This document shows positions 1 through 64,000 of a stretch of 64,000 nt of DNA, piece after piece. The translations under genes were made by a program, and so were the position numbers. A model generated the notes under the pieces. It saw nothing but the letters and a program-made list of their open reading frames with translations, had not been told where the DNA came from and did not search any database. Positions within the stretch are counted from its first letter, which is position 1. Each line of letters starts with the position of its first letter. The stretch is from Minisyncoccota bacterium (GTDB taxonomy: Bacteria > Patescibacteriota > Minisyncoccia > Phycocordibacterales > UBA918): the NCBI GenBank assembly GCA_021734905.1, contig JAIPIB010000001.1:2230-66229 (forward strand). Direction: 5' to 3'.

Positions 1-17
1 CCAATGGTTTTAAAGAA

Positions 18-1115
18 ATGTTGGCAGATGGCAAGTTGCGTTCGTCGCTCGGTATCGCACTACAAGAACATAGTAAGGAGGAAGCGATGGCTATTTTTTT
101 AAAACTCAATCGTATTGATGAGGTTCTTCCCAACACACGAAATCTTAGTATGCGCGAGAGAGCCCTCCTCATGTTTGCAAATAGCTTTGACCATAATATT
201 GCAACAGACGATGCTTTTGCCGATTCAGCAGCAGTACACCTAGCCTCTGAAAGTGTGATGGACGGTATGTATGGGTCAGAGCGCGGAAATGAAATATTCG
301 TTGCCTATCCATCAGCTTATGTTGCATCGCAATTAAGATACGGGGGTAAGGGAACTTTAGCTGACAGAGGTATGAGTCAACACAACGATAAGTGGGTATA
401 TACAAAGGATCACGAAGGGATGTCATTGGACGTTGGTTTAGTATTTATTCCCGAGGATGCTCAAGTGGACCCAAAGACTGGATCTCGATATAAAATAGAT
501 GAACGAGGTGAGCCAATTGTTCCAAAACAACGGATGGATGAAGTTCTAAAGGCACGATTTGAAAATTTAGGCTTCGTACAGACCTTCATACAGCAGTTAC
601 CACACCGGATGAATCAAGCACCAGAGCAAGAACGAGAAGCGTTAGCCGAAGCATCATTTGCTGAATTTGGAATTTCTGACCCTGATACAAAGAAGGCTCT
701 CCTAGACCCCCGCCTCATTGATAAGCTCGCAGACATCTGGGGGAAGGACGATGAAAATGAAGAATATGAAAGGATTTTGAATGAGTATTTCCATCATAAT
801 GCCGAGAGTCCGTATGAATTGGCCGGAGGAACCATGTCTTCAAAGGAATATTGGGAAAAACATTTTCAAGAAAATCCAACAGAACGACCATCAAAAGTTG
901 TGTATTACAAAGGAGGCGACCCATCACGTGCACTCAATGAATGGAGAGAGAAGAATGGTATTGTGAAAAAGACGGAAGACCCTACGTATGGGTTTACAGA
1001 ACACAATGTGGCAGACAGTTCAGATGAAGCAAATGTTGGTAAAGATCGTTTTGCATCACTTGCACGAAAGGTGATTGATGACAGATTTCCAGATAGGGAA
1101 GTTGCGCGCACTTAG
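18..1115 (+). CDS. hypothetical protein (365 aa), possibly N-terminally truncated by window edge
   Basis: Long ORF, no recognisable motif in translation; local GC visibly higher than flanks; starts 17 nt from window edge so true start may lie upstream. Confidence 0.4.
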   Translation: MLADGKLRSSLGIALQEHSKEEAMAIFLKLNRIDEVLPNTRNLSMRERALLMFANSFDHNIATDDAFADSAAVHLASESVMDGMYGSERGNEIFVAYPSAYVASQLRYGGKGTLADRGMSQHNDKWVYTKDHEGMSLDVGLVFIPEDAQVDPKTGSRYKIDERGEPIVPKQRMDEVLKARFENLGFVQTFIQQLPHRMNQAPEQEREALAEASFAEFGISDPDTKKALLDPRLIDKLADIWGKDDENEEYERILNEYFHHNAESPYELAGGTMSSKEYWEKHFQENPTERPSKVVYYKGGDPSRALNEWREKNGIVKKTEDPTYGFTEHNVADSSDEANVGKDRFASLARKVIDDRFPDREVART

Positions 1116-1328
1116 AAGTATAGTTAGGGTGTAAAGCAGAGGTACAGACAATGGCTCTTTTCGGATAATGATTCTAGCGTCTCTATATGCTTCGTACTTA
1201 ATAAATTAAATCTGGTACACTTATCAGTATTATGGATACTATTGATATTGTTGGAGGGGCAATTATCATATTCGCGGTAGGGGCGGGTCTTGGTTATTAT
1301 GTTTCTAAGATTTATTTCGGAATATAAA

Positions 1329-2102
1329 TTAATTCTGTGAATAGGGAGGTTCCTCAACATGTTCGTCAACAGCGTGGATATATATACTCAGAAGGGCGAT
1401 CAGAAGTGTGGCAAAAAATGTCGCAGCGAATGTTTTGAAAAAATGATCACGATGCGAATGTTTTAATTCTGGAATGAGGTCTGCAGTGGCAATATAAAGA
1501 AGGTTTCCAGCAGCGACTCCCGTCAGGACAAATACCCACTCACCGAGTGATGACATAAAAAGATATGTAATGAGAACACCAACAATGACAGTTGTTGCAG
1601 ATAGAAAATTATAAAAAGCCGCTTTTTTTCGTGAGTATCCTGATTGGAGTAAAATTCCATATTCTATAATTTCTTGCGGAACTTCATGGAGAGCTATACC
1701 AAGTGTTGTGAGTACTCCAACGGTTGGGCTGAGCATAAAAGCTGAAGCAATAACTATTCCATCAGACATATTGTGGACCGCGTCACCAATGAGAATCATG
1801 CGACCACTATTGTGGGTGCATGCGTCATGATCATCGACATGGTGATGATGAAAGGTATCAAGAAAATGAGAGAGGAGATAAAATCCTAAAAATCCGGCCA
1901 TGATTGTGACCGGGCCCCAGGTTCGTGAAGCATCCATTGTCTCTGGAATAAGTTCAAAAAATACAATGCCAAGAAAAATACCTACAGCAATGGGTAGGAT
2001 AAAACGATGTAATAGGGTTAGTCTAGGATTTTTACCAAAGAAAAATACCCCCGTAAGTGAGAGTAGGGAAATACCAAATGCTCCGATAAGTGCATTAAAC
2101 AT
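1329..2102 (-). CDS. zupT: ZIP-family zinc transporter (ZupT-like)
   Basis: Multi-TM protein with His-rich loop (HHHHVDDHDACTH) and ZIP signature segments GDAVHNMSDGIVIASAF and HEVPQEIIEYGILL. Confidence 0.8.
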   Translation of the reverse strand: MFNALIGAFGISLLSLTGVFFFGKNPRLTLLHRFILPIAVGIFLGIVFFELIPETMDASRTWGPVTIMAGFLGFYLLSHFLDTFHHHHVDDHDACTHNSGRMILIGDAVHNMSDGIVIASAFMLSPTVGVLTTLGIALHEVPQEIIEYGILLQSGYSRKKAAFYNFLSATTVIVGVLITYLFMSSLGEWVFVLTGVAAGNLLYIATADLIPELKHSHRDHFFKTFAATFFATLLIALLSIYIHAVDEHVEEPPYSQN

Positions 2103-2223
2103 GTATTCCTCAAGTGTATACCCGTATGTACGTTTTTTCTAGTTTTTATATAAAACATAATGTATGGTTTCTCTAGGGTGTAGAATTGTAATAAGTTATA
2201 AATATAATGATGATGTTTCACAT

Positions 2224-2604
2224 ATGGAATCTTTTTTAAAAGAATTTAAGGCGTTTGCGATACGAGGGAATGTAGTCGACCTCGCTGTTGCGGTAGTGAT
2301 AGGTGGTGCATTTGGAAAAATTGTTTCGTCCCTCGTTGATACAGTTATAATGCCTACTATGGGGGTTATGCTCGGAGGAATTAATTTTACAGGGTGGGTA
2401 CTTAAAATTGGAGAATCAACTATTGCGTATGGGAAATTTATTCAAGCGATCGTTGATTTTATCATTATCGCTTTTGTAGTTTTTGTTGTAATACGAGCGC
2501 TTTCCCGATTCGAAAAAAAGAAAGAGGTTGAAAAGAAGGCTTCGCCAGCTCCTTCAGAGGAAGTTGTTCTCCTTCGTGAAATTCGAGATAGTTTGAGGAA
2601 ATAG
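2224..2604 (+). CDS. mscL: large-conductance mechanosensitive channel MscL
   Basis: MESFLKEFKAFAIRGNVVDLAVAVVIGGAFGKIVSSLVD matches canonical MscL N-terminus; ORF track starts at 2164 but conserved start is the Met at 2224. Confidence 0.85.
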   Translation: MESFLKEFKAFAIRGNVVDLAVAVVIGGAFGKIVSSLVDTVIMPTMGVMLGGINFTGWVLKIGESTIAYGKFIQAIVDFIIIAFVVFVVIRALSRFEKKKEVEKKASPAPSEEVVLLREIRDSLRK

Positions 2605-2828
2605 TTTGAGATACATAGATTATGTTCATATTTGGAGTATAGACATATTGTCTATACTCCAAAACAGAGAATAGATATACACAAGACTTGCGTACTTCTA
2701 CAAGATGTTGCTATCCACAGACTTTTTCAGCACCGTTTCTTTAAAAGCTATATTTTCCAACCTTATCTCGATCGCGCTTAATTTTAGATATTTTCGCAAT
2801 CGCCCATGAGTGGTATTATTGGTAAGAC

Positions 2829-2902
2829 ACACGCGTAAGCTCTTCGTGTGCGGACGCTTTTGCACATTTTACCTATTTAAATAGCCACGCCAATACGTGG
2901 CT
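2829..2902 (+). promoter_or_regulatory. two short hairpins in nrdA 5' region (cacacg..cgtgtg 2829-2851; gccacg..cgtggc 2885-2902), possible regulatory sites
   Basis: Inverted repeats seen directly in sequence 60-130 nt upstream of nrdA start; function unassigned. Confidence 0.25.
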
Positions 2903-2964
2903 CATTAACCACTTTTTTTCACGGCAAAAAGAGGTATCTTATTAACTAAACTGAGAAACTGCCT

Positions 2965-5880
2965 ATGATCACCACAATTATTAAAAGGAATGGAATGTCA
3001 GTTCCTTTTGACCCAACAAAGATTGTTATCGTTATGAAAAAGGCATTTGCTGCAGAGCAGGTACCTGTTGATGATGACGCTCTTGAACAAATGACGGGTC
3101 GTGTGGTGGTGAGTCTTGGAACGCTGTGTGATGGAAAAGAGAACTGTCCAACAGTTGAACAAGTTCAAGACCTTGTCGAGAACACACTCATGGAGCGAGG
3201 ATATTTTTCTGTTGCAAAGGCATACATTTTGTATCGCTTCCAGCAAAGCGAGGAGCGAAAACAGGAGGTGGTCAAAGAAATCGAAGAACAACGCCTTACT
3301 ATTGAAAGAACAGATGGGAGTATTGAACAATTTTCACGAGAGAAGATGCGTGAGTATCTTCAGGAGTTTACTGAGGGATATGCGGGTGATATTGATTTTG
3401 ATGATTTTGTTTCACAGATAGAGCGTGAAGTGTACGACGGAATCAAAACAAGTGAAATGGCGAAACTTGTTACACTCGTACTTCGGTCGCGAATTGAAAA
3501 TGATCCTGCATATTCAATTGTTGCTGCACGACAACTCTGTAGGCGTATCTCAGATGAAGTCGTTGGAAACTTAAGCGCAATACCCAAAGCAGAGCGGGTA
3601 GCAGCGTATCGTAATGCATTTGTACGAAACATAAAACGTGGCGCTGAAGCAAAGAAGTATGACTCCGTACTTCTTTCATATGATCTCGAAAAGCTTTCTG
3701 CCAGTATCGAACCAGGGCGAGATGATCTTTTTAAATATATTGGTATTGAAACACTCAATGATAGGTATTTTGTTCGTATCGATGGAAAAAAACTTATCGA
3801 AACCCCACAGATGATGTGGATGCGTATTGCGATGGGACTCGCCCTTAACGAGAAAAATAAAGAAGAACGTGCTGTTGAGTTTTACAATATTATGTCTCTT
3901 ATGCACTTTATTCCGTCAACCCCGACATTGTTTCATGCCGGAACGCCGCATCCACAGCTATCATCATGTTATTTAAATGTTGTTGAAGATGACCTTACAC
4001 ATATTTTCAAAGTGTATGGCGACAATGCAATGCTTTCAAAGTGGGCTGGTGGTATTGGGACAGCATGGAGCAAACTTCGAGGCACAGGAGCACTCATTAA
4101 AGCTGCGGGGATTACTTCGCAAGGTGTGATTCCGTTTCTTAAGATCGCCAATGACGTAACGGTCGCAATTAATCGTTCGGGTAGACGCCGAGGTGCAACT
4201 GCAGTGTATATGGAAAACTGGCATATTGATTTTGAAGATTTTCTTGAGCTGCGGAAAAATACTGGTGATGAACGGAGACGTACTCATGATATGAATACTG
4301 CAGCATGGATATCCGACCTTTTCATGAAGCGAGTTCGGGAAGATGGTCAGTGGACACTCTTTTCACCCGATGAGGCAGCAGACCTTACAGAGACATACGG
4401 AAAGCAATTTGATGAATTGTACGAAAAATATGAAGGAATGGCTGATGTGGGTGAAATCAAACTCTTTAAGAGAGTCAAAGCAAGGGATCTTTGGCGACGA
4501 ATGCTCGGCATGTTGTTCGAGACAGGACATCCTTGGATTACCTTCAAAGACCCATCAAATATTCGATCACCACAAGACCATGCAGGAGTGATTCATAGTT
4601 CAAATCTCTGTACAGAGATCACCCTCAATACCTCAGCGGAAGAAACTGCTGTATGTAATCTTGGGTCAGTTAACTTTCCACGACACATCATAAACGGAGT
4701 TTTTGATGAACAGATGGTGAAGCAAACAGTTACGACCGCAATGCGTATGCTTGACAATGTCATTGACCTTAACTTTTATCCAACGGTCGAGGCGCGAAAT
4801 TCGAACATGAAGCATCGACCTGTTGGACTTGGCATCATGGGCTTTCAAGATGCATTGTATATGCAAAATATCCCGTTTGGCTCAGACGCCTGTGTTGAAT
4901 TTTCTGATGCATCTATGGAAATTATTTCATATTATGCAATATTGGCGTCAACAGAATTGGCTCGAGAGCGGGGTATGTATCAAAGCTATAAAGGCTCGAA
5001 GTGGGATCGCGGAATTTTTCCAGTCGATACAATCGCACTCCTTGAAGATGAACGGGGGATTTCCACAGGAACTGACTGTACTGAGCGCCTCGACTGGGGA
5101 GTTGTGAGAGATGCTGTAAAACAGTACGGTATGCGCAACAGTAATACTATGGCAATTGCACCAACGGCTACTATTGCAAACATTGCAGGATCAATTCCTG
5201 GGAATGAGCCAATCTATAAAAATATTTATGTAAAGTCGAATATTTCAGGTGACTTCGTAATTGTAAATTCGTATCTCGTAGAAGATCTCAAGAAGGACGG
5301 ATTATGGGATGATGAAATGCTTCAAGCAATTAAATATAATGATGGAAGCCTTGCAGATATTCCAAGTGTGCCTGTTGAACTTAAGGTTAAATACAAAGAA
5401 ACGTTTGAAATCGATATGAGGTGGCTTGTTAAGGCTGGAGCAAGTCGAGGAAAATGGATTGATCAGTCACAGTCACTCAACATATTTTTCAATGGAACGT
5501 CAGGAAAAGAGCTTTCTGAGTTGTATATGTATGCATGGGAGGCTGGACTCAAGACAACATATTATCTCAGATCCCTTGCTGCGACACAGGTTGAAAAATC
5601 AACAGTTGGCAATGAAGGAACACACCTCCGAAAGGATTCTGATGCTGGAAGAACCCCAGACGCAGCATTTAATACGGCAGTTATTCCTGGCACAGCTTTT
5701 GTTCGAAAGGAAACATCTTCAGTGCCTGTTGCACAGACTACTGATCCTATTCCTTCACCAATGCCAACTCCGTCACCGTTTACCAAGGGTATTCGAGAAA
5801 AAGAGAAGGTTGAATTAAAGAATAAATCTGCGGTGAAACTCCATATTGCAGAGGACGCTATTTGCGAGTCTTGTCAATAA
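2965..5880 (+). CDS. nrdA: ribonucleoside-diphosphate reductase class I alpha subunit
   Basis: N-terminal ATP-cone (IIKRNG..), catalytic core motifs (LSSCYLNVVEDDL, NLCTEITLNTS..AVCNLGSVNF), C-terminal redox Cys pair (..ICESCQ); followed by nrdB. Confidence 0.9.
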   Translation: MITTIIKRNGMSVPFDPTKIVIVMKKAFAAEQVPVDDDALEQMTGRVVVSLGTLCDGKENCPTVEQVQDLVENTLMERGYFSVAKAYILYRFQQSEERKQEVVKEIEEQRLTIERTDGSIEQFSREKMREYLQEFTEGYAGDIDFDDFVSQIEREVYDGIKTSEMAKLVTLVLRSRIENDPAYSIVAARQLCRRISDEVVGNLSAIPKAERVAAYRNAFVRNIKRGAEAKKYDSVLLSYDLEKLSASIEPGRDDLFKYIGIETLNDRYFVRIDGKKLIETPQMMWMRIAMGLALNEKNKEERAVEFYNIMSLMHFIPSTPTLFHAGTPHPQLSSCYLNVVEDDLTHIFKVYGDNAMLSKWAGGIGTAWSKLRGTGALIKAAGITSQGVIPFLKIANDVTVAINRSGRRRGATAVYMENWHIDFEDFLELRKNTGDERRRTHDMNTAAWISDLFMKRVREDGQWTLFSPDEAADLTETYGKQFDELYEKYEGMADVGEIKLFKRVKARDLWRRMLGMLFETGHPWITFKDPSNIRSPQDHAGVIHSSNLCTEITLNTSAEETAVCNLGSVNFPRHIINGVFDEQMVKQTVTTAMRMLDNVIDLNFYPTVEARNSNMKHRPVGLGIMGFQDALYMQNIPFGSDACVEFSDASMEIISYYAILASTELARERGMYQSYKGSKWDRGIFPVDTIALLEDERGISTGTDCTERLDWGVVRDAVKQYGMRNSNTMAIAPTATIANIAGSIPGNEPIYKNIYVKSNISGDFVIVNSYLVEDLKKDGLWDDEMLQAIKYNDGSLADIPSVPVELKVKYKETFEIDMRWLVKAGASRGKWIDQSQSLNIFFNGTSGKELSELYMYAWEAGLKTTYYLRSLAATQVEKSTVGNEGTHLRKDSDAGRTPDAAFNTAVIPGTAFVRKETSSVPVAQTTDPIPSPMPTPSPFTKGIREKEKVELKNKSAVKLHIAEDAICESCQ

Positions 5881-5987
5881 TGCCAGCGTATTTTTGAATG
5901 GTATACTGTGCTACCTAATTATTAACAATGCGGGGTAAGGCGAGTTGGAAACGAGACTCTCTGAACTCATAATAAAAACTAAGCAGC

Positions 5988-7022
5988 ATGTCGATAACAA
6001 AGAATGCACCACCAGTTGATATCAATAAGCGACGAGCCATAAATGGTGAGGACGCGGATGTTATTCAGCTCTATCCAATGAAGCACGCGTGGGCTTGGGA
6101 GTATTATAATGCCGCAAATGCCAATCACTGGCTTCCGACTGAAATTAGCATGCAGCTTGATATTGAGCAGTGGAAATCAGCCACTGTATTAACGACAGAT
6201 GAACGTCACGCATTTGAAACTGTTCTTGGTTTCTTTACTACAGCCGACTCAATTGCAGCAAACAATATAACTATTGCCAACTACCGGCATATCACAAGTC
6301 CAGAAATTCGAATGTATCTATTACGCCAGGCATATGAAGAGGCCATTCACACCCATGCATATCAATATATCGTTGAGTCACTAGCAATGGATGAGTCAAA
6401 GATTTTCAATATGTATCGTGAACGAGACGCAATCTATAATAAAGCGAGTTTTATTTTGTCATTTAATGAGGGTATTTTTGACCCAACGTTTAAAACAGGG
6501 ACATTTGAAAATGACCAAAAATATCTTGAGAATCTCTGTGTCTTCTCACTCATTCTTGAGGGGATATTCTTTTACAGTTCGTTTGCGGTGATGTTTGGTT
6601 TTCAACGGCAGCATAAATTAACTGGTTCTGCAGAACAAATTCAATACATCATGCGCGATGAATCGATGCACCTTAACTTTGGATGTCAGCTTATTAACAC
6701 AATCAGGGAGGAACAACCAGAACTTTGGACGAAAGAATTTCAAGATAAAATCGTCGGATACATCAGAGAAGCAGCTCGTCTTGAATATACCTACGCACAA
6801 GAAGTATTTCCTGCAGGAATATTTGGTATGAATGCTGCTGGATTTAAACAGTATATTGAACATATTGCTGATCGTCGGTTGGAGCGAGTGGGACTTCCAG
6901 AACAATTTGGTGTCACAAACCCGTTCCCATGGATGAGTGAAGCAATCGACCTTCCGAAAGAAAAAAACTTCTTTGAAACAAGGGTGACTGAGTACAAAAC
7001 AGGTGGTGCACTCAATTGGTGA
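5988..7022 (+). CDS. nrdB: ribonucleoside-diphosphate reductase class I beta subunit (di-iron/tyrosyl radical R2)
   Basis: R2 iron-ligand motifs EEAIHTHAY and DESMHLNFG, ferritin-like helix pattern; immediately downstream of nrdA. Confidence 0.9.
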   Translation: MSITKNAPPVDINKRRAINGEDADVIQLYPMKHAWAWEYYNAANANHWLPTEISMQLDIEQWKSATVLTTDERHAFETVLGFFTTADSIAANNITIANYRHITSPEIRMYLLRQAYEEAIHTHAYQYIVESLAMDESKIFNMYRERDAIYNKASFILSFNEGIFDPTFKTGTFENDQKYLENLCVFSLILEGIFFYSSFAVMFGFQRQHKLTGSAEQIQYIMRDESMHLNFGCQLINTIREEQPELWTKEFQDKIVGYIREAARLEYTYAQEVFPAGIFGMNAAGFKQYIEHIADRRLERVGLPEQFGVTNPFPWMSEAIDLPKEKNFFETRVTEYKTGGALNW

Positions 7023-7040
7023 CCAAGAATCAACGAGCAG

Positions 7041-7107
7041 CGCGGCTATGATTATTGAGTCTGTCGCAAAATTCTATTCATAATGAATTTTGTGACGGAC
7101 AGAATCC
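7041..7107 (+). repeat. REP-like element, variant with TATTCATAATG loop (stem gtcgcaaaattc / gaattttgtgac with a G-U pair on + strand)
   Basis: Hairpin with conserved loop shared with copies at 34211-34279, 47800-47866, 19905-19950, 37390-37425; 5' box gctatgattattgag resembles the agcgactatattttctgag box of other copies. Confidence 0.6.
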
Positions 7108-7154
7108 AACTTATGCTGGGCTCCACATGGTGTAGAGAATAGCCCATTATTCTA

Positions 7155-7213
7155 GCGATTATGTCGAATTTATGTCCAGATTTGCTCTTTCCTAGAGCTA
7201 ATTGCTGGACGAC
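7155..7213 (+). repeat. REP-like element, B-variant (gcgattatgtcgaatttatgtcc..hairpin..attgctggacgacc)
   Basis: Shares 5' box GCGAyTATnnnGAATTTnTGTCC and 3' box CGCTGGAC with copies at 9181, 9589, 19801, 56161, 56957. Confidence 0.6.
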
Positions 7214-7365
7214 CAGAAAATAAAGATAGATGTAGATATTTTTGAGGACGAAGCGAAGCATCACGAGTTGTTGTATAGCGAAAATAAGGAACCGAAGGGT
7301 TTAAAAACTGAATACAATCAAACTCTTGAAAGCAAATCCGACAGTGGTTTGATATACTTATAATA

Positions 7366-8298
7366 ATGCGCTTATTAATTCTTATAGGCATACTTATCGC
7401 TACTCTCTTCGGGAGCGGTTTTTGGTATGCTTATATTGATATGGACTGTAAGCTGCCAGTTAAATACAAAATTGGAAATATTGATGAGCGATTTGGTACT
7501 GATGTTAATGAATTAAAAAAGATTGTCGCAAAAGCAGAGACGGTGTGGGAGTCTGCGTTGCAGACAGAATTGTTTGCGTATGATGAAAATGCCTCATTAT
7601 CTATAAATCTCGTTTTTGATGAACGACAAGAGGCCTCTGATAGAGAGGCAGAGTTAAGAGATGATCTACAGATAAAAGAAGGAATGAGTGAAAGTGTTGC
7701 AGAGCAATATACTGAATTGGTTGGTGAATATAGAGCCCTTAAGAAGTCATATGAATTACGTGTTGGAGAATATGAAGAAAAACTTAGTAAACATAATATC
7801 CAGGTTACTGATTGGAATAATAAAGGAGGAGCCCCACAAGATGTTGTCGACAAGTTAGGTGAAGTGCAGAAAGCACTTACGGAGGAACAAAAATCAATTG
7901 AGGGACTTGCAAAGAAGCTTAATCAGTTTGTTGTGCAACTTAATGCAATTGGAGTGAGGGGGAATTCGCTTATTACTGACTACAATGCTGTGGTCAATAA
8001 ATATAATGAACATTTCAAAGAGGTCCAAGAATTTACACAGGGCGATTACACTGGGAAAGCGATCGATGTGTATCAGTTTAATTCTGAAGATGAATTGACG
8101 ATTGTGCTCGCTCATGAATTCGGGCACGCCCTCGCACTTGGACATGTACAAAACGAAAAATCAATCATGTACTTTCAGATGAACGCTCAGGAAGTGTTGG
8201 AAGGGTTGAGTGCTGAGGATATGAACGAATTTACACAAGTGTGTAGTCAAAGAACTCTTGTTCAGCAGATTGCCGTGTGGTTAAAAAGCATTTTGTAA
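7366..8298 (+). CDS. matrixin-like zinc metalloprotease (peptidase M10 family), N-terminal TM anchor
   Basis: HEFGHALALGH = HExxHxxGxxH zinc-binding consensus followed by Met-turn region (SIMYF); N-terminal hydrophobic helix. Confidence 0.7.
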   Translation: MRLLILIGILIATLFGSGFWYAYIDMDCKLPVKYKIGNIDERFGTDVNELKKIVAKAETVWESALQTELFAYDENASLSINLVFDERQEASDREAELRDDLQIKEGMSESVAEQYTELVGEYRALKKSYELRVGEYEEKLSKHNIQVTDWNNKGGAPQDVVDKLGEVQKALTEEQKSIEGLAKKLNQFVVQLNAIGVRGNSLITDYNAVVNKYNEHFKEVQEFTQGDYTGKAIDVYQFNSEDELTIVLAHEFGHALALGHVQNEKSIMYFQMNAQEVLEGLSAEDMNEFTQVCSQRTLVQQIAVWLKSIL

Positions 8299-8370
8299 GG
8301 TCTTTGCTCTTTTGAATGGGATAGAGTACGATTATTCTCAAGTTAATAATATATAAATTATCAAAAAAGT

Positions 8371-9165
8371 ATGTTCCAAGAATCATCAATAAGGAAGGTC
8401 GGAGTTGCTATTGGAGGGATGATCATCATTGCTCTTGCTGCGTATACGTATTACACAATCAAACAGTCGCAGTACATGTTTGGTGGGCCAGTTACGATTT
8501 CTGTCGTTGGAAAGGGTGAAGTGTTCGCAACTCCAGATATTGCAACATTTAGTTTTTCTGTTGTTGCAAAAGAAGATGAGGCAGTAACTGCGCAAAATAA
8601 GGTATCCGAGACATCAGATACAATCTTGGCATATCTTGAGGAAAATGGTGTTGAAGAGAAAGATGTTAAAACAGAGTATTACAATCTCACACCTCGGTAT
8701 GAATATCCTGAAACAGTCTGTACCCAGTGGGGTTGTCCACCGCGAAGCGGAGAACCAAAACTTATCGGATATGAAGTAATGCAAAATATTTCTGTAAAAA
8801 TTCGAGATACGAGCAAGGCAGGTGAAATCATTTCAGCTGTAGGAAGTCGTGGAGCGCTTAATGTGAGCGGACTTTCATTCACTATTGATGACGAGGAGAT
8901 TCTTGTTGCTGAGGCGCGAGAAAAGGCGATTAATGATGCACAAGAAAAGGGTCGCGTTCTTGCTAAGAGTCTTAATGCACATATCGTTAGAATGACTGGA
9001 TATTGGGAAGAGCAAGGAGGATATCCAATGCAGTACGGTATTGGTGGTGGGGTTAATATGATGAAAGCAGAGGACTCGTCAGAAATGATGGTTCGACCAG
9101 CTGCTTTGCCATCAGGTGAAAATAAGATTTCAGCACAAGTTAACATTTCGTACGAAATTAAATGA
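8371..9165 (+). CDS. SIMPL/DUF541 domain periplasmic protein (BP26/Omp28-like)
   Basis: N-terminal TM/signal, sequence pattern typical of SIMPL domain proteins; assignment from overall similarity recalled, not computed. Confidence 0.55.
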   Translation: MFQESSIRKVGVAIGGMIIIALAAYTYYTIKQSQYMFGGPVTISVVGKGEVFATPDIATFSFSVVAKEDEAVTAQNKVSETSDTILAYLEENGVEEKDVKTEYYNLTPRYEYPETVCTQWGCPPRSGEPKLIGYEVMQNISVKIRDTSKAGEIISAVGSRGALNVSGLSFTIDDEEILVAEAREKAINDAQEKGRVLAKSLNAHIVRMTGYWEEQGGYPMQYGIGGGVNMMKAEDSSEMMVRPAALPSGENKISAQVNISYEIK

Positions 9166-9180
9166 GATAATGAGCCCTGG

Positions 9181-9238
9181 CGACATATATCGAATTTATG
9201 TCCCGATTTTTTCTTCCCTAGAGAAAATCGCTGGACTA
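9181..9238 (+). repeat. REP-like element, B-variant
   Basis: cgacatatatcgaatttatgtcccgattttttcttccctagagaaaatcgctggactag; stem cgattttttct/agagaaaatcg. Confidence 0.6.
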
Positions 9239-9259
9239 GTAGTCGTGCAGAAGTAACAT

Positions 9260-9295
9260 AAAAACCCCCAAGACCATAAGGCTCGGGGGTTTTTG
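9260..9295 (+). terminator. intrinsic terminator after SIMPL gene (ccccc..ggggg stem + T-run)
   Basis: aaaaacccccaagaccataaggctcgggggttttt seen in sequence. Confidence 0.6.
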
Positions 9296-9305
9296 ATGAG
9301 TGATA

Positions 9306-9333
9306 TTGACATCTGCTATTTAAGGCGTAATAT
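9306..9333 (+). promoter_or_regulatory. sigma70-like promoter upstream of secE (TTGACA-16-TAATAT)
   Basis: ttgaca at 9306-9311, 16-nt spacer, taatat at 9328-9333; followed by small hairpin cgccc-gtg-gggcg + T-run at 9344-9361. Confidence 0.5.
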
Positions 9334-9386
9334 TATATTAAATCGCCCGTGGGGCGTTTTAATTTTGCTAACCTAATTTATATACC

Positions 9387-9569
9387 ATGAGTCAGTTTAT
9401 TAATTACCTTAAGGATACTGTTTCGGAGCTTAAACACGTGTCATGGCCAACAAACAAACAGACAGTTGTGTATACAGCACTCGTTATAGGTATCTCTATC
9501 GCCGTGTCAGTATTTGTCGGACTTTTTGACTTCGGTTTTTCTAAAGGTCTCGACTGGTTTGTTAAGTGA
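9387..9569 (+). CDS. secE: preprotein translocase subunit SecE
   Basis: 60-aa single-TM protein immediately upstream of nusG-rplK, canonical synteny; KDTVSELKHVSWPT..TALVIGISIAVSVFVGLFDF. Confidence 0.75.
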   Translation: MSQFINYLKDTVSELKHVSWPTNKQTVVYTALVIGISIAVSVFVGLFDFGFSKGLDWFVK

Positions 9570-9588
9570 AATAAAGAAACGAGCTTAA

Positions 9589-9650
9589 GCGACTATTCTG
9601 AATTTCCGTCCCGATTTCTTTATTCATAAAAGAAATCGCTGGACGTATCG
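9589..9650 (+). repeat. REP-like element, B-variant with ATTCATAA loop
   Basis: gcgactattctgaatttccgtcccgatttctttattcataaaagaaatcgctggacgtatcg; perfect stem cgatttcttt/aaagaaatcg. Confidence 0.65.
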
Positions 9651-9784
9651 ATTCTATGTAAAATTATTAAATAGAGGATAGCGGGCAGATAGGGCTGGTG
9701 CGTCGTAAAAATGCATTAGGAATAGCATTTTTCGACAGCCAACTTTTTCTAAACTCGTTACACTCGTAAGAAAAACTAAGCAGC

Positions 9785-10330
9785 ATGGCTAAACAACATA
9801 CAGACGGAGAACGACATTGGTATGCAATTCATACATATTCTGGTTATGAAAATGCAGTTGCACGTAACCTACGACAACGTATCGAATCACTTGGAATGGA
9901 AGATAGAATTTTTGAAGTAGTTGTACCAACCGAAAAGAAAATACGCGTGAAGGGAGGGAAGAGAATTACTGAAGAGGAAAGGATTTATCCTGGATACGTG
10001 CTCGTCGATATGGTTGTGACTGATGATTCATGGTATGTCGTACGTAACACTCCGCGCGTTACCGGATTCGTGGGTAGTGGAACACAGCCAGTCCCTCTTC
10101 GAAAAGAAGAACTTGATACCCTCATGAATCGCATGAAAGATGATGCTCCTAAACATCATATAGACCTTTCGATTGATGATGCCATTATGATTGTAGATGG
10201 ACCATTCAAAGAACTCGAAGGTAAGGTAGGTGAAATTGACTCCGAACGAGGAAAGGTGAAGGTACTCGTCTCGATGTTCGGTAGAGAGACTCCTGTTGAG
10301 CTTGATTTCTTGCAAATCAGAAAAATATAA
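9785..10330 (+). CDS. nusG: transcription termination/antitermination factor NusG
   Basis: NGN domain start (HWYAIHTYSGYENAV), C-terminal KOW region; secE-nusG-rplK synteny. Confidence 0.9.
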   Translation: MAKQHTDGERHWYAIHTYSGYENAVARNLRQRIESLGMEDRIFEVVVPTEKKIRVKGGKRITEEERIYPGYVLVDMVVTDDSWYVVRNTPRVTGFVGSGTQPVPLRKEELDTLMNRMKDDAPKHHIDLSIDDAIMIVDGPFKELEGKVGEIDSERGKVKVLVSMFGRETPVELDFLQIRKI

Positions 10331-10506
10331 AGTTCGGCCATTTTCTCTAAGAGAAAGAGAAGACAGTCTTGCAAACCTGCATTTTCTCTAGTACGATACG
10401 CGGGCTTCTAGAGACGTTCGGTTATGGAACGAATGGCTCAAAATAAAGATATAGTTTAATCTACCGAAGACAGTTTACTGTGTTTCACTCATAATAAAAT
10501 CTAGAC

Positions 10507-10929
10507 ATGGCAAAAAAATTAATTAAAAAAATCAAAGTTCAGGCAGTTGGTGGAAAGGCGACACCTGCTCCACCTCTCGGTCCCGTTCTTGGACAAGCAG
10601 GAATCAACATTGGTGAGTTTGTGAACCAATTTAATGAAAAGACTCGAGAACGAATGGGAGAAGTGGTTCCTGTTGAAATCAATGTATATGACGATCGAAG
10701 TTTTGATTTCATTACAAAGACATCACCGGCCTCTCGACTCATCCTTAAGAAAATTGGAAAGGAGAAGGCGTCAGGAAAAAATCTCACATCAAAAACTGGT
10801 GATATCACACGAGCACAGGTTCGTGAAATAGCAGAAGAAAAGATGCAAGACCTGAGCGCAAATGATATTGAGGCAGCAATGAAGATTATTGAAGGTACAT
10901 GCAGGTCAATGGGGGTCAATGTAATATAA
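10507..10929 (+). CDS. rplK: 50S ribosomal protein L11
   Basis: [46 protein letters not shown] is canonical L11; NOT followed by rplA. Confidence 0.9.
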
Positions 10930-11040
10930 AATTACATTGACCGAGGTTGTGAGTAGTTTGAGTTTACGAAAACTACTGTACAACCTGAACTGCCCATGTA
11001 ATGGGTCAATGTTGTTGAGTAATTAACATATTCATACTCA

Positions 11041-11081
11041 GACACTAAAAAAGACGGGTGATCCCCGTCTTTTTTAGTGTC
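11041..11081. terminator. bidirectional intrinsic terminator (18-bp perfect arms) between convergent rplK and folA
   Basis: gacactaaaaaagacggg-tgat-ccccgtcttttttagtgtc; A-run/T-run on both sides. Confidence 0.7.
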
Positions 11082-11083
11082 TA

Positions 11084-11569
11084 TTAACGTCCAAGTATGA
11101 CCCATGTATAAGGTGGTTCGTGTTCTGGATGATTTTCTTCTTTTAATACCTGTGTGAACATTGAATAGTCAGGAAAATAAGCGTCGGCTTCTCCGTCCTC
11201 TGCGTCAATGACAGTCAAGTAGAGTCTATCAGCCAAAGATATTGTTGAATCGTAGACACGAGCACCCCCAAAAATAAATATTTCGTCATGCTCAATTTCG
11301 TGAGCTTTTTCTAGCGCCGCATCAAGTGAAGTAACGACGATACAACCATCAATTTTTATAGGGGCGGAAGAGAGAACAATATTGGTCCTTCCGGGAAGTG
11401 GCCGCCCGATTGATTTATAGGTATTTAAACCCATAATTATTGGATGACCCATGGTAAGGGCTTTTACTCGCTTGAGATCATCACTAATACGCCAAATAAG
11501 CTCGTTTTTCTTCCCAAGCTCACGATTTCTGCCAACTGCAGCAATAATACTTATGCGAGGGATTTTCAT
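11084..11569 (-). CDS. folA: dihydrofolate reductase
   Basis: ISIIAAVGRNRELGKKNELIW..PIIMGLNTYKSIGRPLPGRTNIVLS matches DHFR consensus. Confidence 0.8.
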   Translation of the reverse strand: MKIPRISIIAAVGRNRELGKKNELIWRISDDLKRVKALTMGHPIIMGLNTYKSIGRPLPGRTNIVLSSAPIKIDGCIVVTSLDAALEKAHEIEHDEIFIFGGARVYDSTISLADRLYLTVIDAEDGEADAYFPDYSMFTQVLKEENHPEHEPPYTWVILGR

Positions 11570-11598
11570 TTGTAAATTATGGCATATTTCTTACGCTT

Positions 11599-12174
11599 TT
11601 GCCTCTTGAGAGATGGTTCCCTGTTCGCTATACTTTACGTATGGCAATTAACACGGGTATTTTTGGGGACACAACAAGTTTTGATCATCGATATATTAGT
11701 GATCATGTCAGACTTGAAGAGTTGGTTAAGTATTGGAAAAAACTTGGTCTTCGTATCGTGCTTACCTCAGGAACATTTGATCTATTTCACATCGGTCATG
11801 CACAATATTTAGAGAAAGCAAAAAGTTATGGAGACCTCCTTATTATCGGAGTCGACAGTGATGCAAAGGTAAAAGAACGGAAAGGCCCACATCGTCCTGT
11901 TGTACCTGAACTCGAGCGTGTCCAGATACTTTCTCATTGTCGACATGCAGATGTCATAACGCTAAAAGATGCTAGTGACCCTAAAAATCATCTTATTAAA
12001 ATAGTTTCCCCAGATGTCCTTGTTGTTTCAAAATCAACAAAACATGAAGATGGTGAGGTTGATGAAAAGGCCCAGTACTGTGGTGAGATCGTTATCCTTG
12101 AACCACAATCAGAAACATCGACAAGTGCAAAACTCAGGCTTATTCAGATAACGAGTGATGATAATGCAAAATAA
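11599..12174 (+). CDS. cytidylyl/adenylyl-transferase family protein (RfaE domain II / TagD-like nucleotidyltransferase)
   Basis: GTFDLFHIGH (GxFDxxHxGH nucleotidyltransferase motif) and ..GVDSDAKVKERKG..RPVVPELER.. pattern like HldE adenylyltransferase domain; true start may be Met at 11641. Confidence 0.6.
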   Translation: MPLERWFPVRYTLRMAINTGIFGDTTSFDHRYISDHVRLEELVKYWKKLGLRIVLTSGTFDLFHIGHAQYLEKAKSYGDLLIIGVDSDAKVKERKGPHRPVVPELERVQILSHCRHADVITLKDASDPKNHLIKIVSPDVLVVSKSTKHEDGEVDEKAQYCGEIVILEPQSETSTSAKLRLIQITSDDNAK

Positions 12175-13024
12175 AATTGCTATTGCGTATGTCCCTATTT
12201 TACATCAGGGCTATTTTTCATTCCTCAAGACTCTTGAAGAAGAAGGAGTTAAAATTTTATATTTAGTTTCAGATGATATTCTCATGTCCCATGAAGAACT
12301 CGACTATATCAATCGAAAAGATAGAATTCGAGCACTTCCTCATGAGGTTATGAAGCAACAGCTCTCATTACTAACTACAATGACAATTGATTCGCTTACT
12401 TCTGAAAAAATTCTTTTTTTGAAACAAGAATCAGCTAGCTTGGTCATGCCACGAGAGGATGTAAATTTATTTCTTGCAGAAACATATTTTGCAGAGTGTG
12501 AGATTGAGTATCTCAATATTTTTCTACGTATCAATCGAGAAAATTCAGGGGAGGGAAATATTCCAGAACATACAGAAATGGCATCATCAGAATTTGAGAG
12601 GAGCACAATGGCTTTAGTTGTTAAAGAGGCGACAAAATCTGCTGATTGGTGGAAACAAGTTGGCGCTGTTCTTGTAAAAGACGGTAAAGCAATTTTCCCA
12701 TCACATAATGAGCATATGCCTGATGAGGAGATTCCAAACGTTTTTGGTGACTTGCGCTCGCTTTATAAAAAAGGAGTTAATATAAACTATTCGACTGCAG
12801 CCCATGCGGAGATTGGAGTCATTGCAGAAGCTGCACGACAAGGCATATCAACACAGGGTGCTGAGTTCTTTGTAACGGATTTTCCATGTCCCTATTGCTC
12901 AAGACTTATCGCAAAAAGTGGAATTAAAAAAGTATATTATCTCAAGGGGTATGCCGTTCTTGAGGGAGACGAATTCTTCAAACAAATGGGGGTTGAAACG
13001 GTGAAGGTTGATGTCTCAGAATAA
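12155..13024 (+). CDS. dCMP/cytidine deaminase-fold protein with ~140-aa uncharacterised N-terminal domain
   Basis: C-terminal zinc-binding CDA motifs HAEIGVIAEAAR and PCPYCSRLIAKSGIKKVYY; N-terminal half has no recognisable motif; overlaps previous gene by 20 nt (operon). Confidence 0.65.
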   Translation: MMIMQNKIAIAYVPILHQGYFSFLKTLEEEGVKILYLVSDDILMSHEELDYINRKDRIRALPHEVMKQQLSLLTTMTIDSLTSEKILFLKQESASLVMPREDVNLFLAETYFAECEIEYLNIFLRINRENSGEGNIPEHTEMASSEFERSTMALVVKEATKSADWWKQVGAVLVKDGKAIFPSHNEHMPDEEIPNVFGDLRSLYKKGVNINYSTAAHAEIGVIAEAARQGISTQGAEFFVTDFPCPYCSRLIAKSGIKKVYYLKGYAVLEGDEFFKQMGVETVKVDVSE

Positions 13025-13071
13025 AAAACACGCGTCGAGTTTGGAAACCCGACGCGCTTTTTCCAGAAAGA

Positions 13072-13602
13072 TCAAACGGGGAATTCACCCGCTTCGTACC
13101 GAGTTGCAAACTCGGCTGCCCGCACCTTGTTCTTTTCACGATCTTTCGGATCTTTGAAGACAGGGATCTTCACTTCGCCGGTACCGTTCGGTATCCAGTA
13201 ATTCCAGTGTAGGTGAGGGACAGTGCCGGCGTTATCATTCATGGGGCCGAAACGCACGTGCAGATTCCCACCTTTGCCTAGCGAGTATTTTCCCTCAGTA
13301 CCTTCAATCCACTGGATAACGCGGAAGAAATCCAGCCACGCCTCTTCGGGGAGTTCTTCGAGGAAACGTACGTGCCACTTGCACACGATGACGAGTTGAA
13401 CCATGAGCGTTTTGCGCGGATATGGATTTTCCCAGACCATCCAGCTTTCATCCTCATAGAGGATGGTGTTGGTTTTGGTATCAACATTGCAGAATGGACA
13501 GGCTTCGGATTCAAAGCGTTTCCGCATTTCGAAGTATTGCTCGTAGTCTCTGCATCCTTCTAGGCAAAAGAGTTCTTCATCGGTGAGAACATGTTTTTTC
13601 AT
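13072..13602 (-). CDS. HIT-superfamily protein, divergent (motif HLHWN, GalT-like branch?)
   Basis: CPFC zinc-knuckle then ..VPHLHWNYWIP where third His of HxHxH is replaced; paralog of adjacent HIT gene. Confidence 0.5.
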   Translation of the reverse strand: MKKHVLTDEELFCLEGCRDYEQYFEMRKRFESEACPFCNVDTKTNTILYEDESWMVWENPYPRKTLMVQLVIVCKWHVRFLEELPEEAWLDFFRVIQWIEGTEGKYSLGKGGNLHVRFGPMNDNAGTVPHLHWNYWIPNGTGEVKIPVFKDPKDREKNKVRAAEFATRYEAGEFPV

Positions 13603-13690
13603 CAGGGATTCCTCCAGAGAATTTGAAACAAAAAAAGATCAGGGAAGACCTGATCATCTTTATATATTATAACATTATTCTGATCGAAAA

Positions 13691-14167
13691 TCAAATCTTC
13701 CAACCAAGCTTCACGCGAATAGCTTCGTCTGTTTCGTTTTGGGTTCCACCAACTATGAGGTGTGCGTGAAGATGTTCTACACTACTGCCGTTGTAAGCGG
13801 TATCACCAAAACGCATAAAAAAGCTTCCACCTTGAATGTCATAAGTGGTTGTTGCCCAGTCAAGAAGAGAGTAAAGATCTTTGAGAGCGCCAGAGTCCAT
13901 TTCTTGAGTTTTTGTAATATGTGAAGGCTTGTATACAAAAAGAAAGTGGTATTTTGTTCCTTCGTAGGGACTCATGTTTTCGGTTACAAACCAAAAATCA
14001 GTTTCTTCCAGAATTGGTTTGGGATGATATTTAGTGAAGTGCTCAGCACAAAAAGGGCAGACACCATCTGACTCAATCTTTGCCATAAGATTTTTTTGTT
14101 CATCAGTTCGAGCGTTCGCATGAACAAGACCTGTTTTGGATGGGATGTTCATAATTTTATATTGCAA
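13691..14167 (-). CDS. HIT-family hydrolase (histidine triad)
   Basis: CPFC motif and canonical HxHxHxx triad VEHLHAHLIVGG; overlaps thyA stop by 11 nt. Confidence 0.65.
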   Translation of the reverse strand: MQYKIMNIPSKTGLVHANARTDEQKNLMAKIESDGVCPFCAEHFTKYHPKPILEETDFWFVTENMSPYEGTKYHFLFVYKPSHITKTQEMDSGALKDLYSLLDWATTTYDIQGGSFFMRFGDTAYNGSSVEHLHAHLIVGGTQNETDEAIRVKLGWKI

Positions 14168-15050
14168 CAGGAATTCCTCTCATCGATTCGCCCGCTTCGT
14201 ATTCACTGAGTTCAAAGTCAGTTGCGCGGATTGTAAAAATATCTTTTGTTGGATTGATAAGCGAAACGGTAGGGAATGGTTTTGTTTCCCTTGCGAGAAG
14301 TTCTTCAACCATAGGAATTTGATCAACATAGATATGTGCATCAGAAATAGTATGTACATATTCATATGCTTCGTAACCTGTTGACTGCGCAATCATCATG
14401 GTAAGTGCTGCGTATTGAATCATGTTTGAAGGGACTCCAACAGGTACATCACCTGAGCGCTGAAACATGTGGAGAATAAGTTTACTGTCGATGATACGGA
14501 TATGGATCCAACCATGGCACGGGCAAACAACAACCTTTTGTTGTTTGCCCGTGCCTCGTATCGTGTATTGTGGCACCCACGGGGAAATGAAGTGAGTTCG
14601 AAGCTCTGGGAATTCTTGTATCTGCTCAACAATATTTTTGAATTGATTAAAAGTAGGCCCTTCCGAGGTGGGAAAGTCATGGAACGCACCGCCGTATGAT
14701 CCTGGACCAAGGTCACCCTCTTCGAGTCCGCGTTTTTCACATTTTTCTTTTGTGCCCCAAGGTGTCCAGAATTTACATCCATACGACTCAAGAGCTTCGA
14801 GTGTTCGTGCGCCATTCATAAACCCAATGATTTCTCCGACTGCCTGTTGCCAAAAACCCTTTACACTACGTTCGGTAATCATAGGGAATCCGTTTTCAAA
14901 TCTGAAGTGCATTGGGGTAGCTCCCATGAGAGTAAGTGCATCAGTGCCTTGCCGACTTGGCGTACGTATTCCTTTTTCTAAGATTTCTCGGAGCAGATTT
15001 TTGTATTGCTCATCAGGAGTACGTTCTGTGTATGGTTTCATCATATACAC
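14157..15050 (-). CDS. thyA: thymidylate synthase (ThyA family)
   Basis: N-terminal EKG..R..GTD..LMG...RF..GFP; active-site VVCPCHGWIH (Cys nucleophile), SGDVPVGVPSNMIQYAALT (Asn present, dUMP-type), C-terminal ..IPVAI. Confidence 0.8.
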   Translation of the reverse strand: MYMMKPYTERTPDEQYKNLLREILEKGIRTPSRQGTDALTLMGATPMHFRFENGFPMITERSVKGFWQQAVGEIIGFMNGARTLEALESYGCKFWTPWGTKEKCEKRGLEEGDLGPGSYGGAFHDFPTSEGPTFNQFKNIVEQIQEFPELRTHFISPWVPQYTIRGTGKQQKVVVCPCHGWIHIRIIDSKLILHMFQRSGDVPVGVPSNMIQYAALTMMIAQSTGYEAYEYVHTISDAHIYVDQIPMVEELLARETKPFPTVSLINPTKDIFTIRATDFELSEYEAGESMRGIPVAI

Positions 15051-15108
15051 ATCATGATACTTGATTTGTAAATGAAGTGAAACTAACGGGCGGTGTTAAA
15101 ATATAAAT

Positions 15109-15534
15109 ATGATGAAAATGCAAGTTGTACGCCTTAATGACTCAGCAAAATTGCCACAATTTGCGCATGATACAGATGCGGGAATGGATCTGTTTTGTAA
15201 TGAGGTCATTGTCGTCGCTTCTGGTGAAAGAGTGCAAATTAAGACGGGGATTGCTGTAGCAATTCCTGATGGACATGCTGGTCTTATTTGGGACAAGAGC
15301 GGACTTTCACAAAAATATGGTTTAAAAACCCTTGGCGGTGTTATTGATTCAGAATATCGTGGTGAAATCATTGTTGGAATGGTGAACTTGGGTCAGGACT
15401 CGTATACAATCCAGGTTGGTGATAAAATTGCACAGATACTTATCCAGAAAGTTGAACATCCAAGTATAGAAGAGGTTACTTCGCTCGAGGAGACTCTTCG
15501 CGGAGAAAATGGTTTTGGAAGTACAGGAATTTAA
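15109..15534 (+). CDS. dut: dUTP diphosphatase
   Basis: Dut motifs (AGMDL, GVIDSEYRGEI, C-terminal GFGSTG). Confidence 0.85.
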   Translation: MMKMQVVRLNDSAKLPQFAHDTDAGMDLFCNEVIVVASGERVQIKTGIAVAIPDGHAGLIWDKSGLSQKYGLKTLGGVIDSEYRGEIIVGMVNLGQDSYTIQVGDKIAQILIQKVEHPSIEEVTSLEETLRGENGFGSTGI

Positions 15535-15587
15535 ATATGATTTAACGAACTAACATACGAAGTTTATTAAACAATAGTATTTTTGAT

Positions 15588-16853
15588 ATGAATTACGAAT
15601 ATATAGAGAAACAAGACAAAGAAGTGTTTGGGGCAATACAAGGAGAAGAGGAGCGGGAAGCGAAGGGGTTTGAGCTTATTCCAAGTGAGAACTATGTGTC
15701 GCGAGCCGTTCGCGAAGCGAACGGCTCAGTGTTTACGAATAAATATTCAGAGGGGTATCCGGGGAAGCGATACTACGGTGGTCAGGAATTTACCGATGTT
15801 GTCGAGACGATCGCAATTGATCGTGCAAAAAAACTTTTCAACTGTGCATATGCAAATGTGCAGCCACTCTCAGGAGCGCCTGCAAATGCCGCAATGTATT
15901 TTGCTCTCCTTGAGCCAGGGGACACCGTTCTTGGTATGGACCTCTCCCATGGTGGACATCTTACACATGGTCATCCAACCACTTCAATTAACAAAGTCTT
16001 CAATTTCGTACGGTACAAGATGAAGGACGTGAACACTGGTGAGATTGATTATGACCACCTTAGACAAGTTGCGCTCGAGCATAAACCAAAAGTCATTCTC
16101 GCGGGATTTTCTGCATATAGCCGAGAACTCGATTATGCGAAGTTTGTAGAAATTGCGAAAGAGGTTGGAGCATACACTGTTGCTGACATGGCGCATATTG
16201 CGGGCCTGATTGCAGGTGGTGCGGCACGGAATCCATTTGATGATGGCTTTGATGTTATTACGACCACAACACATAAGACTCTCCGAGGTCCCCGTGGCGG
16301 AATGATTCTTACCCGTGAGAATGAAGAAATTTCAAAGAAAATCAATAAGACAGTGTTCCCGGGAATGCAGGGAGGGCCACACATGAATATTATTGCAGGG
16401 AAGGCGGTTGCTTTTGGGGAAGCAATGAGCCCAAAGTTTAAAGTGTATGCCGTACAAATTCTAAAAAATGCTAAAGCGATGGAAGCTGTATTTCACACTG
16501 CGGGCATCCGTATGCAGGGAGGAGGGACATCAAACCACCTCATTCTTGCGGATGTCTTTGGCTCACTCGGAATTTCAGGAAAGGAAGCGGAAGTTGCTCT
16601 TGATGCGATTGGCATCACACTCAACAAAAACATGATTGCAGATGAGACGCGTACTGCAATGGATCCTTCAGGTATTCGATTTGGCACACCAGCAATGACA
16701 ACCCGTGGGATGAAAGAAGAGGATTCAACGAAAGTCGCTGAATTCATGGTCGCCAGACTCAAAGATCACACAAGTGAATCAAAGGCACAAGAACTCAAAG
16801 CAGGAGTTGAAGCACTTTGTGCAAAGTTTCCAATTCCTGAAGTGATGGTGTAG
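15588..16853 (+). CDS. glyA: serine hydroxymethyltransferase
   Basis: LIPSENYVS, PLP-Lys region TTTTHKTLRGPRGG, canonical SHMT. Confidence 0.9.
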   Translation: MNYEYIEKQDKEVFGAIQGEEEREAKGFELIPSENYVSRAVREANGSVFTNKYSEGYPGKRYYGGQEFTDVVETIAIDRAKKLFNCAYANVQPLSGAPANAAMYFALLEPGDTVLGMDLSHGGHLTHGHPTTSINKVFNFVRYKMKDVNTGEIDYDHLRQVALEHKPKVILAGFSAYSRELDYAKFVEIAKEVGAYTVADMAHIAGLIAGGAARNPFDDGFDVITTTTHKTLRGPRGGMILTRENEEISKKINKTVFPGMQGGPHMNIIAGKAVAFGEAMSPKFKVYAVQILKNAKAMEAVFHTAGIRMQGGGTSNHLILADVFGSLGISGKEAEVALDAIGITLNKNMIADETRTAMDPSGIRFGTPAMTTRGMKEEDSTKVAEFMVARLKDHTSESKAQELKAGVEALCAKFPIPEVMV

Positions 16854-16926
16854 AGCATGAAAAACCCCGACCGCGAAGGGGTCGGGGTTTTTCATTGCGA
16901 GCATTCATGCGTTACAATGTTTTAAC

Positions 16927-18018
16927 ATGCAGATACTTATCAGGATATACAAAGCGCTGCGAGACTTTATCCGGCACCATTGGCTTACAGCAGCTTTTCT
17001 TTTTGGTTTTATCCTCGATACCATTACACTCAATCGTGTCGATCAGGTATTTGATAACATAGTACTCTTTTCATACGTTATTCTCGCAATGACCTCAATT
17101 TTACTCCTCTATTCCGGAGTTGCTGAGAGGTATAGTGATCGAGTAAATTTATTCCTTAGAAAGAAAGCACCGCTCCTTATGCAATATTCTTTTGGAGGAC
17201 TTCTTTCAGGGATGCTTATTTTCTACGGACGAGGTGGTTCGTTTTCTGAAAGCTGGCCGTTTATTTTTTTGATACTTAGTGTTATCTACGGAAACGAGAC
17301 AATTAAAGACCGAGCAGGGCGCCTTGTATACAACCTGGTGATATTTTTTGTCGGACTGTTTGCGTACGTTGTTCTTGTTGTACCCGTTGCCCTCGCAAAA
17401 ATGGGACCGATGATTTTTGTTGGAAGTGGATTTCTTGCGCTTTTCATAATGTATATGTTTCTTCGGACTTTGGAAAAAATTGTACCGAATTTTATTCGTT
17501 TGCAAAAACGGAATATTGTATTCATTATAGGATTGATATATGTCTCATTAAACTTTTTGTACTTTACCAATATTATTCCGCCGATACCGCTCTCACTAAA
17601 AGACGTTGGGATATATCACAATGTTACACATGTTCAGGATGGCTCATATGAACTCACGTATGAAAAGCCAAAGTGGTGGGTATGGTACCGAGACTCAGAT
17701 AGCAGTTTTCATTACAGTTCAGGCGGAGAGGTCTATTGTTATGCATCTGTGTTTGCGCCAGCAAGGCTCGTTGTAGATATTTATCATAGATGGGAGTATT
17801 ACAACGAGGTGGCTGGTGAATGGGTGCAGCACTATAGAATTGCTTATCCAATTTCTGGTGGACGGGGTGAAGGATATCGTGGATATACTAGTATCAGTGC
17901 GTACCAAGAAGGGAAATGGCGGTGTATCGTTGAGACTGGACGAGGACAGGTTATTGGAAAGGAGACATTTACCATCGTCAGTGGAATGCAAGGTGAGCTT
18001 ATGTCGCGAACTGAGTAA
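16927..18018 (+). CDS. hypothetical polytopic membrane protein with C-terminal beta-rich extracytoplasmic domain
   Basis: 6-7 predicted TM helices then soluble domain (YHNVTHVQDGSYELTYEKPKWWVWYRD..); no known motif recognised. Confidence 0.4.
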   Translation: MQILIRIYKALRDFIRHHWLTAAFLFGFILDTITLNRVDQVFDNIVLFSYVILAMTSILLLYSGVAERYSDRVNLFLRKKAPLLMQYSFGGLLSGMLIFYGRGGSFSESWPFIFLILSVIYGNETIKDRAGRLVYNLVIFFVGLFAYVVLVVPVALAKMGPMIFVGSGFLALFIMYMFLRTLEKIVPNFIRLQKRNIVFIIGLIYVSLNFLYFTNIIPPIPLSLKDVGIYHNVTHVQDGSYELTYEKPKWWVWYRDSDSSFHYSSGGEVYCYASVFAPARLVVDIYHRWEYYNEVAGEWVQHYRIAYPISGGRGEGYRGYTSISAYQEGKWRCIVETGRGQVIGKETFTIVSGMQGELMSRTE

Positions 18019-18103
18019 GGTTATTAGTTGTATAAAGAGATATTGATGAATGCTTTGCACAACTTGGAAACTCCTTGTATTGTGTTGATACAATATATAA
18101 AGC

Positions 18104-19783
18104 ATGGAACCTTTAATAAGAAAAGCAATTGAAAACGCTCTTGAAGAACTCGGCATTACTGGTGTCCTTTTTGCTGTGGAACACCCCGCAGAAATTACTC
18201 ATGGTGATTACTCAACGAATGTTGCGATGGTGTGCGCTAAAAAGTTGGGGAAGAGCCCTCACGAAATTGCGGAGCAATTTCGTGAGGTACTTGAGGGAAA
18301 AATTTCTCATGTTGATTCAGTAAGTATTGCGGGCTCAGGGTTTATTAATTTTCACCTCACGCGTGATTTTTTCTCCGAAAAAATCACGGACGTGAATACA
18401 AATCCAGAAACATTTGGAAAAAATGATTCACTCAAAGGTGAAAATATTATTTTTGAATATACGAGTCCAAATCTCTTTAAACCACTTCACATTGGTAATC
18501 TTGTCGGGAACATCGTGGGTGAATCCATCTCACGACTTTTTGAATACGGTGGAGCAACACTTAATCGTGTTAATTATCCTTCTGATATTGGACTCACTGT
18601 TGCAAAAGGTGTTTGGGGACTCCAGAAGACAGGTGGAGATCCAAAGGATATTAATCAAATTGGCGATGCATACCGTGTAGGAAATGATGCATATGAACAT
18701 GATCCAGAGGCCAAGGAAGAAATTGAGTTTGTAAACCGATCTCTGTATCTTAACGACAATGAAGACCTTACAAATCTTCGTGCACAGGGAATAGAAACAT
18801 CACGTGCCCGACTTGCAGATTTATGTCGAATGCTCGGAACAACATTTGATACAGAAATTTTTGAAAGTGAGGTTAGTGCACTTGGTACGAAGATTGTTCG
18901 TGAAAATATTGGTAAGGTCTTTGAGGAAAGTAATGGGGCAGTCATATTTCGAGGTGAAAAATATGGTTTTCATACTCGTGTCTTTCTCAACTCGCAAGGA
19001 CTTCCAACATATGAAGCAAAGGATGTTGGAAACTTTGCAAAGAAGCAGGAAAAATACCCAGATTGGACACAAACTTTTGTAGTAACAGGTGGAGAACAAC
19101 GTGAATATTTTAAGGTGCTCATTGCCGCTCTCCGTGAGGTATTTCCTGATATAAGTCACAAAAAAATTGAGCACATTCCAACAGGTTTTCTTACGCTCAC
19201 TACAGGAAAAATGTCATCTCGAAAAGGAAACGTCCTTACAGGGGAGTCGTTGATTGCTGAGGTTAAGGATGAGGTAGAAGCTCGCGCGAAAGAAAGTAGG
19301 GCAGAGAACGTTACGGAACTTACCGAGCAAGTTTCCATCGGTGCGCTTAAATATCAGATTCTCCGTCAATCAGTCGGGTCCGATATTGTCTTTGATAAAG
19401 AACGAGCACTATCACTTGAGGGAGACTCTGGCCCGTACCTCATGTACACGCACGCGCGCATTTCCTCTATAGAAGAGAAGGCACATAAGATAGGGATGAA
19501 TTCTGATACAAAGGTTGCCCCAAGTGTTCCGTATGAAATTGAGAAGCTTATCTATCAGTTCCCTGAAGTCATCGTAAAAGCACAAACAGAACGAGCACCT
19601 CATTATGTGGTTACGTACCTTACTGCACTCGCAAGTTCATTTAATTCATTCTACGCACATGAAAAAATTATTGATAATGAAGATATGTACGCACCATACA
19701 AATTAGCGGTCGCGTCATCAGTAAAAAATATTCTCAGAAACGGACTCTGGGTACTTGGAATGAAAGCTCCCGAGAAAATGTGA
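18104..19783 (+). CDS. argS: arginine--tRNA ligase
   Basis: Class I HIGH-type motif SPNLFKPLHIGNLVGN and KMSSRKG (KMSK), length and N-terminal add-on domain fit ArgS. Confidence 0.8.
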   Translation: MEPLIRKAIENALEELGITGVLFAVEHPAEITHGDYSTNVAMVCAKKLGKSPHEIAEQFREVLEGKISHVDSVSIAGSGFINFHLTRDFFSEKITDVNTNPETFGKNDSLKGENIIFEYTSPNLFKPLHIGNLVGNIVGESISRLFEYGGATLNRVNYPSDIGLTVAKGVWGLQKTGGDPKDINQIGDAYRVGNDAYEHDPEAKEEIEFVNRSLYLNDNEDLTNLRAQGIETSRARLADLCRMLGTTFDTEIFESEVSALGTKIVRENIGKVFEESNGAVIFRGEKYGFHTRVFLNSQGLPTYEAKDVGNFAKKQEKYPDWTQTFVVTGGEQREYFKVLIAALREVFPDISHKKIEHIPTGFLTLTTGKMSSRKGNVLTGESLIAEVKDEVEARAKESRAENVTELTEQVSIGALKYQILRQSVGSDIVFDKERALSLEGDSGPYLMYTHARISSIEEKAHKIGMNSDTKVAPSVPYEIEKLIYQFPEVIVKAQTERAPHYVVTYLTALASSFNSFYAHEKIIDNEDMYAPYKLAVASSVKNILRNGLWVLGMKAPEKM

Positions 19784-19800
19784 AATGAGCAAAGGAATAA

Positions 19801-19858
19801 AGTGACTATTGCGAATTTCTGTCTCAGTTTTCTATTCCTGATGAAAACTGCTAGACGC
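19801..19858 (+). repeat. REP-like element, B-variant
   Basis: gtgactattgcgaatttctgtctcagttttctattcctgatgaaaactgctagacg; stem cagttttc/gaaaactg. Confidence 0.6.
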
Positions 19859-19904
19859 TGTTATATTTAAGATAATCTCGGTCGCTTGCAGCGACAATGC
19901 TGAA

Positions 19905-19950
19905 CTTCCTTCCTGATTTTCTATTCATAATGGAAATCACTGGAAGTTTC
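19905..19950 (+). repeat. REP-like hairpin with TATTCATAATG loop
   Basis: gaacttccttcctgattttc-tattcataatg-gaaatcactggaagtttcc. Confidence 0.55.
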
Positions 19951-19972
19951 CAACTACCTCAGTCTCTGCACA

Positions 19973-20030
19973 TAAGCGACTATTGCGAATTTTTATCGTT
20001 CATCATTAATAGTGCGTATTACCGGAAATC
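19973..20030 (+). repeat. REP-like element, partial (5' box only)
   Basis: gcgactattgcgaatttttatcgttcatcattaatagtgcg. Confidence 0.45.
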
Positions 20031-20105
20031 AATTCTTGCAGGTTTTGGCGCTCTACGGTAAAGTAGTTTTGGAATTCACGACATGGTCGTGGAAACAACA
20101 AGGAG

Positions 20106-20378
20106 ATGATAAAGATGAAGAATTCAATGAAGATACTTGGTCCCAGTGAGACTGCCTGGGCAGTCCAATGTGACGTTGAGGAAATAGATCCACAACAACT
20201 GTTTGCTCGAGATCTACTCGTGAAGAAAGCGAATGTGCCGTTTGATCAGGCGGATGAATACGTCAGGAGAATCGGGACATCTGCCTCGGCGAACCTCAAG
20301 CTCCTTCTTCAAAAGTCGCTTGATCCAGCCGACGACTTCCGTTCCTTCGAAGCAAGTCTGGCGACGGTGGCACATTGA
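20106..20378 (+). CDS. hypothetical small protein (90 aa) in a GC-rich islet
   Basis: Only gene in window with a clear SD (aaggag 4-9 nt upstream); own terminator at 20403-20427; GC visibly ~50% vs ~38% surroundings. Confidence 0.4.
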   Translation: MIKMKNSMKILGPSETAWAVQCDVEEIDPQQLFARDLLVKKANVPFDQADEYVRRIGTSASANLKLLLQKSLDPADDFRSFEASLATVAH

Positions 20379-20402
20379 GGACGAAAAACCAGCAAAGAGG
20401 AA

Positions 20403-20427
20403 AGGCCGGCACTGTCGGCCTTTTTCT
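20403..20427 (+). terminator. intrinsic terminator (ggccggcactgtcggcc + TTTTT)
   Basis: seen in sequence directly after 90-aa ORF. Confidence 0.7.
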
Positions 20428-20481
20428 ATGAGTAGCAGAGCTAATGATTTATGCTATGATGCTTAGGCATGTCTGATATAC

Positions 20482-23400
20482 ATGCTTATTATTATGTCTG
20501 ATATACATAACCATATGGATACAAATAAAGAGGATGAGAAGAGTGATGTTGCGCGTCGTGAAGAGGATGTTCTGGCGTTTTGGAACGAGCGCGATATTTT
20601 TAATAAAAGTCTAGAAAAGGAATCACCGAATGGTGATTTTGTGTTTTATGACGGTCCACCGTTTGCGACGGGGACTCCCCACTACGGGCATATTCTTGCG
20701 GGGACAATCAAAGATGCTATTCCAAGGTTTTGGACAATGAATGGATACCGCGTGAAGCGGAAGTGGGGTTGGGACTGCCATGGTCTTCCCCTTGAAAATA
20801 TTATTGAGAAGAGGCTTGGACTTGCAACAAAGAGGGATATTGAAGAACTTGGCGTAAAGAAATTTAACGAGGCTGCACGGGATGCAGTGCTTGAGTATGA
20901 GGATGACTGGAAAGTGGTCGTGCCACGAATGGGACGGTGGGCAGACATGGAACATGACTACAAGACAATGGATTCAACATATACCGAATCAGTATGGTGG
21001 GTTTTTTCTGAACTTAACCGTAAGGGGCTTGTGTATGGAGGATTTAAGTCAATGCACCTCTGTCCACGTTGTGGTACTACACTCTCAAACTTTGAGGTGA
21101 ATCAGGGATACAAAGATATCAAGGATATTGCTGTAACGGTAGAACTTCCACTTCTTGATGAGGAAGGAAAAATCACTGACACATCTCTTCTTGTGTGGAC
21201 GACGACTCCGTGGACACTTCCAGGGAACATGGCTGCAGCAGTGCACAATGATATTGAGTACGTAGTAGTTGAAAAAAAAGATGAAGGTGAGGGAGAATTA
21301 GTGCGCTTCATTGTTGCAAAAGGCAGACTCGAAGCAATTTTCGGAGGTCAGGAATACACCATCGTCGAGGAGATAAAAGGAAGTGAGCTTGTGGGAAAAT
21401 CATATCAACCTCCTTTCGACTATTTTCAGAAACAAGAATTTCAACATAAAGAAAAGGCATGGAAAATTTACCACGCAGACTATGTTGAGCTTGGTGAGGA
21501 TGGAACAGGCGCGGTACATATTGCTCCTGCGTATGGAGAAGAGGATATGGAGCTCGCAAAAAAAGAAGGATTTCCTATCATGCACCATGTTGATGAGTTG
21601 GGACACTTCAAAGATTTTGTAACTGATTTTAAGGGGCAGTTGGTTAAGCCAAAGGATGATGACGATGCTGGAGTAACTCACCTTGAGGCCGATATAGAGA
21701 TTGTTAAGGCCTTGAAAGTATCCGGAAAATTGTTTCAAAAGGAAAATATTACGCACTCGTATCCACACTGTTGGCGATGTGACACTCCGCTTATTAACTA
21801 CGCAACAACATCATGGTTTGTTCGTGTAACTGATCTCAGAGATCGTCTTGTCGAAGAGAACAGTAAGGTATGCTGGGTTCCTGAACACGTCGGGAGAGCA
21901 CGATTTGGAAAATGGCTTGAGGGTGCTCGTGACTGGGCAATATCACGACAACGCTATTGGGGAGCACCACTGCCAATTTGGAAGAATCAAAAAACTGGTG
22001 AAGCAAAAATTATTGGTTCACTCAGTGACCTCCAGCAGTATGTTCGAAAAACTGGGAATTCGTATTTCCTCACACGTCATGGAGAATCAGAATTTAATAC
22101 GAAGTGGATTTTGAACGGGACCACTGGTGTTGAAAACGGACTTACTGAAAAAGGGAAAGAACAAGTTGACACTGCTTCAGCAATTCTTAAAGATGAAAAG
22201 ATAGACCTTATCTACCACTCTCCACTTGAAAGAACAACCGAGACAGCGCTAAAAATTGCACAAACACTCGGACTTGGAGAGGACTCACTTATTGCAGATG
22301 ATCGTTTGAAAGAGATGCAATTTGGTGAATTTGAGGGAAAAGAAGTCAATGATTATCTAGCCTTCTTTGGGAGTGGCTACAATCGACTTATTATGCATCC
22401 TGAGGGCGGTGAGTCATGGAGTGATGTGAAACGACGCGTTGGAGCATTTCTTTATGAAATAGATTCAAAACACACGGGGAAGCGTATTCTCATTGTTTCT
22501 CACAATGGTACGCTTCAAATGCTTCAGGCAGTTGCACAAGGCCTTGAACATGAGAGACTAGGCCATCTCGTTGGAGAAGATAGACTCGATATACAGAACG
22601 CAGAAGTTCGAGCGTTTTCATTTGTTCCAATGCCACATAACGACGATTACGTTCTCGATTTTCACCGGCCATACATTGATGAGATTGGACTCGTTGATAC
22701 AGATGGAGAAATTATGAAACGCATCCCCGACGTCTTTGATTGTTGGTTTGAGTCTGGCTCTATGCCGTATGCACAAAACCACTACCCATTTGAAAATAAA
22801 GATGTTTTTAACGCAGAGCAAGGGCGAGGGTTTCCGGCACAATTTATCGCGGAAGGCCTCGACCAAACCCGAGGATGGTTTTACTCACTTATTGTTTTAG
22901 GAGTGTCACTCTTCGGTAAGTCGCCCTACGAAAACGTTATTGTGAATGGCCTTGTTCTTGCCGAAGACGGAAAGAAGATGAGTAAACGTTTACAGAATTA
23001 CCCAGATCCGATGGAACTTGCTGATCGGGTTGGCGCCGATGCGATGCGGTACTACCTTCTTTCTTCGTCGATTGTTCGTGGGGAAGATCTTAATTTCTCA
23101 GAAAAAGAAGCACTTGAATTGCAGAGAAAAAATATTGGACGCCTTCACAACGTACTCGCGATGTATCAAATGTATGCGGACGAAGGTATCGCGCCAAGTA
23201 ACAGCTCAGAGAACCCACTTGACCGGTGGATACTTTCTCGAACAAATGAAATGCTTCGTGACGTTACAGTAGGATATAAGAATTACGAGCTCGACAAAGC
23301 AACACGTCCAATCGCAGACTGCATTGAGGATCTCTCAGTCTGGTATTTGCGCCGTTCTCGTGAGCGCTTGAAGGGGGGTGATAGCAATGATAAAAAACAC

Positions 23401-24048
23401 GCACTGGGGACACTTCGCTATGTGTTACAGAGCTTGTCTCTAGTGATGGCGCCGGTTATGCCTTTCTACGCAGAACACCTTTTTCAACGTGTTCGTGAAG
23501 CTAATGATGCAGAAAGTGTCCACTTAATGAATTGGCCTAGCGTAGGAGCTGTAGATGCAGACATTCTTTCAGGGATGAGTGAAGTGAGGCGTATTGTTAC
23601 AGAGGCTCTTGAACTGAGAACAAAGGCAAATATGAAAGTTCGTCAGCCACTCGCAAAACTCACCTTTGGTTCTGATGTTCCAAGCATGAAAGATGATTTA
23701 TTTTTCTTGTTAGTGGATGAGGTAAATGTGAAAGTTGTGGAAAAAATAAACGATAAAGAAAAAACAGCAGTATGGCTCGACACGACTATTACCGAAGAGC
23801 TTAAGCGTGAAGGTGACGTCCGAGAGCTTATGCGAAGTATTCAGGATTCCAGAAAGGTGAAAGGACTGAGTCCACAAGACAGGATAGTGCTCCGTGTTTC
23901 AGAAGGGACAAAACAACTTATTTCTGGATTCGAAATAGAAATAATGTCTGTCGTTGGAGCTGTAGATATACGCACTGATTCGAATGTGTCTGGCGGGGAA
24001 GTCATCATTGATTCTGTTATCTATAACTTTGCAATAGAAATGCAATAA
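20482..24048 (+). CDS. ileS: isoleucine--tRNA ligase, type 2 (eukaryote-like), with inserted histidine-phosphatase (PGM-type) domain
   Basis: FYDGPPFATGTPHYGHIL (type-2 IleS HIGH), GWDCHGLPLE, DVFDCWFESGSMPYAQ, KMSKRLQNYPDP; internal ~190 aa FLTRHGESEFN...ILIVSHNGTL matches phosphoglycerate-mutase-type histidine phosphatase. Confidence 0.9.
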   Translation: MLIIMSDIHNHMDTNKEDEKSDVARREEDVLAFWNERDIFNKSLEKESPNGDFVFYDGPPFATGTPHYGHILAGTIKDAIPRFWTMNGYRVKRKWGWDCHGLPLENIIEKRLGLATKRDIEELGVKKFNEAARDAVLEYEDDWKVVVPRMGRWADMEHDYKTMDSTYTESVWWVFSELNRKGLVYGGFKSMHLCPRCGTTLSNFEVNQGYKDIKDIAVTVELPLLDEEGKITDTSLLVWTTTPWTLPGNMAAAVHNDIEYVVVEKKDEGEGELVRFIVAKGRLEAIFGGQEYTIVEEIKGSELVGKSYQPPFDYFQKQEFQHKEKAWKIYHADYVELGEDGTGAVHIAPAYGEEDMELAKKEGFPIMHHVDELGHFKDFVTDFKGQLVKPKDDDDAGVTHLEADIEIVKALKVSGKLFQKENITHSYPHCWRCDTPLINYATTSWFVRVTDLRDRLVEENSKVCWVPEHVGRARFGKWLEGARDWAISRQRYWGAPLPIWKNQKTGEAKIIGSLSDLQQYVRKTGNSYFLTRHGESEFNTKWILNGTTGVENGLTEKGKEQVDTASAILKDEKIDLIYHSPLERTTETALKIAQTLGLGEDSLIADDRLKEMQFGEFEGKEVNDYLAFFGSGYNRLIMHPEGGESWSDVKRRVGAFLYEIDSKHTGKRILIVSHNGTLQMLQAVAQGLEHERLGHLVGEDRLDIQNAEVRAFSFVPMPHNDDYVLDFHRPYIDEIGLVDTDGEIMKRIPDVFDCWFESGSMPYAQNHYPFENKDVFNAEQGRGFPAQFIAEGLDQTRGWFYSLIVLGVSLFGKSPYENVIVNGLVLAEDGKKMSKRLQNYPDPMELADRVGADAMRYYLLSSSIVRGEDLNFSEKEALELQRKNIGRLHNVLAMYQMYADEGIAPSNSSENPLDRWILSRTNEMLRDVTVGYKNYELDKATRPIADCIEDLSVWYLRRSRERLKGGDSNDKKHALGTLRYVLQSLSLVMAPVMPFYAEHLFQRVREANDAESVHLMNWPSVGAVDADILSGMSEVRRIVTEALELRTKANMKVRQPLAKLTFGSDVPSMKDDLFFLLVDEVNVKVVEKINDKEKTAVWLDTTITEELKREGDVRELMRSIQDSRKVKGLSPQDRIVLRVSEGTKQLISGFEIEIMSVVGAVDIRTDSNVSGGEVIIDSVIYNFAIEMQ

Positions 24049-24623
24049 TGGCATACCAAACGTACATTACCGAAGCGCTCGTATGTGGGAGTACCGATAG
24101 TCATACTGCAGACCGGTCCTTTCTGCTCTTTACGAGAGAAGCAGGGATGATTTTTGCGCACGCAAAGAGTGTTCGCGAGGAGCGGTCGAAACAGAGGTAC
24201 GCACTTCAAGACTGCTCACATATTCGAGTGACACTCATCCGCGGGAAGAGTGGATGGAAAATTGCAGGCGTTGAATCATTTCACAACTTCTATACTCTTG
24301 CAAAAACTCGAGAAACTCGAGCATTTTTGCGCAACACGATACACTTACTCAGACGAGTGGTCCATGGTGAGACGTCATACAAGGAAATCTTTGATGACGT
24401 TATATCTGCATGTCTAAAATCAGAAGAATATTCGCATAAAAAGCTTGAGCTCGTCCTTTTTGCACGCATTTTACATGCACTTGGATACATTGCCTCAGTT
24501 AAAGAACTCGAACCACTATTGAAAAAAGAGATGCCATTTTCTTTGATTGCCACGTTAGTGCCAGAAGATGAAGAAATATGTCGAGAGGCGATTGACCATG
24601 CACTTGTCCAGAGCCAATTGTAG
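24048..24623 (+). CDS. recO: DNA repair protein RecO-like (short)
   Basis: N-terminal OB-fold pattern (..FLLFTREAGMIFAHAKSVREERSKQRYALQ..HIRVTL) resembles RecO; start codon overlaps ileS stop; glyQS nearby as in common recO-glyQS synteny. Confidence 0.45.
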   Translation: MAYQTYITEALVCGSTDSHTADRSFLLFTREAGMIFAHAKSVREERSKQRYALQDCSHIRVTLIRGKSGWKIAGVESFHNFYTLAKTRETRAFLRNTIHLLRRVVHGETSYKEIFDDVISACLKSEEYSHKKLELVLFARILHALGYIASVKELEPLLKKEMPFSLIATLVPEDEEICREAIDHALVQSQL

Positions 24624-24665
24624 GTCGGAGATTTTACCTATACATGCTGTGATATACTCGTAACA

Positions 24666-26735
24666 ATGAGCAATAATGATCGAAAGTCAGAAGATCAGAA
24701 AACACTGAATGAAGAGGCAAATACTTCAAATGATAATGCTCGTGCGCGGGCACAGCAGGAGGCTGAACGGATTGGGGCACTTCGTGAACGGCTTTATTCT
24801 CGCGGGAATGTGTCTACTCCATACACCCGACACACACTCAAGAGAAATACGTCTTTAGAACAAACTAGTATTCCTCAAAGTGTTAAACCAAAACCCCAAC
24901 CAAGCCCTGTCATGAATGAGATTCCTAAAGAGGTGGATGTTAGCACATCATCTAATGGTGATAGACACAGAGTAGAGGAGAATGCGATACAATACAGTGA
25001 CATGGTATCGAACAAGCGAAAATCATTTCGAAAAAAAACAGTACTTCTTGGGGTGGTATTTTTTGTAGTGGCTCTCGCCACATCAAGTCTGTTCATGTTG
25101 TCAGGTACAAATACAATCTCTGGTGAAAATATTTCTATAAATGTTGCAGGACCAATCGCTATTGGTGGCGGTGAAGAAATGCCATTTCAGGTATCAATAG
25201 CAAACCAAAACACTGTCGCGATTCAGGCCGCAACACTGATTATTGAATACCCAAGCGGAACACATAGTTCAACAGAGTCAAATAAAGAAATCGGAATTGT
25301 TAGGCAGTCACTTGATACTATCGGGACAGGAGAACTCATCAATGTCCCCCTCAAGGCTAGATTTTTTGGTGGAGAAAATGATGAGAAAGAGATAAAGGTA
25401 TCCATTGAGTATCGCATCGCCGGTTCAAACGCGACATTTCGGAAGGCGGCAACACCACTCAGATTTAAAGTCAGTACATCACCAATCGTGATGACATTTG
25501 ACTCAATAAAAACTATTTCATCAAATCAGGAGATAACGCTTAAACTTACTATCCAATCAAATTCGCCGACAGTGCTTACTGACATTCTTGTAAAAACATC
25601 ATACCCATTAGGGTTTGATTTTACTGAATCGGATGTTGAAACAGTCTCTGGTGAAGACACTTGGAAATTTAGCTCATTAAAACCAAATGAGAAGAAGACA
25701 GTTACTATCAAAGGCCTTATGACTGGGTATGAGGACGAAGTACGTAAATTTACGGCAACTGCCGGTGTCGCAAATGAAACTGATAAAAATACACTTACTT
25801 CTACACTTGCGAGTGCGAGTACTGAAATTATTATTGAACAGCCATTCCTTGATGTAGAAGTCCTTGTGAACGGGATTTCGACAGAGACTGTAGTTATTAG
25901 TACAGACGAAATAGCAAATATAGAAATTAGATACAAAAATGTCCTCGACACAGCCATCTATGATGGAAAAGTGCTCGTAGAACTCGGCGGAAATGCTCTG
26001 AACGAATTTACTGTTGGAGACGGCGGAGGATTTTATAATTCAACAAATAACACGCTGACGTTGGACAGTGCAGACGAAAAAGGCCTTGAGGAAATTTTAC
26101 CAGGACGGATGAGTAAAGTTTTCTTTACGATTAAACCAAAGGAAAATATTGGACGTGCGCCAGAAGTTAAGCTCAATGTTACGGTGAAAGGACAGAGGAT
26201 TTTTGAGGATAGGGCAGCGCAAGAACTTGTGGGGACTGTATCAAAGTCTATAAAAATAGAGAGTATTCCAACACTCGCCTCGTCGGTGGTGTACGAGGGT
26301 GGTCCTTTTATGAATACAGGACCAACTCCGCCAATTGCGGAAAAAATGACACAATATACATACAAGCTTGTTGTAAAGTCAGGCGCGAATGATGTGACTG
26401 GCGCCGAGTTGACTGCGGTTGTACCACAATACGTAAATTGGTTAGACTTAGTTACTGATGGCGACACCGTTACATATAATGCGACGACGCGCACTATCAA
26501 ATGGAATATTGGAGATCTTAGTTCAAATACTGAAGTAGAAGTCAGTATGCAAGTTTCGTTTATTCCAAGCTTCTCACAGGTTGGAAAGACGCCAACACTC
26601 CTCGAAGCACAACGACTAAAAGCGACAGATCGCTTTACAGGAACAGTAATTCGGGCAGAACACCCAGCGCTTACAACGGGGCGTTTGGGTGAGACAGACG
26701 AAGCACTACGGGATGGGAAAGTGCGGGCAGAATAG
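24666..26735 (+). CDS. hypothetical surface protein: disordered charged N-terminus, single TM, repeated beta-rich (Ig-like) extracellular domains
   Basis: TM segment VLLGVVFFVVALATSSLFML; remainder T/S/V-rich beta-pattern repeats. Confidence 0.45.
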   Translation: MSNNDRKSEDQKTLNEEANTSNDNARARAQQEAERIGALRERLYSRGNVSTPYTRHTLKRNTSLEQTSIPQSVKPKPQPSPVMNEIPKEVDVSTSSNGDRHRVEENAIQYSDMVSNKRKSFRKKTVLLGVVFFVVALATSSLFMLSGTNTISGENISINVAGPIAIGGGEEMPFQVSIANQNTVAIQAATLIIEYPSGTHSSTESNKEIGIVRQSLDTIGTGELINVPLKARFFGGENDEKEIKVSIEYRIAGSNATFRKAATPLRFKVSTSPIVMTFDSIKTISSNQEITLKLTIQSNSPTVLTDILVKTSYPLGFDFTESDVETVSGEDTWKFSSLKPNEKKTVTIKGLMTGYEDEVRKFTATAGVANETDKNTLTSTLASASTEIIIEQPFLDVEVLVNGISTETVVISTDEIANIEIRYKNVLDTAIYDGKVLVELGGNALNEFTVGDGGGFYNSTNNTLTLDSADEKGLEEILPGRMSKVFFTIKPKENIGRAPEVKLNVTVKGQRIFEDRAAQELVGTVSKSIKIESIPTLASSVVYEGGPFMNTGPTPPIAEKMTQYTYKLVVKSGANDVTGAELTAVVPQYVNWLDLVTDGDTVTYNATTRTIKWNIGDLSSNTEVEVSMQVSFIPSFSQVGKTPTLLEAQRLKATDRFTGTVIRAEHPALTTGRLGETDEALRDGKVRAE

Positions 26736-26818
26736 AAGGAAGCTTGAAATATGGAGCGTTTCTCTATATTGTGGTCTAGAAGTTAATGAACGAGTCACCC
26801 TAAATTGCATATATACAT

Positions 26819-28210
26819 ATGGCACAAGAAAAAACAGATAAAATGGAAAAAATAGTGTCGCTCTGTAAGCGCCGGGGGTTTGTGTTTCAAGGGTCTGAAA
26901 TATATGGCGGCCTTGCCGGAGTGTATGATTTTGGTCCACATGGAGTTGAACTTCTCAACAACATCAAGAAATCTTGGTGGAAAGAAAATGTCTACGATAA
27001 AGAAAACTATTTTGGGATTGATTCAGGAATGTTTAAAAATCCTAAAGTATGGGAGGCCTCGGGACACACAAGTGGTTTTTCTGACCCACTCGCTGAATGT
27101 CGTGAGTGTAATACACGTATTCGGGTTGATAAAGAGCTTGAACGAGTCGGGGTCACTGCTGACGAAAAGATGTCGGACGAAGAGATAAACAGACTTTTTA
27201 ATGAGCACAGAGATGAAATTGTATGTACAAAATGTGGCAAGAAAGATTTCACCGAAGCTCGTTCGTTTAACTTGCTCGTCAAATCTAACCTTGGTGACTT
27301 TACTTCAGAAGCTAGTGAGCCAGTGTATTTACCAGGTGAAGCGTGTCAAGGAATTTATCTCAATTTTAAAAATATTGTTGATACGATGCAACCGAAAGTT
27401 CCATTCGGTGTTTCTCAGATTGGGAAAGCATTTAGAAATGAAATTTCACCACGTAATTTTCTGTTCCGAACACGCGAGTTTGAACAAGCAGATACACAAT
27501 ATTTTGTTCGACCAAATGAAAACAAAGAGGCATTTGAAAGGATTAAAAAAGAACGGTGGGATTGGTACATATCTCTTGGTATTGATGAAAAGAAACTTCG
27601 TTTCAAGCAGCATGAGAACCTTGTTTTCTACGCAGCTGATGCATGGGATATAGAGTACGAATTTCCAACAGGGTTTGATGAAATTGAAGGAATTCACGAT
27701 CGTACTGATTATGATCTCACGCAGCACATGAAGTTTTCAGGGGTTGACTTGCGGTACACAGATCCAAATTCAGGAGAGAAGTATATTCCATGGATTCTTG
27801 AGACGTCGATGGGTCTCGGCAGGGCATTCTTTGCAGTGATGACAGATGCATATTATGAAGAAGAGATGAATGGAGAGACACGTGTTGTTTTGAAGCTTGC
27901 GAAGCATCTTTCGCCATACCGAGCAGCGGTCTCACCACTCCTTAAAAATAAACCAGAGCTTGCAGAAAAAGCTCGCGAGGTCTTTCTCATGCTCAAAAAG
28001 ATGTTTGGAAATATTGCATGGGACGATAATGGCAATATTGGAAAGCGGTACCGGCGACAGGACGAGATCGGCACACCAGCGTGTATTGTCATCGATTTTG
28101 AGACCCTTGAAGGTGATACAAAAGATACTGTGACCGTGCGTGATCGTGATACAGGTGCCCAGAACCGAGTCCCTATTGCCGAGCTCGTCACATATTTGAC
28201 TCAGGTGTAA
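26819..28210 (+). CDS. glyQS: glycine--tRNA ligase (alpha2 dimeric type)
   Basis: RRGFVFQGSEIYGGLAGVYDFGPHG.. canonical class II GlyRS N-terminus. Confidence 0.85.
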   Translation: MAQEKTDKMEKIVSLCKRRGFVFQGSEIYGGLAGVYDFGPHGVELLNNIKKSWWKENVYDKENYFGIDSGMFKNPKVWEASGHTSGFSDPLAECRECNTRIRVDKELERVGVTADEKMSDEEINRLFNEHRDEIVCTKCGKKDFTEARSFNLLVKSNLGDFTSEASEPVYLPGEACQGIYLNFKNIVDTMQPKVPFGVSQIGKAFRNEISPRNFLFRTREFEQADTQYFVRPNENKEAFERIKKERWDWYISLGIDEKKLRFKQHENLVFYAADAWDIEYEFPTGFDEIEGIHDRTDYDLTQHMKFSGVDLRYTDPNSGEKYIPWILETSMGLGRAFFAVMTDAYYEEEMNGETRVVLKLAKHLSPYRAAVSPLLKNKPELAEKAREVFLMLKKMFGNIAWDDNGNIGKRYRRQDEIGTPACIVIDFETLEGDTKDTVTVRDRDTGAQNRVPIAELVTYLTQV

Positions 28211-28221
28211 TATCAAATTGC

Positions 28222-29673
28222 ATGGAGAAAGAAAAATTTTATCTTACGACAACTCTTCCATACGTGAATGCAAGTCCACATATTGGGTTTGCTACAGAAA
28301 TTATTCGTGCTGATGTTATAGCACGGTATCAGAAGGGGCTTGGAAAAGATATCTTTTTCAATACGGGTACTGATGAGCACGGACAAAAGATTTATGATAA
28401 AGCTACTGAGGCAGGTAAAACTCCTCAAGAATATGTCGACGGATACTCAGCTGAATTTCAAAAGATTATTCCTTTACTTGGTATTTCTTCAGATATTCAT
28501 TTTGTTCGTACCACTGATGATCATCATAAAATAGCTGCTCAGGAGATGTGGCGGAGATGTGTTGCAAACGGAGATATTTATAAAGCAAATCATCAAGTTA
28601 AATATTGTAAGGGGTGCGAGCTTGAAAAGACTGATTCAGAGCTTGAAGATGGAAAGTGCCCACTTCACACAACATATGAGATTGAAATTCGTGAAGAGGA
28701 AAATTATTTCTTCAGATTTTCAAAATATCAAGAAGCACTCCTTGAACTCTATAGGAAAAACCCAACGTTTGTTGTTCCTGAGTTCAGACTCAAAGAGATA
28801 ACATCATTTGTTGAAGGGGGCTTGCAGGACTTTAGTGTTTCACGACTCAAGTCAAAAATGTCATGGGGTATTCCAGTCCCCGATGATGAAGACCATGTGA
28901 TGTACGTATGGTTTGATGCGCTTACAAATTACATATCGACGACAGGATGGCCAGAAAAAGAAGATTTTGGCGGTTGGTGGCCGGGGATTCAATTTGCAGG
29001 GAAGGACAACCTCCGACAGCAGAGCGCGGTGTGGCAGGCCATGCTTCTTTCTGCAAAGCTCCCAACCTCAAAACAAATATACATTGGGGGATTCATTAAT
29101 AGCGGGGGACAGAAGATGAGTAAATCACTCGGAAATGTCATTAGTCCTCATGAGCTTGTAGAGCGCTATGGTACCGATGCAACCAGATATCTTCTCCTTC
29201 GACATGTGCATCCATATGAAGATACTGATATTACGTGGGAGCGTCTCGATGAGTGGTACACCGCGAATCTTGTGAATGGTCTGGGAAATCTTACATCACG
29301 AATTTTAAAAATGTCAGAGACTTATTTAGATAAAAGTCCGTATTCTCAAGGAGTTGAAGTTATGAATGCTGTTAGGAATGATACAAAAGAAAGAGAGTTT
29401 GAATACGCACTCAGATCGTTTAATTTACAAGTAGCTATTGATGAAATTTGGAGAATTGTGGGTCAAATTGATTTACAAATTACACATGAGGAACCATTTA
29501 AGGTGGTAAAAGAAGACAAGAAAAAGGCAAAGGAGATGATAGAAGTATATTTATACTACCTTGTTAGAATAGGCCTGCTTGTAGAACCATTTATGCCAGA
29601 GACCTCAAAGACAATCCTTGATGCAATCAAGACAAACAAAAAACCAGAAAATCTATTCCCACGACTTCTGTAA
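28222..29673 (+). CDS. metG: methionine--tRNA ligase (short form)
   Basis: LPYVNASPHIGFATE (HIGH), zinc-knuckle CKGCELEK..CPLH, KMSKSLGNVI. Confidence 0.85.
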   Translation: MEKEKFYLTTTLPYVNASPHIGFATEIIRADVIARYQKGLGKDIFFNTGTDEHGQKIYDKATEAGKTPQEYVDGYSAEFQKIIPLLGISSDIHFVRTTDDHHKIAAQEMWRRCVANGDIYKANHQVKYCKGCELEKTDSELEDGKCPLHTTYEIEIREEENYFFRFSKYQEALLELYRKNPTFVVPEFRLKEITSFVEGGLQDFSVSRLKSKMSWGIPVPDDEDHVMYVWFDALTNYISTTGWPEKEDFGGWWPGIQFAGKDNLRQQSAVWQAMLLSAKLPTSKQIYIGGFINSGGQKMSKSLGNVISPHELVERYGTDATRYLLLRHVHPYEDTDITWERLDEWYTANLVNGLGNLTSRILKMSETYLDKSPYSQGVEVMNAVRNDTKEREFEYALRSFNLQVAIDEIWRIVGQIDLQITHEEPFKVVKEDKKKAKEMIEVYLYYLVRIGLLVEPFMPETSKTILDAIKTNKKPENLFPRLL

Positions 29674-29725
29674 ATTAACCAAGAAACTAGAGCCAAAGAG
29701 AGGAAATGACAGAAAGTACGAGTGT

Positions 29726-29755
29726 AAAAATAGTACGATCGATCGTACTATTTTT
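29726..29755. promoter_or_regulatory. 30-bp perfect palindrome AAAAATAGTACGATC|GATCGTACTATTTTT (overlaps 3' end of TrpR-like gene; also hairpin+T-run after metG)
   Basis: Perfect dyad seen directly; second copy at 30169-30194. Confidence 0.6.
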
Positions 29756-30164
29756 CAGTAAGGAGTTTGGTTACTTTTTTCCATCTCCCTTTGCCACGGG
29801 GTGACATACCGCAATTAATAATAATTTCTAGTGTGTTGCAGATCCGTTCATATTCAATTGTATTTTTCAGTAGTGTCTTTTCGATATAAGCGTAACGCCC
29901 ATCTCTGTAATTGTCACGGATTCTATCTGCGGTTGATGGACTGATTTTGAGTGCATTCCATATCTTGTATGAAGAATCACCACGTACACACATGAGAATC
30001 GCAGTAAGTCTTTTTGAGAGCATGATGTACTCTTCTGTCCCCAAGAGCTCGTCTAAAAATAAAGCAGTTGATGATTTGTTAAGTTTTGCCAAAGAATCAC
30101 TCAATTGGTTTGCGAGTGATTCGAGTTGTTCTTCTTTGAGTGGGGTATGTGATACGTGAGCCAT
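29748..30164 (-). CDS. TrpR/YerC-YecD-like helix-turn-helix DNA-binding protein
   Basis: Pattern ..LLGTEEYIMLSKRLTAILMCVRGDSSYKIWNALKISPSTADRIRDN.. resembles TrpR-family HTH; bracketed by identical palindromes. Confidence 0.5.
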   Translation of the reverse strand: MAHVSHTPLKEEQLESLANQLSDSLAKLNKSSTALFLDELLGTEEYIMLSKRLTAILMCVRGDSSYKIWNALKISPSTADRIRDNYRDGRYAYIEKTLLKNTIEYERICNTLEIIINCGMSPRGKGRWKKVTKLLTEK

Positions 30165-30168
30165 TGTT

Positions 30169-30194
30169 AAATAGTACGATCGATCGTACTATTT
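30169..30194. promoter_or_regulatory. 26-bp perfect palindrome AAATAGTACGATCGATCGTACTATTT, 5 bp upstream of TrpR-like start and 60 bp upstream of divergent tatD (candidate operator)
   Basis: Perfect dyad identical in core to 29726-29755. Confidence 0.6.
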
Positions 30195-30254
30195 TACGAA
30201 CATGCAGAGTGGATATTTTGTGTTGTCTGCGAAAGTGCTATATTGATGTAATTC

Positions 30255-31055
30255 ATGACTGAAAGATTTCGCTATATTGATATTCATACGCATCTCAATC
30301 TTGAGGCTTTTGATAAAGATGGAAAAGAAGTGGGTGAGCGCACTCGAGATACGGGTGTTTCATATATAAATATCGGTACAGGTCTTGAGACTAGTAAAAA
30401 AGCCGTTGTGCTCGCCCATGAAGCAAGTGGTGTATATGCAACTGTAGGAATACATCCAACGCATACGGTAGAAGAAGGTGGAGGTGAAAATTTTACATAT
30501 GACGACCTTATGATTCTTGCAGGCGACGAGAAGGTGGTAGCGATTGGTGAATGTGGGCTTGATTATTTTCGTGTATCAAAAGATGGAAAGGAGATTGAGG
30601 AAGGGGTTTTTATAAAACATATAGAGCTTGCAAATGAATTCAATAAACCGCTCATGCTCCACATTCGCTCGAGTGAGCGGAGTATGGATGCGTATGAGGA
30701 TGCTCTTGGTATTTTGAAAGCACACGCAAAAATTCTCGGTAACGTGCATTTTTTTGCAGGTACGTATGATATCGCAAAACAGTTCTGGGATATTGGTTTT
30801 AGTACTTCGTTTACCGGAGTCATTACTTTTGCAAATCAATATGATGAGGTGATAAGAAATGCGCCACTTAATATGATTCATGCAGAAACCGATGCGCCTT
30901 ATGTTGCACCTGTTCCATACAGAGGGAAGCGTAATGAACCTCTCTTTGTAAAGGAGGTGTATAGGCGCATTGCAGAAATACGGGGTGAGAATGAAGAAGA
31001 AGTTCGGAAGGTTCTCGTAGAGAACGCAAAAAAGTTATTTAATATAGAATTTTAG
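30255..31055 (+). CDS. tatD: TatD-family metal-dependent hydrolase (DNase)
   Basis: IDIHTHL.. start, conserved His/Glu/Asp pattern of TatD. Confidence 0.85.
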   Translation: MTERFRYIDIHTHLNLEAFDKDGKEVGERTRDTGVSYINIGTGLETSKKAVVLAHEASGVYATVGIHPTHTVEEGGGENFTYDDLMILAGDEKVVAIGECGLDYFRVSKDGKEIEEGVFIKHIELANEFNKPLMLHIRSSERSMDAYEDALGILKAHAKILGNVHFFAGTYDIAKQFWDIGFSTSFTGVITFANQYDEVIRNAPLNMIHAETDAPYVAPVPYRGKRNEPLFVKEVYRRIAEIRGENEEEVRKVLVENAKKLFNIEF

Positions 31056-31100
31056 AATATCAATTTTGTGGAGTGTGTCATCGAAACGATTTAAGGAAAT

Positions 31101-31137
31101 AAAAAAATCGCCCAAGACCATGATGGTCTTGGGCGAT
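31101..31137 (-). terminator. intrinsic terminator for GGDEF gene (12-bp perfect stem tcgcccaagacc/ggtcttgggcga, A-run on + = T-run on -)
   Basis: seen in sequence. Confidence 0.7.
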
Positions 31138-31151
31138 CAGGATTGACCTAC

Positions 31152-31733
31152 TTAATCTTTTTCAGAGTGAAAGACGATACAGTTGCGTCCATTCTGTTTG
31201 GCGGAGTAAAGTGAAACATCTGCACGTTTGAAAAATGTCTGGGCAGTATCATCTTTCTGCAGTTCCGTGATGCCAAAACTGCAGGTCAGCTTAATGTCAC
31301 TGTCGATTTGTGTGACTCCATTTCGCAGGCGCTCAAAATAAAGTTGAGCACCTTCCGTTGTCGAATTTTTGAGAAGTATTACAAACTCCTCTCCACCCCA
31401 CCTTCCGACAAAATCTGTCTCTCGACACATGCGGTTGAGAAATGTTCCAAGGAGCTGAAGAACTCTATTGCCTGCATCATGCCCAAAGGTGTCATTGAAC
31501 TCCTTGAAGTGATCAATGTCGATAAGCGCAAGTGTAAGGGAACCCCCGTGTCTTTTCGAGTATGCAATATCACGGTGGACCCTCTCTTTGTAGGCTCTTG
31601 CGTTAGGAAGTCCGGTTAGTTCATCCGTGAATGCCCACTTCTTTGCCTGGTTATATTTTTTGTATCCACGCGCTCTCCTTCGTTTGTACTCCGCTGCACA
31701 GTTTTTGCAGGGAAAGGTGGTATGTTTACTCAC
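31152..31733 (-). CDS. stand-alone GGDEF-domain diguanylate cyclase with intact A-site (GGEEF) and I-site (RETD)
   Basis: RWGGEEFVIL preceded by RETD five residues upstream; DIDHFKEFND; short basic N-terminus with CKNC. Confidence 0.8.
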   Translation of the reverse strand: MSKHTTFPCKNCAAEYKRRRARGYKKYNQAKKWAFTDELTGLPNARAYKERVHRDIAYSKRHGGSLTLALIDIDHFKEFNDTFGHDAGNRVLQLLGTFLNRMCRETDFVGRWGGEEFVILLKNSTTEGAQLYFERLRNGVTQIDSDIKLTCSFGITELQKDDTAQTFFKRADVSLYSAKQNGRNCIVFHSEKD

Positions 31734-31802
31734 GAGAACCTCCTGTAGTTGTAATATGAGGAACGTAAAAACTCTACTTACAATCTGACACAGAGTGTTT
31801 GA

Positions 31803-32729
31803 CTAGTCAAATAACGAAATCAAGTATGCATCGATTTCTCGTTGGCTGAGATCGTAGAAATATTTGTTGTCACGATTAAGATCTCGCGCAAGATCTGTGC
31901 CAACGAAACGCCAATGCCATGGTTCAAAAACATAGTATGTGTTGTCTTTGGGATAGGAAAGAGCGAAGCCGTATCGGTATGCGTTTTTTAGAAGCCAGGC
32001 GTACGCCTTTGTCGTCTCAAAATCGTAAAGGGTTCCGTTGATTTCAGTTGTTGTGAAATCTATCGTCGTTCCGAGTTGATGTTCCGAATACCCTTGGTCA
32101 GCCGAAAAACTGTTTGCACCTGTTCCGTACTGGACGGAGTATCCATTTTTTAGACTTCCTTGCTCGTCGAAAGAACGGTAAGCAGATGCTACAAGGAGGC
32201 TGATTCCGTCACGATCTGCTCGTTTAAGAAGATCAGTAAGGAACGGGGCTACTTTTTCATGGATAAAAAGAGATGTATTACCATCCCGACGAAATTCTTT
32301 TGGTATTTCAAGTACGACTCCTGGCATGTAATTTTCATTCAGGAAGTATATTTTGGAATATTTCTGGAGAAGTTGCGGATCGGTCTTGGAGAGCTTGTCG
32401 AGAAGTCCGACCGTCCCCGAGATACCAGTAATTTGGTCTTCAAATTCCTGATTACGCTCCTTTTCTGCTTTAAGTAATCCAAGAAGTTCGCTACCATTTT
32501 CTTCCGAAAGAGCGAATTCTTGTTTGATAATTTCAATAATTGCTTCAAGGTTTGATGCCCGTTCTTTTTCAGTAGAAAGAGTTTCTTTGGTTGCCTCGAG
32601 TTCTGTTCCTCGTGCTGTATAAGCATCTTTGAGTTTTGTGAGATTGTTATAACCGTAAAATAAAAGCCCAACTAAGATGACAATAAGTAGTAAGCTGCCA
32701 TACACATATGTCTTCGCGTGTTTCTCCAT
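31803..32729 (-). CDS. D-alanyl-D-alanine carboxypeptidase, VanY/peptidase M15 family, membrane anchored with coiled coil
   Basis: SEHQLGTTIDF and EPWHWRF zinc-ligand motifs of M15B; N-terminal TM. Confidence 0.7.
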   Translation of the reverse strand: MEKHAKTYVYGSLLLIVILVGLLFYGYNNLTKLKDAYTARGTELEATKETLSTEKERASNLEAIIEIIKQEFALSEENGSELLGLLKAEKERNQEFEDQITGISGTVGLLDKLSKTDPQLLQKYSKIYFLNENYMPGVVLEIPKEFRRDGNTSLFIHEKVAPFLTDLLKRADRDGISLLVASAYRSFDEQGSLKNGYSVQYGTGANSFSADQGYSEHQLGTTIDFTTTEINGTLYDFETTKAYAWLLKNAYRYGFALSYPKDNTYYVFEPWHWRFVGTDLARDLNRDNKYFYDLSQREIDAYLISLFD

Positions 32730-32813
32730 ATCCTAAAGAGTTTACCACGGTATTGAAAATATGACATATCTATGGTACGGTATCGCCATATTATAAGGTA
32801 ACGACAATAGTAA

Positions 32814-33362
32814 ATGTCAGAAACAACAATGCCAGCAGCCGAGGCGACAGATGTAGCATTCGATGAACGAAACAGCTACGAATTCGCCTTCCACGTACTT
32901 CCAACGGTTGCTGAGGGGGAAGTAGCAGGTGCCTTTGATGAAATCAAAGCGCATATTGCGAAAAACGCAGAGATCACAAGTGAAGAGGCCCCAGAACGAG
33001 TAGACCTTGCGTATCCCATAGTAAAATCTATGGAAGGTAAGAATCGAAAGTTCACGAGTTCCTACTTTGGGTGGGTTCGGTTTAAAATGGATGGCGAAAA
33101 GGTTAATGAACTCACTGAAGAGTTTTCTGGAATTCAAACAAATCTTCGTCACTTACTTATTAAACTTACAGCACAAGAGGAAATACATCCTTTTCGTTTT
33201 CATGAAAACCGAAAGTCAGTAAAAATGGTTGAGGTTGTAAAGGACGATAGTGATACTCTCGGGGAAATTCAGACAGAAACAGAGGAAAGTGCCGAGGTGT
33301 CAGAGGAAGCCCTTGATGAGTCATTGGAGAAAATCACCCACGAGGAAGAAAAAGTTGCATAG
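32814..33362 (+). CDS. rpsF: 30S ribosomal protein S6 with acidic C-terminal tail
   Basis: YEFAFHVLP..RVDLAYPI..SSYFGWVRF pattern of S6; rpsF-ssb-rpsR synteny; start uncertain (32814 or 32829). Confidence 0.7.
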   Translation: MSETTMPAAEATDVAFDERNSYEFAFHVLPTVAEGEVAGAFDEIKAHIAKNAEITSEEAPERVDLAYPIVKSMEGKNRKFTSSYFGWVRFKMDGEKVNELTEEFSGIQTNLRHLLIKLTAQEEIHPFRFHENRKSVKMVEVVKDDSDTLGEIQTETEESAEVSEEALDESLEKITHEEEKVA

Positions 33363-33495
33363 TATTGTATAGTTGAAGTAGTGGAACATTACAAAAGATA
33401 GATGAGATGAGTGTCGGAGCTTAGTTTGTCAAGAAAAAGTATTTCAGGATAACAGAGTTTTTCTCACTCGTTTCACTCGTAATAAAAACATAAGT

Positions 33496-33939
33496 ATGTA
33501 CCTTAACAAAGCAATGATTTTCGGAAATTTGACCCGTGATCCAGAACTCAAAGCACTTCCAAGCGGAATTCAAGTATGCTCATTTAGTCTAGCGACGAAT
33601 CGTGTCTATAAAGATCGTGATGGTAAGCGAGCAGAGCAAACTGATTATCATAATGTCGTTGTTTTTGGTCGACAGGCTGAAACAAGCGCACAGTATCTCA
33701 AGAAGGGGGCTAGCGCATATATAGAAGGACGTCTCCAAACACGGAGTTGGGATGCTGAAGGGACAAAACACTACAGAACCGAAATTATTGCTGATCGAGT
33801 ACAGTTTGGTCCACGTACTGGAGGTGCTCCAAGTAGCGAGACACAACAACAGGGAAATGCAAACAACGCAGCGCCTGCGGCGGGGAATGCACCTGAATAT
33901 CCAGAAGAAGACATTAATCCTGAAGACATCCCGTTCTAG
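33496..33939 (+). CDS. ssb: single-stranded DNA-binding protein
   Basis: OB-fold SSB N-terminus, Gly/Asn/Ala-rich linker, C-terminal DIPF. Confidence 0.9.
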   Translation: MYLNKAMIFGNLTRDPELKALPSGIQVCSFSLATNRVYKDRDGKRAEQTDYHNVVVFGRQAETSAQYLKKGASAYIEGRLQTRSWDAEGTKHYRTEIIADRVQFGPRTGGAPSSETQQQGNANNAAPAAGNAPEYPEEDINPEDIPF

Positions 33940-33994
33940 AGCTAGTCATCGGACTTTAAACTTAAACAAATTATTATAGGAATTAAATAGATCT

Positions 33995-34195
33995 ATGGTG
34001 GAAAAGAAAACAAAAACAACGAATGTTGAGCATTATGATTACAAGGATGTTGTACGACTCCTTGCCCATATGAATCCACATTCACGTATGTTCAATCGAA
34101 GACGAACAGGGCACACAGCACATGAGCAACGAACGTTTGCGCAAGCAGTGAAGCGAGCACGTTTCATGGCACTTGTGCCGTACGTTTCAGAATGA
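33995..34195 (+). CDS. rpsR: 30S ribosomal protein S18
   Basis: ..RRRTGHTAHEQRTFAQAVKRARFMALVPYV canonical S18; not followed by rplI. Confidence 0.85.
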   Translation: MVEKKTKTTNVEHYDYKDVVRLLAHMNPHSRMFNRRRTGHTAHEQRTFAQAVKRARFMALVPYVSE

Positions 34196-34210
34196 CCAGA
34201 AAATAAAGAG

Positions 34211-34279
34211 CATAGCGACTATATTTTCTGAGTCTGTCATAAAATTCTATTCATTATGAATTTTAGGACGAACAGACTC
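34211..34279 (+). repeat. REP-like element (5' box agcgactatattttctgag + hairpin with TATTCATTATG loop)
   Basis: outer stem gagtctgt/acagactc, inner aaaattc/gaatttt; near-identical architecture to 47800-47866. Confidence 0.65.
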
Positions 34280-34317
34280 CAACGTGCACAAAGTTTAGCG
34301 TGGTGCGGAGATGGAAT

Positions 34318-34354
34318 ATAAAAAAACCGCGAGCCTCTGGCTCTGGGTTTTTTT
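34318..34354. terminator. bidirectional terminator-like hairpin flanked by A-run and T-run between rpsR and efp
   Basis: aaaaaaccgcgagcctctggctctgggttttttt. Confidence 0.5.
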
Positions 34355-34473
34355 ATATGTCCCATTAGAGTCAAGTTGCTAAGTAAAATTTTCACTACGT
34401 GCAAATTCCTATTAAACACTTCGCTCTGGTTTATAAGACGTTAAAACCGTCTTAGGGTGCTGTTTTTAACGTC

Positions 34474-35049
34474 TTATGCCTTTTCGACTCTCTCTGTATA
34501 CTCACCTAGTTCAGTATTCACTCGGATTACGTCTCCTTCGTTGATAAACATCGGCACCTGAATTGTCGCCCCAGTTTCAAGGATGACCTCTTTTGTTGCT
34601 CCAGATGAAGTATTTCCTTTGACCGCTGGAGCAGCTTCCTTTACTTTAAGCTCAACTTTTACAGGGATTTTGATACTGATGATTCGATCTTCAAAGAGAA
34701 GAGCATCAATGACCGTGCGAGGCTTGAGGTATTGTATTTCGTCACCTACAACATCTTCTGGAAGCGCAAATCGCTCACTTGGTTTACCAGGGGTGTTAAA
34801 CCAGTATTCGCCTTTACTCTCATAAATAAATTCAACTGGTTTTGTTTCAATGTCAGCCTCGTTAGCAGTCTCATTTGCATGGAAGGTTTGTTCAGCCACA
34901 CGGCCTGAAACAAGACTCTTCAGTTTTGTTACGTTGACAGGCTTTCTTTGTTGTTTTCGAAAGACATGGGAAGAGAGAACAATAAAGGGCTCATTGTCCC
35001 AAATGATGACTTTCTTAATGGAAATTTCGTTGTATGAGAGGACGGACAT
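34474..35049 (-). CDS. efp: elongation factor P
   Basis: canonical EF-P length and motifs (..KPVNVTKLKSLVSG..). Confidence 0.9.
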   Translation of the reverse strand: MSVLSYNEISIKKVIIWDNEPFIVLSSHVFRKQQRKPVNVTKLKSLVSGRVAEQTFHANETANEADIETKPVEFIYESKGEYWFNTPGKPSERFALPEDVVGDEIQYLKPRTVIDALLFEDRIISIKIPVKVELKVKEAAPAVKGNTSSGATKEVILETGATIQVPMFINEGDVIRVNTELGEYTERVEKA

Positions 35050-35154
35050 AACTTTTTTAGTGTATACTATGGTTAATTATTTATAGAAACATTCAAATAT
35101 CGACCATGGTTGATGTTTGAATATGTGTTAAGAGCGCGTGAATAGTATCAGGAT

Positions 35155-35733
35155 ATGTTTGGACTTACAACTGGTGATAATATAAAGAACCTTACCGACG
35201 AAGAAATTCTTGCCCGAGTGCAAGTCGAACCGTGGCTTTTTACTGCAATTCTTGAACGGTATCAGGCAGCTTTTTTACGTAAGTCAAAATCAATAATTTT
35301 CAATGAACAGGATGCAGAAGAAGTTGTACAAGATGCGTTTACAAAGATTTATATAAATGCTCATAAATTTGAAGTACGTGAAGGTGCGAAGTTTTCATCG
35401 TGGGCGTACACGATTCTTGTGAATACAGCACTGACGCGCTATCAGAAATGTGTGAAGGAGGGGAAGCGGACACTCTTGCTTGATCCTGAGTATATGGAAC
35501 TCATCGGTGACATTCGTGAACATTCAGGTTTTGATCATGATAAGGATGCGATAGAACGTATTCTTGTTAATCTTCCTGGTCATTTTGCACGGGTGTTGAG
35601 ATTACACTATCTTGAGCACTGGTCCCATAAGGATATCGCAAACGAAAGCGGAGAAAGTGTCGGAGCTATTAAGGCTCGAATTCATAGAGCAAAGGCAGAA
35701 TTCAGGAAGGAGGCCAAAAATCAAGGAGTATAA
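35155..35733 (+). CDS. ECF-type RNA polymerase sigma factor
   Basis: sigma-70 region 2 (EEVVQDAFTKIY..FSSWAYTILVN) and region 4 HTH (WSHKDIANESGESVGAIKARIHRA). Confidence 0.8.
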   Translation: MFGLTTGDNIKNLTDEEILARVQVEPWLFTAILERYQAAFLRKSKSIIFNEQDAEEVVQDAFTKIYINAHKFEVREGAKFSSWAYTILVNTALTRYQKCVKEGKRTLLLDPEYMELIGDIREHSGFDHDKDAIERILVNLPGHFARVLRLHYLEHWSHKDIANESGESVGAIKARIHRAKAEFRKEAKNQGV

Positions 35734-35876
35734 GACCGTAGCTTCTCGTCTGTCTCCTTTTTCTTTTACAAAGAAGAAAAAGCGACAAGGTGAAAGACTT
35801 TCCCTTGTGAAGTAATTTAACGAAACTTTTCTATATAGTACGAGGTTATACAAAAGATCAATATAAGAATATCTAT

Positions 35877-36194
35877 ATGAAAACATTACAGCGAAAAATA
35901 ATGAGGGGAATCTACTATGCATACGCACTCAGGTTAGCGAGTCTTCCGGGAGTGTTCCATGGTTTTGTTATGCTTGGAATCATGATTGCTCTTACACATT
36001 TTGTTTCTATCGGAAACGTAATTGAAAATCTCTCGAATATTCAGTTGAGTCACGTTGGTACGTTTGTCTACAATGCAATCAGTACGACTGAATTATGGAC
36101 GCTTATCCTTATTGGGATGTTTGTGTTTCTCTCACTATCTCTTCGATTTAGTCTTGAGCCAAAGAGGGGAGGTTATACATTCATTCGAGCGTAA
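35877..36194 (+). CDS. small membrane protein downstream of ECF sigma (candidate anti-sigma factor)
   Basis: 3 predicted TM helices; position only. Confidence 0.3.
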   Translation: MKTLQRKIMRGIYYAYALRLASLPGVFHGFVMLGIMIALTHFVSIGNVIENLSNIQLSHVGTFVYNAISTTELWTLILIGMFVFLSLSLRFSLEPKRGGYTFIRA

Positions 36195-36204
36195 AAGAAG
36201 TAAT

Positions 36205-36241
36205 AAAACACCCGCGGCCCTTTGGGCCGCGGGTGTTTTAT
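36205..36241. terminator. bidirectional intrinsic terminator (acacccgcggcc-cttt-gggccgcgggtgt) between convergent genes and recA
   Basis: perfect 12-bp GC-rich stem with A/T runs both sides. Confidence 0.8.
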
Positions 36242-36252
36242 TTATTGAGAAC

Positions 36253-37347
36253 TTATACCACTTCCTTCAATGATTTTTTTACGAGCTTCAGTACTTCATT
36301 CATGAGTTTTGCATCCCCACGAAGTGTCGTCCTTGCTGCGTCGTATCCTCTTCCGAGTTTCACTTCTGTACTAGCGTCTCCACCAGGAGGGAGGTATGTG
36401 TACGAAGATCCCGATTTTTTTATAAAGCCAAATTTTTCTCCAAGAGCGAGAAGCTCTCCTTCTCGACTAATTCCTTCGTTATAGATAAGGTCGAATTCAG
36501 TTGTCTTGAAAGGCGCAGCAACTTTATTTTTAACTACCTTTACACGATGACGACCTCCGACTACCTCGTCGCCCTTTTTGATTTGAGCTATTCGTCGAAT
36601 GTCTAGACGAACGGATGTGTAAAATTTAAGTGCCTTTCCTCCGGGTGTTGTTTCTGGATTCCCAAACATCACACCAATTTGCATACGTATTTGGTTGATG
36701 AAAATAACAATAGTTTTTGATTTCGCAACGATTGAAGTAAGTTTTCGAAGAGCCTGACTCATGAGTCGAGCCTGTTTTCCAACATGATGTGCACCCATCT
36801 CACCTTCAATTTCATCACGAGGAGTAAGCGCAGCAACTGAGTCAATGACAATTATGTCAATTTTACCGGAACGAACAAGCGATTCAACAATTTCTAGAGC
36901 TTGTTCGCCGTTGTCGGGTTGTGAGATGAGGAGTTCATCAAGCTTCACACCGAGATTTTGTGTGTATATAGGATCCATTGCATGTTCAGCATCAATAAAT
37001 GCACAGATACCACCAAGTTTTTGTGCCTCAGCAATTGCATGAAGAGAGAGGGTGGTTTTTCCTGAAGATTCAGGTCCATATATCTCAATAATTCGACCTC
37101 GCGGGAAGCCGCCAATACCGAGAGCCTCATCAAGACCTATGGATCCAGTCGAGACAGCATCAACGTCTACTTTTCGTGTGCTACCAAGCGTCATGATTGC
37201 CTCGTCTCCAAATTTTGTCTTAATGCTCCTTAATGTCTCTGCAATACCAGCCATGCCTTCCTTTACAGCATCGTCAGGACTCATATTTTTCGAAACTTCT
37301 TCTTTGGGTAAAACTTTTGGCTTTAATTCTTTCTTTTTTGCTGGCAT
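36253..37347 (-). CDS. recA: recombinase RecA
   Basis: Walker [12 protein letters not shown]1/L2 loop regions, full-length RecA. Confidence 0.95.
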
Positions 37348-37360
37348 GCTTAGATTTTGT

Positions 37361-37562
37361 TACGAACGCAGTGAGTTAGAAAATCTTAGCTGTCGGAAAA
37401 TACTATTCATAATGTATTTTAACGACGAACGAAGTCAAACTACCACTTCACTTGTTCTTGATAATACACTGATAATTATACAGTACGAACGCAGTGAGTT
37501 AGAAAATCTTAGCTGTCGGAAAATACTATTCATAATGTATTTTAACGACGAACGAAGTCAAA
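37361..37562. repeat. two ~80-bp direct repeats (37361-37440, 37484-37562) in recA upstream region; each contains TATTCATAATG hairpin and a segment homologous to rplL leader
   Basis: units identical over ~79 nt; reverse complement reads ..cagctaagattttctaactcactgcgttcgtaacaaaatctaagcATG (recA start), cf. 48518-48575. Confidence 0.75.
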
Positions 37563-37612
37563 ACTCGTGCGTTTCTCTATTTATAATTCTAATTAAGTAT
37601 ACTACATTGATT

Positions 37613-37987
37613 TTATGACGGTAACGGCACATACACGTACCCTCTCATAAGGGAAGTGGTTCTACCAAATCGGTCCTGTGCATTAAGAGACATTATTGTG
37701 TAGCCATTTTCAAGAACTAACATTTGTGTAAAACCACCATCTTGATTTGTGTGGATTTCATTACCGTTGAGTGTTAGTTTTACAACGTTATGAGCGTCTC
37801 CAGAAAGCACTATACTGCGTTCATGTTGAATTGGGACGTATTCACCAGTAAGAGAAATGGTTGGGCCAAGGATGATGTTTCTGGCTTGAAACTGTATATA
37901 CAAAGCAAGAAGTACGAGTAAAAGGATACCCCCAATCACACGAATGCTAGTACCAAGTGTTGTTTCCGATATGCCAAAAGGAGCCAT
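37613..37987 (-). CDS. hypothetical small membrane-anchored protein
   Basis: N-terminal TM then beta-rich domain; downstream of ftsK. Confidence 0.35.
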   Translation of the reverse strand: MAPFGISETTLGTSIRVIGGILLLVLLALYIQFQARNIILGPTISLTGEYVPIQHERSIVLSGDAHNVVKLTLNGNEIHTNQDGGFTQMLVLENGYTIMSLNAQDRFGRTTSLMRGYVYVPLPS

Positions 37988-37993
37988 AATTAA

Positions 37994-40162
37994 TTAAACC
38001 TCGTCTTCAGACTCTGAATCTCGAGCACTGTCGATGACTAATCGAGGCCGTGAACCATCTGCAGGGCCAATAACACCACGTTCTTCAAGTACATCCATGA
38101 GTCGTGCGGCGCGTGAGTAGCCGAGGCGGAGTTTTCGCTGAAGGTATGATGTGGATGCTTTTCCAGCTTCAAGTACAGCAAGTCGTGCATCCTCGTAGAG
38201 TTCATCATCATCCTCATCATCACCGATACTTGAAGCAAATATAGAGTCCGAATCGGTCTTGTCGCCAGATGGATCAAGATTGATGGTGTCGAGCTCTTGG
38301 ATGGACTCCTGATCCTTTAGATAGCTCACGACACGCTTCACTTCATCAATGGTCACAAAGGCAGATTGTAAGCGCATTGGTTTTGGACTTTCAGCTGAAA
38401 GGAAGAGCATGTCACCTTGCCCAAGAAGTTTTTCTGCACCGCTTTGGTCAAGGATAGTACGAGAATCAATTTGTGACGCTACTTGGAGTGCAATACGAGT
38501 AGGGACATTGGCCTTAATGAGGCCTGTGATGACGTTCACAGACGGTCGCTGTGTAGAAAGAATGAGGTGAATTCCCACAGCACGACTCATTTGTGCGAGG
38601 CGCACAATACACGCTTCAAGTTCTTTTGGATATGTAGACATGAGGTCTGCAAGTTCATCAATGATGATGACAATGTACGGTAGTGGTTCTGGAAGAGCGT
38701 CACGTTCTTCGTCTGGAGATCCTTTTTCCTCGAAGGCACGTTTTGCTGGATGGTAGATTGTTTCGTGGTAGGTCGCGATATTTTGGACACGTTCTTTTCC
38801 AAGAATATCAAGTCGTCGTTCCATTTCTTTCATTGACCACTTGAGTGCGACGATTACTTTCTTAGCATCAATAATGACGGGAGTAAGGAGGTGCGGAATT
38901 CCATTGTAGAGGGTGAGTTCAATACGTTTTGGATCAACCATAATGAAACGAAGTTGGTCTGGTGAGTTACGGAAGAGAAGTGATATGACGACGTTGTGAA
39001 TCGCAACAGATTTTCCAGATCCGGTCGTACCAGCAATCAGTCCGTGTGGCATGCGTGCAATGTCTGCGAATTGTGCTTCGCCGGTAATATTTTTTCCAAG
39101 CGCAGTAAGGAGTGGTTTCGGTGAGTCAGTATATTCTGGGGAAGAGAAGAGTGACGCGAGTCCGAGTGTCTGCTTTTGTTTATTAGGCACCTCGATACCA
39201 ACAAGTGATTTTCCAGGAATTGGCGCTTCGATACGAATTGGACTTGAAGCAAGGGCGTATTCGAGATTCGTTTGAAGACCGACAATTTTTTCAAGCTTAA
39301 CGCCTTCTGCGGGCTTTATGGCGTATCTTGTGACCGACGAGCCAATAGTTACCGCGTCCATCTCAACATCAATGTTAAATTTCTTTAACGTCCGTTTAAT
39401 GGTGTTCGAGTTTGCTTTTACGTCACCAACATCAGGTTTCCCCTTGTCTTTATGTAAAAGAGAGAGTGGGGGTGCGGCATATGTCCCTCGGAAGCTTGAA
39501 ACAACAAACTCAGCCCCAGTTGCGCGACTAAGAATCTTCTCAGCAAGAGATTTCTTTTTGGGAGCAGCTTCATCAGCTGATTCAGCTTCCTCATTTTCCT
39601 GTTCGGATTCCTCGGAGTCTGTTGCGGGGAGGTTAACAATAGGTTCAGTGTCTTCGAGGTCCTCGGAATCTTTTCTTTGGAAGAGATGAAGGAAATTTGT
39701 GTTGAATGTAAGGAAGAGACCAACCATAAATAGTGCTACGAGGATGATTCCTGTAACAACACCTCCGAAGAGACTCGTGAGAGGTCGAAATACAATGGTT
39801 CCGAGAGCACCACCTTCTGAAAATGACAACTCAAGAAGAGCGAGAGCTGCGAGAAAGGCAAGAGAGATTCCTACTATTTTAGAACCACTGACACGGTTGT
39901 CTTCTCGAGGCTTTAAAAATACATAGACGAGAAGAGAACAGACAATTGGCGCAAGGACAAACCCATACCCAAAGAGGTAGTAAAGTGCATCATGTGTCAT
40001 CTCTCCTGCAATACCCGCATACCCGAGTGATGAAAAGATAAAGAAAATAGCAAGGACGACAAAGAAAATAGCAACAATTGCTTGTTTCGTGTGAGGGGAA
40101 AGATCGTCAAAAAATGAACCTTGTATTTGTGAAGCTGAATTTTGTTTGCGCCGCTTAGCCAT
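37994..40162 (-). CDS. ftsK: DNA translocase FtsK/SpoIIIE
   Basis: N-terminal TM domain, acidic linker, Walker A GTTGSGKS, C-terminal gamma wHTH (..SYLQRKLRLGYSRAARLMDVLEERG). Confidence 0.9.
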   Translation of the reverse strand: MAKRRKQNSASQIQGSFFDDLSPHTKQAIVAIFFVVLAIFFIFSSLGYAGIAGEMTHDALYYLFGYGFVLAPIVCSLLVYVFLKPREDNRVSGSKIVGISLAFLAALALLELSFSEGGALGTIVFRPLTSLFGGVVTGIILVALFMVGLFLTFNTNFLHLFQRKDSEDLEDTEPIVNLPATDSEESEQENEEAESADEAAPKKKSLAEKILSRATGAEFVVSSFRGTYAAPPLSLLHKDKGKPDVGDVKANSNTIKRTLKKFNIDVEMDAVTIGSSVTRYAIKPAEGVKLEKIVGLQTNLEYALASSPIRIEAPIPGKSLVGIEVPNKQKQTLGLASLFSSPEYTDSPKPLLTALGKNITGEAQFADIARMPHGLIAGTTGSGKSVAIHNVVISLLFRNSPDQLRFIMVDPKRIELTLYNGIPHLLTPVIIDAKKVIVALKWSMKEMERRLDILGKERVQNIATYHETIYHPAKRAFEEKGSPDEERDALPEPLPYIVIIIDELADLMSTYPKELEACIVRLAQMSRAVGIHLILSTQRPSVNVITGLIKANVPTRIALQVASQIDSRTILDQSGAEKLLGQGDMLFLSAESPKPMRLQSAFVTIDEVKRVVSYLKDQESIQELDTINLDPSGDKTDSDSIFASSIGDDEDDDELYEDARLAVLEAGKASTSYLQRKLRLGYSRAARLMDVLEERGVIGPADGSRPRLVIDSARDSESEDEV

Positions 40163-40441
40163 GCTGAAGTCTAATTCTTATGAATGCAATGAAGTATAAA
40201 ATTTGATCGTCTACGGATAACGATTGTATGCAATTTCTATGAGCAATAGAACTCTAATTCTACTTCATTAATTCTCCTAATAATTTCTTTAGAGTATTTA
40301 GTAATTATACAGTATAGCTGCGGCAAACTATAAAGGTAAACTGTCAAAAAAAGATCATCAAAGACCCCTTTTCATATAAGACAAAAAGGCGTATACTGGT
40401 CTTAAATGTGTCCGATATTATAAAGTCACCTATACGTCATT

Positions 40442-41143
40442 ATGGAAGTTAAAGAGACATCATTAAGGACTAAAGATCAGTTCAGTATCCTTGAGGATAC
40501 TGAATACTATAAGTATATTTTTAAAAAGACAGAAAAAATGTCATGTGCAGTCTTTTATATTTTACGGTCAGACCCAACTAACAGACAAACAGACAGTGTC
40601 GTGAATGACCTTGAAACTGCAGCGCAGGACCTATTGGACGCATCACTTGAGTCTTTAAGAAGTACGTCAAGCACTATAGAGAAGAAAGCAATGAACGTAA
40701 GGTATATGCTTATGCGCTTTGAGTCCAAATTGCGTGTTGCTCACGCTGCCAGACATCTTAGTGTAGACCTTCTCGAGGTCTTTCTCCATGAAATTGATTC
40801 TGTCCAAAGATCACTTAAAAAATACACAGAGCCAAGCGCTCGAAACCCACTTGAGGTCGCTGAAATACAGTACGAGAATGCGCGTGGCAAGCGGACAATG
40901 CGTGCGCGAATCGAGACGGCGATCCAAAAAGATGACATGGGTACTGAACAGGTGATTGTGGGGAGGCGTGAGAGAGTCCTCTCTGTCCTGAAGGACAAAG
41001 GGGAGGCGACAATAAAAGACATTGTGGGTGTCGTGACTGACTGTAGCGAAAAGACAATTCAAAGGGAACTCACGAGTCTTATAAAGGACAATGTAATACT
41101 TCGTGAAGGCGAAAGAAGGTGGAGTAAATACAGGCTTTTGTAA
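40442..41143 (+). CDS. hypothetical protein with C-terminal winged-helix-like DNA-binding region
   Basis: C-terminal ..VLSVLKDKGEATIKDIVGVVTDCSEKTIQRELTSLIKDNVI.. HTH-like pattern; moderately GC-rich. Confidence 0.35.
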   Translation: MEVKETSLRTKDQFSILEDTEYYKYIFKKTEKMSCAVFYILRSDPTNRQTDSVVNDLETAAQDLLDASLESLRSTSSTIEKKAMNVRYMLMRFESKLRVAHAARHLSVDLLEVFLHEIDSVQRSLKKYTEPSARNPLEVAEIQYENARGKRTMRARIETAIQKDDMGTEQVIVGRRERVLSVLKDKGEATIKDIVGVVTDCSEKTIQRELTSLIKDNVILREGERRWSKYRLL

Positions 41144-41845
41144 AAGACGTATTCTTCAACTATGATGGACACACACTTTTTCCGTGACCTTAATCTTTTA
41201 TATCTGTCTTTGATTATTTCAATTGTCCGATTAGGTTGGGTATAAAAATTGTTCTTCAGGTAAGCGGTAAGAAATACTGATTGTAAGCGTCATAATCACA
41301 TAGAGAGGGGTATGTTAGGTTGACTTTGTTCGCCTAGAAACGTATGCTCTCTATCAGATTTTGTATCTATATATGTGTTACTTATACACATATTCACATA
41401 CAAGATAGGTATACACGATGAACTGTTTTGTATACTATGGTCATATGCGCTTCGCTGCGCCCTTTTTTGAAGAAAGGTTGAGATAATTTTAGAGATTATA
41501 TCAACGCTTTAAAATGAGGGATTGCTTAGAAGAGGTGCGTATTAGCTCTTTGACAACGCGGATGATTTTCATACCGCTACATATAATATGTACGTTCAAA
41601 ACAGATCTCAATCTTCATTAGGTTTTGGTTTGTTTGTATTTCAGAATCACCTTATTCCTCTTTGGTCAGTAAAAGAAAAGTATTTCCAACTGGAACTCGT
41701 AACTATCCTATAGCAGGTGGGGTGTCGACCCAAAAAACACCTCTATAGGCTAGTGATATTGGTGAGCAATTCTTCGACGGGTTGCTCGCAAATAAGAATT
41801 AATTCTTATTATTAGATTAACGTTATTTATACGTAATTCATTATT

Positions 41846-43759
41846 ATGAATATTATTGCAAACAACGTTGCTTCAAAGCTCTTCGTAGCTTTTGTAGCAG
41901 CAGCTATGCTTGTTATGCTTGTGGCACCTTCAGCGAAGGCAGCAACAGCTGACGAGCTCCAAGCACAAATCACTGCCCTTATGGCACAAATCGCAGCCCT
42001 TCAAGGTTCAACTGATGCTTCAGCATCAGCTGCATGTACATTTACTCGATCTCTTACAGATGGTTCAGAAGGAGCTGATGTAAAGTGTCTACAAGACTCT
42101 CTTACACCTACATACTTCAACTTCGCTGGTGGTTCAACTGGTTACTTCGGTTCAGTTACCAAATCAGCAGTTGCAGCATGGCAGGCAGCTAACGGTGTAG
42201 CACCAGCAGTTGGATACTTCGGTCCTGTTTCACAGGCTAAGTACAATGCTATGATGGCAGCAGCACCAGTAGTAACTACACCAGATACAGATGATTCTGA
42301 TTCATCAGATGATTCTTCAACTTCACTTTCAGGTGAGGCTTCACTTAAGGATTTCCAAATCGACACAGCGAGTGATGACACTATCGAAGAGAGCTCAAAC
42401 GATCAAGAGATCGGAGTTGCTACAGTTGAATTCCAGAACGGTGACGCAAGAATCACACGTATGGATGTACGACTTAGTGGAGTTGAGAAGGTGTGGAACA
42501 TTTTCGATGAAGTTGCCATCGTGGTTGATGGTGACGAAGTCGCACGAATGGATGCATCTTCAAAGGGTGATTACATCAATACTTCAGGAAACGCAGGAAC
42601 ACTTCGTTTCTCCAGTCTTGACCTCGTAGCAGTGGAAGACGAAGAAGTAGAAATTACCATTATTGCAAGTGTCAACAATGTTGACACAGCTGACCTCGGT
42701 ACATACACCGTTGCAGTTCAGTCAATGCGATTTGTTGACGGTACTGACGTAACAAGTACTCTTGATTCTACAGACGATTCAGATATTACTTCAACTGTTA
42801 ACTTTACCATTGCAGTAGCAGGTGGAGATGACGAAATTGTCGTAAAGTCATCATCTGTCAATCCAGATGGAACAACTCTTGAATTGAAAAATAATGCGAA
42901 GTCAGACTGGTACAATGTGTTCACGTTTGATCTCGATACTGATGATTCGGTAAATGATATCGAACTTACAACAGTTGTTGTACACTTGGCTTTCAGTTCA
43001 TCAACATACGCTACATTTGTTGATAAAGCAGAGCTTGTTATCGATGGGACAACTATCGATAGCGTTACTGCTTCAACTTCAGGAATGGCAACAGACCTTA
43101 CCTTCGATGTTGATGGAGATGTTACTATCGATGCAGGAGATCGAGTTGCTGCAAAGCTTAACCTACAATTCAAGTCACTTGCACTTGGAAATGAGGGTGT
43201 GACTGTTACAGGATCTGTAACAGCAGCAAACCGAGCACTTATCGATGCAGTAGGAGCTGACGACCTTGCAACGTCACAGCTCTCAGGTGCTGCAACAGGA
43301 GACCCAATGACACTTCGAACATCTGGAGTTACTGTTGAGAAGGTCAGTATGGCTTCAGCTGTAACTACTGGAACTAATGATGATGATGATTATGCAACAT
43401 ACACTCTTACGTTTAAGGTTACTGCCTTCAACCAGGATGTATACATCTCAACATCTCCAGCTACAGCAGTCACTTACACAGTTGAGGATGGATCTAGTGT
43501 AGCAACAACTTCTGCTACAACAGCTACATTTTCTTCAACAGGTGATGAAGTAGGCTCATCATTTGAGGTCGCTGAAGGTTCAGCTGAAACCTTTACCCTC
43601 AAGGTAACGTACGACCCAACAGTTACTACAAGTACTGATGCGCGAGTACAACTTGAGACACTTATCTTTGGTTCAACATCTGGAACGCCAACAGGTCAGA
43701 CCTGGACAGCGTCACCTGATACAGATTACCGAACAGCTGTTGAAACAATCGTTAACTAA
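41846..43759 (+). CDS. secreted cell-surface (S-layer-like) protein with PG_binding_1-type peptidoglycan-binding domain and acidic T/S/D-rich beta region
   Basis: Signal peptide ..LVAPSAKA, coiled segment, GADVKCLQDSL..GYFGSVTKSAVAAWQAANG.. (PGBD1 pattern); strongly biased codon usage suggesting high expression. Confidence 0.5.
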   Translation: MNIIANNVASKLFVAFVAAAMLVMLVAPSAKAATADELQAQITALMAQIAALQGSTDASASAACTFTRSLTDGSEGADVKCLQDSLTPTYFNFAGGSTGYFGSVTKSAVAAWQAANGVAPAVGYFGPVSQAKYNAMMAAAPVVTTPDTDDSDSSDDSSTSLSGEASLKDFQIDTASDDTIEESSNDQEIGVATVEFQNGDARITRMDVRLSGVEKVWNIFDEVAIVVDGDEVARMDASSKGDYINTSGNAGTLRFSSLDLVAVEDEEVEITIIASVNNVDTADLGTYTVAVQSMRFVDGTDVTSTLDSTDDSDITSTVNFTIAVAGGDDEIVVKSSSVNPDGTTLELKNNAKSDWYNVFTFDLDTDDSVNDIELTTVVVHLAFSSSTYATFVDKAELVIDGTTIDSVTASTSGMATDLTFDVDGDVTIDAGDRVAAKLNLQFKSLALGNEGVTVTGSVTAANRALIDAVGADDLATSQLSGAATGDPMTLRTSGVTVEKVSMASAVTTGTNDDDDYATYTLTFKVTAFNQDVYISTSPATAVTYTVEDGSSVATTSATTATFSSTGDEVGSSFEVAEGSAETFTLKVTYDPTVTTSTDARVQLETLIFGSTSGTPTGQTWTASPDTDYRTAVETIVN

Positions 43760-43806
43760 CGTTAACCCTTGTTCTAACAATGTGACGTAAGTCAGAGTTA
43801 GGTAAG

Positions 43807-43838
43807 GAAAAACCCGACACGAAAGTGTCGGGTTTTTC
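43807..43838 (+). terminator. intrinsic terminator (aacccgacac-gaaa-gtgtcgggtt + TTTTT)
   Basis: seen in sequence. Confidence 0.8.
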
Positions 43839-44025
43839 TGTTGTCACAATTTATCCCTAACAGGACCGACCTGTTTATTGTTAGAGCCCGACCTCCGGGT
43901 GTTATGTTGGGGGTACGGTTTTCTTTATTCAGATGGGCAATACATTTTTGTGTCATTGGGTGTTAATATTTTATTTAGGTTTAATTTAAATAAAATAGAT
44001 ACAGCGTGTTGCATTATGTCTATAT

Positions 44026-46401
44026 ATGTTTAATAAATTTCTTAGAATAGGTGCAATTCTCGGGTTTGGTATTTTATTGGTAGTTCCATCGTATTCACAT
44101 GCGCAAGTAGCTTGTGGAAATATTGTCGAAATCTATTACGGAGATAGATATGAATCGCCAATTGAAGATTGTTTTAATCCATTTGGGCTCGTTACCATAA
44201 ATCCTGACGTCAGTGTCGCTCTTAGTGATACTGACATTACCGAAGCTGGAGAATATCCATTCCTTGGAACGACGCAAAGTCTGGATATTAAAGGATCTTC
44301 CGCATTTTCCGCTTATGCTGAACTCTATTTTCATGATGGACAAGATTACCTAATGATAGATGAGACAGGAAATAATCAGTATTCTTTTACAGAACAGGGA
44401 ACTTATACACTCGTTATTTATGAAATGGATCAGCCAATGGTCTCGCAGAGGTCATTGTTCCAAAAAGCAATTTATTTTCTCACTCCACAAGCATTTGCGT
44501 ATTTTGATGGTCCATCACTCGTCATAACATTTACCGTTACTGAAGTGACACCTGAAGGCATCTCCAACATCCTCTTCCTCCCAGGCATTCAAGCAAGTAG
44601 GTTGTATACAGACGAAAATGGGAATGAACGAAAGCTGTGGGAACCAATAGGGGACAGTGATGTGGAGCTTCTCAGAATGACAGAAAATGGTGAAAGTATT
44701 GCAGATGTGTACACAGAGGATGTTGTTGATGAAATCGGAGGTATTGCACTCGGAGGAAACATATATAAAGGATTTTTAGAATATCTTAAAAATATAGATG
44801 GAGTATTAAAAGGACCTCTTGTTGAAACATATCCATATGATTGGAGACATGATGTTTTTGATATTGTGGATAAAGGCACGAAAATGAGTAATGGCGCCTT
44901 TAAGACACCGATTTCTTCGATTGAATTTCTCGCGGGTACTTCACCGACTCATAAGGTAACCCTCATTGCACACTCAAACGGTGGTCTACTTGCGAAAGCT
45001 ATCATGTTAAAACTTAAAGAAGAAGGAAAGACGGATCTCGTCGATAAGGTGATTTTTATCGCCACACCGCACATAGGTACTCCAAAGGGACTCGCCGCTA
45101 TTCTTCATGGATTTGATCAGGAACATTTGGGAGGCCTTATTTCGAGTGATGAAAAAGTTCGTTCAGTGATGAAAAATATGCCTGGTGTGTACGGACTTCT
45201 CCCGAGTGAATCCTTTGTGGGGACACTTGCGGAGCCAATGATATCTTTTGATGGCTCAGATACTGCAAAGATTTTTAGAGATAAATATGGGTTCACCATA
45301 TCAAACATGACTGAATACACCGATTTTCTCAGTGGTATGGAAGGAAGGGGAGATGCTGGAAATAGTATTAATGAGCCCGGTATAGCAAATCAATCAATGC
45401 TCGAGGCCGCATTAACAGAACATAGGGATAAGCTTGATACGTGGAGTCCGCCAGGAGGGGTAGAAGTATTCAATATCGTCGGTACAGGACTTGCAACGCC
45501 GAAATCAATTGAGTATAGAGAATTTATGGAGACAGACTGTAATACAGACCAAAGTATATGTATTCCAAAAGGAAAGATAGAGCCTGTTTTGCATTTTACG
45601 AGTTATGGGGATGAGACTGTTGTTTCGAGGTCGGCTGGAGATACTCAAGAAGGTAGTAAGTATTATTTTGATATAAGTTCTTCTAGAAAGGAATCTCCCT
45701 CATTTATTAAGTACACACATGCCAATATCACTGAAGATGGGACAATTCAAAGCGTAATTGACCACATTCTACACGCATCAAGCACCCAAGAAATTGAGTT
45801 TGTATCAGAAGATGAACCAACGTTTACAAATAATACAGATATCCTTACGATTCATTCGCCAGCGCGCATCTATCTTCGTGATATTGACGGGAATATTACT
45901 GGAAGAACTATGAGGGACGGTAATTGGTATTCGGAGATACCAGAGAGTGATTATTTTGAGGCTGGTGGCATAAAGTACGTACTCGTACCAAGTAACACTT
46001 CGTACGAGGTTGTGATTGAAGGAGAGGGAGAAGGGGTGTACACCAATATCATTTCACAACTTCAGGGAGACACAGAAGGAGTTTTGCATAGTTTTGTAGC
46101 AACAACTTCGCCGACTATGATTACGCATTACCAGAAAGTTGATGGCATATTTAGTACTGTTACTGTAGATACAAATGGTGATGGGAAGATTGATATGGAG
46201 ATGACTCAGGATGGTACTATAATTACTAAAGAAGATGATGATTGTAAAGACCGTGGGGACAAACACCCGCAGGAAGATAAGAAGAAAAAAAAGAAGTGCA
46301 AGGTAAATAAGAAGGAGGACTCTTACAAGGAGGAGAAAGATAAAAAGGAGAATGAGAAACCCAGAAAGAATAAAAGAAATGGAGCGAAGAAAGATCGTTG
46401 A
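44026..46401 (+). CDS. secreted LCAT-like lipase/acyltransferase (alpha/beta hydrolase) with poly-Lys C-terminal tail
   Basis: Signal peptide; YDWR motif and IAHSNGG nucleophile elbow typical of lecithin:cholesterol acyltransferase-like family; C-terminus KKKKKKCKVNKKED.. Confidence 0.6.
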   Translation: MFNKFLRIGAILGFGILLVVPSYSHAQVACGNIVEIYYGDRYESPIEDCFNPFGLVTINPDVSVALSDTDITEAGEYPFLGTTQSLDIKGSSAFSAYAELYFHDGQDYLMIDETGNNQYSFTEQGTYTLVIYEMDQPMVSQRSLFQKAIYFLTPQAFAYFDGPSLVITFTVTEVTPEGISNILFLPGIQASRLYTDENGNERKLWEPIGDSDVELLRMTENGESIADVYTEDVVDEIGGIALGGNIYKGFLEYLKNIDGVLKGPLVETYPYDWRHDVFDIVDKGTKMSNGAFKTPISSIEFLAGTSPTHKVTLIAHSNGGLLAKAIMLKLKEEGKTDLVDKVIFIATPHIGTPKGLAAILHGFDQEHLGGLISSDEKVRSVMKNMPGVYGLLPSESFVGTLAEPMISFDGSDTAKIFRDKYGFTISNMTEYTDFLSGMEGRGDAGNSINEPGIANQSMLEAALTEHRDKLDTWSPPGGVEVFNIVGTGLATPKSIEYREFMETDCNTDQSICIPKGKIEPVLHFTSYGDETVVSRSAGDTQEGSKYYFDISSSRKESPSFIKYTHANITEDGTIQSVIDHILHASSTQEIEFVSEDEPTFTNNTDILTIHSPARIYLRDIDGNITGRTMRDGNWYSEIPESDYFEAGGIKYVLVPSNTSYEVVIEGEGEGVYTNIISQLQGDTEGVLHSFVATTSPTMITHYQKVDGIFSTVTVDTNGDGKIDMEMTQDGTIITKEDDDCKDRGDKHPQEDKKKKKKCKVNKKEDSYKEEKDKKENEKPRKNKRNGAKKDR

Positions 46402-46431
46402 GTTATAAGTAAATAAACTAATAAAGTAGTT

Positions 46432-46839
46432 ATGAATAAAGAAAAGAGACATAATTTTTATGCGATTTTTGTCACAGCAGTAGTTCTCGCTGGTATTTAT
46501 TTGATGTTCAAATTGAGCTTCTTTGATTCTTGGAGTCCAGAAATAATTTCAGATATAGTTAATCCTTTATATTTTGGCCTTTTGGCACTCATACCGACGC
46601 TTATGTTTCTCTTGTTCTTCATGGGGAGACTTTTTATCTTGTGGATCAAACATGTTGCATGGTGGTTCTTTGCATTTACAGTTCTTATGGTCGGAAATAC
46701 ATCTCAAGGCGGATTTCTCCCACTTTACGATAAGGTACAGGTCGCGCTTTTTTGGATGGCAATTCTCTTCATTGTTACCGTTGTCTATGCTCTTATTATG
46801 AATAAGAGATTAAAGAATGAGAACAAATTGTTTGCTTAA
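46432..46839 (+). CDS. hypothetical 4-TM membrane protein
   Basis: hydrophobic helices only. Confidence 0.35.
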   Translation: MNKEKRHNFYAIFVTAVVLAGIYLMFKLSFFDSWSPEIISDIVNPLYFGLLALIPTLMFLLFFMGRLFILWIKHVAWWFFAFTVLMVGNTSQGGFLPLYDKVQVALFWMAILFIVTVVYALIMNKRLKNENKLFA

Positions 46840-46992
46840 CAAACCATTTGTTAGTTTGAATAGAGGCGCGGTATACTAATAGTAATGTTTAATAAAACAT
46901 TTTATCGATTTTTATTTGGATTTTTAACAATCATCGCCGCTGTGCTCGTAGTCATTTTAATAGTTGGGTCAAGTCAGAGTAATTAATGTCAT

Positions 46993-47472
46993 ATGCGAAT
47001 CACTGATCAATATTTTTGGAATTTTGTTTTTCTGGTTTTCTTTCTTATCTTGGTATTTATGGGAATGGTTGTTCTTGATAGTGAAGCATATAAAGTGTAT
47101 TCAGAATTAACATTTGTTGATTTTACACTCATGACACTTGCTACATTTCGAGTCATACGGCTTTTTACGCATGACAAAATCACTGCTTTTTTCAGGGAAC
47201 AATTTTATGACGCAACTGAGTCGAGAGGGAAGGTAATACTTATTAAACCAGCAAACGGGCCACGTCGTACTATTGCAGATCTTCTTTCTTGTCCATGGTG
47301 TTTTGGTGCGTGGGCAAGTGCTGTCGTTGTGTTTCTTTATCTTCTTACTCCGTATGCATTTTTCCCGATTATGTTTTTGGCGATTGCAGGAGTTGCTACT
47401 TTTATTCACCTACTCGCGAGTGTTGTCGGCTGGAAGGCAGAGCAGACAAAGATGGATGTGGAAGGGGGGTGA
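46993..47472 (+). CDS. hypothetical membrane protein (DUF1360-like, CPWCFGAW motif)
   Basis: LSCPWCFGAWASAVV motif flanked by TM helices. Confidence 0.35.
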   Translation: MRITDQYFWNFVFLVFFLILVFMGMVVLDSEAYKVYSELTFVDFTLMTLATFRVIRLFTHDKITAFFREQFYDATESRGKVILIKPANGPRRTIADLLSCPWCFGAWASAVVVFLYLLTPYAFFPIMFLAIAGVATFIHLLASVVGWKAEQTKMDVEGG

Positions 47473-47529
47473 GTAAGGCATATTCTAGAGTCGTGAGGGT
47501 TCTTTTTGCCGGAAGATACATGCCAAAGA

Positions 47530-47612
47530 AATATCGCGATTAATCGCGATATTTTTTTTAGAGGGTTATGAAAAGCAGCAAAGGCCAAAGGCCTTTGCTG
47601 CTTTTCATTTTT
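47530..47612 (+). terminator. tandem intrinsic terminators (atatcgcgat-taa-tcgcgatat+T8; aaaagcagcaaaggcc-aaa-ggcctttgctgctttt)
   Basis: two perfect hairpins each followed by T-runs. Confidence 0.75.
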
Positions 47613-47799
47613 AAAAATTCTGGTATAGTGTTCGTCATACAGACTCATGACAGCTGGTCGTATATCGAAAAGGATATACTATAATGAACCGTTTGGTTTG
47701 CCAGCCGAAGTCCCTTCTCTTTTAAGGTTGGGGGTCGAAACTCAAGTCTGTACCACGCATTTGCTTGGTACGTCTGTGTCCAAAAAATAAGAAGCGGAA

Positions 47800-47866
47800 G
47801 CGACTATATTTTTTGAGACCGTCTTGAAATTCTATTTATAATGAATTTCAAGACGTACATACTTTA
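47800..47866 (+). repeat. REP-like element (5' box agcgactatattttttgag + perfect 12-bp hairpin gtcttgaaattc/gaatttcaagac, loop TATTTATAAT) upstream of rplJ
   Basis: seen in sequence. Confidence 0.65.
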
Positions 47867-47894
47867 TTTTTCAAAGAAGTATAAATTAAAAAGC

Positions 47895-48383
47895 ATGGCA
47901 ATTACAAAAGCAAAAAAAGAAGATATTCTTTCAAGACTTGAGAGTATCAAAAAAGATTCAGATTCAATTGTTTTCGTGAACTTTAAGGGTGTGACGGTGA
48001 AAGAAACTACGGTAATGCGACGAGCTATGCTTGAAGCTGGGGTAGGATATTTTGTCGCAAAAAAGACACTCATGAAGCGAGCGTTTGGGGAAGCTTTCGA
48101 AGGCGAAATGCCAGAACTCGATGGCGAAATTGCTGTAGCATATAGTACAGATGCAATCGCTCCTGCACAGACCGTAAAGGAATTTGCAAAGAAGTATAAA
48201 GATGCAATTGCTATTGCTGGAGGAATTTTCCAGGGAGTTTTCAAGGATAAGGATGAGATGACAGAAATCGCATCAATCCCATCACTTCAAATACTCCGCG
48301 GTATGTTCGTCAATATTATCAATTCCCCGATACAAGGACTTGTTGTTGGGCTTGATGCTATTGCAGATAAGAAGAGTGCGTAA
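47895..48383 (+). CDS. rplJ: 50S ribosomal protein L10
   Basis: MAITKAKKEDILSRLESIKKDSDSIVFVNFKGVTV.. canonical L10; followed by rplL. Confidence 0.85.
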   Translation: MAITKAKKEDILSRLESIKKDSDSIVFVNFKGVTVKETTVMRRAMLEAGVGYFVAKKTLMKRAFGEAFEGEMPELDGEIAVAYSTDAIAPAQTVKEFAKKYKDAIAIAGGIFQGVFKDKDEMTEIASIPSLQILRGMFVNIINSPIQGLVVGLDAIADKKSA

Positions 48384-48449
48384 TTAATAATCTATTGGGT
48401 GTAGTGGTTTAGAAAAGTCCTGGGCAAGAAACAGAGCAAATGAAGTGAT

Positions 48450-48493
48450 GGTCGATTTTTCTTCTTTGGGGAAGAAAAATCGACAGACTCAGA
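48450..48493. repeat. REP-like hairpin (perfect 14-bp stem gtcgatttttcttc/gaagaaaaatcgac) between rplJ and rplL
   Basis: stem sequence related to B-variant stems (cgattt..ttct). Confidence 0.55.
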
Positions 48494-48572
48494 AATTATA
48501 GTCATTTCATTCCTTAATTTCTGGCCACAGCTAAGATTTTCTAATTCGGTGCCCTCATAACAAAATCTAAAC

Positions 48573-49001
48573 ATGACAGATGAAACAACAGTTGCTGCTG
48601 CAGAAGCGGTAGTCGAAGAAGTCGTAGAGGTTCCTGCAGAATTTAAAAAGATTGTAGAAGAGATTGAAAAAATGACTGTTCTTGAGCTTCACTCACTCGT
48701 GAAGGTTCTTGAAAAGAAGTTTGGTGTATCAGCACAAGCCGTTGCGGTTGCTGGACCAGCTGCAGGAGGAGGCGATGCTGCAGAAGAGCAGAGTACATTC
48801 ACTGTAGAACTTACTGAGGCTGGAGCACAGAAGATTGCTGTGATTAAGGCTGTTAAAGAAGTTCTTGGTCTTGGTCTCAAGGAGGCAAAAGACATGGTAG
48901 ATGCAGCACCTTCAGTTGTTAAGGAAGGTCTTAAGAAGGAAGATGCAGATGCTCTCAAGGCAAAGCTTGAAGAAGCTGGAGCAAAAGTTACCTTGAAATA
49001 A
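48573..49001 (+). CDS. rplL: 50S ribosomal protein L7/L12
   Basis: canonical L12 N-terminal dimerisation, Ala/Gly hinge, C-terminal domain ..EAGAKVTLK. Confidence 0.9.
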
Positions 49002-49014
49002 GGTTTCTTATAAA

Positions 49015-49050
49015 ATAAAAGCCTCGGACTTTTGTCTGAGGCTTTTATTT
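49015..49050 (+). terminator. intrinsic terminator after rplL
   Basis: aaaagcctcggacttttgtctgaggctttt + T-run. Confidence 0.7.
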
Positions 49051-49204
49051 TATGTAGAACCTTTCAAGGTAACTTTTGAACCACAGGCACGCCCGCGGGG
49101 CGGTGAGGAGTGTCGAAGTGGGGTCGCGAGCACTTAGTAGAATTCGACTGAAAGGAAGAATTATACTTAGTGACTTGTGACAAGGTTACACTTAAATTAC
49201 TTAG

Positions 49205-49238
49205 AAAAACAAAAAGCCCCGCTATGAAAGCCGGGGCC
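49205..49238 (-). terminator. intrinsic terminator for minus-strand gene 49360-50010
   Basis: gccccg..cggggc hairpin with T-run on minus strand. Confidence 0.55.
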
Positions 49239-49359
49239 AGAAAGAACTTAGTGGACGGTGGTTGTCACAGACGATGAAGTTGTGTGACATGAAGTGTACA
49301 AGTAACACGAGCAGTCTCACCTCCCTTGATCATGACACTTTCTCCTTGTTTTGCTCGCA

Positions 49360-50010
49360 TCACAGGTTCGATACAGACGTATACTTGCTTTTGTTGTCAG
49401 TCCACACACAGATGTGCGTGTAACCTATCATTGTGATGGTGATAAGGTTGTGTCCGGCGAACAATGTAACAATTTTCCGACGATTAAGTGGAATGAAGAG
49501 TGGGCTATCATGCAGAACCTTTTGGCTCTTGAGTCTCATGTCGCCATGTCGGATTTCAAACGGCTTCCCGTATGTACTCAAATACGGATGAAAGCCGAGG
49601 GAAATAGGCATCGGGCATTTTTCCTGATTTCTCAACTGTATTGAGTGCACCAAGGTTTTGCCACCTTTTGGGATGGTGATAGCGGTTTTTACCGAATGAT
49701 GCCATGGTTCATAAAACCACATCCTTGATTTTGCCGTACCGCGGGAGAAGCTACCCTTTCTGTTTTTGAAATAATGCTGCCGGATAAGCCCATGCTTGGG
49801 AAGATCCGTTGCTTCGTATATCTTGGCCTGCAATTGCGTGCCAAAAAATGGAGAACATACGAATGCTCCACCTCGAACTTTCGTCACTCCATTGATCTTG
49901 ACTTCATTTTCGGGAAAGATGATACTTTCCATACATCCGAGGGGAGTCCAAGATCGTACGGTACCGTTTCCTGCGACTGCGATGTGTGATCCGTTCATTG
50001 ATTCCTCCAA
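49360..50010 (-). CDS. aldose-1-epimerase-like (glucose-6-phosphate 1-epimerase/YeaD-like) protein
   Basis: RGGAFVCSPFFG resembles YeaD RGGIPICWPWFG; His-rich catalytic pattern (WHHSVK, HPYL). Confidence 0.45.
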   Translation of the reverse strand: MEESMNGSHIAVAGNGTVRSWTPLGCMESIIFPENEVKINGVTKVRGGAFVCSPFFGTQLQAKIYEATDLPKHGLIRQHYFKNRKGSFSRGTAKSRMWFYEPWHHSVKTAITIPKGGKTLVHSIQLRNQEKCPMPISLGFHPYLSTYGKPFEIRHGDMRLKSQKVLHDSPLFIPLNRRKIVTLFAGHNLITITMIGYTHICVWTDNKSKYTSVSNL

Positions 50011-50150
50011 ATCGTGATTTTGTTGACCAAATTATTCCGTCGGGACTATATCACACCTTTATGAAAAGTATAGACTTTCATATGCGACATTGTCTGTGCA
50101 AAATGTCCAGATTTGTGAATCTGAAGACCGTGCTATAATCGCATCACTAT

Positions 50151-50780
50151 ATGACAGATCCACTTGCGATACTTTTTGGAAGTCAGGCACGAGTAAAACT
50201 CCTTCGCTTTTTCTTATTTAATCCAACACAAGAATTTAGTTTTGATGACATTTCACGACGGGCGCGTCTTGTGCGGAGAACTGCACGTACAGAAATTAAT
50301 GCACTCGAACGAGCTGAAGTTATTAAGAAAAAAATAATTTTTGCTAAGCACAAGACGAAAGAAACAAAAGTCCGAACACAGGGATACATGCTTAATACGA
50401 AATTCCCGCAACTGAGTTCGTTGCAAACATTCCTTTTTGAGACAGCTCCAATCAATGGAACAACTGTCTTGAAACATATTCGTAAAATCGGCCCGCTTGA
50501 TTTTGTTGCATGTACAGGAATTTTCATGCGCGAGTTTGATCGAAGACTTGATCTTATCGTAGCAATGAAAAAACTGAACGAAGGGAAGGTTGAGGTTGCC
50601 ATACGTTCTCTTGAAGCGGAGCTTGGAATTGAGATTCGGTACGCAACTTTTACCACAGAAGATCTTTTATATCGTGTTGGCATGTATGACAAACTCACCA
50701 GAGACGTTTTTGACTATCAGTACCAAATTATCATTGATAAAATAGGCGTTCGGAATGAGCTCCGTAGGCCAAATGTTTGA
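50151..50780 (+). CDS. hypothetical protein with N-terminal winged-helix-like segment
   Basis: LFGSQARVKLLRFFLFNP.. pattern; otherwise unassigned. Confidence 0.3.
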   Translation: MTDPLAILFGSQARVKLLRFFLFNPTQEFSFDDISRRARLVRRTARTEINALERAEVIKKKIIFAKHKTKETKVRTQGYMLNTKFPQLSSLQTFLFETAPINGTTVLKHIRKIGPLDFVACTGIFMREFDRRLDLIVAMKKLNEGKVEVAIRSLEAELGIEIRYATFTTEDLLYRVGMYDKLTRDVFDYQYQIIIDKIGVRNELRRPNV

Positions 50781-50829
50781 CAAAACAAGATCACAATTGT
50801 CTTATGATCTATTGTGAGCTTATATGCTA

Positions 50830-50852
50830 CAATTTATATGTTAGTAACTAAC
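50830..50852. promoter_or_regulatory. perfect palindrome ATATGTTAGT-A-ACTAACATAT upstream of 50864 gene
   Basis: seen in sequence. Confidence 0.3.
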
Positions 50853-50863
50853 ATATACAATAT

Positions 50864-51559
50864 ATGACAACTGAATGGATACAGGTCCTTCAATATTCGT
50901 TTCAAACACTCTGGGTGGAAGTCGTTTCTTTTTTACCACAGTTTCTCATCGCATTTCTCATCCTCATTGTTGGATGGATCATCGGTGGCGTGTTGAAGCG
51001 AATCGTTGAAAAAGTATTTGCTACGCTCAAGGTAGACCAACTTCTCGATATGGCAGGGGTTGATGAGTTGAGTGAAAAAGCTGGATATAAACTTAGAGCA
51101 GGAGCATTCGTTGGGTCACTCGTGAAGTGGTTTACCATCATCGTATTTTTTGTTGCATCACTAGATGTACTTAATCTGGATCAGGTAACAGTTTTCTTTA
51201 GGGAAGTTGTTCTCTCATACCTCCCACAAGTAATTGTCGCAGTACTCATACTTTTTGGAGCAATGATTATTGCGAAAGTTGTGGACACAAGTATTGTTGC
51301 AACATCTCGCGCAGCAGGCTTTAGTTCTCCAGACCTTCTTGGTCATTTTGCTCGATATGCGATCCTTGTGCTTGCTGTACTTGCAGCACTTAGTCACCTT
51401 CAGATTGCACCGCAGCTTGTTGAGATGCTTTTTGCAGGCTTTGTCTTTGCAACATCACTCGCGCTCGGACTTGCTTTTGGTCTTGGTGGTAAGGAAACTG
51501 CTGCACATTGGCTTAATGCCTTTACACAGAAGAAGAACGATCATATGAACCATCGGTAG
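50864..51559 (+). CDS. membrane protein with repeated conserved-TM-helix motif (MscS-associated TM_helix-like)
   Basis: Repeated ~25-aa hydrophobic units with charged caps. Confidence 0.4.
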   Translation: MTTEWIQVLQYSFQTLWVEVVSFLPQFLIAFLILIVGWIIGGVLKRIVEKVFATLKVDQLLDMAGVDELSEKAGYKLRAGAFVGSLVKWFTIIVFFVASLDVLNLDQVTVFFREVVLSYLPQVIVAVLILFGAMIIAKVVDTSIVATSRAAGFSSPDLLGHFARYAILVLAVLAALSHLQIAPQLVEMLFAGFVFATSLALGLAFGLGGKETAAHWLNAFTQKKNDHMNHR

Positions 51560-51591
51560 GAAACACGAATAACGGAGTGTTTTAAAAGAAA

Positions 51592-51622
51592 AAAGCAACG
51601 GTTTCCGTTGCTTTTTTCTTTT
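51592..51622 (+). terminator. intrinsic terminator (aaaagcaacgg-tttc-cgttgcttttttc)
   Basis: seen in sequence. Confidence 0.8.
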
Positions 51623-51701
51623 AAAAAGAGCTCGAAAAATCGCAGTGCTTAGATCCTAAAAAATGAAATGCTATCATCCATGCTAATTTCATGCAAAATG
51701 C

Positions 51702-51729
51702 TTGACTCTTAAACCGTTTCATATATAAT
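51702..51729 (+). promoter_or_regulatory. strong sigma70-type promoter (TTGACT-16-TATAAT) for the 23S-tRNA-5S operon or a short leader RNA
   Basis: ttgact 51702-51707, tataat 51724-51729. Confidence 0.6.
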
Positions 51730-51735
51730 GGCGCC

Positions 51736-52465
51736 TACGTGTTTATGAGTATTACTAAAGAAACTAACTAGCGGAGAGAAGTCGCCTTGCGAATTCTTAT
51801 GCCGCGAAGCGCGGTTTTTTTAGTCAAAAAATTCAGGGATGAATTTTGAGAGGTATTCAGGGAAACATGCGATTTTTGACAAACACCACGAGTGAGCGTT
51901 GCGGAAGAGTTTACTCTTCCATAACCGAACGAGTGGTGGTTGTATGCTTGTCATACAATTGCATATTCTAGAGACGAGGTTGATAAGGCCTCGTCTCGAA
52001 AAATCCTATGTGTTCGACGCACATAGGTACTTGTCTGTGCTACTCGTTACTCAGAGTTTCATTTCTAATGAAATCTCTAGCGTAGTACAGACAAGCAGGT
52101 AAGCGTATGTAGCGTAAAGACAATTGGAATTTTTCCGGGTCTTTTCGTCCGCTACATACACAAACATAAACAAGTCTTATCAGAGTTTGTATCTCTGGTA
52201 AGCACACTCAAAAGTATCGTGAACTTCATAGAGGTGAAGTTCAAAAAATCGTGGATGATAGTAATTTGAAGTTCGCTTTTTAATTACTATCACAAAAGGG
52301 ACAATGCTTCGATTAAGGGGGGATATCAAATCTCTGCCACACTATACGAAGTTTAAGCGTAACCCCTGCGGCGGTAGCATTTTGCTATCATCCACGACCC
52401 AACTTTTTGTTGGGGTCTCTATGAAGTTCACGATACGATCAAAAAATTGTACAGCGGTGTACAGC
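51736..52465 (+). other. highly structured rRNA leader (multiple perfect hairpins; long-range stem cgtgaacttcatagag 52218-52233 / ctctatgaagttcacg 52419-52434; processing stem gtacagcattccttacagg with 56018-56036)
   Basis: inverted repeats seen in sequence; hairpin+T7 at ~51800-51822 inside leader. Confidence 0.5.
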
Positions 52466-53025
52466 ATTCCTTACAGGAATGTTAAGGGTGTATGGTGGAT
52501 GCCTAGGCTTCAAGAAGCGATGAAGGACGTGATATGGCTGCGATAAGCGTGGGGGAGATGCCAAATAATCGTTATATCCCACGATTTCCGAATGAGGAAA
52601 CTCACCTGCTTACGGCAGGTACCCTTGAATGAGGGAGCGTACCCAGGGAAGTGAAACATCACAGTACCTGGAGGAAAAGAAAGCAAAAAACGGGACTTTC
52701 TTTCTGACTTTTGAACAGCTTGCTGTTCTCCATTGAAGTCAGGAAGAAGGTTCTCGCGATTCCCTTAGTAGCGGCGAGCGAAAAGGGTAGAGCCCAAACC
52801 ATTCGTATTTATATGGATGGGGTTGTAGGGCAGTAGTGTCATTTAGTTGAGAAGAGTTACAAAATGTTGTCATAATAAAACGCGTTGGGAAGCGCGACCC
52901 AAGAAGGTAATAGTCCTGTATATGAAATTTCAACAACTCTTTTGCTACTGTTCCTGAGTAGTTCGGGACATGAATAGCCCGAATGAATCTGGGAGGACTA
53001 ACTCCTAAGGCTAAATATTCTTGAA

Positions 53026-53071
<46 letters not shown>

Positions 53072-53639
53072 GGAGAGGGGAGTGAAATAGATCTGAAACC
53101 ATACATCTACAAGGAGTCGAAGCCCTGCGGGGCGACGGCGTGCCTATTGAAGAATGAGCCGGCGAGTGTATCTTTATTCTTTGTCTAAGTGGTAAACCCA
53201 CGGAGGCGTAGTGAAAGCGAGCGTGAATAGCGCGAATATAGAGTAAGGATACGACCCGAAGCGGGATGAGCTTGCCATGTGCAGGGTGAAGCGAAGGTAA
53301 AACTTCGTGGAGGCCCGAACCGGTTGGCCGTTCAAAACCATCGGATGACATGTGGTAGGGAGTGAAAAGCTAATCGAATTCCGTAATAGCTGGTTCTCTC
53401 CGAAACAGCTTTAGGGTTGGCGTCGTGTGTTCCTCCTGGGGGTAGAGCTCTGGAAGGTCTAAATAGGGAGAAATCTCGTTAGACCTATCAAACTACGAAT
53501 ACCAGGTAGTCACAGCACGGCAGTTAGACTACGGGGGAGAAGCTCCGTTGGTCGAAAGGGAAACAGCCCAGATCGCCAGTTAAGGTCCCAAAATATATGC
53601 TCAGTGCAACTTGAGGAGGTGAGGATTCATAAACAGTCA

Positions 53640-53671
<32 letters not shown>

Positions 53672-54514
53672 GAAAGCGTAACAGCTCACTGATCGAGAGT
53701 CCTTGCGCCGAAGATGATCGGGGCTCAAGCATATTACCGAAACTGCGGATGTCACTTTTCTTCGGAAAAGTGGCGTGGTAGGAGAGCGTTCTGTTCTGCA
53801 ATGAAGCCAAGGTGTAAACCACGGTGGAGCGTACAGAAGTGAGAATGCCGGCACAAGTAACCGCAAGACGGGTGAGAACCCCGTCCGCCGAAATACCGAG
53901 GTTTCCTTCGCTATGCTGATCAGCGAAGGGTTAGTCGGTCCTAAGCCGATCCCGAATGGGGGAGGCGATGGATAGCAGGTTAATATTCCTGCACACTGTT
54001 GCGTTGCGATGGAGGGACGGAGGGTTGTACCCAAAGCATCTTATTGGATTGGTGCTGGAACTATGAGGAGGTGTGGTAGGCAAATCCGCCACACAATACT
54101 CCGAGTAGGGTCTGAACGTAAGGCTTCGGCCGAGCGAATGAGGGGAGCACGCTTCCTAGAAAAACTTCTAAGCATAAACGTAACGGTTCCGTACCGCAAA
54201 CCGACACAGGTGGTAGGGTCGAGAAGACCAAGGCGAACGAGTGAGGGGTCCTTAAGGAACTCGGCAAAAAAGCGGCCGTAACTTCGGGATAAGGCCTGCC
54301 TTTGCCCCTTCGGGGGTTAAAGGCCGCAGCGAAAGATTTCCTGGCAACTGTTTAACAAAAACACAGCTCCCTGCGAACACGTAAGTGGATGTATAGGGGG
54401 TGACGCCTGACCAATGCCGGAAGGTTAAATATGGGGGGTCTTATGTATTTATATGTAAGGCTGGACTATATAAGCCCCGGTCAATGTCAGCGATAACTAT
54501 AATCGTTCTAAGGT

Positions 54515-54712
54515 TCAGCAATTTTTCTTCGGAAAAATTGCTGATAGGACTGGAACGATTATGGGTTAAACATATAACGCCGAACAAGCTACCTTGCATC
54601 CAGAAATGTATGCATAGTCCAAATTGCAACCAACAAGAGACCAAATGTTGCACATCTTAACTATCGAAAGATAAAAGATGAAGATAGAGTCCTTCTGCAA
54701 TAGGAATAGAAG
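54515..54712 (+). other. 198-nt intervening sequence in 23S domain IV between AAGGU and AGCG (E. coli ~L1917-1923 region); degenerate group-I-like mini-intron?
   Basis: Exon sequence contiguous in E. coli; insert preceded by U, ends in G; contains gatgaagatagagtcc nearly identical to S-element segment of the downstream intron; starts with perfect UUCG-type hairpin cagcaattttt-cttcgg-aaaaattgctg. Confidence 0.55.
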
Positions 54713-55279
54713 AGCGCAATTCCTTGTCGGGTAAGTTCCGACGTGCACGAAAGGCGTAATGACTGGGAAACTGTCTCAAGGACCTGCTCGGTGAAAATAC
54801 AATGGGGGTGAAGATGCCCCCTACCTGCAGTTAGACGAAAAGACCCCAGGAGCTTTACTGTAGCTTCGTATTGGGGCTGTTGAATTAATGCGTAGCATAG
54901 AAGGGAGACTTTGAAGCGAGCTTTCGGGTTTCGTGGAGTCGCCAGTGAAATACCTTTCTTTAATTTGGCAGTTCCTAACCTCTTAGAAAAAATCTAAGAG
55001 AGACAGTGCGTGGCAGGCAGTTTTAGTGGGGCGCTACCCTCCTAAAAAGTAACGGAGGGGTCTCAAGGTTGGCTAGGCGCGAATGGAAACCGTGCCGATA
55101 GTGTAATGGCATAAGCCAGCTTGACTGTAAGGCGTCAGTGCCGAACAGATGCGAAAGCAGAGCATAGTGAACCGACGGTACGCTTTAGACGCGGCCGGAG
55201 ATTATCTGACAAAAGTTACCCTGGGGATAACAGGCTAGTCGTGCCCAAGCGTCCATAGCGACGGCACGGTTCGGCACCT

Positions 55280-55646
55280 TAACTTATTTATGGTATTTCA
55301 CTCAGCAATGGGTGTTTATATCAAGTTATAAATACATCGGGGTGCCTAGAGTAGCAATACTCTATAAAAATAAATTGGCTATATGCTGGAACTCCTGAGT
55401 CAAAATTAAGCATACAAGGCCCAAACAGTAATTTGAAAAAATAAGCTGTGTGGCTTGAAAACATTGTATGTTCAGGACAATCAGCAGGGAAGACTTCTAA
55501 GTTATTTAAAATAATATGAAGAACCCTCAGAGACTACACGCCAATCTCCAACTCTAAGTAGAGCTGGATGAAGATATAGTCCGATCCTCGTAGTAATACG
55601 AGTGTATAGTAAAAGTAGATAGAATTTTTACTATACAAAACGACAG
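55280..55646 (+). other. group I self-splicing intron (367 nt, no ORF) in 23S domain V at E. coli L2500-equivalent site
   Basis: Interrupts GGCACCU|CGAUGUCGGCUC; 5' exon ends in U, intron ends in G; candidate IGS gggtgt (55310-55315) pairs with exon gcaccu giving U-G at splice site; conserved Q aatcagcagg (55479-55488), R cctcagagactacacg (55525-55540), S aagatatagtcc (55571-55582). Confidence 0.85.
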
Positions 55647-55676
55647 CGATGTCGGCTCAACTTATCCTGGGGCTGG

Positions 55677-55712
<36 letters not shown>

Positions 55713-55717
55713 AAGTT

Positions 55718-55755
<38 letters not shown>

Positions 55756-56160
55756 CTCTATCTACTGCAGGCGTCGATTCTTGAAGAGATTTGTCCCTAG
55801 TACGAGAGGACCGGGATGAACTGACCTCTGGTCTATCTGCTGTCACGCCAGTGGCACCGCAGAGTAGCTATGTTGGGAATGGATAACTGCTGAAAGCATC
55901 TAAGCAGGAAGCCAACTCTAAGATTAGGAATCATTAAGTCCCCTGAGAGATGATCAGGTTGATAGGCACTAGGTGTAAGCGCAGCAATGTGTGGAGCCGA
56001 GGTGTACTAATTAGACGTAATTCCTGTAGGGAATGCTGTACATCGCCCCAAATGAACAAAATTAACGCACTGTTTTTAATTTTGGACATTTAGGAGTGAA
56101 AAGCTATACAATTTTTTGGAGTATTGTTTTATGTTTGTCGTCGTTTTAGAATATGTGATT

Positions 56161-56232
56161 GAACAAACGAGCGTAGCGACTATTGTGAAATTATGTCCCG
56201 ATTTCTTCTAACAGAGAAGTAATCGCTGGACC
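56161..56232 (+). repeat. REP-like element, B-variant, in 23S-tRNA spacer
   Basis: gagcgtagcgactattgtgaaattatgtcccgatttcttctaacagagaagtaatcgctggacc; ~66/66 identical to 56957-57030 copy. Confidence 0.7.
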
Positions 56233-56261
56233 TTAGGATTCATGAGGTTATGTACGCTCAA

Positions 56262-56730
56262 ATTGACAATTGAATACTGTAATGTGGTTTTTAAACCATA
56301 AAGATCAGAGACGAATCAAAATTTCCGCTATCGGTCGCCAACCTCCCAAGTTTCAGGCATATCCGATACGTGTGTGTTTACATTTTGATTGACTTGCTCA
56401 GGTAGGCATTCCATGGCGGCTTTTGCCTCCTAACCTGCCGCCCGCGATTCTTCGCTACCTTGCGCAGTCATGCAAGTTGGGAGCTTTCTCCCCGTCTCTC
56501 CCTCGTTCTTTGTCTGTCGGTGGTGTATAGAAATTGTACGATTTTTCTGCCTTTCTTCATTCTTTTGGGATGTAGCTCAGCTAGAGGGTTATTGCAACTT
56601 CTTAGGTAGAGTGCCAATTGTTCCCGGTTGTCAACATCCGGTAAAAAGATTGGAGGTCGCTGGTTCGAATCCAGCCATCCCGACCATTGCTATTTCTTTG
56701 GAAATAGCATCACATTACAGTATTCAATAG
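56262..56730 (+). other. inverted repeat attgaatactgtaatgtg (56270-56287) / cacattacagtattcaat (56711-56728) bracketing the tRNA: candidate processing stem
   Basis: 18-bp perfect complementarity seen in sequence. Confidence 0.5.
56566..56686 (+). tRNA. aberrant over-long tRNA gene (121 nt) with canonical acceptor/T-arm/encoded CCA but ~22-nt insert in D-loop and ~23-nt insert in anticodon loop; isotype unresolved
   Basis: 5' tgggatg-ta-gctc-ag.. and 3' ..gaggtc-gctgg-ttcgaat-ccagc-catcccg-a-cca; anticodon stem ccaat/attgg encloses 30 nt instead of 7. Confidence 0.5.
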
Positions 56731-56956
56731 ATAAAATGCACCATTACAGCTTTTGTAGGGGAGATAGGAAGTAGTTTAAGGAGGAAAACATACAGGAAGT
56801 AACCCAAAGGGTAAACATAACTGCCAGATCCGTCTGTCAGAATCGCCTGCATATGACCAATTCGAGTTTGGTCCGCCTATCTTTCCCGCCTGAATCTAGA
56901 TATTCAGGTTTCCTACAAAAGCTATAATGAATTGAAAATTGAATATTTAAAGTTGA

Positions 56957-57030
56957 ATGAACAAAGGAGCGTAGCGACTATTGTGAAATTATGTCCCGAT
57001 TTCTTCTAACAGAGAAGTAATCGCTGGACG
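56957..57030 (+). repeat. REP-like element, B-variant, in tRNA-5S spacer
   Basis: near-identical to 56161-56232 copy. Confidence 0.7.
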
Positions 57031-57147
57031 GTGGTTTCATAAGGGGTTGTCGATATCTTGACGGAAGGAACGATATCATATAACCTGAACAGCGACTGAA
57101 AGTCGAATCCGTTCCTAAAAAGAATTTTGAAAATTGAATAATTGAAG

Positions 57148-57267
<120 letters not shown>

Positions 57268-57296
57268 TCTTCAATTTTCAAAAATTCTTTTTAGAT

Positions 57297-57325
57297 AAAA
57301 ACCAGAATCAATTCTGGTTTTTATT
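57297..57325 (+). terminator. rRNA operon intrinsic terminator (accagaat-caa-ttctggt + TTTTT)
   Basis: seen in sequence. Confidence 0.8.
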
Positions 57326-57476
57326 TATTCCGAACACGAAAAATATCACTTTCCTCATTCGTTCGGAAATGTAAGAAAGTGTTCTTCCACTTCACTCGCT
57401 CATTCGAAAACCAAGCTTGCTTGCATCGATAAAACATCATCCCATGATATTTTATCCCCTTCAGGGGGAGAGAAAT
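57325..57476 (+). pseudogene. degenerate partial 5S rRNA copy (pseudo-5S) downstream of operon terminator
   Basis: ttattccgaacacg.., 18/18 identity aagcttgcttgcatcgat, ccttcagggggagag vs ccttcggggggagag of the intact 5S; interrupted by ~60-nt and ~25-nt inserts. Confidence 0.5.
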
Positions 57477-57861
57477 GTGATGGGACCCATTTCGCAAGAC
57501 TCATTGAGATAGTTTGTGAGCGAAGCGAAACAAAATATCCAATGAGTGGACAGTTCCTGTAGGGAAAGTAGATCGCCTTCGCCCAGCACATTCCTCTGGG
57601 TAGAGGAATGTGGCGTAGAAATTCAACATAGTCGTTGCACTCCTTGTTTCATTCCACTTTAAGTGCTTTTTATGTATGAAGGAAGGTCCTCCTTACAGGA
57701 GCTGTTCAGGTCGTATGACAATTTCTTGCGAAAGTTTCCCAAACTTCCTCACGCCAACTTAGAGTTTTCAAAAGAAAAAGACCCCACAAAGGGGTCTTTT
57801 TCTTTGATGCAGCAAAATTTTGTTACATCTGTTTTCAGTTTCATCTGGTACAATATTCAAT

Positions 57862-59235
57862 ATGTTTAGACCGTGGGCATTTTGGAGACGAACGCAATAC
57901 TTAGCTGGAGCCACTGCGGTGGTCATGATTATTTGTGTCAGTTTTTATTATGCTTATTGGTATGAGACCCCGAGTTGTTTTGATCTATCGCAGAATGGAG
58001 ATGAACGGGGTATCGATTGCGGAGGCGGGTGTATGCGAATTTGTAGCTTTGACACTCTTGCTCCAGTCTCCTTGTGGACTCAATCATTTAAGATTTCAGA
58101 TGGACAGTATAATGCGGTCTCATATGTTGAAAATAGAAATCTAAATATTGGTACAGCTGAACTTGATTACACAATTAAACTTTTTGATGGTGAGGGTCTT
58201 ATTATTGAACGGAAGGGAACAACAGTTTTTCCTGCGGATAGCGTGTACCCAGTATTTGAAGGAAAGATTCTTACTGGTTCTCGAGTACCAACTAGAACCG
58301 TAATAGAATTTGACGGAAGTAAGACGGTTTGGCAACTCAGTGAAACAGGAAGAGAACAATTTGTTCTCGAGAAACGTGATCTCGTAAATGCAGACAGCAG
58401 GCCACGACTCACTGCTCAGTTTCGTAACACATCACTTGATGAGGCTAGGGATATAGAAATAGTCGCTACAATATTTGATGCTACAGGAAAACCACTTACT
58501 ACAGCAGGCACTTTCGTCAGCTTGTTTGGAGGACGAACGTCAAAAGACGTTGTGTTTACATGGCCAGAACCAATTGCAAAGACACTCCGAAGTTGTGAAA
58601 TCCCTACTGATGTTTTACTCGCGATTGATCTTTCTGGAAGTATGAATGACGATGGTGGGATTCCTCCAGAACCAATTTCGTCTGTTCTCACTGCAGCAGA
58701 GTCTTTCGTTGCACGACTTCAAGATAGTGATCAAATTGGTGTCGTCACATATGCGACAGGTGCATCTCTTGTAGAAAAGCTCACACATGACAGTGTTCGT
58801 GTTGGTAAGGTAATTTCACAACTTGTTATTGAACCCAAGGAAGAAAGAGGGAGTACGAATACAGGCGATGCTTTGAAGCGTATGCGGGAGGAATTAAGCT
58901 CTGCGCGACATAGTGCTGATGCGCGAAAGGTGGCAATTCTATTGACTGACGGTTTAGCAACTGCGCCTGCAAAAGAGCCTGAGCAGTATGCACTTAATGA
59001 AGCACGCCTTCTTAAATCTTTAGGAGTACAACTCTTCACTATTGGTCTTGGAGAAAAAGCGAATAAAGATTTTCTTAAAAATATAGCCTCTGAAGAGAAT
59101 CAGTATTACCAAGCTCCAACAGCAGGGGAACTTAAATCAATTTACAATTCTATTACGAACAGTATTTGTGAAGATGGTGTCGCGGTCATTGAGATAATTC
59201 CAAAAGCCAAGACTTCTTTTCCTCCACTGAAATAG
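57862..59235 (+). CDS. membrane-anchored von Willebrand factor A (VWA) domain protein
   Basis: MIDAS motif DLSGSMND, ..AILLTDGLA.., N-terminal TM; ORF extends to 57820 but first 14 codons overlap 5S-remnant region. Confidence 0.6.
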   Translation: MFRPWAFWRRTQYLAGATAVVMIICVSFYYAYWYETPSCFDLSQNGDERGIDCGGGCMRICSFDTLAPVSLWTQSFKISDGQYNAVSYVENRNLNIGTAELDYTIKLFDGEGLIIERKGTTVFPADSVYPVFEGKILTGSRVPTRTVIEFDGSKTVWQLSETGREQFVLEKRDLVNADSRPRLTAQFRNTSLDEARDIEIVATIFDATGKPLTTAGTFVSLFGGRTSKDVVFTWPEPIAKTLRSCEIPTDVLLAIDLSGSMNDDGGIPPEPISSVLTAAESFVARLQDSDQIGVVTYATGASLVEKLTHDSVRVGKVISQLVIEPKEERGSTNTGDALKRMREELSSARHSADARKVAILLTDGLATAPAKEPEQYALNEARLLKSLGVQLFTIGLGEKANKDFLKNIASEENQYYQAPTAGELKSIYNSITNSICEDGVAVIEIIPKAKTSFPPLK

Positions 59236-59279
59236 GATACGTTATTGGACAAGCGACTTTTTTCGCGCATAATGAGTAC

Positions 59280-60395
59280 GTGAGACTTTTAAAGACTCTG
59301 TTTGCAAGCGTTGATTGGTGGCTTATTTCCTCGGTTATTTTGCTGACGCTCCTTGGACTTGCCACAATGTATACATTTGACGGAGACAACTCTTATTTTC
59401 AAAAACAAATTGCATGGATTGGAGTTGCACTCGTTGGTCTTTGTATAGCAATCATTCCAGATTATCGATTTCTTCGACAAGGCAACACAACATTTTTTAT
59501 ATACCTCGGGATACTTTTTTTGTTGGTTACGGTTCTTTTTTTGGGAGAAACAGTGAAGGGTGCGCAGAGTCGATTTGACCTCTTTTTCTTTTCGCTACAA
59601 CCGTCTGACCCAGCGAAATTGGTACTCATTGCAATTCTTGCAAAATATTTTTCGAAACGACATGAACTCATTGGCGACTTTAGGCACATTCTCGTCTCTG
59701 GTACATACGCACTTCTTATTTTTGGTCTTGTATTTATCCAGCCAGACTTTGGATCTGCTATTATTCTTTTTTCGATTTGGTTTGGAATGGTACTTGTTGC
59801 AGGAATTTCGTTTCGACATCTTGCGGTGGTGGGAATGATTGGCGTCATCGCGTTCATGGCTTTGTGGAATTTTGGTTTTCAAGAATATCAAAAGCAACGC
59901 ATTATGACCTTCCTTCATCCGCTCGCGGACATACGGGGAACTGGCTATAATGCCTACCAATCAACAATTGCTGTTGGCTCTGGGCAGCTCCTTGGAAAGG
60001 GTGTCGGATATGGAACACAGTCAAAGCTTCAATTTCTTCCTGAGTATGAGACAGATTTTATATTCGCAGCTTTTGCTGAAGAGTGGGGGCTTGTCGGTTC
60101 GGCACTTCTTTTTTTCTTATTCAGTATCGTGATTTGGCGTCTTCTATACCACGCTGTTAGAGGTGCAACAAATTTTGAGAGACTGTTTGCAGTTGGCGTT
60201 GCAATTCTCATTACAAGCCATTTTTTTGTGCATATAGGTATGAATATTGGATTACTGCCAGTGACCGGTACAACGGTACCGTTTCTTTCATATGGAGGCT
60301 CACATCTTTTCACAGAGTTTCTTGGTATCGGTGTTGTTATTGCCATGGCAAGATACACAAAGCAACATTATATCGCTCGAGAACTGATTGAATAG
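59280..60395 (+). CDS. SEDS-family peptidoglycan polymerase (FtsW/RodA)
   Basis: 10-TM profile, ..QSTIAVGSGQLLGKGVGYGTQSKLQFLPEYETDFIFAAFAEEWG.. and ..LPVTGTTVPFLSYGGS.. Confidence 0.85.
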   Translation: MRLLKTLFASVDWWLISSVILLTLLGLATMYTFDGDNSYFQKQIAWIGVALVGLCIAIIPDYRFLRQGNTTFFIYLGILFLLVTVLFLGETVKGAQSRFDLFFFSLQPSDPAKLVLIAILAKYFSKRHELIGDFRHILVSGTYALLIFGLVFIQPDFGSAIILFSIWFGMVLVAGISFRHLAVVGMIGVIAFMALWNFGFQEYQKQRIMTFLHPLADIRGTGYNAYQSTIAVGSGQLLGKGVGYGTQSKLQFLPEYETDFIFAAFAEEWGLVGSALLFFLFSIVIWRLLYHAVRGATNFERLFAVGVAILITSHFFVHIGMNIGLLPVTGTTVPFLSYGGSHLFTEFLGIGVVIAMARYTKQHYIARELIE

Positions 60396-61538
60396 TTATT
60401 CTTTATATAGGGTAATAGTTTTCTGGAGCATTTTTTCAAAAGTAAAATCTTGTGCACGGAGAAGTGCATTTTGTGCGAGAGTTTCTCGAAGGGTTGGATC
60501 AGTATTGATATCGGTATAGCTTGTCGCAAGTGCCGTAACGCTCCCCGAAGGAAAGAGAAGTCCTGAATTCTTGTGTGTAATAATTTCTGGAATACCACCG
60601 ACATTACTCGCAATGATCGGCAGTCCGGCGATACAGGCTTCAATAATGACGTATGCAAGCGCTTCAGAGCGAGACGAGAGAACAAAGAGATCAAACGCTT
60701 TGAGATATTGTGATGCTTCAGGAATATTTCCGGTAAAGAATACAACTCCTTCAAGGTCAAGTTCTTGTACAAGTGACTCCAGTCTCTTCCGTTCCTCACC
60801 TTCGCCAATAATGAGATGTCTAATATTTGGAAGCTGCTTCGATAGTGAAGCAAGCGCTCGAATGGTGACATCGTGTTGCTTAATGGGATGGAGTTCACCG
60901 ATAGTTACTGACCAAAAATCATTTTCATGATCGCGCAGCGTTGGGACATACCCAGAAAAGAATGATCGGGAAAATTCGCGGCTGTATAGATCTTTTATTG
61001 TTCTTCCGTTATGCACAACATGCATTTTGCTGTGCGCGAATGGGAAATTCATCTGCTGTTTCGTTGTCTTCGATACTACAATTGTGTGATGGGAAAGAAG
61101 GATGGTTATTCCGTGTAGTATTTTAATAATAAATTTTTGCCACGTCGGACGTTCTTCATTGAATGCCCATCCGTGCGCAGTGAATATAATTTTTTGGACA
61201 AAACACAGCCTTCCGATGAGCGCTCCTAAGCCTCCTGCTTTTGAGCTATTAATGTGGAGAATATCAGGCTTCTCAGATTTCATGGTGTTCCAAAGCTCGA
61301 GGGCTGTCTTTATTTCGCGAATTAGGGAGATATCTCGTTCAAGGGTATTGAGTGAAATGACACGCACTCCTTTTTTCACAAGTTCCTCCGTGAGTCGCCC
61401 GGTACCACCAAGTGCAACAATAATCTCAAATTCATTTGGATTGAGGTTTGTAGCAAGGTCATACACATAGCGCTGGGCGCCGCCCCAATTGCTCTTGGTA
61501 ATAAGGAAAAGAATCTTTTTTCGAGTATGTTGTGTCAT
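60396..61538 (-). CDS. glycosyltransferase family 4 (GT-B, group 1)
   Basis: N-terminal ..ILFLITKSNWGGAQRYVYDLA.. and C-terminal E-x7-E region typical of GT4. Confidence 0.75.
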   Translation of the reverse strand: MTQHTRKKILFLITKSNWGGAQRYVYDLATNLNPNEFEIIVALGGTGRLTEELVKKGVRVISLNTLERDISLIREIKTALELWNTMKSEKPDILHINSSKAGGLGALIGRLCFVQKIIFTAHGWAFNEERPTWQKFIIKILHGITILLSHHTIVVSKTTKQQMNFPFAHSKMHVVHNGRTIKDLYSREFSRSFFSGYVPTLRDHENDFWSVTIGELHPIKQHDVTIRALASLSKQLPNIRHLIIGEGEERKRLESLVQELDLEGVVFFTGNIPEASQYLKAFDLFVLSSRSEALAYVIIEACIAGLPIIASNVGGIPEIITHKNSGLLFPSGSVTALATSYTDINTDPTLRETLAQNALLRAQDFTFEKMLQKTITLYKE

Positions 61539-61663
61539 ATATCTCTATGTAGAATGTCTGTGGTATTGGGGCGTATTTCTGAAAAGGTACCCCATACCTT
61601 TTCAGCCCGACAATTGCTCTTGGTAATAAGGAAAAGAATCTTTTTTCGAGTATGTCGTGTCAT
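61486..61663 (-). repeat. tandem direct duplication (~53 bp, 1 mismatch) of the 5' end of the GT4 gene (61486-61538 and 61611-61663), separated by perfect hairpin gaaaaggta-cccca-taccttttc
   Basis: seen in sequence; second copy encodes MTRHTRKKILFLITKSN then diverges to a stop. Confidence 0.7.
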
Positions 61664-61766
61664 GTCTTATATCACTATACCAGCATACAGGTTGTTCCAT
61701 AAATGGGTAATTGTACTAGGAAAGACTTGCTAATTTACACCACTCGCGTAGGATATTTTTAACAGT

Positions 61767-63155
61767 ATGGGAGAAAGAACACGAGAATTACTTGTATTAC
61801 TTATAGGAGACACAATGCTCTTTGGTGCAGCCTTGTGGTTTTCGTTATTTTTAAGGTATTTGAAGGTTCCGAATGCTGAGATACTCGAACTTCACCTGAC
61901 TCCGTTTACTGCCATGTTCTTGGGATGGATATTTATATTTTATATAGCAGGGCTGTACGACAAACATACTATATTCTTGAAATCACTTCTCAGAGCTCGT
62001 ATCATCGTCGCTCAGGTATGTAACGTTGCGATTTCTGGATTTCTTTTTCTTGTGCTTCCGCTTGGTATTACCCCCAAGACAACACTTATTATTTATGTTG
62101 TTGTTTCCTCACTGCTAATCTTATTGTGGAGACTCAGTTTATTTAATTTATTTTCTTCTAAAAAAATACACAATGCACTTCTTATTGCAGACGGGGAAGA
62201 GGCAGAAGAACTTATCCAAGAGGTAAATCAAAATAAACGATACAATTATCGGTTTATAAAAATGATCAACGAAGAACTTATTAACCAGACTCCAGATTTT
62301 GAACAGAAGCTTCTCGATGTTATTGAAGAGGAAAAGATTTCAGTGATTGTTGTTGACTCACGAAGTCCTCATTTTGAGAATTTTTTACCGAAGTTATTTG
62401 AACTTACTTTTTTGAAATTTAAGTTTACATTTCTCGACTTTCACAGAATATATGAGGAGACCTTCGATAAGGTCGCGTTGTCATCACTTCATTATGAGTG
62501 GTTTATTACAAATGTATCGCAGTCTCGTCGATATGTGTACGACATTATAAAACGCATGGGTGATATTGTTGGTGCAATTGTTGTTGGTTTTATATTTTTG
62601 GGACTTCTGCCAATTATATATATTGCAATGAGGATAGAAGGAAACAGACGAATATTCATGACTCAAAAGAGAATGGGGCAGCACAATACACGCATTACTG
62701 TGTATAAGGTTCAAACAATGACAAGCAATGACCAAGGTAGCTCCACATGGCTTCCTGAAGACGCCCTGAAATCAAATGTTGTAACGAAGGTGGGTGCTGT
62801 GCTGCGAAAGATGAGCATTGATGAGATGCCACAGGTGTGGAATATCCTTAAAGGAGAGATGTCTCTTATTGGTCCCCGGAATGATATCGAAGGACTTGGT
62901 GAACGTTTGGCTCGTGAAATTCCATATTATAATATACGAAATCTTGTTAAGCCCGGAGTTACTGGTTGGGCACAAACACATCAGCACTATATGGGAGATA
63001 ATATAAGCCCACAATCACTTGAGGAGACGAGGTGTCGGCTTGCATACGATTTATATTATGTAAAAAACAGATCAATTCTTCTTGATCTTTCAATAGCACT
63101 GAGGACGATTAAAACTTTACTCTCACGCTTTGGGTTAACTATAAAAGTAAGGTAA
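61767..63155 (+). CDS. polyprenyl-phosphate sugar phosphotransferase (WbaP/bacterial sugar transferase family)
   Basis: C-terminal ..KMSIDEMPQVWNILKGEMSLIGPRN.. and ..PGVTGWAQT.. signature of PF02397; 4-5 N-terminal TM. Confidence 0.8.
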   Translation: MGERTRELLVLLIGDTMLFGAALWFSLFLRYLKVPNAEILELHLTPFTAMFLGWIFIFYIAGLYDKHTIFLKSLLRARIIVAQVCNVAISGFLFLVLPLGITPKTTLIIYVVVSSLLILLWRLSLFNLFSSKKIHNALLIADGEEAEELIQEVNQNKRYNYRFIKMINEELINQTPDFEQKLLDVIEEEKISVIVVDSRSPHFENFLPKLFELTFLKFKFTFLDFHRIYEETFDKVALSSLHYEWFITNVSQSRRYVYDIIKRMGDIVGAIVVGFIFLGLLPIIYIAMRIEGNRRIFMTQKRMGQHNTRITVYKVQTMTSNDQGSSTWLPEDALKSNVVTKVGAVLRKMSIDEMPQVWNILKGEMSLIGPRNDIEGLGERLAREIPYYNIRNLVKPGVTGWAQTHQHYMGDNISPQSLEETRCRLAYDLYYVKNRSILLDLSIALRTIKTLLSRFGLTIKVR

Positions 63156-63173
63156 TATAGTGGAACATAAATT

Positions 63174-64000
63174 TATGCAAAACGTTTTTATTGTTGGAGG
63201 GGCTGGATATGTTGGGGAGATGCTCTCTCACCAATTATCACTTCGTGATGATGTGGGGACTATTGTTTTGTTAGATAAGGAGCCACAATCTGATTTTTCT
63301 AAGACATTGCCTAAAGTTGTATACGTAGAGACAAATATGGCTGATGATGGTTGGCAAGAACAAGTTGCAAAATATCGAGTTGATGTTGTCATTCATACTG
63401 CGTGGCAGATCCGCGCAATGTACGGTAATCCAAAAGAACAATGGAGATGGAATGTTGAGGGTTCAGAAAAGGTATTTGACTTTGCTTTTAATCAGGAATC
63501 AGTCAAGAAGCTCATTTACTTTTCAACAGCATCATCGTATGGGGCGCGTGTTGATAATACTGTTGACCATTATTTCACGGAAGCCGAAGGCTTCCGTGAT
63601 GATGACTATATCTATGCAGAAGAGAAGAAGGTAACTGAAGAAAACCTTGAAAAGAAATATAAAGAAGCCAAAAAAATAGGACATCGTGTGCCACAGATTT
63701 TTATTGTACGCCCAGCAGCAATCACAGGACCACGAGGAAGATATATGCGAATACGGTTCGGCCTTCAGTCTGCGCTCCAAGGCAATCTCAAAGGAGGATT
63801 TATCTATAAAATAGTGACACTACTTACGACCTTTGTTCCAGCAACAAAAGGATGGGTGCGACAATTCATTCATGAGGATGATGTGAGTGACATTGTAATC
63901 ATGTTTACCACAGAACATTTTGACTTTGAATATGATGCATTCAATATCACTCCATTGGGGGCCCCTGTTTTTGCATCTGATATGGCAGAGGCAGTCGGTA
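63174..64000 (+). CDS. NAD-dependent epimerase/dehydratase (SDR), 3'-truncated by window edge
   Basis: Rossmann start MQNVFIVGGAGYVG, YxxxK region (YIYAEEKK), frame open to window end; not in ORF track because no stop in window. Confidence 0.6.

Follow-up and report, generated by a model that had tools for sequence, protein, structure and literature searches.

A covarying hairpin element at start codons and stable-RNA 5' ends in Patescibacteria

The near-identical start contexts of several genes in a 64-kb stretch of Minisyncoccota DNA (the window, meaning the whole stretch analysed) are the 3', start-codon-proximal arm of an imperfect hairpin of ~41 nt, here termed P2. The two arms of P2 covary, and the element lies at a fixed distance from start codons and from the 5' ends of stable RNAs, as part of a cassette of constant order and in genomes where Shine-Dalgarno (SD) sites are absent from most genes. 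Our best explanation, to which we assign a probability of roughly 40%, is that P2 is a 5'-boundary element through which the RNA acquires a 5' end close to the AUG.

Start-codon sites in the window

The string CTCRTAANAAAA has six exact matches in the 64-kb window against 0.22 expected, and a count of six was reached in none of 100 shuffles. Five of the six exact matches are on the coding strand of a gene, 10-15 nt 5' of its start ATG; the recA copy has one mismatch, and a diverged seventh copy is located 5' of an FtsK-like gene. The first-pass annotation had reported near-identical start contexts at nrdB, nusG, ssb, rplK, rplL, and recA. All six are indeed in place, the gene identities at these sites were verified by Pfam, and the signal that they share is genuine and tied to the start codon. 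At recA, rplL, and nusG, the likeness extends upstream by ~45-90 nt, beyond the stretch noted there. The copies of P2 and of its halves in the window are as follows.

5963-5990, plus strand: nrdB start context, with the P2 3' half only (GAACTCATAATAAAAACTAAGCAGC-ATG) and without the 5' arm; 3 of 12 pairs
9743-9787, plus strand: nusG P2 hairpin with a 1-nt insertion, then an 8-nt spacer and ATG, with the motif part at 9758-9787 (covariance-model match at 9737-9780, 30.6 bits, E=1.6e-4)
10483-10509, plus strand: rplK start context, with the P2 3' half and inner module (TTTCACTCATAATAAAATCTAGAC-ATG) and a decayed 5' arm; 7 of 12 pairs
33457-33498, plus strand: ssb P2 hairpin and ATG, 11 of 12 pairs, with the motif part at 33471-33498 (covariance-model match at 33459-33487, E=1.5e-3)
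37345-37390, minus strand: canonical recA P2 hairpin and ATG (covariance-model match, 63.7 bits, E=4e-12)
37475-37508, minus strand: truncated second P2 copy 5' of recA, consisting of the 5' arm and inner module fused to TGTATAAT
40160-40184, minus strand: diverged P2 3' half at the FtsK-like gene (covariance-model E=2.2)
48530-48575, plus strand: canonical rplL P2 hairpin and ATG (covariance-model match, 59 bits, E=5e-11)

Since nrdB and rplK keep the spacing with the 3' half only, the hairpin is not always required. The arms of the ssb hairpin, GTTTTT and AAAAAC, are a compensatory variant of GATTTT and AAAATC. The truncated copy upstream of recA is located within a 123-nt tandem duplication, and the ortholog of the FtsK-like gene in metagenome locus L001 has a canonical P2.

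The P2 hairpin

The consensus of P2 is (N)TAA-GATTTTCTAA-YTCRN-nnn-NYTCR-TAAnAAAATC-TAA(N'), and from loop to foot the hairpin comprises 19 stacked steps, 15 of which are standard pairs. Its pairing is supported by covariation: paired cells amount to 86.5% as opposed to 76.9% in shuffles, and double changes number 97 as opposed to 39.6 in shuffles, with the observed value reached in 0 of 500 and slid controls at 27-46%. Pairs 14-20 and 15-19 are kept in 49 of 50 sequences. Within the genome of the window, the inner pairs differ among genes (A-T/C-G in recA, G-C/G-C in rplL, and G-C/T-A in nusG).

The sense strand of P2 folds weakly (0 to −4.1 kcal/mol, z-scores +0.85 to −2.2). Folding is better on the complementary strand (−4.2 to −6.2 kcal/mol), which forms tandem G·A pairs and a GCGNAGC-type GNA triloop. 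Mismatches in the core are A·C in 12 cases and G·U in 3, which does not favor the sense RNA. Overall, however, 14 G·U stand against 17 A·C in P2, and 3 against 5 in P1, the stem preceding P2 (see below), so that the wobble pairs are too few to assign the strand and this approach was set aside.

Distribution across genomes, genes, and stable RNAs

A metagenome scan yielded more than 50 copies of P2 on contigs of 31-58% GC, with covariance-model matches down to E=2.5e-12. The motif had at first been taken as specific to one lineage, but the same element is found in dozens of Patescibacteria contigs, together with a few GC-rich contigs that carry non-CPR-like genes. In at least 34 gene families, 14 of them ribosomal proteins, the P2 core ends 4-6 nt 5' of the ATG (4 nt in 26 copies, 5 nt in 10, and 6 nt in 5), and the extended stem runs to position −1. 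The targets also include NusA/G, RpoB/D, EF-P, RecA, SSB, NrdB, and FtsK. Distant orthologs of the window genes carry P2 as well, namely nusG (locus L201), rplK (L100, L116, and L166), rplL (L198), nrdB (L158), recA (L030 and L018), and ssb (L001), and judged from these sequences the element is ancient.

P2 also stands in front of untranslated RNAs. In locus L185, it precedes a 5S rRNA, with the foot of the stem 1-2 nt from the 5S 5' end, and in eight metagenome loci it adjoins TACGCC, the conserved 5' sequence of an unnamed ncRNA. The window homolog of this ncRNA has a −10-like hexamer and 7 nt where P2 sits in the eight other loci. Because P2 directly precedes 5S rRNA and a conserved ncRNA, it is not purely translational, and the A-rich initiation enhancer proposed in the first-pass annotation is too narrow a description of a motif that is one arm of a covarying hairpin. 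Moreover, P2 is rare in unbiased Paceibacteria loci, with 6 matches among ~900 genes (<1%), and thus it cannot be a general ribosome-binding signal. No Rfam 15 covariance model, those of ribosomal protein leaders included, matched any P2 site at the gathering score or with E allowed up to 5. There were no true copies in the phage, plasmid, and viral collections searched, and the literature searched gave no match to P2 and nothing relevant on leaderless translation or conserved start motifs in CPR bacteria.

Cassette architecture

P2 belongs to a modular cassette in which an A-rich stretch, a mini-hairpin termed the M-box (GAGCGNAGCGAC), a TATnnT −10-like hexamer, and 7-8 nt are followed by a stem (P1), GUAA, P2, and 0-5 nt before the AUG or the 5' end of a stable RNA. 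At least 18 cassettes have TATnnT 7-10 nt 5' of the P1 5' strand, and P1 begins where this hexamer would set the transcription start. As P2 is downstream of the −10-like site, it is probably transcribed. The M-box is located 5' of the distal −10-like hexamer. In that position it would act either on DNA or within the 3' UTR of the preceding gene, which hints that the inner P2 module could act on DNA too. Long-range pairing between the M-box and the inner P2 module was considered and dropped, with 8.8 pairs compared to 9.05 with shuffled partners and no within-cassette excess. Cassettes occur even inside a ribosomal protein cluster, in spacers of 117-177 nt (L170). In the window, a −10-like hexamer is present at the start of the spacer in all six sites, and the secE-nusG cassette has the same layout as those of the metagenome. 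The corresponding features of the window are listed below.

5899-5907, plus strand: extended −10-like site TGgTATACT, opening the nrdA-nrdB spacer ~80 nt 5' of the nrdB ATG
9579-9599, plus strand: M-box and −10 (ACGAGCTTAAGCGAC-TATTCT), opening the secE-nusG cassette and followed by a hairpin at 9608-9644
9701-9738, plus strand: hairpin CGTCGTAAAAATGC...GCATTTTTCGACAG in P1 position, just 5' of the nusG P2
10369-10397, plus strand: TTGCAA-17-TACGAT promoter-like site in the nusG-rplK spacer, found by eye and unlisted in the consensus scan
47792-47810, plus strand: M-box and −10 (AAGCGGAAGCGAC-TATATT), opening the rplJ leader, with a hairpin next
51702-51729, plus strand: near-consensus TTGACT-16-TATAAT, ~740 nt 5' of the 23S rRNA
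57512-57530, minus strand: inner P2 module (TTCGCTTCGCTCA) in a different outer stem, inside the ncRNA homolog
57612-57640, minus strand: M-box-like sequence, TATGTT, 7 nt, and TACGCC, promoter-like and directly 5' of the ncRNA 5' end

The recA copy of the hairpin at 9701-9738 has a compensatory change. The true start of rplJ is 47896, not 47841. The near-consensus site at 51702-51729 suggests that the organism of the window has an ordinary housekeeping promoter consensus. The first-pass annotation had offered, as a second option, a shared promoter-proximal or processing site; apart from its supposed restriction to one lineage, this option comes close to what the anatomy of the cassette suggests.

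Start codons without Shine-Dalgarno sites

Patescibacteria (CPR bacteria) barely use Shine-Dalgarno sites. An SD-like tetramer at 4-10 nt was found for 6% of the window genes and for 6% of 652 genes of related Paceibacteria loci, the latter being equal to the background of 6%, in agreement with the earlier observation that most genes lack an SD. None of the six sites inspected has a GGAGG-like core 4-10 nt before the start. The AAGGAG at 20100-20105, which had been singled out as the only clear SD, abuts the ATG at 20106 without a spacer and is therefore poorly placed as an SD. Nor is it the only candidate, as the minus-strand ORFs 13072-13602 and 49360-49998 have GGAGGA 7 and 4 nt before the ATG, respectively. 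There is no 16S rRNA gene in the window or in the related loci looked at, and rplA is missing beside rplK in the window. Parcubacteria lacking uL1 have lost the anti-SD; the anti-SD motif was found in only 48% of Parcubacteria, and the lineages without it, which retain a conserved 16S helix h26 (the contact of the SD helix), coincide to a large extent with those that lack uL1 (PMC9297842). The absence of SD sites from the window and its clade fits this published loss, for which the choice of start codons was left unexplained (PMC9297842).

Start regions of the clade are A-rich from −14 to −3. TAnnnT occurs 5-9 nt before the ATG in 33% of clade genes versus ~15% elsewhere, and the frequencies relative to the ATG are 0.34 for T−12, 0.46 for A−11, 0.36 for T−7, and 0.52 for T−1. 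In Actinobacteria and Deinococcus-Thermus, promoters of leaderless mRNAs place the −10 hexamer 6-8 nt before the ATG. About one third of the clade genes show this signature, and P2 likewise sets the ATG right after a fixed module. However, the hexamers within P2 lack T−7 or A−11, the arms covary as a hairpin, and P2 cassettes have a separate −10-like hexamer 80-280 nt upstream. Read as TAAnAA, every copy has A at −7; read as nAAAAT, 9 of 56 variants, those in which pair 6-28 covaries, have lost the −11 A; and position −1 follows its pairing partner. Bacteroidota, in turn, have A-rich, SD-independent start contexts. The present clade resembles them in barely using SD sites and in its A enrichment from −14 to −3, whereas P2 is a specific 41-nt sequence and structure at few genes and not a general composition bias.

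These start contexts bear on the main idea of the first-pass annotation, an alternative that we regard as distinctly unlikely, in which the A-rich 3' arm of P2 (UCRUAAnAAAAUCUAAC) is an SD-independent initiation region in the leader, masked or presented by the U-rich 5' arm. A stronger form of this idea would have the hairpin dock on the 30S platform, at the site of the normal SD duplex. Such a role would suit the tight spacing between P2 and AUG, the predominance of highly expressed genes among the targets, the A-rich starts of a clade without SD sites, and the conservation of h26 in related Parcubacteria that lack the anti-SD (PMC9297842). It would also suit the copies that have the 3' half only, in short leaders after −10-like hexamers (recA in L002, L006, and nrdB and rplK in the window); from TAA to the ATG, nrdB and nusG are identical at 20 of 21 positions, and the sole difference falls on the degenerate n position. 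Given these 3'-half copies, the A-rich half may have some role in the mRNA leader. On the other hand, a full P2 directly precedes the untranslated 5S rRNA and ncRNA family, and P2 is too rare among genes to serve initiation in general. A likeness of UCGUAACAA to 16S nucleotides 1495-1503 concerned one variant only and was dismissed as coincidence.

A possible proximal promoter or DNA hairpin

P2 might instead be a proximal promoter, a reading that we consider unlikely. The mini-hairpin box would be followed by TAAnAA or nAAAAT as an unusual −10 and by TCTAAC as a discriminator, with transcription starting at or 1-3 nt before the ATG. The products would be leaderless mRNAs and primary 5S and ncRNA transcripts, and the hairpin would form on DNA as a cruciform or as a template-strand mini-hairpin. 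The arrangement of mini-hairpin box, 1 nt, TA-hexamer, 7-8 nt ending in TCT(T)AAC, and start is common to P2 and the distal M-box/TATnnT site, and the window ncRNA homolog has a −10-like hexamer in the place of P2. If the ATG is counted as +1, recA reads TTTCTA-17-CAAAAT-6-ATG, and in recA orthologs that lack a full P2, TAAGAT or TAAGAA stands 6-7 nt 5' of the ATG. The clade-wide leaderless signature and the retention of the 3' half without the hairpin at nrdB and rplK are also consistent with a promoter. However, neither hexamer register gives a good sigma-70 −10, having A at −7 in the one and, in the other, a −11 A that is replaced when pair 6-28 covaries. The covariation of the outer arms would have no role in a duplex promoter, and the distal −10-like hexamer and P1 present in most cassettes would be redundant. 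In addition, the TATAAT-like hexamers of L002 and L006 lie only 14-21 nt 5' of the 3' half, and the only near-consensus promoter-like site of the window, 5' of the 23S rRNA, is an ordinary one. The covariation and the lack of T−7 and A−11 weaken the case for a simple −10 promoter, which the leaderless-looking genes of the window had first suggested.

The stable fold of the template strand is a further point in favor of a promoter. GCGNAGC is an unusually stable DNA mini-hairpin that is known from initiation regions, including the promoters of the phage N4 virion RNA polymerase and the G4 and ssiA priming sites (PMC13037366). Sequences of this type (GCGAAGC, GCGTAGC, or GCAAAGC, with GNA-type loops) are read on the top strand of the M-box and on the bottom (template) strand of the inner P2 module, both of which adjoin −10-like hexamers. 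In P2, this template-strand hairpin has a GNA triloop closed by GC pairs and reads GCGAAGC in most copies (loops GAA 29, AAA 8, GCA 4, GGA 4, and GTA 4). Unlike the N4 hairpin, which has a stem of 5-7 bp and a loop centre at −11, P2 has only two Watson-Crick pairs and a tandem G·A, and its loop centre is 21 nt from the A of the ATG. We know of no single-subunit RNA polymerase in these bacteria.

BoxA-like sites, mobile repeats, and other readings

It is very unlikely, in our view, that P2 carries a BoxA-like site for NusB/NusE (S10), which would load an antitermination/RNA-chaperone complex on the leaders of rRNA, ncRNA, and highly expressed genes, or would mediate feedback repression as at E. 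coli suhB. The rrn BoxA, GCUCUUUAACAA, is a NusB/NusE site with a critical C4, and BoxA sites are known near the start codons of translation genes (10.1101/091223). If a 1-nt gap is allowed, the 3' arm GCUCRUAACAAAA agrees with it at ~10 of 12 positions, and the critical C4 is there. In P2, GCUCRUAACAA gives this match in ~45% of copies, the others having G, U, or A for the C at BoxA position 10, and TCATAAG and TCATAAT occur as often as TCGTAAC. The sequence of a hairpin (P1) and then a BoxA-like site repeats the boxB-boxA order of rrn, and the targets, rich in transcription and translation genes, include nusA, nusG, rpoB, rpoD, many ribosomal proteins, 5S, and an ncRNA. Yet the likeness is limited to a 12-mer, and BoxA needs neither a fixed distance to the AUG nor a hairpin, whereas P2 conserves both and the site itself is paired. 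Although P2 is located before the 5S rRNA of L185, the 23S leader of the window has neither P2 nor a clear BoxA. A search for GCTCTTTAACAA with up to three mismatches gave 96 matches versus 82 expected.

The cassette may also be viewed as a palindromic mobile or gene-converting repeat (MITE, REP, or "mobile promoter") kept where expression benefits. Its left arm (M-box, hexamer, TCTTAA, and P1 5' strand) approximates the reverse complement of its right arm, and many intergenic copies with inverted-repeat ends, several per locus in L170, L103, L135, and L137, are as expected of REP or MITE families. The P1 sequence is common to the cassettes of one genome (GGTGCTGGG in L170, L146, and L102), the recA region contains the tandem duplication noted above, and an identical cassette precedes different genes in relatives (rplL here and ftsK in L001). 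On a GC-rich contig with guaA, aqpZ, and arsC, P2 occurs at the tips of repeated long palindromes, and it is also found beside tRNA 3' ends. We nonetheless consider a repeat of this kind very unlikely: distant orthologs carry P2 at the same 4-6 nt from the ATG, which argues against recent mobility, the bias to housekeeping genes is strong, no transposase or target-site duplication was seen, and phage, plasmid, and viral collections gave no matches. Among other candidates, a LexA/SOS box, prompted by nrdB, recA, and ssb, was rejected because most targets are ribosomal protein and transcription genes. Integron attC, sigma-28 and sigma-H promoters, IHF, dif, CtrA, and parS sites were rejected for misfits of spacing or sequence, as judged by eye only.

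P2 as a proposed 5'-boundary element

As a 5'-boundary element, P2 would be transcribed within a leader of 80-280 nt and would mark the beginning of the functional RNA. The folded nucleic acid would be recognized by a conserved factor, and cleavage at or near the 3' foot of P2 would leave an mRNA with the AUG at or a few nt from its 5' end. Such a trimmed mRNA would suit the leaderless-type, SD-independent initiation apparently used by the rest of the genome. We infer that the fold acts in RNA, that this RNA is cut, and that the product is translated in a leaderless-like manner.

Two known systems offer parallels. Phage T7 early mRNA has intercistronic RNase III processing hairpins (R1.1 type), and mitochondrial tRNA punctuation yields leaderless mRNAs for mitoribosomes without an anti-SD. 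P2 resembles these in being an imperfect hairpin of ~19 steps with conserved internal loops that lies between cistrons, and in that the downstream RNA starts at its foot; its length is that of RNase III-type hairpins, about two helical turns, and in L170 copies are located between ribosomal protein genes. In contrast to T7 R1.1, the sense hairpin of P2 is weak and its cleavage is putative, at the foot and not inside the stem, whereas RNase III cuts inside stems. Some observations speak against the boundary reading. P1, as a protective 5' stem, would be removed by the proposed cut, and it is the complementary strand, not the sense strand, that folds better. The copies on GC-rich contigs at the tips of long palindromes or converging on tRNA 3' ends are left unexplained.

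In a broader and rather speculative extension, more probably wrong than right, Patescibacteria without an anti-SD would have a punctuation system in which a promoter-stem-hairpin cassette precedes each highly expressed gene, and P2 with its factor creates or exposes a 5'-terminal AUG. Such a system would supply leaderless translation in bacteria much as tRNA punctuation does in mitochondria. In a related reading, the P2 helix, which starts 0-5 nt 5' of the AUG, may itself dock at the site of the SD/anti-SD helix, with the 5' arm GAUUUUCUAA replacing the missing 16S tail.

Implications

P2 is a strong start-site signal for gene callers in CPR genomes, as with the rplJ start at 47896, and the covariance model of P2 (R1) can be used for genome-wide surveys. 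The element defines a candidate high-expression regulon. For the question of how start codons are chosen in bacteria without an anti-SD, P2 gives a concrete and testable handle. Identification of the factor that reads P2 could bring to light either a new type of promoter or a new way of making leaderless mRNAs.

Shared start context and the P2 hairpin

The SD-less (Shine-Dalgarno) start context that the first-pass annotation reported for nrdB, nusG, ssb, rplK, rplL, and recA was found where it had been placed, and the six gene names were confirmed. Exact copies of the motif CTCRTAANAAAA number six in the window (0.22 expected), a count reached by no shuffle; on the coding strand, five of these copies precede a start ATG by 10-15 nt. 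The recA copy carries one mismatch, and a diverged copy lies upstream of an FtsK-like gene (ATG 40162, minus strand). At every motif site the upstream gene is on the same strand, with an intervening spacer of 107-279 nt.

Alignment of the window copies with those of relatives (loci L001, L007, and L030) gave a consensus of ~50 nt, which served as a metagenome search pattern with the part after the motif left free. The pattern matched 120 metagenome stretches, more than 50 of which are clearly the same element, while a viral collection searched with it gave chance matches only. The consensus, (N)TAA-GATTTTCTAA-YTCRN-nnn-NYTCR-TAAnAAAATC-TAA(N') followed by ATG, describes a hairpin-forming module of ~41 nt directly before start codons (P2). 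The first-pass annotation had seen half of this element, its 3' arm and foot, and had its meaning partly right.

Standard pairs occupy 86.5% of P2 cells (shuffled, 76.9%) and 97 cells are changed on both sides (shuffled, 39.6), the observed value being reached in 0 of 500 shuffles; with the 3' partners slid by 1-3 columns as a control, 27-46% of cells are paired. Covarying pairs free of the search pattern are 6-28 (T-A, C-G, G-C, A-T), 11-23, 14-20, and 15-19, the last two kept in 49 of 50 P2 sequences, and the foot pair −4/+37 covaries as well (G-C, C-G, A-T, T-A). Copies inside this one genome already differ in their inner pairs, which identifies the covariation as base pairing instead of the trace of a co-evolving protein site. 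The unpaired features include an invariant tandem UC/UC mismatch and A·A, and C·C is frequent. A covariance model of P2 (R1) was run on the window copies.

Window copies of P2 under R1
recA: 63.7 bits
rplL: 59 bits
nusG: E = 1.6e-4
ssb: E = 1.5e-3
rplK: no detection; 5' arm lost, inner module and 3' arm kept
nrdB: no detection; 3' half alone kept

The 3'-half copies in short leaders (nrdB, rplK, and the related loci L002 and L006) would be accounted for if P2 were a translation enhancer, a role that leaves its occurrence before 5S rRNA and an ncRNA unexplained and that we consider unlikely. P2 matched no Rfam family, and no description of it was found in the literature searched. It is a real, ancient, and widespread element, and apparently an undescribed one. 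Upstream of recA, the window also contains a 123-nt tandem duplication (37361-37562, 79 nt identical), whose distal copy ends in TGTATAAT in place of the P2 3' arm.

Position, target genes, and distribution

The P2 core ends 4 nt (26 copies), 5 nt (10), 6 nt (5), or 1-8 nt (five others) from the start codon, and the helix including the foot pairs extends to position −1. Thirty of the proteins encoded downstream were checked with Pfam.

Proteins encoded downstream of P2
Ribosomal proteins: L10, L11, L7/L12, L14, L15, L16, L23, L24, L27, L28, L33, S4, S11, S18
Translation and transcription: EF-P, NusA, NusG, RpoB, RpoD
Others: RecA, SSB, NrdB, FtsK, FtsE, FtsX
Others: ClpP, ATP synthase subunit c, ProRS, ArgG, FolD, Fpg, Dcd, chorismate synthase, a phosphoribosyltransferase

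This gene set, together with the resemblance of a 12-mer, would agree with a BoxA-like Nus site, although such a site explains neither the spacing nor the fold and is in our view very unlikely. In distant genomes P2 stands at orthologs of the window nusG, rplK, rplL, nrdB, recA, and ssb, and the gene association is therefore old. The element is rare overall (6 matches in ~0.8 Mb from Paceibacteria recA regions, an unbiased sample), and none was found in 34 loci searched from outside the CPR bacteria (Patescibacteria).

P2 is not confined to coding genes. In the 23S-5S spacer of the metagenome locus L185, 1-2 nt separate the foot of its stem from the 5S rRNA 5' end, and at eight loci P2 abuts TACGCC, the conserved 5' sequence of an ncRNA. 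The window has a homolog of this ncRNA without an Rfam match:

about 57619 to 57300, minus strand: TACGCC ncRNA homolog of ~320 nt, with conserved counterparts at several metagenome loci (e.g., L168) and an inner P2 module at 57512-57530

Exactly where the other loci have P2, this homolog has a sequence resembling the mini-hairpin box (M-box) described below, then TATGTT and 7 nt.

A modular intergenic cassette

In the ribosomal protein cluster of locus L170 (S3 to L5), all neighboring genes examined are separated by 117-177 nt. A complete spacer runs from the upstream stop codon through an A-rich stretch, the M-box GAGCGNAGCGAC (a GCGNAGC mini-hairpin with GA flanks), TATnnT, and 7-8 nt ending in TCTTAA to the 5' strand of P1, a GC-rich long-range stem; 20-200 variable nt, the P1 3' strand, GTAA, P2, TAAC, and ATG follow. 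The same arrangement is seen in at least 18 cassettes on many contigs and in the window before nusG and rplJ, and the window repeat families D1-D5 correspond to the M-box/TATnnT feature.

GAGCGNAGCGAC-like M-box, TATnnT, ~7 nt, and covarying hairpin in the window
7033-7052
9579-9599 (before nusG)
19795-19823
19974-19997
34207-34225
47792-47810 (before rplJ)
56169-56186
56967-56984

The window units usually directly follow a stop codon, and some flank the tRNA-like gene and 5S of the rRNA region. At rplJ, the longest ORF (47841) begins within the leader hairpin, and the conserved N-terminus MAITKAKK starts from 47896.

In sequence, the M-box corresponds to the inner P2 module read as its reverse complement. 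No covariation links the two, so each folds alone. In the cassettes a −10-like hexamer lies 7-10 nt upstream of the first paired base of P1, which suggests a transcript start at P1 with a 5'-terminal stem. P2 would then be transcribed inside the leader. Such a hexamer also opens the spacer at all six window sites.

Near-consensus P2 cores also occur in GC-rich contigs (51-63% GC; L103 at 8128-8527 and 9254-9451, L088, L152, and L160) with genes unlike those of CPR bacteria (guaA, aqpZ, arsC). Some of these cores cap long GC-clamped palindromes, and others lie on the strand opposite a tRNA, 3-4 nt from its 3' end. A selfish palindromic repeat would fit these copies, both those at palindrome tips in a GC-rich contig with guaA, aqpZ, and arsC and those that converge on tRNA 3' ends, as well as the mirror-image cassette arms, the P1 sequences common to cassettes within a genome, and the recA duplication. 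Conservation at orthologs at a fixed ATG distance speaks against this origin, which we consider very unlikely.

Lineage, rRNA region, and start contexts

By its RecA, the window is closest to Patescibacteria of the Paceibacteria/Parcubacteria type, among them Kaiser-, Adler-, and Nomurabacteria MAGs. No rplA (uL1) follows rplK (10507-11083), and rplJ and rplL are 37 kb distant. Parcubacteria lacking uL1 are reported to overlap largely with lineages lacking the anti-SD sequence (Tsurumaki et al., 2022; PMC9297842), and rplK without an adjoining rplA is consistent with this uL1-lacking subgroup. The window contains 5S rRNA and an intron-bearing 23S rRNA; 16S rRNA was not found in it and is not linked to the 23S.

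52472-56030: 23S rRNA, interrupted by a group I intron at 55328-55603
54500-54712: second intron-like match in the 23S, weak
51702-51729: TTGACT-16-TATAAT, upstream of a 23S leader of ~740 nt
56566-56683: 118-nt tRNA match in Rfam (37.7 bits), without an ARAGORN call
57120-57300: complementary AT-rich sequences on both sides of 5S (GAATTTTGAAAATTGAA... / ...CTTCAATTTTCAAAAATTC)
41144-41845: 702 nt without a gene or Rfam match; several hairpins, and GCTCTTTGACAA, which differs from BoxA at one position
61486-61538 and 61611-61663: 53-nt direct repeat (98% identical, 125 nt apart) in the region where two genes start divergently

The 118-nt match is probably an intron-containing tRNA and is the only tRNA found in the window. 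The AT-rich flanks of 5S have the look of a classical processing stem, not of P2.

The AAGGAG before the ORF at 20106, earlier taken as the only clear SD, does exist, but without a spacer, and two minus-strand ORFs have GGAGGA 4 and 7 nt from ATG. The sequences at these ORFs are the only well-placed SD-like ones in the window:

13600-13615 and 49996-50008, minus strand: TGGAGGAATC, common to ORFs 13072-13602 and 49360-49998, 4-7 nt before ATG

Among 652 genes from 47 related loci, SD-like tetramers 4-10 nt before the start occur in 6%, the background level; TAnnnT ending 5-9 nt before ATG occurs in 33%, compared with ~15% at other offsets. The pooled profile of 701 genes (ATG as +1: T−12 0.34, A−11 0.46, T−7 0.36, T−1 0.52) is a leaderless-transcript signature, for which no treatment in CPR bacteria was found in the literature searched.

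Proposed function of P2

Any function for P2 has to explain its conserved fold, its fixed place directly before the 5' end of a functional RNA (mRNA, 5S, or ncRNA), its probable transcription from an upstream promoter, the −10-like site that substitutes for it at the ncRNA, and a lineage in which SD sites are unused and leaderless mRNAs often used. Most of these facts are covered if P2 is a 5'-boundary element, a tentative reading to which we assign a probability of about 0.4. The folded module would be recognized and the RNA presumably cut at or near its foot, yielding mRNAs that begin at AUG or a few nucleotides upstream.

Several observations speak against a boundary element and support its main rival, a hairpin-assisted proximal promoter producing leaderless transcripts. 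P2 makes a weak hairpin on the sense strand and a better fold on the opposite one, where a GNA triloop and tandem G·A pairs recall the stable GCGNAGC mini-hairpins of DNA; A·C exceeds G·U among the core mismatches; the M-box lies upstream of the distal −10-like hexamer; and copies without the 5' arm still keep the ATG spacing. This promoter is weakened because −11 A and −7 T never occur together in either hexamer reading frame; −11 A is also given up by covarying variants, and the window's one near-consensus promoter-like site, which precedes the 23S, is of an ordinary kind. We regard the promoter reading as somewhat unlikely.

Compared with known systems, P2 does not qualify as an SD site, and its comparison with a leaderless −10 and with BoxA is equivocal. 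Its likeness to RNase III intercistronic sites is one of anatomy, and its mini-hairpin resembles that of N4-type hairpin promoters, whereas the geometry differs. We classify P2 as a cis-acting, start-proximal expression element within a modular intergenic cassette, the mechanism of which is directly testable.

Follow-up and report, generated by a model that had tools for sequence, protein, structure and literature searches.

A two-hairpin intergenic element, probably a new structured RNA-type repeat, dispersed across Paceibacteria genomes

Copies of the element in the window

In the window, by which we mean the whole 64-kb stretch of DNA that was analysed, short hairpin-forming sequences lie beside genes such as those for an NrdB-like protein, SecE, ArgRS and L10, and in the spacers of the rRNA operon. 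These intergenic hairpins are copies of a ~100-base element, composed of two hairpins (P1 and P2), that is dispersed across many genomes of the ultra-small Paceibacteria (candidate phyla radiation, CPR). A covariance model, R1, was built from copies of other genomes and then run on the window, where it matched 12 sites at E<0.01, 10 on the plus strand and 2 on the minus strand. A reading of the same DNA from sequence only had described a dispersed repeat family, and this family is real: in addition to the R1 matches, the 5' box that defined it has 11 matches in a pattern search of the window compared to 3.9 expected, a repeat search of the window recovers the element families, and for most window copies folding is better than in shuffles (z -1.6 to -4.9). 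An extra 6 kb of flank beyond the window held no new copy.

A type A copy (7015-7109, plus strand; R1 33.7 bits, E 5e-5; fold z -4.74) directly follows the nrdB-like gene, the stop codon of which (TGA 7020-7022) lies inside the P1 base. Its P1 stem pairs 7024-7032 with 7049-7057, with an apical ACGAGC-AGC-GCGGC at 7033-7048, and its P2 pairs 7059-7074 with 7085-7100 around the loop UAUUCAUAAU. An orthologous type A copy, in which P1 is fully compensated, is present in the relative L063. Next to it lies a type B copy (7130-7223, plus; R1 41 bits; fold z -2.67), previously placed at 7155-7213, which is a member of the family but one in which the 5' strand of P1 is unrecognisable, the match beginning at UAGCGAU and P2 occupying 7174-7210 with the loop UUUCCUA.

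Three full type B copies are associated with the ends of protein-coding genes. In the first (9153-9249, plus; R1 83.9 bits), the stop codon of a SIMPL-family gene (TGA 9163-9165) is the UGA of P1's AAAUGA, and a canonical terminator-like hairpin lies 3' of the copy at ~9262-9295. The second (9562-9657, plus; R1 93 bits), which was aligned with loci of L063, L064 and L065, begins at the SecE stop codon (TGA 9567-9569) within a SecE-NusG spacer of 215 nt; in four relatives (L063, L064, L065 and L069) this spacer spans just 9-15 nt. The third (19776-19869, plus; R1 78 bits) begins at the ArgRS stop codon (TGA 19781-19783) and has the apical pairs GAAU...GUGAC. Two further sites that had been counted as copies nearby are incomplete: the one at 19905-19950 is a P2-only remnant (19896-19958, plus; R1 24.2 bits, E 0.005; fold z -3.78; loop UAUUCAUAAUG) forming the second unit of a small tandem cluster, while that at 19973-20030 reduces to the loop and 3' strand of P1 without P2 (19973-20000, plus; AAGCGACUAUUGCGAAUUU; fold z 0.00, no R1 match).

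Copies are also found among ribosomal protein genes. A type A copy (34188-34282, plus; R1 33.3 bits) begins where a 66-aa ORF (33995-34195; stop TGA 34193-34195), a putative ribosomal protein S18 as we read its sequence, comes to an end; the S6 and SSB genes flanking this locus are Pfam-supported. Another type A copy lies 5' of the L10 gene (47772-47867, plus; R1 29.5 bits; fold z -3.83), and its P1 base reads GUC/GAC, swapped relative to the GAC/GUC of other type A copies. A type A-like copy on the minus strand occupies the L10-L7/L12 spacer (48438-48532; R1 31.6 bits; fold z -4.95). Two relatives (L034 and L057) have a sense copy in this spacer, and a third (L049) has one just upstream of L7/L12.

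In the rRNA operon, full type B copies reside in the spacer from the 23S gene to a tRNA-like gene (56150-56244, plus; R1 90.8 bits) and in that from the tRNA-like gene to 5S (56948-57042, plus; R1 89.3 bits), and the two are 97% identical. The 23S gene in the window contains a group I intron; an assignment to Coxiella or Simkania, considered because of this intron, was rejected, as gene content and homologues point to Patescibacteria. A newly found copy lies downstream of 5S on the minus strand (57568-57661; R1 63.5 bits), with apical pairs GAGU...ACGAC that represent a compensated change, and the arrangement of 5S followed by an antisense copy recurs in L019. The claim that every copy has plus orientation therefore fails twice, since the hairpin reported at 48450-48493 is on the minus strand and the minus copy at 57568-57661 had been missed. 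Upstream of recA, two identical 79-nt direct repeats (37361-37562, plus; fold z -1.78) each bear a hairpin resembling the P2 of type A. These hairpins (37390 and 37513) had been included in the family, but their match to R1 is not significant (9.8 bits, E 5).

Fold, modularity and novelty

P1 forms a rod of ~17 stacked pairs, in which two tandem G.A motifs are invariant and which ends in a GNA or GNRA loop; its consensus is UUAAAU-GA-NNAAA-S-GA-GC-(GNA or GNRA loop)-GC-GA-C-UAUUN'N'-GA-AUUU. A single linker nucleotide separates it from P2 (consensus GUCC-xxAUUU...AAAUxx-CU-GGAC), which has the foot (A/C)(U/C)GUCC, an invariant CU bulge and a hypervariable tip where insertions of 56-81 nt are tolerated; a weakly conserved A-rich tail lies 3' of P2. 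The sequence-only reading had described the family as a 5' box followed by a hairpin. The hairpin holds up and corresponds to P2, but the box is really the apical loop and 3' strand of P1, which had been overlooked, and the copies start ~25 nt farther 5' than had been given. Because of this, copies do not lie 15-20 nt past stop codons, as proposed, but begin at or overlap them, and the 5' strand of P1 often holds the stop codon of the upstream gene.

Across an alignment of 57 copies, drawn from 37 genomes, pairing is found in 98.7% of pair cells, compared to 29-51% in slid controls. Double changes occur at 12 of the 25 pairs, the observed covariation score was reached by none of 500 shuffles, and RNAalifold independently predicts the same fold. 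Covariation extends to the 2-bp apical helix, which changes from GC/CG to AU/UA in several copies. Paired positions hold G.U 64 times and A.C 6 times, indicating that only one strand folds. Both the covarying stems and the restriction of G-U pairs to one strand, noted earlier from the window copies, are thereby confirmed, and the element shows both general signs of a structured RNA under selection, compensatory covariation above shuffle controls and strand asymmetry. The CU bulge is found in 57/57 copies and the two GA/GA motifs hardly vary, in a collection for which the pattern used to gather most copies outside the window fixes 18 P1 bases and the base of P2. Unpaired nucleotides of the element are conserved across distant genomes, and the P2 tips vary in flavours common to different genomes.

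The element is also modular. P1 can be joined to the standard P2, to a variant of P2 or to an alternative 3' module, and P1-only copies as well as truncated and tandem fragments exist. Two additional structural features were considered and dismissed. An alternative-pairing switch between the 3' strands of P1 and P2 is not conserved, as P2 columns covary while P1 stays GA, and an outer helix enclosing P1 and P2 finds no counterpart in the flanks, the complementarity of which equals that of controls (5.6 compared to 5.8).

An exact 23-nt pattern from the element was found in 37 Patescibacteria/Paceibacteria species genomes, where the proteins of syntenic loci are 35-80% identical to those of the window. 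Rfam 15, searched at gathering score over the whole window, returned no family overlapping any copy, nor did a search at E<=10 over 6900-9800, a region with four copies; no family was found at 18 further element loci either. The Rfam families covered include hammerhead, twister, pistol, hatchet, HEARO, IS605-orfB and the L10 leader. A search of the literature likewise found no description of the element. Given that the fold is held by compensating mutations and that no described RNA family matches it, the element is probably a new structured, RNA-type repeat. A viral origin was rejected, as the viral contigs searched gave no element match.

Several other identities were rejected. A leader peptide or small ORF (AUG UCC CGA UUU... 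and AUGAGCAAACGAGCGUAG) has no conserved start or stop, and coding would leave the NN/N'N' covariation unexplained. The consensus argues against a promoter, as its conserved boxes, read on the sense strand, are unlike -35 and -10 hexamers set at promoter spacing; in a scan of the window the sole sense-strand promoter-like pair overlapping copies was TTGAGT-18-CATAAT (7055-7084, in a type A copy), a weak 9/12 match within regional shuffle expectation, and an antisense pair, TGGACA-18-TACGCT, is weak. Partial resemblances to hammerhead and hairpin ribozymes, to SECIS, and to the sarcin-ricin or L10/L11 rRNA sites do not survive, since key invariant positions misfit and Rfam reports none of them.

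Placement, orientation and turnover

Across genomes, the upstream neighbour is co-oriented with the element in 47 of 67 cases (47 compared to 20, p 0.001), and ++ arrangements outnumber -- arrangements 30 to 8 (p 0.0005). Element orientation agrees with GC skew in 49/83 cases. Copies antisense to their neighbours make up ~30%, but they are intact and score the same as sense copies (82.1 and 82.1 bits, p 0.79). Overlap with an upstream stop codon was observed for ~27 copies; obligatory embedding of stop codons was dismissed, as an ORF ends in the element for only ~40% of copies.

Placement is not confined to the 3' ends of genes, as had been suggested; copies also occur in 5' leaders and divergent spacers and at intercistronic positions. 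Intercistronic copies lie between atpD and the next gene, FtsA and FtsZ, DnaB and RecR, L10 and L12, and SecE and NusG. Others follow a T-box-like leader terminator and precede class II aaRS ORFs (ThrRS-type in L041), or are located in the 23S-tRNA-5S spacers of rRNA operons, and a copy in L013 has a terminator on either side and a TTGCAA-16-TAAAAT site upstream. This sequence context suggests that the element may be carried in host transcripts.

Copies appear to be gained and lost among related genomes. Their density is 12 per 64 kb in the window compared to 0-1 per 21 kb in relatives in which nrdB is 87-95% identical, and presence/absence polymorphism was found at SecE-NusG, the nrdB 3' end, FtsA-FtsZ and other sites. 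Orthologous sites carry different subtypes: depending on the genome, the nrdB 3' end has type A, type B or a plain terminator, and in L067 and L069 a canonical terminator stands where the window has elements. Strain-level empty sites were sought by exact-protein look-ups, which returned only the same strain. The flanks gave no evidence for target-site duplication of fixed length (mean direct repeat 4.95, compared to 4.46 in controls), and an 11-nt flanking direct repeat was seen only in L031. Terminal inverted repeats were absent, the 5' and 3' ends being unrelated and flank complementarity at the control level. The window ORFs that were scanned with Pfam include neither RAYT nor IS200 nor any other transposase, which upholds the earlier statement for those ORFs, no RAYT was found among 20 flanking ORFs at other loci, and no mobilising gene recurs next to copies.

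Possible nature of the element and its likeness to known systems

The explanation that we favour, although it could as readily fail as hold, is that the element is an interspersed repeat resembling ERIC, REP and BOX that is selected as folded RNA and carried in host transcripts. In its behaviour it would belong to the ERIC, REP, BOX and Correia class, being gained, lost and replaced within transcribed spacers. The folded form would be RNA, and the shape would be maintained through recognition of the folded single strand, possibly by a conserved protein or RNase that binds the tandem-G.A rod of P1. Within a transcript it might act as an autonomous folding module affecting the processing or stability of the adjoining RNA segments; such an effect on the fate of flanking mRNA is proposed by analogy. 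The ~30% of antisense copies, scoring like sense copies, disfavour a purely cis-acting mRNA element. Furthermore, GC-GNA-GC mini-hairpins and tandem G.A motifs are stable in single-stranded DNA as well, so that the dominant GNA triloop and the tandem G.A motifs are compatible with either RNA or single-stranded DNA as the folded form.

In one alternative, an HUH-type enzyme would mobilise the element, taken here to be non-autonomous DNA, in its folded single-stranded form, in the 'peel and paste' manner of IS200/IS605 or that of REP-RAYT, with the hairpins serving as recognition sites for the enzyme and their presence in transcripts incidental. We regard this as rather unlikely. It would account for a strand-specific fold without terminal inverted repeats or regular target duplication, for the sharply different copy number between close relatives, for antisense copies that equal sense copies in intactness and for truncated copies that start at the P1 loop, and the DNA stability of the mini-hairpin and tandem G.A motifs is in keeping with it. 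However, no Y1, HUH or RAYT gene was found among the window ORFs scanned or recurs near copies, orientation tracks the upstream gene (47:20) more than GC skew, the two hairpins are dissimilar whereas IS200/IS605 ends have similar hairpins, and REP families are normally limited to one species or genus rather than conserved at 35-80% protein identity.

A bolder functional reading, to which we likewise give a low probability, is that the element represents a new functional RNA class of Paceibacteria, a ~100-nt module in which the double tandem-G.A rod would recruit a conserved protein, and which would either be released out of host transcripts as an abundant small RNP or serve as a punctuation or processing signal for cistrons, leaders, tRNA and rRNA.

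More doubtful is a family of ~100-nt small stable RNA genes, the products of which would be cut out of host transcripts or transcribed from promoters of their own, and that would act in trans as RNPs assembled on the tandem-G.A rod. The conservation of unpaired nucleotides over distant genomes, the copies adjoining tRNA and 5S in rRNA operon spacers, the intact antisense copies, the L013 copy with its upstream site and two terminators, and the P2 tip flavours common to several genomes would all be consistent with such genes. Nevertheless, close relatives are without most copies, so there is no fixed gene set; most copies leave no room for a promoter or terminator; the variable region, being base-paired, is no obvious guide; and the C/D boxes and the 3-nt K-turn bulge are absent.

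We consider it very unlikely that the element is a self-cleaving ribozyme or dedicated RNase site punctuating polycistronic and rRNA precursors. Copies do sit exactly between functional RNA segments (two coding sequences, leader and coding sequence, or 23S, tRNA and 5S), with many invariant nucleotides in a small fold. However, no Rfam ribozyme matches even at E<=10 over 6900-9800, the G.A motifs and one bulge explain nearly all conserved unpaired bases with no pseudoknot evident, and antisense and P1-only copies occur.

Least probable of all is a role in terminating transcription, of an unusual kind that depends on a factor or does without a U-tract, since despite the frequent position just past stop codons and the canonical terminator replacing the elements at the nrdB 3' end of L067 and L069, P2 is followed by G(R)AC... 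and not by U runs, canonical terminators lie downstream of the element in the window (~9262-9295) and in L060, L014, L048, L013 and L063, and copies lie inside operons, in 5' leaders past a terminator and between 23S and 5S. A terminator of any sort is found within 170 nt of only 13/78 copies, and the earlier conclusion that these hairpins, being without T-runs, are not classical terminators stands.

Much of bacterial diversity belongs to the Patescibacteria, which are almost entirely uncultured, and to our knowledge hardly any of their ncRNAs or repeat families have been described. The element is short and easily modelled, has very strong covariation, is conserved across genomes with proteins about half identical, and sits in the few intergenic bases left in these minimal genomes. 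If it is only a selfish repeat, it would be useful for tracing genome dynamics in a lineage considered to have little mobile DNA, and one would have to ask how it is mobilised. Should the RNA prove functional, it would point to an RNA-protein system new to science on many housekeeping transcripts, including the rRNA operon, and a role as punctuation signal or small RNP would make it an analogue, in bacteria, of tRNA punctuation or of the sRNAs that archaea co-transcribe with other genes. There are practical consequences as well: as the element supplies or overlaps stop codons, gene callers can misplace gene ends, and as several element-bearing contigs are binned under the labels of unrelated phyla, it can flag mis-binned Paceibacteria contigs.

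Among known systems, integron attC sites share with the element a strand-specific fold that has a conserved bulge and a hypervariable terminal structure, and both directly follow ORFs. However, the consensus has no R/L boxes (RYYYAAC/GTTRRRY), there is no integrase or cassette array, and the neighbours are syntenic housekeeping genes rather than integron cassettes. Archaeal C/D-box sRNAs, which have a K-turn and K-loop with tandem sheared G.A and are located at gene ends and co-transcribed, resemble it in having a tandem G.A motif near the base and a second by the terminal loop, and many dispersed copies that often overlap ORF 3' ends and are co-transcribed, putatively so for the element. The element differs in having neither RUGAUGA/CUGA boxes nor the 3-nt bulge, and the stretches between its G.A motifs pair with each other instead of forming free 12-nt guides; we know of no fibrillarin or Nop partner in these bacteria. 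The TIGR-Tas systems of CPR are tandem arrays (PMC12045711), and identity with them was dismissed because the element occurs as dispersed single units.

The BOX elements of Streptococcus pneumoniae (boxA-boxB-boxC) are likewise modular and intergenic, with a predicted stable RNA fold and no known transposase, but they have no sequence similarity to the element and belong to one genus, as opposed to many Paceibacteria species. The REP/BIME sequences of E. coli and Pseudomonas, to which the family had been likened, provide a fair analogy in behaviour: both are short extragenic hairpins in many copies, often a few nt from a stop codon and co-transcribed with the upstream gene (putatively, for the element), with conserved stem mismatches. 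The analogy does not extend to anatomy. A REP is a single 20-40-nt palindrome with a GTAG/CGTC tag, occurs in alternating clusters, is linked to a RAYT and does not range beyond a species or genus. The element showed none of these traits, with RAYT sought among the window and flanking ORFs scanned; it is ~100 nt long with two different hairpins, is conserved across many Paceibacteria unlike ordinary REPs, and contains GTAG only by chance, in P1 loops that are GUA and not in those that are GUAA, GGAA or GCAA.

ERIC/IRU elements are ~127-bp intergenic repeats of Enterobacterales and Vibrio. An ERIC is a single long palindrome, though an imperfect one, and for that reason folds on either strand; it also has terminal inverted repeats and a TA duplication, whereas the element is asymmetric, with two different hairpins, a fold on one strand only and neither terminal inverted repeats nor a regular duplication. 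In other respects the two are alike: both occur only in intergenic spacers that are transcribed (putatively, for the element), in both orientations and in copy numbers that vary greatly between related genomes, both have internal insertions at fixed places and an RNA fold within mRNAs (predicted, in the case of the element), and both are conserved over unusually large taxonomic distances.

Fold of the element and its copies in the window

The sequence-only reading had described a dispersed family in which a 5' box precedes a single hairpin. The family is real: related sequences occur at every coordinate listed for it, the box pattern is found 11 times against 3.9 expected (0/100 shuffles reach 11), and a repeat search of the window recovered the same grouping as families D1-D5. 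Alignment of the copies revealed ~25 further conserved bases upstream of the box, including a dinucleotide that covaries perfectly with the NN of the box (GC/GC, AG/CU, GU/AC, AA/UU, AC/GU, AU/AU, GA/UC and UG/CA). The box thus belongs to an additional, first hairpin (P1), of which it forms the loop and 3' strand; the element is larger than had been proposed and has two hairpins. P1 has the form UUAAAU-GA-NNAAA-S-GA-GC-[loop]-GC-GA-C-UAUUN'N'-GA-AUUU, with a loop that is mostly GUA, GUAA, GGAA or GCAA and two tandem G.A motifs (GA/GA in 49/57 and 54/57 copies). The second hairpin (P2), GUCC-xxAUUU...AAAUxx-CU-GGAC, carries an invariant CU bulge (57/57) and a variable tip, which comes in flavours common to several genomes and tolerates inserts of 56-81 nt, which form additional helices. 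A weak tail, G(R)AC-NRA-NUC-NAA, follows P2. In the type A subtype, P1 is longer and regular, without the outer G.A motif, and the P2 loop is UAUUCAUAAUG.

Across 57 copies, 98.7% of pair cells hold standard pairs and 12/25 pairs show changes on both sides, giving a covariation score of 0.351 compared to 0.122 in shuffles, with 0/500 shuffles reaching the observed value; the covariation claimed for the stems thus stands. Sliding the partners by 1-3 columns as a control gave 29-51% pairing, RNAalifold predicted the same two-hairpin fold unaided, and in several copies the apical 2-bp helix of P1 changes from GC/CG to AU/UA. Most individual copies fold better than dinucleotide shuffles (z -1.6 to -4.9), the exception being 19960-20035 (z 0.0). 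G.U pairs outnumber A.C pairs 64 to 6. Folding is thus limited to the strand of the element itself, and neither a symmetric cruciform nor a protein site in double-stranded DNA is compatible with this. RNA and single-stranded DNA both fit a strand-specific fold, and the G.U/A.C asymmetry does not separate them.

A covariance model (R1) was trained on 57 sequences, 53 of them from other genomes; because it included the window type B copies at 9157, 9563, 56150 and 56948, their high scores are partly by construction. R1 matched 12 sites in the window at E<0.01: full type B copies at 9153, 9562, 19776, 56150 and 56948, a 5'-truncated copy at 7130, a P2-only copy at 19896, type A copies at 7015, 34188 and 47772, and minus-strand copies at 48438-48532 and 57568-57661. 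The copies had all been assigned to the plus strand, but the first of the latter pair had been listed in the wrong orientation and the second missed. The supposed copy at 19973-20030 is a fragment, and the hairpins in the direct repeats upstream of recA fall below significance (R1 E 5). Five plus-strand copies begin at a stop codon, in each case that of a plus-strand gene (nrdB, a SIMPL-family gene, SecE, ArgRS and an S18-like ORF), and the tRNA-like gene between 23S and 5S has one copy on each side. A second small hairpin motif, CYUACAG-RAR-CUGUNCA, forms an inverted pair around the minus copy 57568-57661, at 57547-57563 (-) and 57692-57708 (+); the window holds two exact matches and one with two mismatches (three compared to 0.21 expected). 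In other genomes the motif lies beside or within element copies (L032:1675-1691, L038:2452-2468, L059:1782-1798 and L065:18238-18254).

Genes and other features of the window

The window has a G+C content of ~41% and genes mostly on the plus strand, encoding RNR subunits, SecE, NusG, L11, thymidylate-cycle enzymes and several aminoacyl-tRNA synthetases (aaRS); its homologues and syntenic contigs all derive from Patescibacteria/Paceibacteria MAGs. The 23S rRNA gene (52472-56030) is split by a group I intron at 55328-55603 (92.8 bits), and 5S lies 1.1 kb downstream, past the tRNA-like gene. Rfam called the latter as a 118-nt tRNA at 56566-56683 (37.7 bits), where ARAGORN called none; it appears to contain a ~45-nt insertion, too small to be one of the group I introns described for Patescibacteria tRNAs (PMC13011429). 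A degenerate 5S-like pseudo-copy (57330-57470; ccgaacacg...aagcttgcttgcatcgat...cttcagggggagag) lies 3' of the real 5S and its terminator.

A conserved ~35-nt motif, ACUC..U..ACUC.UAA.AAAAACUAAGCAGC-AUG, has its 3' end at the nrdB, NusG and L7/L12 start codons, and its 24-nt 5' part recurs as a shorter form a few nucleotides upstream of the SSB start (occurrences at 5956-5990, 9753-9787, 33466-33489 and 48544-48578). The motif includes a -10-like CATAAT/CGTAAG, with TTGGAA-17-CATAAT at 5945-5973, and could represent a promoter whose leader is very short. A perfect 27-nt palindromic repeat, AAATAGTACGATCGATCGTACTATTTT, at 29728-29754 and 30169-30195, flanks a 138-aa minus-strand ORF with no Pfam match. 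An IleRS-like class I synthetase of 1188 aa (20482-24048) carries a His_Phos_1 histidine-phosphatase domain inserted at residues 529-696. The divergent glycosyltransferase/sugar-transferase spacer contains a 53-nt direct repeat (98% identical; 61486-61538 and 61611-61663), and in the relative L010 this spacer holds an element copy.

Spread, turnover and genomic context

The family extends far beyond the window. A scan of 185,579 species genomes with the pattern GCGACTATTNNGAAWTTNNGTCC, whose matches did not include the window's own genome, returned 61 loci, 60 of them in 37 Patescibacteria-type assemblies; the single Trichormus match is due to chance. Some assemblies are labelled Acidimicrobiales (L006, L026), Patiriisocius (L010, L014, L018, L052) or Azotimanducaceae (L029). 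L010 and L029 carry genes syntenic with the window, and no synteny was seen for the Acidimicrobiales-labelled bin; these contigs are probably mis-binned Paceibacteria. Window proteins share 35-80% identity with those of syntenic loci, and despite such distance the element core is almost invariant.

Copies come and go between relatives. At 87-95% nrdB identity, relatives contain 0-1 copies in 21 kb of syntenic DNA, compared to five in the corresponding part of the window. The SecE-NusG spacer, 9-15 nt in these relatives, measures 215 nt in the window, where an A+T hairpin and a promoter-like motif accompany an element. The window carries a type A and a truncated type B copy at the nrdB 3' end, where L063 has type A, L029 type B, and L067 and L069 plain terminators. 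A 310-nt insertion in L038, missing from L020, contains an element; orthologous sites frequently differ in subtype (e.g., atpD in L022 and L051), and the L10-L12 site has a sense copy in three genomes and an antisense copy in the window. Other forms are truncated copies, copies duplicated locally in tandem, and P1-only copies with an alternative 3' module. An 11-nt direct repeat flanks one copy (L031), and the copies showed neither general target duplications nor terminal inverted repeats. Such turnover, together with the single-strand fold, would be compatible with a single-stranded DNA element moved by an HUH enzyme, which we consider unlikely. Among the window ORFs scanned, none encodes a transposase, reverse transcriptase or integrase, and no gene adjoining copies recurs across loci.

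Of 72 copies surveyed beyond the window, 47 share the orientation of their upstream neighbour and 20 oppose it (p 0.001); spacers between co-directional genes hold 30 sense and 8 antisense copies (p 0.0005), with 10 copies in convergent and 7 in divergent spacers. Together with the contexts described below, these positions suggest that the sense strand is transcribed at most sites. With a mean of 82.1 bits in each group (p 0.79), antisense copies are no less intact than sense copies; certain of them sit between two terminators, in L013 also with a good promoter-like site upstream, and orientation agrees somewhat better with the neighbouring gene (47/67 cases) than with GC skew (49/83), whose 8-kb estimates are noisy. 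These observations cut against a simple cis-acting mRNA element. The intact antisense copies and the L013 arrangement would suit a set of small, stable RNAs or RNPs, an explanation we consider somewhat less probable still than HUH mobility.

About 27 copies outside the window overlap the upstream stop codon, and the flanking genes are unrelated housekeeping genes (products include an RNase J-like protein, DnaB, AtpD, FtsA/FtsZ, S1, L3, TyrRS/TrpRS-type and ThrRS-type synthetases, trigger factor, RF, Pth and RecR). At such positions a punctuation signal, either a ribozyme or an RNase site, seems to us improbable. L041 and L054 have the element downstream of a T-box-like leader, between the leader's terminator and a class II aaRS ORF (ThrRS-type in L041). 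These divergent leaders (GGUGGAACCGCG box plus terminator) lie at L041:6405-6610 (-) and upstream of L054:2718; the Rfam T-box match in L041 is weak (24.6 bits, E 0.002, compared to a threshold of 93 bits), and the L054 leader is T-box-like as judged by reading its sequence. Downstream of the element, canonical hairpin-plus-U terminators occur in the window (~9262-9295), L060, L014, L048, L013 and L063, although only 13/78 copies have a terminator within 170 nt. The element therefore lies within the 3' UTR and is not itself the terminator. The sequence-only reading had already set aside a classical terminator, and an unusual one is very improbable.

Comparison with known interspersed repeats

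With Rfam 15, no family overlapped a copy anywhere in the window at gathering score, nor across four window copies at E<=10, and none was found on 18 other element loci. Viral contigs gave no match, the tandem TIGR-Tas arrays of CPR have different repeats, and literature searches found no description. The element constitutes a well-supported structured repeat family of Paceibacteria that is apparently undescribed.

The fold, its covariation and strand specificity, and the distribution, contexts and turnover of the copies are shown directly, whereas an RNA rather than a DNA form, a protein partner and an effect on transcripts are inferred. We favour, with about even confidence, an interspersed repeat on which selection acts through the single-stranded form, most likely RNA. 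Host transcripts would carry it as an autonomous two-hairpin module, in which P1 may be the part recognised by a conserved protein partner and P2 a tolerant stem; as with ERIC and REP, by analogy, it might alter how the flanking RNA is processed or how stable it is.

The element fits the class of bacterial interspersed structured repeats represented by ERIC, REP/BIME, BOX and Correia. Like these, it is confined to spacers that are probably transcribed, is sense-biased but not exclusively so, turns over between relatives and exists as fragments and modular variants; no associated gene was found in the window or recurrently beside copies. Unlike them, it has an asymmetric, strand-specific fold and two tandem G.A motifs, which are typical of protein-binding RNA, and its sequence conservation spans a much greater distance than is usual for REP or MITE families. 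The shared properties and these three distinguishing features together lead us to an interspersed repeat probably selected in single-stranded form, a finding of more interest than a genome-specific REP.

Follow-up and report, generated by a model that had tools for sequence, protein, structure and literature searches.

A thyA-linked nucleotidyltransferase, deaminase fusion and HIT protein in Patescibacteria and their possible role in dUMP supply

The closest described counterpart of the locus reported here is the dCMP-deaminase route of Gram-positive bacteria (ComEB) and phage T4 (cd), taken together with the T4 dNTP-synthesis set. As in those systems, genes for ThyA, dihydrofolate reductase (DHFR), dUTPase, serine hydroxymethyltransferase (SHMT) and a zinc deaminase are clustered with ribonucleotide reductase nearby, and the catalytic residues of the core enzymes are identical to those of the ComEB/T4 route. 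The textbook and T4 pathways have no counterpart, however, of the nucleotidyltransferase (NTase) or of the one or two HIT proteins encoded at this locus, and the deaminase differs from ComEB and T4 cd in lacking the structural-zinc cap and NA motif and in carrying a private, predicted HUP-like N-terminal domain. Anti-phage dCTP deaminases share with this fusion protein the arrangement of a nucleotide-binding N-domain followed by a deaminase, but their N-domain is kinase-like and unrelated, and their context is defence rather than housekeeping thymidylate synthesis. Zinc dCTP deaminases used for comparison included the chlorovirus dCMP-dCTP deaminase and vertebrate CDADC1 (PMC12184417 and general knowledge). 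The DCD-DUT enzymes of archaea and mycobacteria would have the same net reaction as the one we infer below; DCD-DUT is a single trimeric dUTPase-like protein, whereas the module is a three-protein set of NTase, zinc deaminase and HIT protein with another fold and mechanism.

The locus lies in a 64,000-nucleotide stretch of a Candidatus Pacebacteria MAG, the whole of which is referred to as the window. No description of the module was found in the literature searched. Linked uncharacterised enzymes beside thymine-synthesis genes suggest an undescribed step that supplies thymidylate synthase in the ultra-small Patescibacteria. The reading that we consider best, with a probability of roughly one in three, is of a Patescibacteria-specific thymidylate module in which the NTase, the deaminase fusion and one HIT protein (HIT-B) act on cytosine deoxynucleotides and feed dUMP to a canonical ThyA.

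Gene organization and the thymidylate enzymes

The eight open reading frames of an initial annotation of positions 11084-16853 are all present where it placed them, with their predicted identities borne out (Table 1). It was also right about a nearby nrdAB (nrdA 2965-5880, nrdB 5988-7022), which lies 4 kb upstream and is set apart from the module by unrelated genes. Two start codons needed revision: the NTase gene, placed from TTG 11599, most likely begins at ATG 11641, as in public annotation (P0390), and the fusion gene, placed from 12155, at ATG 12164 (286 aa, P0001), where it overlaps the NTase gene (stop codon 12172-12174) by 11 nt. The junction of thyA and HIT-B also depends on the start chosen. 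With TTG 14167, which has a Shine-Dalgarno-like GAGAGGA 7 nt upstream, the genes overlap by 11 nt, and the alternative ATG 14152 (public annotation P0121, 153 aa) lies 4 nt past the thyA stop codon; thyA and HIT-B are tightly coupled whichever start is used.

Table 1. Features of the module and its context in the window
Feature	Coordinates	Strand	Supporting match
folA, dihydrofolate reductase, 161 aa	11084..11569	-	DHFR_1 PF00186, 8e-44
NTase, RfaE-II/HldC- and ECT-like nucleotidyltransferase, 177 aa	11641..12174	+	PF01467 CTP_transf_like, 1e-18
Fusion protein, N-terminal domain, ~120 aa	12164..12529	+	Family without existing model; PxxHxGY
Fusion protein, zinc-deaminase domain, dCMP-deaminase clade	12596..13024	+	PF00383, 4.6e-16
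Bidirectional intrinsic-terminator-like hairpin, 12-bp stem, 7 G-C pairs	13030..13057	.	Between the convergent fusion and HIT-A genes
HIT-A, divergent HIT-superfamily protein, 176 aa	13072..13602	-	Pfam HIT E=0.0037, below gathering score
HIT-B, HIT-superfamily protein, 153-158 aa	13691..14167	-	Pfam HIT E=7e-4, below gathering score
thyA, canonical thymidylate synthase, 297 aa	14157..15050	-	PF00303, 1.6e-62
dut, trimeric-type dUTPase, 141 aa	15109..15534	+	4.5e-30; TIGR00576
glyA, serine hydroxymethyltransferase	15588..16853	+	PF00464, 6e-152
nrdA (with ATP-cone) and nrdB, class I ribonucleotide reductase, context only	2965..7022	+	

Gene overlaps had been read as a sign of operon-wide co-expression. 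The tight coupling stands, but the genes form at least four transcription units rather than one operon: folA (-), NTase-fusion (+), thyA-HIT-B(-HIT-A) (-) and dut-glyA (+). folA and the NTase gene are divergently transcribed from a 71-nt spacer, and the strong terminator hairpin separates the convergent fusion and HIT-A genes. Additionally, the gap between HIT-B and HIT-A holds a second hairpin (13637-13655) and a promoter-like site (13694-13666), possibly HIT-A's own. HIT-B lies on the strand opposite to the NTase-fusion pair, and we infer their co-expression in the window.

Sequence comparison shows thyA, folA, dut (or MazG) and glyA to be, in all likelihood, typical textbook dTMP-cycle enzymes. 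For example, ThyA scores 177 bits against TIGR03284 (cut-off 108), carries two lineage-typical insertions and conserves E58, W80, C146, H147, R166, S167, D169, N177, D205 and H207 of the E. coli enzyme. It is thus predicted to be a canonical dUMP methylase with a complete active site, so that dUMP would be the metabolite that the module must supply. The dUTPase scores 145.6 bits against TIGR00576 (cut-off 102.6). In L003 and L005/L006, where dut was not found, thyA and glyA flank a gene for a MazG-family protein of 109-113 aa, which in L005/L006 immediately follows thyA. The proposal that the region and nrdAB provide every step from rNDP to dTMP is not borne out by the 64-kb window, in which neither NDP or NMP kinases nor a source of dCMP turned up.

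Phage base-modification pathways bring together thyA homologs, deaminases and enzymes that handle nucleotides, and the accessory enzymes here are likewise uncharacterised; synthesis of a non-canonical or hypermodified DNA pyrimidine is nonetheless very improbable. ThyA retains all catalytic residues, including N177 for dUMP, and is accompanied by DHFR, which the methylation reaction alone requires. Conservation and genomic context are of the housekeeping type, no phage contig carrying the fusion or the module was found, and PHROG and PADLOC gave no links beyond generic deaminase and RfaE matches. Of the three roles that had been suggested (salvage, dinucleoside-polyphosphate proofreading and nucleotide modification), modification is the least likely, because the ThyA active site is canonical and the module occurs on no phage contig.

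Conservation across lineages

We compared 23 close loci with 10 distant (Microgenomates-type) loci, in which the fusion protein is 32-39% identical. The initial annotation had tied its case to conservation of the neighbourhood and to the extra genes lying outside well-characterised families. The neighbourhood is kept in relatives, and the extra genes are not ordinary family members, because the HIT proteins score below threshold, the N-domain has no relative and the NTase falls below the RfaE-II cut-off. The eight-gene island with nrdAB survives only in part. Its NTase (9/10), fusion (10/10), HIT-B (9/10) and thyA (8/10) persist in distant loci, whereas glyA, nrdAB and unrelated flanks such as nusG, rplK and argS are found in none of the ten; the island is partly inherited synteny, which leaves a functional core of fewer than eight genes. 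Among close loci, HIT-B occurs in 20, glyA in 15 and folA in 21 of 23, and folA is kept in five distant loci. HIT-A is absent from the distant loci and is a lineage-specific duplicate of HIT-B, limited to closer Paceibacteria-type loci. Across lineages, then, the comparison shows the NTase, the deaminase fusion and HIT-B as genetically locked to thyA.

In nearly all loci the NTase gene is directly upstream of the fusion gene, and as a rule the two overlap. In a natural fusion from two independent assemblies (P0017), the NTase is joined through a 12-aa linker to the N-domain and deaminase, and in another lineage (L039) overlapping genes run kinase-NTase-HIT-deaminase about 1 kb from folA-thyA. 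These arrangements show a probable translational coupling of NTase and deaminase protein, with fusion in one lineage. The functional link among NTase, deaminase and HIT protein is stronger than the initial annotation could know, because of the end-to-end fusion in one lineage and the NTase-HIT-deaminase operon in another. Median identities in close loci are 87% for thyA, 82% for glyA, 79% for the NTase (on par with both), 66% for HIT-B, 63% for dut and 47% for folA, which points to strong purifying selection on NTase and HIT-B.

Genes for folA, dut and tmk are often near the distant-lineage core. Apa-type HIT enzymes can use an enzyme-NMP intermediate to make NDP or NTP, and tmk and ndk are both absent from the window, so one could imagine that NTase and HIT, working by way of a dinucleotide, replace thymidylate kinase or NDP kinase in producing dTDP or dTTP from dTMP. 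This is scarcely credible: it leaves the deaminase fusion without a role, the window is only 64 kb of the genome, and the standard thymidylate kinase encoded no more than a few kb from the module in seven distant loci largely refutes it.

Nucleotidyltransferase, deaminase fusion and HIT proteins

The NTase is, by its motifs (FHIGH, RKGPxRPVVPE and TSTSAK, all intact), a predicted member of the HIGH (cytidylyltransferase-like) superfamily. It matches TIGR02199 (rfaE_dom_II) at 1e-30, with 106 bits falling below the 181-bit cut-off, and its best PDB matches are ethanolamine-phosphate cytidylyltransferase (ECT; 3elb, 2e-17) and the heptose-1-phosphate adenylyltransferase RfaE-II/HldC (5x9q, 6e-14). 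The HxGH and (S/T)TS motifs are common to all three, and the NTase can be aligned over its full length to RfaE-II and to both domains of ECT. Since ECT consists of two tandem cytidylyltransferase (CT) domains, an NTase followed by the NTase-like N-domain, whether fused or separate, mirrors its CT-CT layout. Unlike in ECT, the second 'CT' carries HxGY and no C-terminal signature, and only weak evidence from fold and profile comparison identifies it; unlike in both ECT and RfaE-II/HldC, the assembly is joined to a deaminase and no lipid or heptose genes adjoin it.

The claim of a novel N-terminal domain on the deaminase stands, as residues 1-147 of the fusion matched nothing in Pfam, NCBIfam or PDB sequence searches. 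All 383 clusters of this domain are at the N-terminus of deaminase proteins and it is found only there; PxxHxGY is conserved in 95 of 100 representatives. An AlphaFold2 model (pLDDT 85, pTM 0.79) predicts a five-stranded Rossmann/HUP-like fold. Foldseek, suggested for this domain by the initial annotation, returned no match at E<=1e-3 (E=0.012), with best probabilities for PPAT (4nah, 0.97; 3otw, 0.93, TM 0.51) and PanC (0.80). Alignment to the NTase family with hhalign (E=0.074) placed LHxGY on FHIGH, and the domain is without the second NTase signature.

The dCMP_cyt_deam_1 (PF00383) match is limited to fusion residues 148-263, for which the closest PDB entry is a dCMP deaminase (4p9c, 6e-14). 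Its HAE and PCPYC motifs are widely kept (HxE in 98 and PCxxC in 97 of 100 representatives). Relative to the features of the dCMP-deaminase clade (PMC3239186), the strand-2/helix-2 cap is remodelled into a GDxR...G insert without the structural-zinc cysteines, Cys-free in 65 of 77 representatives and modelled at low pLDDT (residues 188-215), and the canonical GYNG/NxxP region is altered. The C-terminal half of the deaminase domain matches anti-phage zinc dCTP deaminases (NF041025, 2e-19; PADLOC dCTPase, 1.6e-21) slightly better than ComEB (3.5e-15), the match covering only ~85 residues with 70 bits against a cut-off of 400.

HIT-A and HIT-B are true paralogs, as proposed (30% identity, E=4e-12). 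Both have CPFC near the N-terminus, and conserved upstream histidines accompany the HIT histidine motif. The window's two proteins fall below the Pfam HIT threshold, and Pfam HIT is found in 32 of 40 HIT-B members. Against Hint proteins of solved structure the two score no better than E=1e-3 to 0.04, and the HIT-B profile matches Hint, Fhit and GalT in the PDB at best at E=2e-3 to 0.2. HIT-B had been called canonical. Its triad is HxHxH in this genome, as in the Hint branch of hydrolases, but among 120 orthologs the third position is Q in 68 and H in 50, and HxHxQ is the triad of the GalT/Apa branch of nucleotidyl transferases and phosphorylases. With Q and H interchanging among orthologs, HIT-B departs from both branches; HIT-A has HxHxN (19/20). 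GalT has two domains, whereas these proteins are single domains of ~150 aa. Some HIT-B orthologs are labelled 'ATP adenylyltransferase' at JGI.

The HxHxQ orthologs, this label and the RfaE-II similarity of the NTase would fit a Leloir-like NDP-sugar or NDP-alcohol pathway of kinase, RfaE-II-type NTase and GalT/Apa-like HIT protein, in which the deaminase converts CDP-X to UDP-X and the thyA link is incidental. An APH-family kinase preceding the NTase and a GT4 glycosyltransferase following the operon in L039 agree with it, but the module has no such genes in the window or the other loci, where the persistent neighbour is thyA and not envelope genes. None of the HIT-B members scores high enough for the GalT or Apa families of Pfam, and we know of no precedent for CDP-sugar deamination. 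We consider this pathway improbable.

A further hypothesis, in our judgement only a little less probable than the reading we consider best, is loose co-location. The fusion would be a plain dCMP deaminase whose N-domain is an allosteric sensor of dCTP/dTTP in place of a lost canonical regulatory site, HIT-A and HIT-B would be Hint-like housekeeping hydrolases (dNDP/dNTP to dNMP, or clearing of NMP adducts), the NTase would make an NDP-sugar or NDP-alcohol for the envelope, and the neighbours would merely be co-regulated. Indeed, the top matches of the deaminase domain are dCMP deaminases, a new regulatory domain is plausible because the GYNG/NxxP region is altered, the N-domain has no second NTase signature, the top NTase families are RfaE-II/HldC, ECT and TagD, and the HIT proteins fit Hint-type structures best, though weakly. 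End-to-end fusion to a deaminase and the usual gene overlap are, however, unexpected of an envelope enzyme; no heptose or teichoic-acid genes adjoin the module in the window; and NTase, HIT-B and fusion remain with thyA after other synteny is lost, forming a single operon in L039.

A proposed route from cytosine nucleotides to dUMP

A lack of de novo nucleotide synthesis is widely attributed to the lineage that carries the module, and these bacteria are taken to rely on imported nucleotides. HIT enzymes of the Hint, Fhit, DcpS and aprataxin families typically cut NMP-X conjugates. A salvage role close to earlier suggestions would accord with both: the three proteins would take cytosine nucleotides that carry modifications or conjugates and stem from the breakdown of foreign DNA or RNA (such as 5-methyl-dCMP, 5-hydroxymethyl-dCMP, NMP adducts and dinucleoside polyphosphates) and turn them into usable dUMP or dTMP. 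The remodelled cap could fit bulkier substrates, and a TatD-family DNase gene lies within the window. We regard salvage as unlikely, since the NTase makes conjugates rather than cutting them and has no obvious part in it, its very high conservation points to a central rather than a clean-up role, and nothing connects the deaminase with 5-substituted cytosines.

In the preferred reading, the NTase, fusion and HIT-B would work as a single unit on cytosine (deoxy)nucleotides that hands dUMP to ThyA. The N-domain would be a degenerate HIGH-type nucleotidyltransferase fold pairing with the NTase like the tandem CT domains of ECT. Using (d)CTP, the NTase may form an NMP-X conjugate by transferring (d)CMP to an acceptor that bears a phosphate, or may present the nucleotide to the deaminase. 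The deaminase, free of the zinc-supported cap by which canonical dCMP deaminases are confined to a small free nucleotide, could then convert C to U on a larger or differently phosphorylated substrate, and the histidine nucleophile of HIT-B would remove the (d)UMP group by hydrolysis or transfer to phosphate, leaving dUMP or dUDP next to ThyA. Overall, dCTP would become dUMP with release of PPi and NH3, and no free dUTP would arise.

Several observations weigh against this route. The similarity between N-domain and NTase is weak (TM ~0.5 and the E values above), and a carrier cycle is more complex than a plain dCMP deaminase or a bifunctional dCTP deaminase-dUTPase. With dut or MazG still there, free dUTP is dealt with anyway. 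The nearest characterised relatives of the NTase work with ATP and heptose-1-phosphate (RfaE-II/HldC) or with CTP and phosphoethanolamine, and neither activity is a nucleotide conversion; Q/H switching in HIT-B gives no clear signal of hydrolase versus transferase; and in the window HIT-B is encoded on the strand opposite to the NTase-fusion pair. On the other side, linkage of NTase, fusion, HIT-B and thyA survives in distant loci that have lost the flanks, and the P0017 fusion and L039 operon join the proteins directly. Purifying selection appears strong, with HIT-B more conserved than dut and folA, and FHIGH/TSTSAK, HAE/PCxxC and the HIT histidines are intact. The N-domain is exclusive to the deaminase, has its best fold probabilities with HIGH-type nucleotidyltransferases and aligns its HxGY with HxGH; the deaminase, judged by the definition of its clade, has a remodelled cap; and ThyA, with its canonical active site, needs dUMP.

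A gene module tied to thyA across the lineage

All eight ORFs that the initial annotation grouped into a thymidylate-synthesis island are present in the window, and profile searches confirm their broad identities. Besides folA, thyA, dut and glyA, they encode an RfaE-II/ECT-like nucleotidyltransferase (NTase), a fusion of an N-terminal domain (N-domain) to a zinc deaminase, and two HIT proteins, HIT-A and HIT-B. The nrdA and nrdB genes, said to lie nearby, were also found, separated from folA by a zinc-protease-like gene, SIMPL, secE, nusG and rplK. Database proteins with 100% identity to those of the window belong to a Candidatus Pacebacteria MAG (Patescibacteria/CPR). DHFR, dUTPase, SHMT and class I RNR all score above curated cut-offs. 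ThyA reaches 177 bits against TIGR03284 (cut-off 108) and 1.6e-62 against PF00303, and compared with E. coli ThyA (E. coli numbering) it keeps E58, W80, the catalytic C146, H147, the dUMP-binding residues R166, S167, D169 and N177, as well as D205 and H207. Because all of these are kept, we read it as a dUMP-methylating thymidylate synthase, which fits the adjoining DHFR. A hydroxymethylase or dCMP-specific homolog is ruled out, as every dUMP-methylase residue is present and DHFR is adjacent.

Features of the window and of related loci, with occurrence of module and flanking genes in close and distant loci
Feature	Sequence	Position (strand)	Close loci	Distant loci
nrdA / nrdB	window	2965-7022	5/23 / 6/23	0/10 / 0/10
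folA	window	11084-11569 (-)	21/23	5/10
Promoter-like site	window	11606-11641 (+)		
NTase	window	11641-12174 (+)	23/23	9/10
Fusion	window	12164-13024 (+)	23/23	10/10
HIT-A	window	13072-13602 (-)		absent (n=10)
HIT-B	window	13691-14167 (-)	20/23	9/10
thyA	window	14157-15050 (-)	18/23	8/10
dut	window	15109-15534 (+)	11/23	4/10
glyA	window	15588-16853 (+)	15/23	0/10
nusG, rplK, SIMPL, M10, DUF2914, argS			12-19/23 each	0/10 each
IleRS-like synthetase	window	20482-24048 (+)		
23S rRNA gene	window	52472-56030 (+)		
Group I intron in 23S rRNA gene	window	55328-55603		
tRNA match	window	56566-56683 (+)		
Insert between thyA and glyA	L001 (Kaiserbacteria relative)	11162-13152		
MazG-family gene	L003 (relative)	14959-15288		
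MazG-family gene	L005 (relative)	6956-7297		
tmk in line with folA and dut	L029 (distant relative)	3561-5573		
APH-family kinase, NTase, HIT, deaminase	L039 (third lineage)	5430-8357 (one strand)		

To examine gene order in relatives, 33 loci from reference genomes, and further ones obtained by exact-protein look-up, were all searched with the window proteins. In the close set (n=23) the fusion is 50-67% identical to that of the window, and in the distant set (n=10, Microgenomates/Woesebacteria-type) it is 32-39% identical; 'Saccharibacteria', 'Pseudomonadales' and 'Acidimicrobiales' in several MAG titles are depositors' labels. The recurrent order in the close set is folA(-), NTase(+) and fusion(+), HIT-A(-), HIT-B(-) and thyA(-), dut or MazG(+), and glyA(+). 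The unrelated nusG, rplK and argS recur there too, so that part of this conservation is inherited synteny. For the glyA, nrdAB and ribosomal/argS flanks we accept that explanation. For NTase, fusion, HIT-B and thyA, mere inherited synteny is ruled out by their persistence in the distant loci. Of the proposed neighbourhood, this core is therefore what stands in relatives, while glyA and nrdAB drop out of every distant locus. A lineage-wide gene module ties NTase, the N-domain-deaminase and HIT-B to thyA.

The linkage extends to very divergent sequences. The NTase and fusion genes overlap in 3/3 very divergent representatives, and thyA adjoins them in two of these three, the two with long enough contigs. 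A natural fusion, P0017 (467 aa, in two independent assemblies), joins an NTase 86% identical to that of the window, through a 12-residue linker, to the N-domain and deaminase; no further NTase fusion occurs among the best 120 matches. These arrangements indicate that NTase and the deaminase protein are translationally coupled, and in one lineage fused. In a third lineage, on the 288-kb contig of locus L039, the NTase, HIT and deaminase genes follow an APH-family kinase gene and overlap one another at their stop and start codons, in an operon about 1 kb from folA-thyA. There, hhalign relates the HIT protein to HIT-B with a probability of 92.7 and the deaminase to the fusion's subtype with 99.2; the deaminase carries a different N-terminal extension of about 165 aa. 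In the closer loci, median identity to the window proteins is 87% for thyA, 82% for glyA, 79% for NTase, 66% for HIT-B, 63% for dut, 54% for the fusion, and 47% for both folA and HIT-A. NTase is constrained like a core enzyme, and HIT-B is more conserved than dut or folA.

Several loci depart from this arrangement. A small MazG-family protein of 109-113 aa is encoded between thyA and glyA in L003 and L005, directly after thyA in L005/L006, and dut was not found in these MazG-carrying loci; this suggests that in some relatives MazG has taken over the (d)NTP pyrophosphatase step from a protein to which it is not homologous. The two genes inserted in L001 encode a Vut_1 (YhhQ-type transporter)-SnoaL fusion and an F420_ligase-family (CofE-like) protein, which may be connected with cofactor or folate handling. 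A standard thymidylate kinase gene lies a few kb from the module in seven distant loci (L029, L031, L032, L035, L036, L037, L038). In the particular case of L029 the order is dut, folA, small ORF, tmk, with recR beyond tmk and nadD-nadE on the opposite side of the module. In L039, HVGQ replaces HIGH in NTase, the HIT protein has a canonical HxHxH motif, and a GT4 glycosyltransferase gene follows the operon on the opposite strand.

By homolog alignments and public annotation, NTase starts at ATG 11641 and the fusion at ATG 12164, not GTG 12155; with these starts, an 11-nt overlap of the fusion gene with the NTase stop codon remains. For HIT-B there are two candidate starts: TTG 14167, with GAGAGGA 7 nt upstream and an 11-nt overlap with thyA, and ATG 14152, the annotated start, 4 nt past the thyA stop codon. 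Of the two overlaps from which co-expression had been proposed, that of NTase and fusion holds, that of thyA and HIT-B depends on the start chosen, and the region comprises at least four transcription units. Consensus matches alone mark a bidirectional terminator-like hairpin (12-bp stem) where the fusion and HIT-A genes converge, another hairpin plus a promoter-like site in the HIT-B/HIT-A gap, and a promoter-like site before NTase (TTGAGA, 17 nt, TATACT; 10/12 matches) that ends 7 nt before ATG 11641. If the last were functional, the NTase mRNA would be leaderless. No known RNA element or riboswitch was detected in the module region at gathering thresholds or at E<=1. The 64-kb window is part of a contig at least 205 kb long, so that any absence of genes such as ndk or a canonical comEB would apply to the window.

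Families of the accessory proteins

NTase belongs to the cytidylyltransferase-like (HIGH) superfamily, scoring 68 bits against PF01467 (gathering cut-off 21). The signature of this superfamily is HxGH plus a C-terminal (R)TxGISTT-type motif; in NTase, FHIGH and a C-terminal ETSTSAK are conserved in all loci, and RKGPxRPVVPE is also retained. The best NCBIfam match is RfaE domain II (1e-30), in line with the RfaE-II-like label first given to it. However, the 106 bits obtained against TIGR02199 fall under the equivalog cut-off of 181.5, and the heptose-biosynthesis context of an RfaE-II/HldC heptose-1-phosphate adenylyltransferase (HldE kinase domain, GmhA/GmhB) is missing, with no heptose genes near the module in any locus with genes or ORFs examined. 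The closest solved relatives are ECT (both tandem domains), HldC-type 5x9q, 3glv and TagD.

The fusion is 286-289 aa long, and the dCMP/cytidine deaminase zinc domain matches residues 148-263 only. As the initial annotation proposed, residues 1-147 form an N-terminal domain without any Pfam or NCBIfam match. No relatives by sequence were found in a PDB profile search, in Pfam at E<=10 over 23 members, or in NCBIfam. The domain is as conserved as the deaminase domain, and its AlphaFold2 model is a confident one (pLDDT 85, pTM 0.79) that shows a five-stranded alpha/beta fold. When 1.84 billion representative proteins were searched exhaustively with its profile, 383 clusters were found to carry it at E<=1e-3, always N-terminally and with no other architecture seen among them; Pfam finds the deaminase in 6/6 full-length members checked. 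Even among members that share just 31-42% identity, P14, H17 and G19 never vary, and a PxxHxGY motif, present in 95/100 representatives, directly follows the first strand, the position of HxGH in HIGH-type nucleotidyltransferases. Foldseek against the PDB, suggested earlier as a check, gave no significant match; its top probabilities, 0.97 and 0.93, were for phosphopantetheine adenylyltransferases (TM up to 0.51), with pantoate-beta-alanine ligase also among the most probable. Profile-profile comparison with the NTase family places LHxGY on FHIGH and RKDRLRA-LP on RKGPHRPVVP, a weak match (E=0.074).

In the deaminase domain, the zinc-ligand motifs are HAE (217-219) and PCPYC (244-248), with HxE in 98/100 and PCxxC in 97/100 full-length representatives. 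Anti-phage dCTP deaminases carry an N-terminal kinase-like domain and occur in a defence context. In contrast, the fusion has a different N-domain and a housekeeping context, scores 70 bits against 400 for NF041025 over residues 190-277 only, and matches the PADLOC dCTPase at 194-275 only. A phage or defence origin was rejected, as no viral contig encodes the fusion and PHROGs/PADLOC give generic deaminase and RfaE matches only. The ComEB equivalog TIGR02571 is likewise not reached (56 bits, cut-off 219). In a survey of deaminases (PMC3239186), the dCMP-deaminase/ComE clade is defined by HxE and PCxxC zinc-ligand motifs, a cysteine-rich zinc-binding insert capping the active site, NxxP ending strand 2, an NA motif after HxE, and a Tyr between strand 4 and helix 4. 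The fusion's deaminase shares HxE and PCxxC with the clade so described, but lacks the cysteine-rich cap insert. Its own insert has no Cys in 65/77 representatives and has instead a family-specific GDxR...G, modelled by AlphaFold with low confidence. The Asn and Pro remain, though with NxHxP spacing (N185...P189); HAEIGV contains no NA motif, and the Tyr is present (G265-Y266). The fusion's deaminase is thus unlike characterised dCMP deaminases in its substrate cap.

HIT-A and HIT-B are paralogs (30% identity, E=4e-12), and no solved HIT protein resembles either of them nearly as closely. Both belong to the HIT superfamily. The window copies match Pfam HIT at E=0.0037 (HIT-A) and 7e-4 (HIT-B); the two scores, 20.6 and 18.3, narrowly miss the gathering cut-off of 21.5. 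Of the HIT-B members, 32/40 match PF01230. Their best solved Hint-type relatives score E=1e-3 and 0.04 (2e-3 with the HIT-B family profile), and the HIT-B profile finds only HIT-fold proteins in the PDB, with GalT 6k5z at E=0.18. The superfamily motif is H-phi-H-phi-H/Q-phi-phi, with the middle His as nucleophile and conserved His residues upstream. HIT-A has HLHWN, and HxHxN recurs in 19/20 of its orthologs. HIT-B was initially called canonical, which is true of the window copy (HLHAH), but the family motif is HLHAQ, with HxHxQ in 68/120 orthologs against HxHxH in 50/120; HIT-B orthologs are 63-77% identical. These Q and N variants and the distant similarity do not fit ordinary Hint, with its strict HxHxHxx. 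HxHxQ, common to most HIT-B orthologs, recalls the GalT/Apa branch, yet here it interchanges with HxHxH, and HIT-B has one domain only, about 150 aa long, whereas that branch has a two-lobed or duplicated architecture. None of 40 HIT-B members matches PF01087, PF02744 or PF09830, and DUF4931_N gives faint matches in 2/40. The sub-threshold HIT scores, the RfaE-II score below cut-off and the unmatched N-domain bear out the expectation that the two HIT proteins, NTase and the N-domain fall outside ordinary well-characterised families.

Possible roles beside thymidylate synthase

We infer the functions of the accessory proteins from sequence, predicted structure and gene context. Catalytic motifs are intact in NTase, the deaminase and HIT-B. 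HIGH-type nucleotidyltransferases join NMP from NTP to a phosphorylated acceptor, and HIT enzymes remove NMP from conjugates via a histidine-NMP intermediate. This family chemistry suggests a relay, our leading reading with a probability of about 0.35, in which the three proteins would act sequentially on cytosine deoxynucleotides to yield dUMP. NTase would join NMP from NTP to a phosphorylated acceptor, the deaminase, acting between NTase and HIT, would turn C to U on the conjugate, and the HIT enzyme would take NMP off through its histidine-NMP intermediate, for a net conversion of dCTP to dUMP + PPi + NH3. A more specific version, which we consider quite unlikely, would have the ECT-like NTase, paired with its own degenerate copy, use (d)CTP to load a carrier phosphate with (d)CMP; the cap-less zinc deaminase, fused to the degenerate NTase copy, would make the carried cytosine uracil, and the HIT-family enzyme would unload dUMP beside thymidylate synthase.

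In the main rival reading, the fusion would be an ordinary dCMP deaminase that has gained a new allosteric domain, and NTase and HIT would each do something else. That NTase and deaminase can be fused, and that the trio stays together, speaks against this rival, which we still rate as only slightly less likely than the relay. We rank lower a role in salvaging or sanitising scavenged nucleotides, an NDP-sugar pathway and DNA hypermodification. That NTase and HIT stand in place of thymidylate kinase is essentially refuted by tmk lying beside the module in the seven distant loci.

Few biological pathways are better mapped than thymidylate synthesis, and we classify the present case as a known pathway carrying an undescribed, conserved accessory set: three uncharacterised enzymes held beside thymidylate synthase across a large, poorly understood, minimal-genome radiation. 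No description of the cluster or of the N-domain family was found in the open-access papers and bioRxiv preprints searched, and the available portion of the 2011 survey of deaminase architectures (PMC3239186) contains nothing resembling them. Public labels of these proteins are 'rfaE domain', 'dCMP deaminase', 'HIT/Ap4A hydrolase' and 'hypothetical'. If the trio does act together, it would represent new dUMP production or control, or a new dCMP-deaminase regulatory architecture; if it works through a nucleotide-conjugate intermediate, it would add another route by which the thymidylate precursor is made, a new one, and give the N-domain family its first function. A test would be direct, needing four small soluble proteins, and its outcome would sharpen metabolic reconstructions of Patescibacteria and give functions to hundreds of protein clusters.

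Other features of the window

The 1188-aa IleRS-like protein is a class I aminoacyl-tRNA synthetase (tRNA-synt_1 and Anticodon_1) whose core is split at residues 529-696 by a histidine-phosphatase domain (PF00300, E=4.6e-37). Because a 1180-aa protein on the contig of a distant relative (that of protein P0268) has the same PF00133, PF00300, PF00133... layout, the insertion is conserved and no assembly artefact. The 23S rRNA gene exceeds the model by about 630 nt and carries a group I intron (RF00028, 92.8 bits, E=1.6e-22), while the search found no 16S rRNA gene in the window. Between 23S and 5S lies a tRNA match of 118 nt, which covers the whole 71-position model at 37.7 bits and may contain an insertion or intron.
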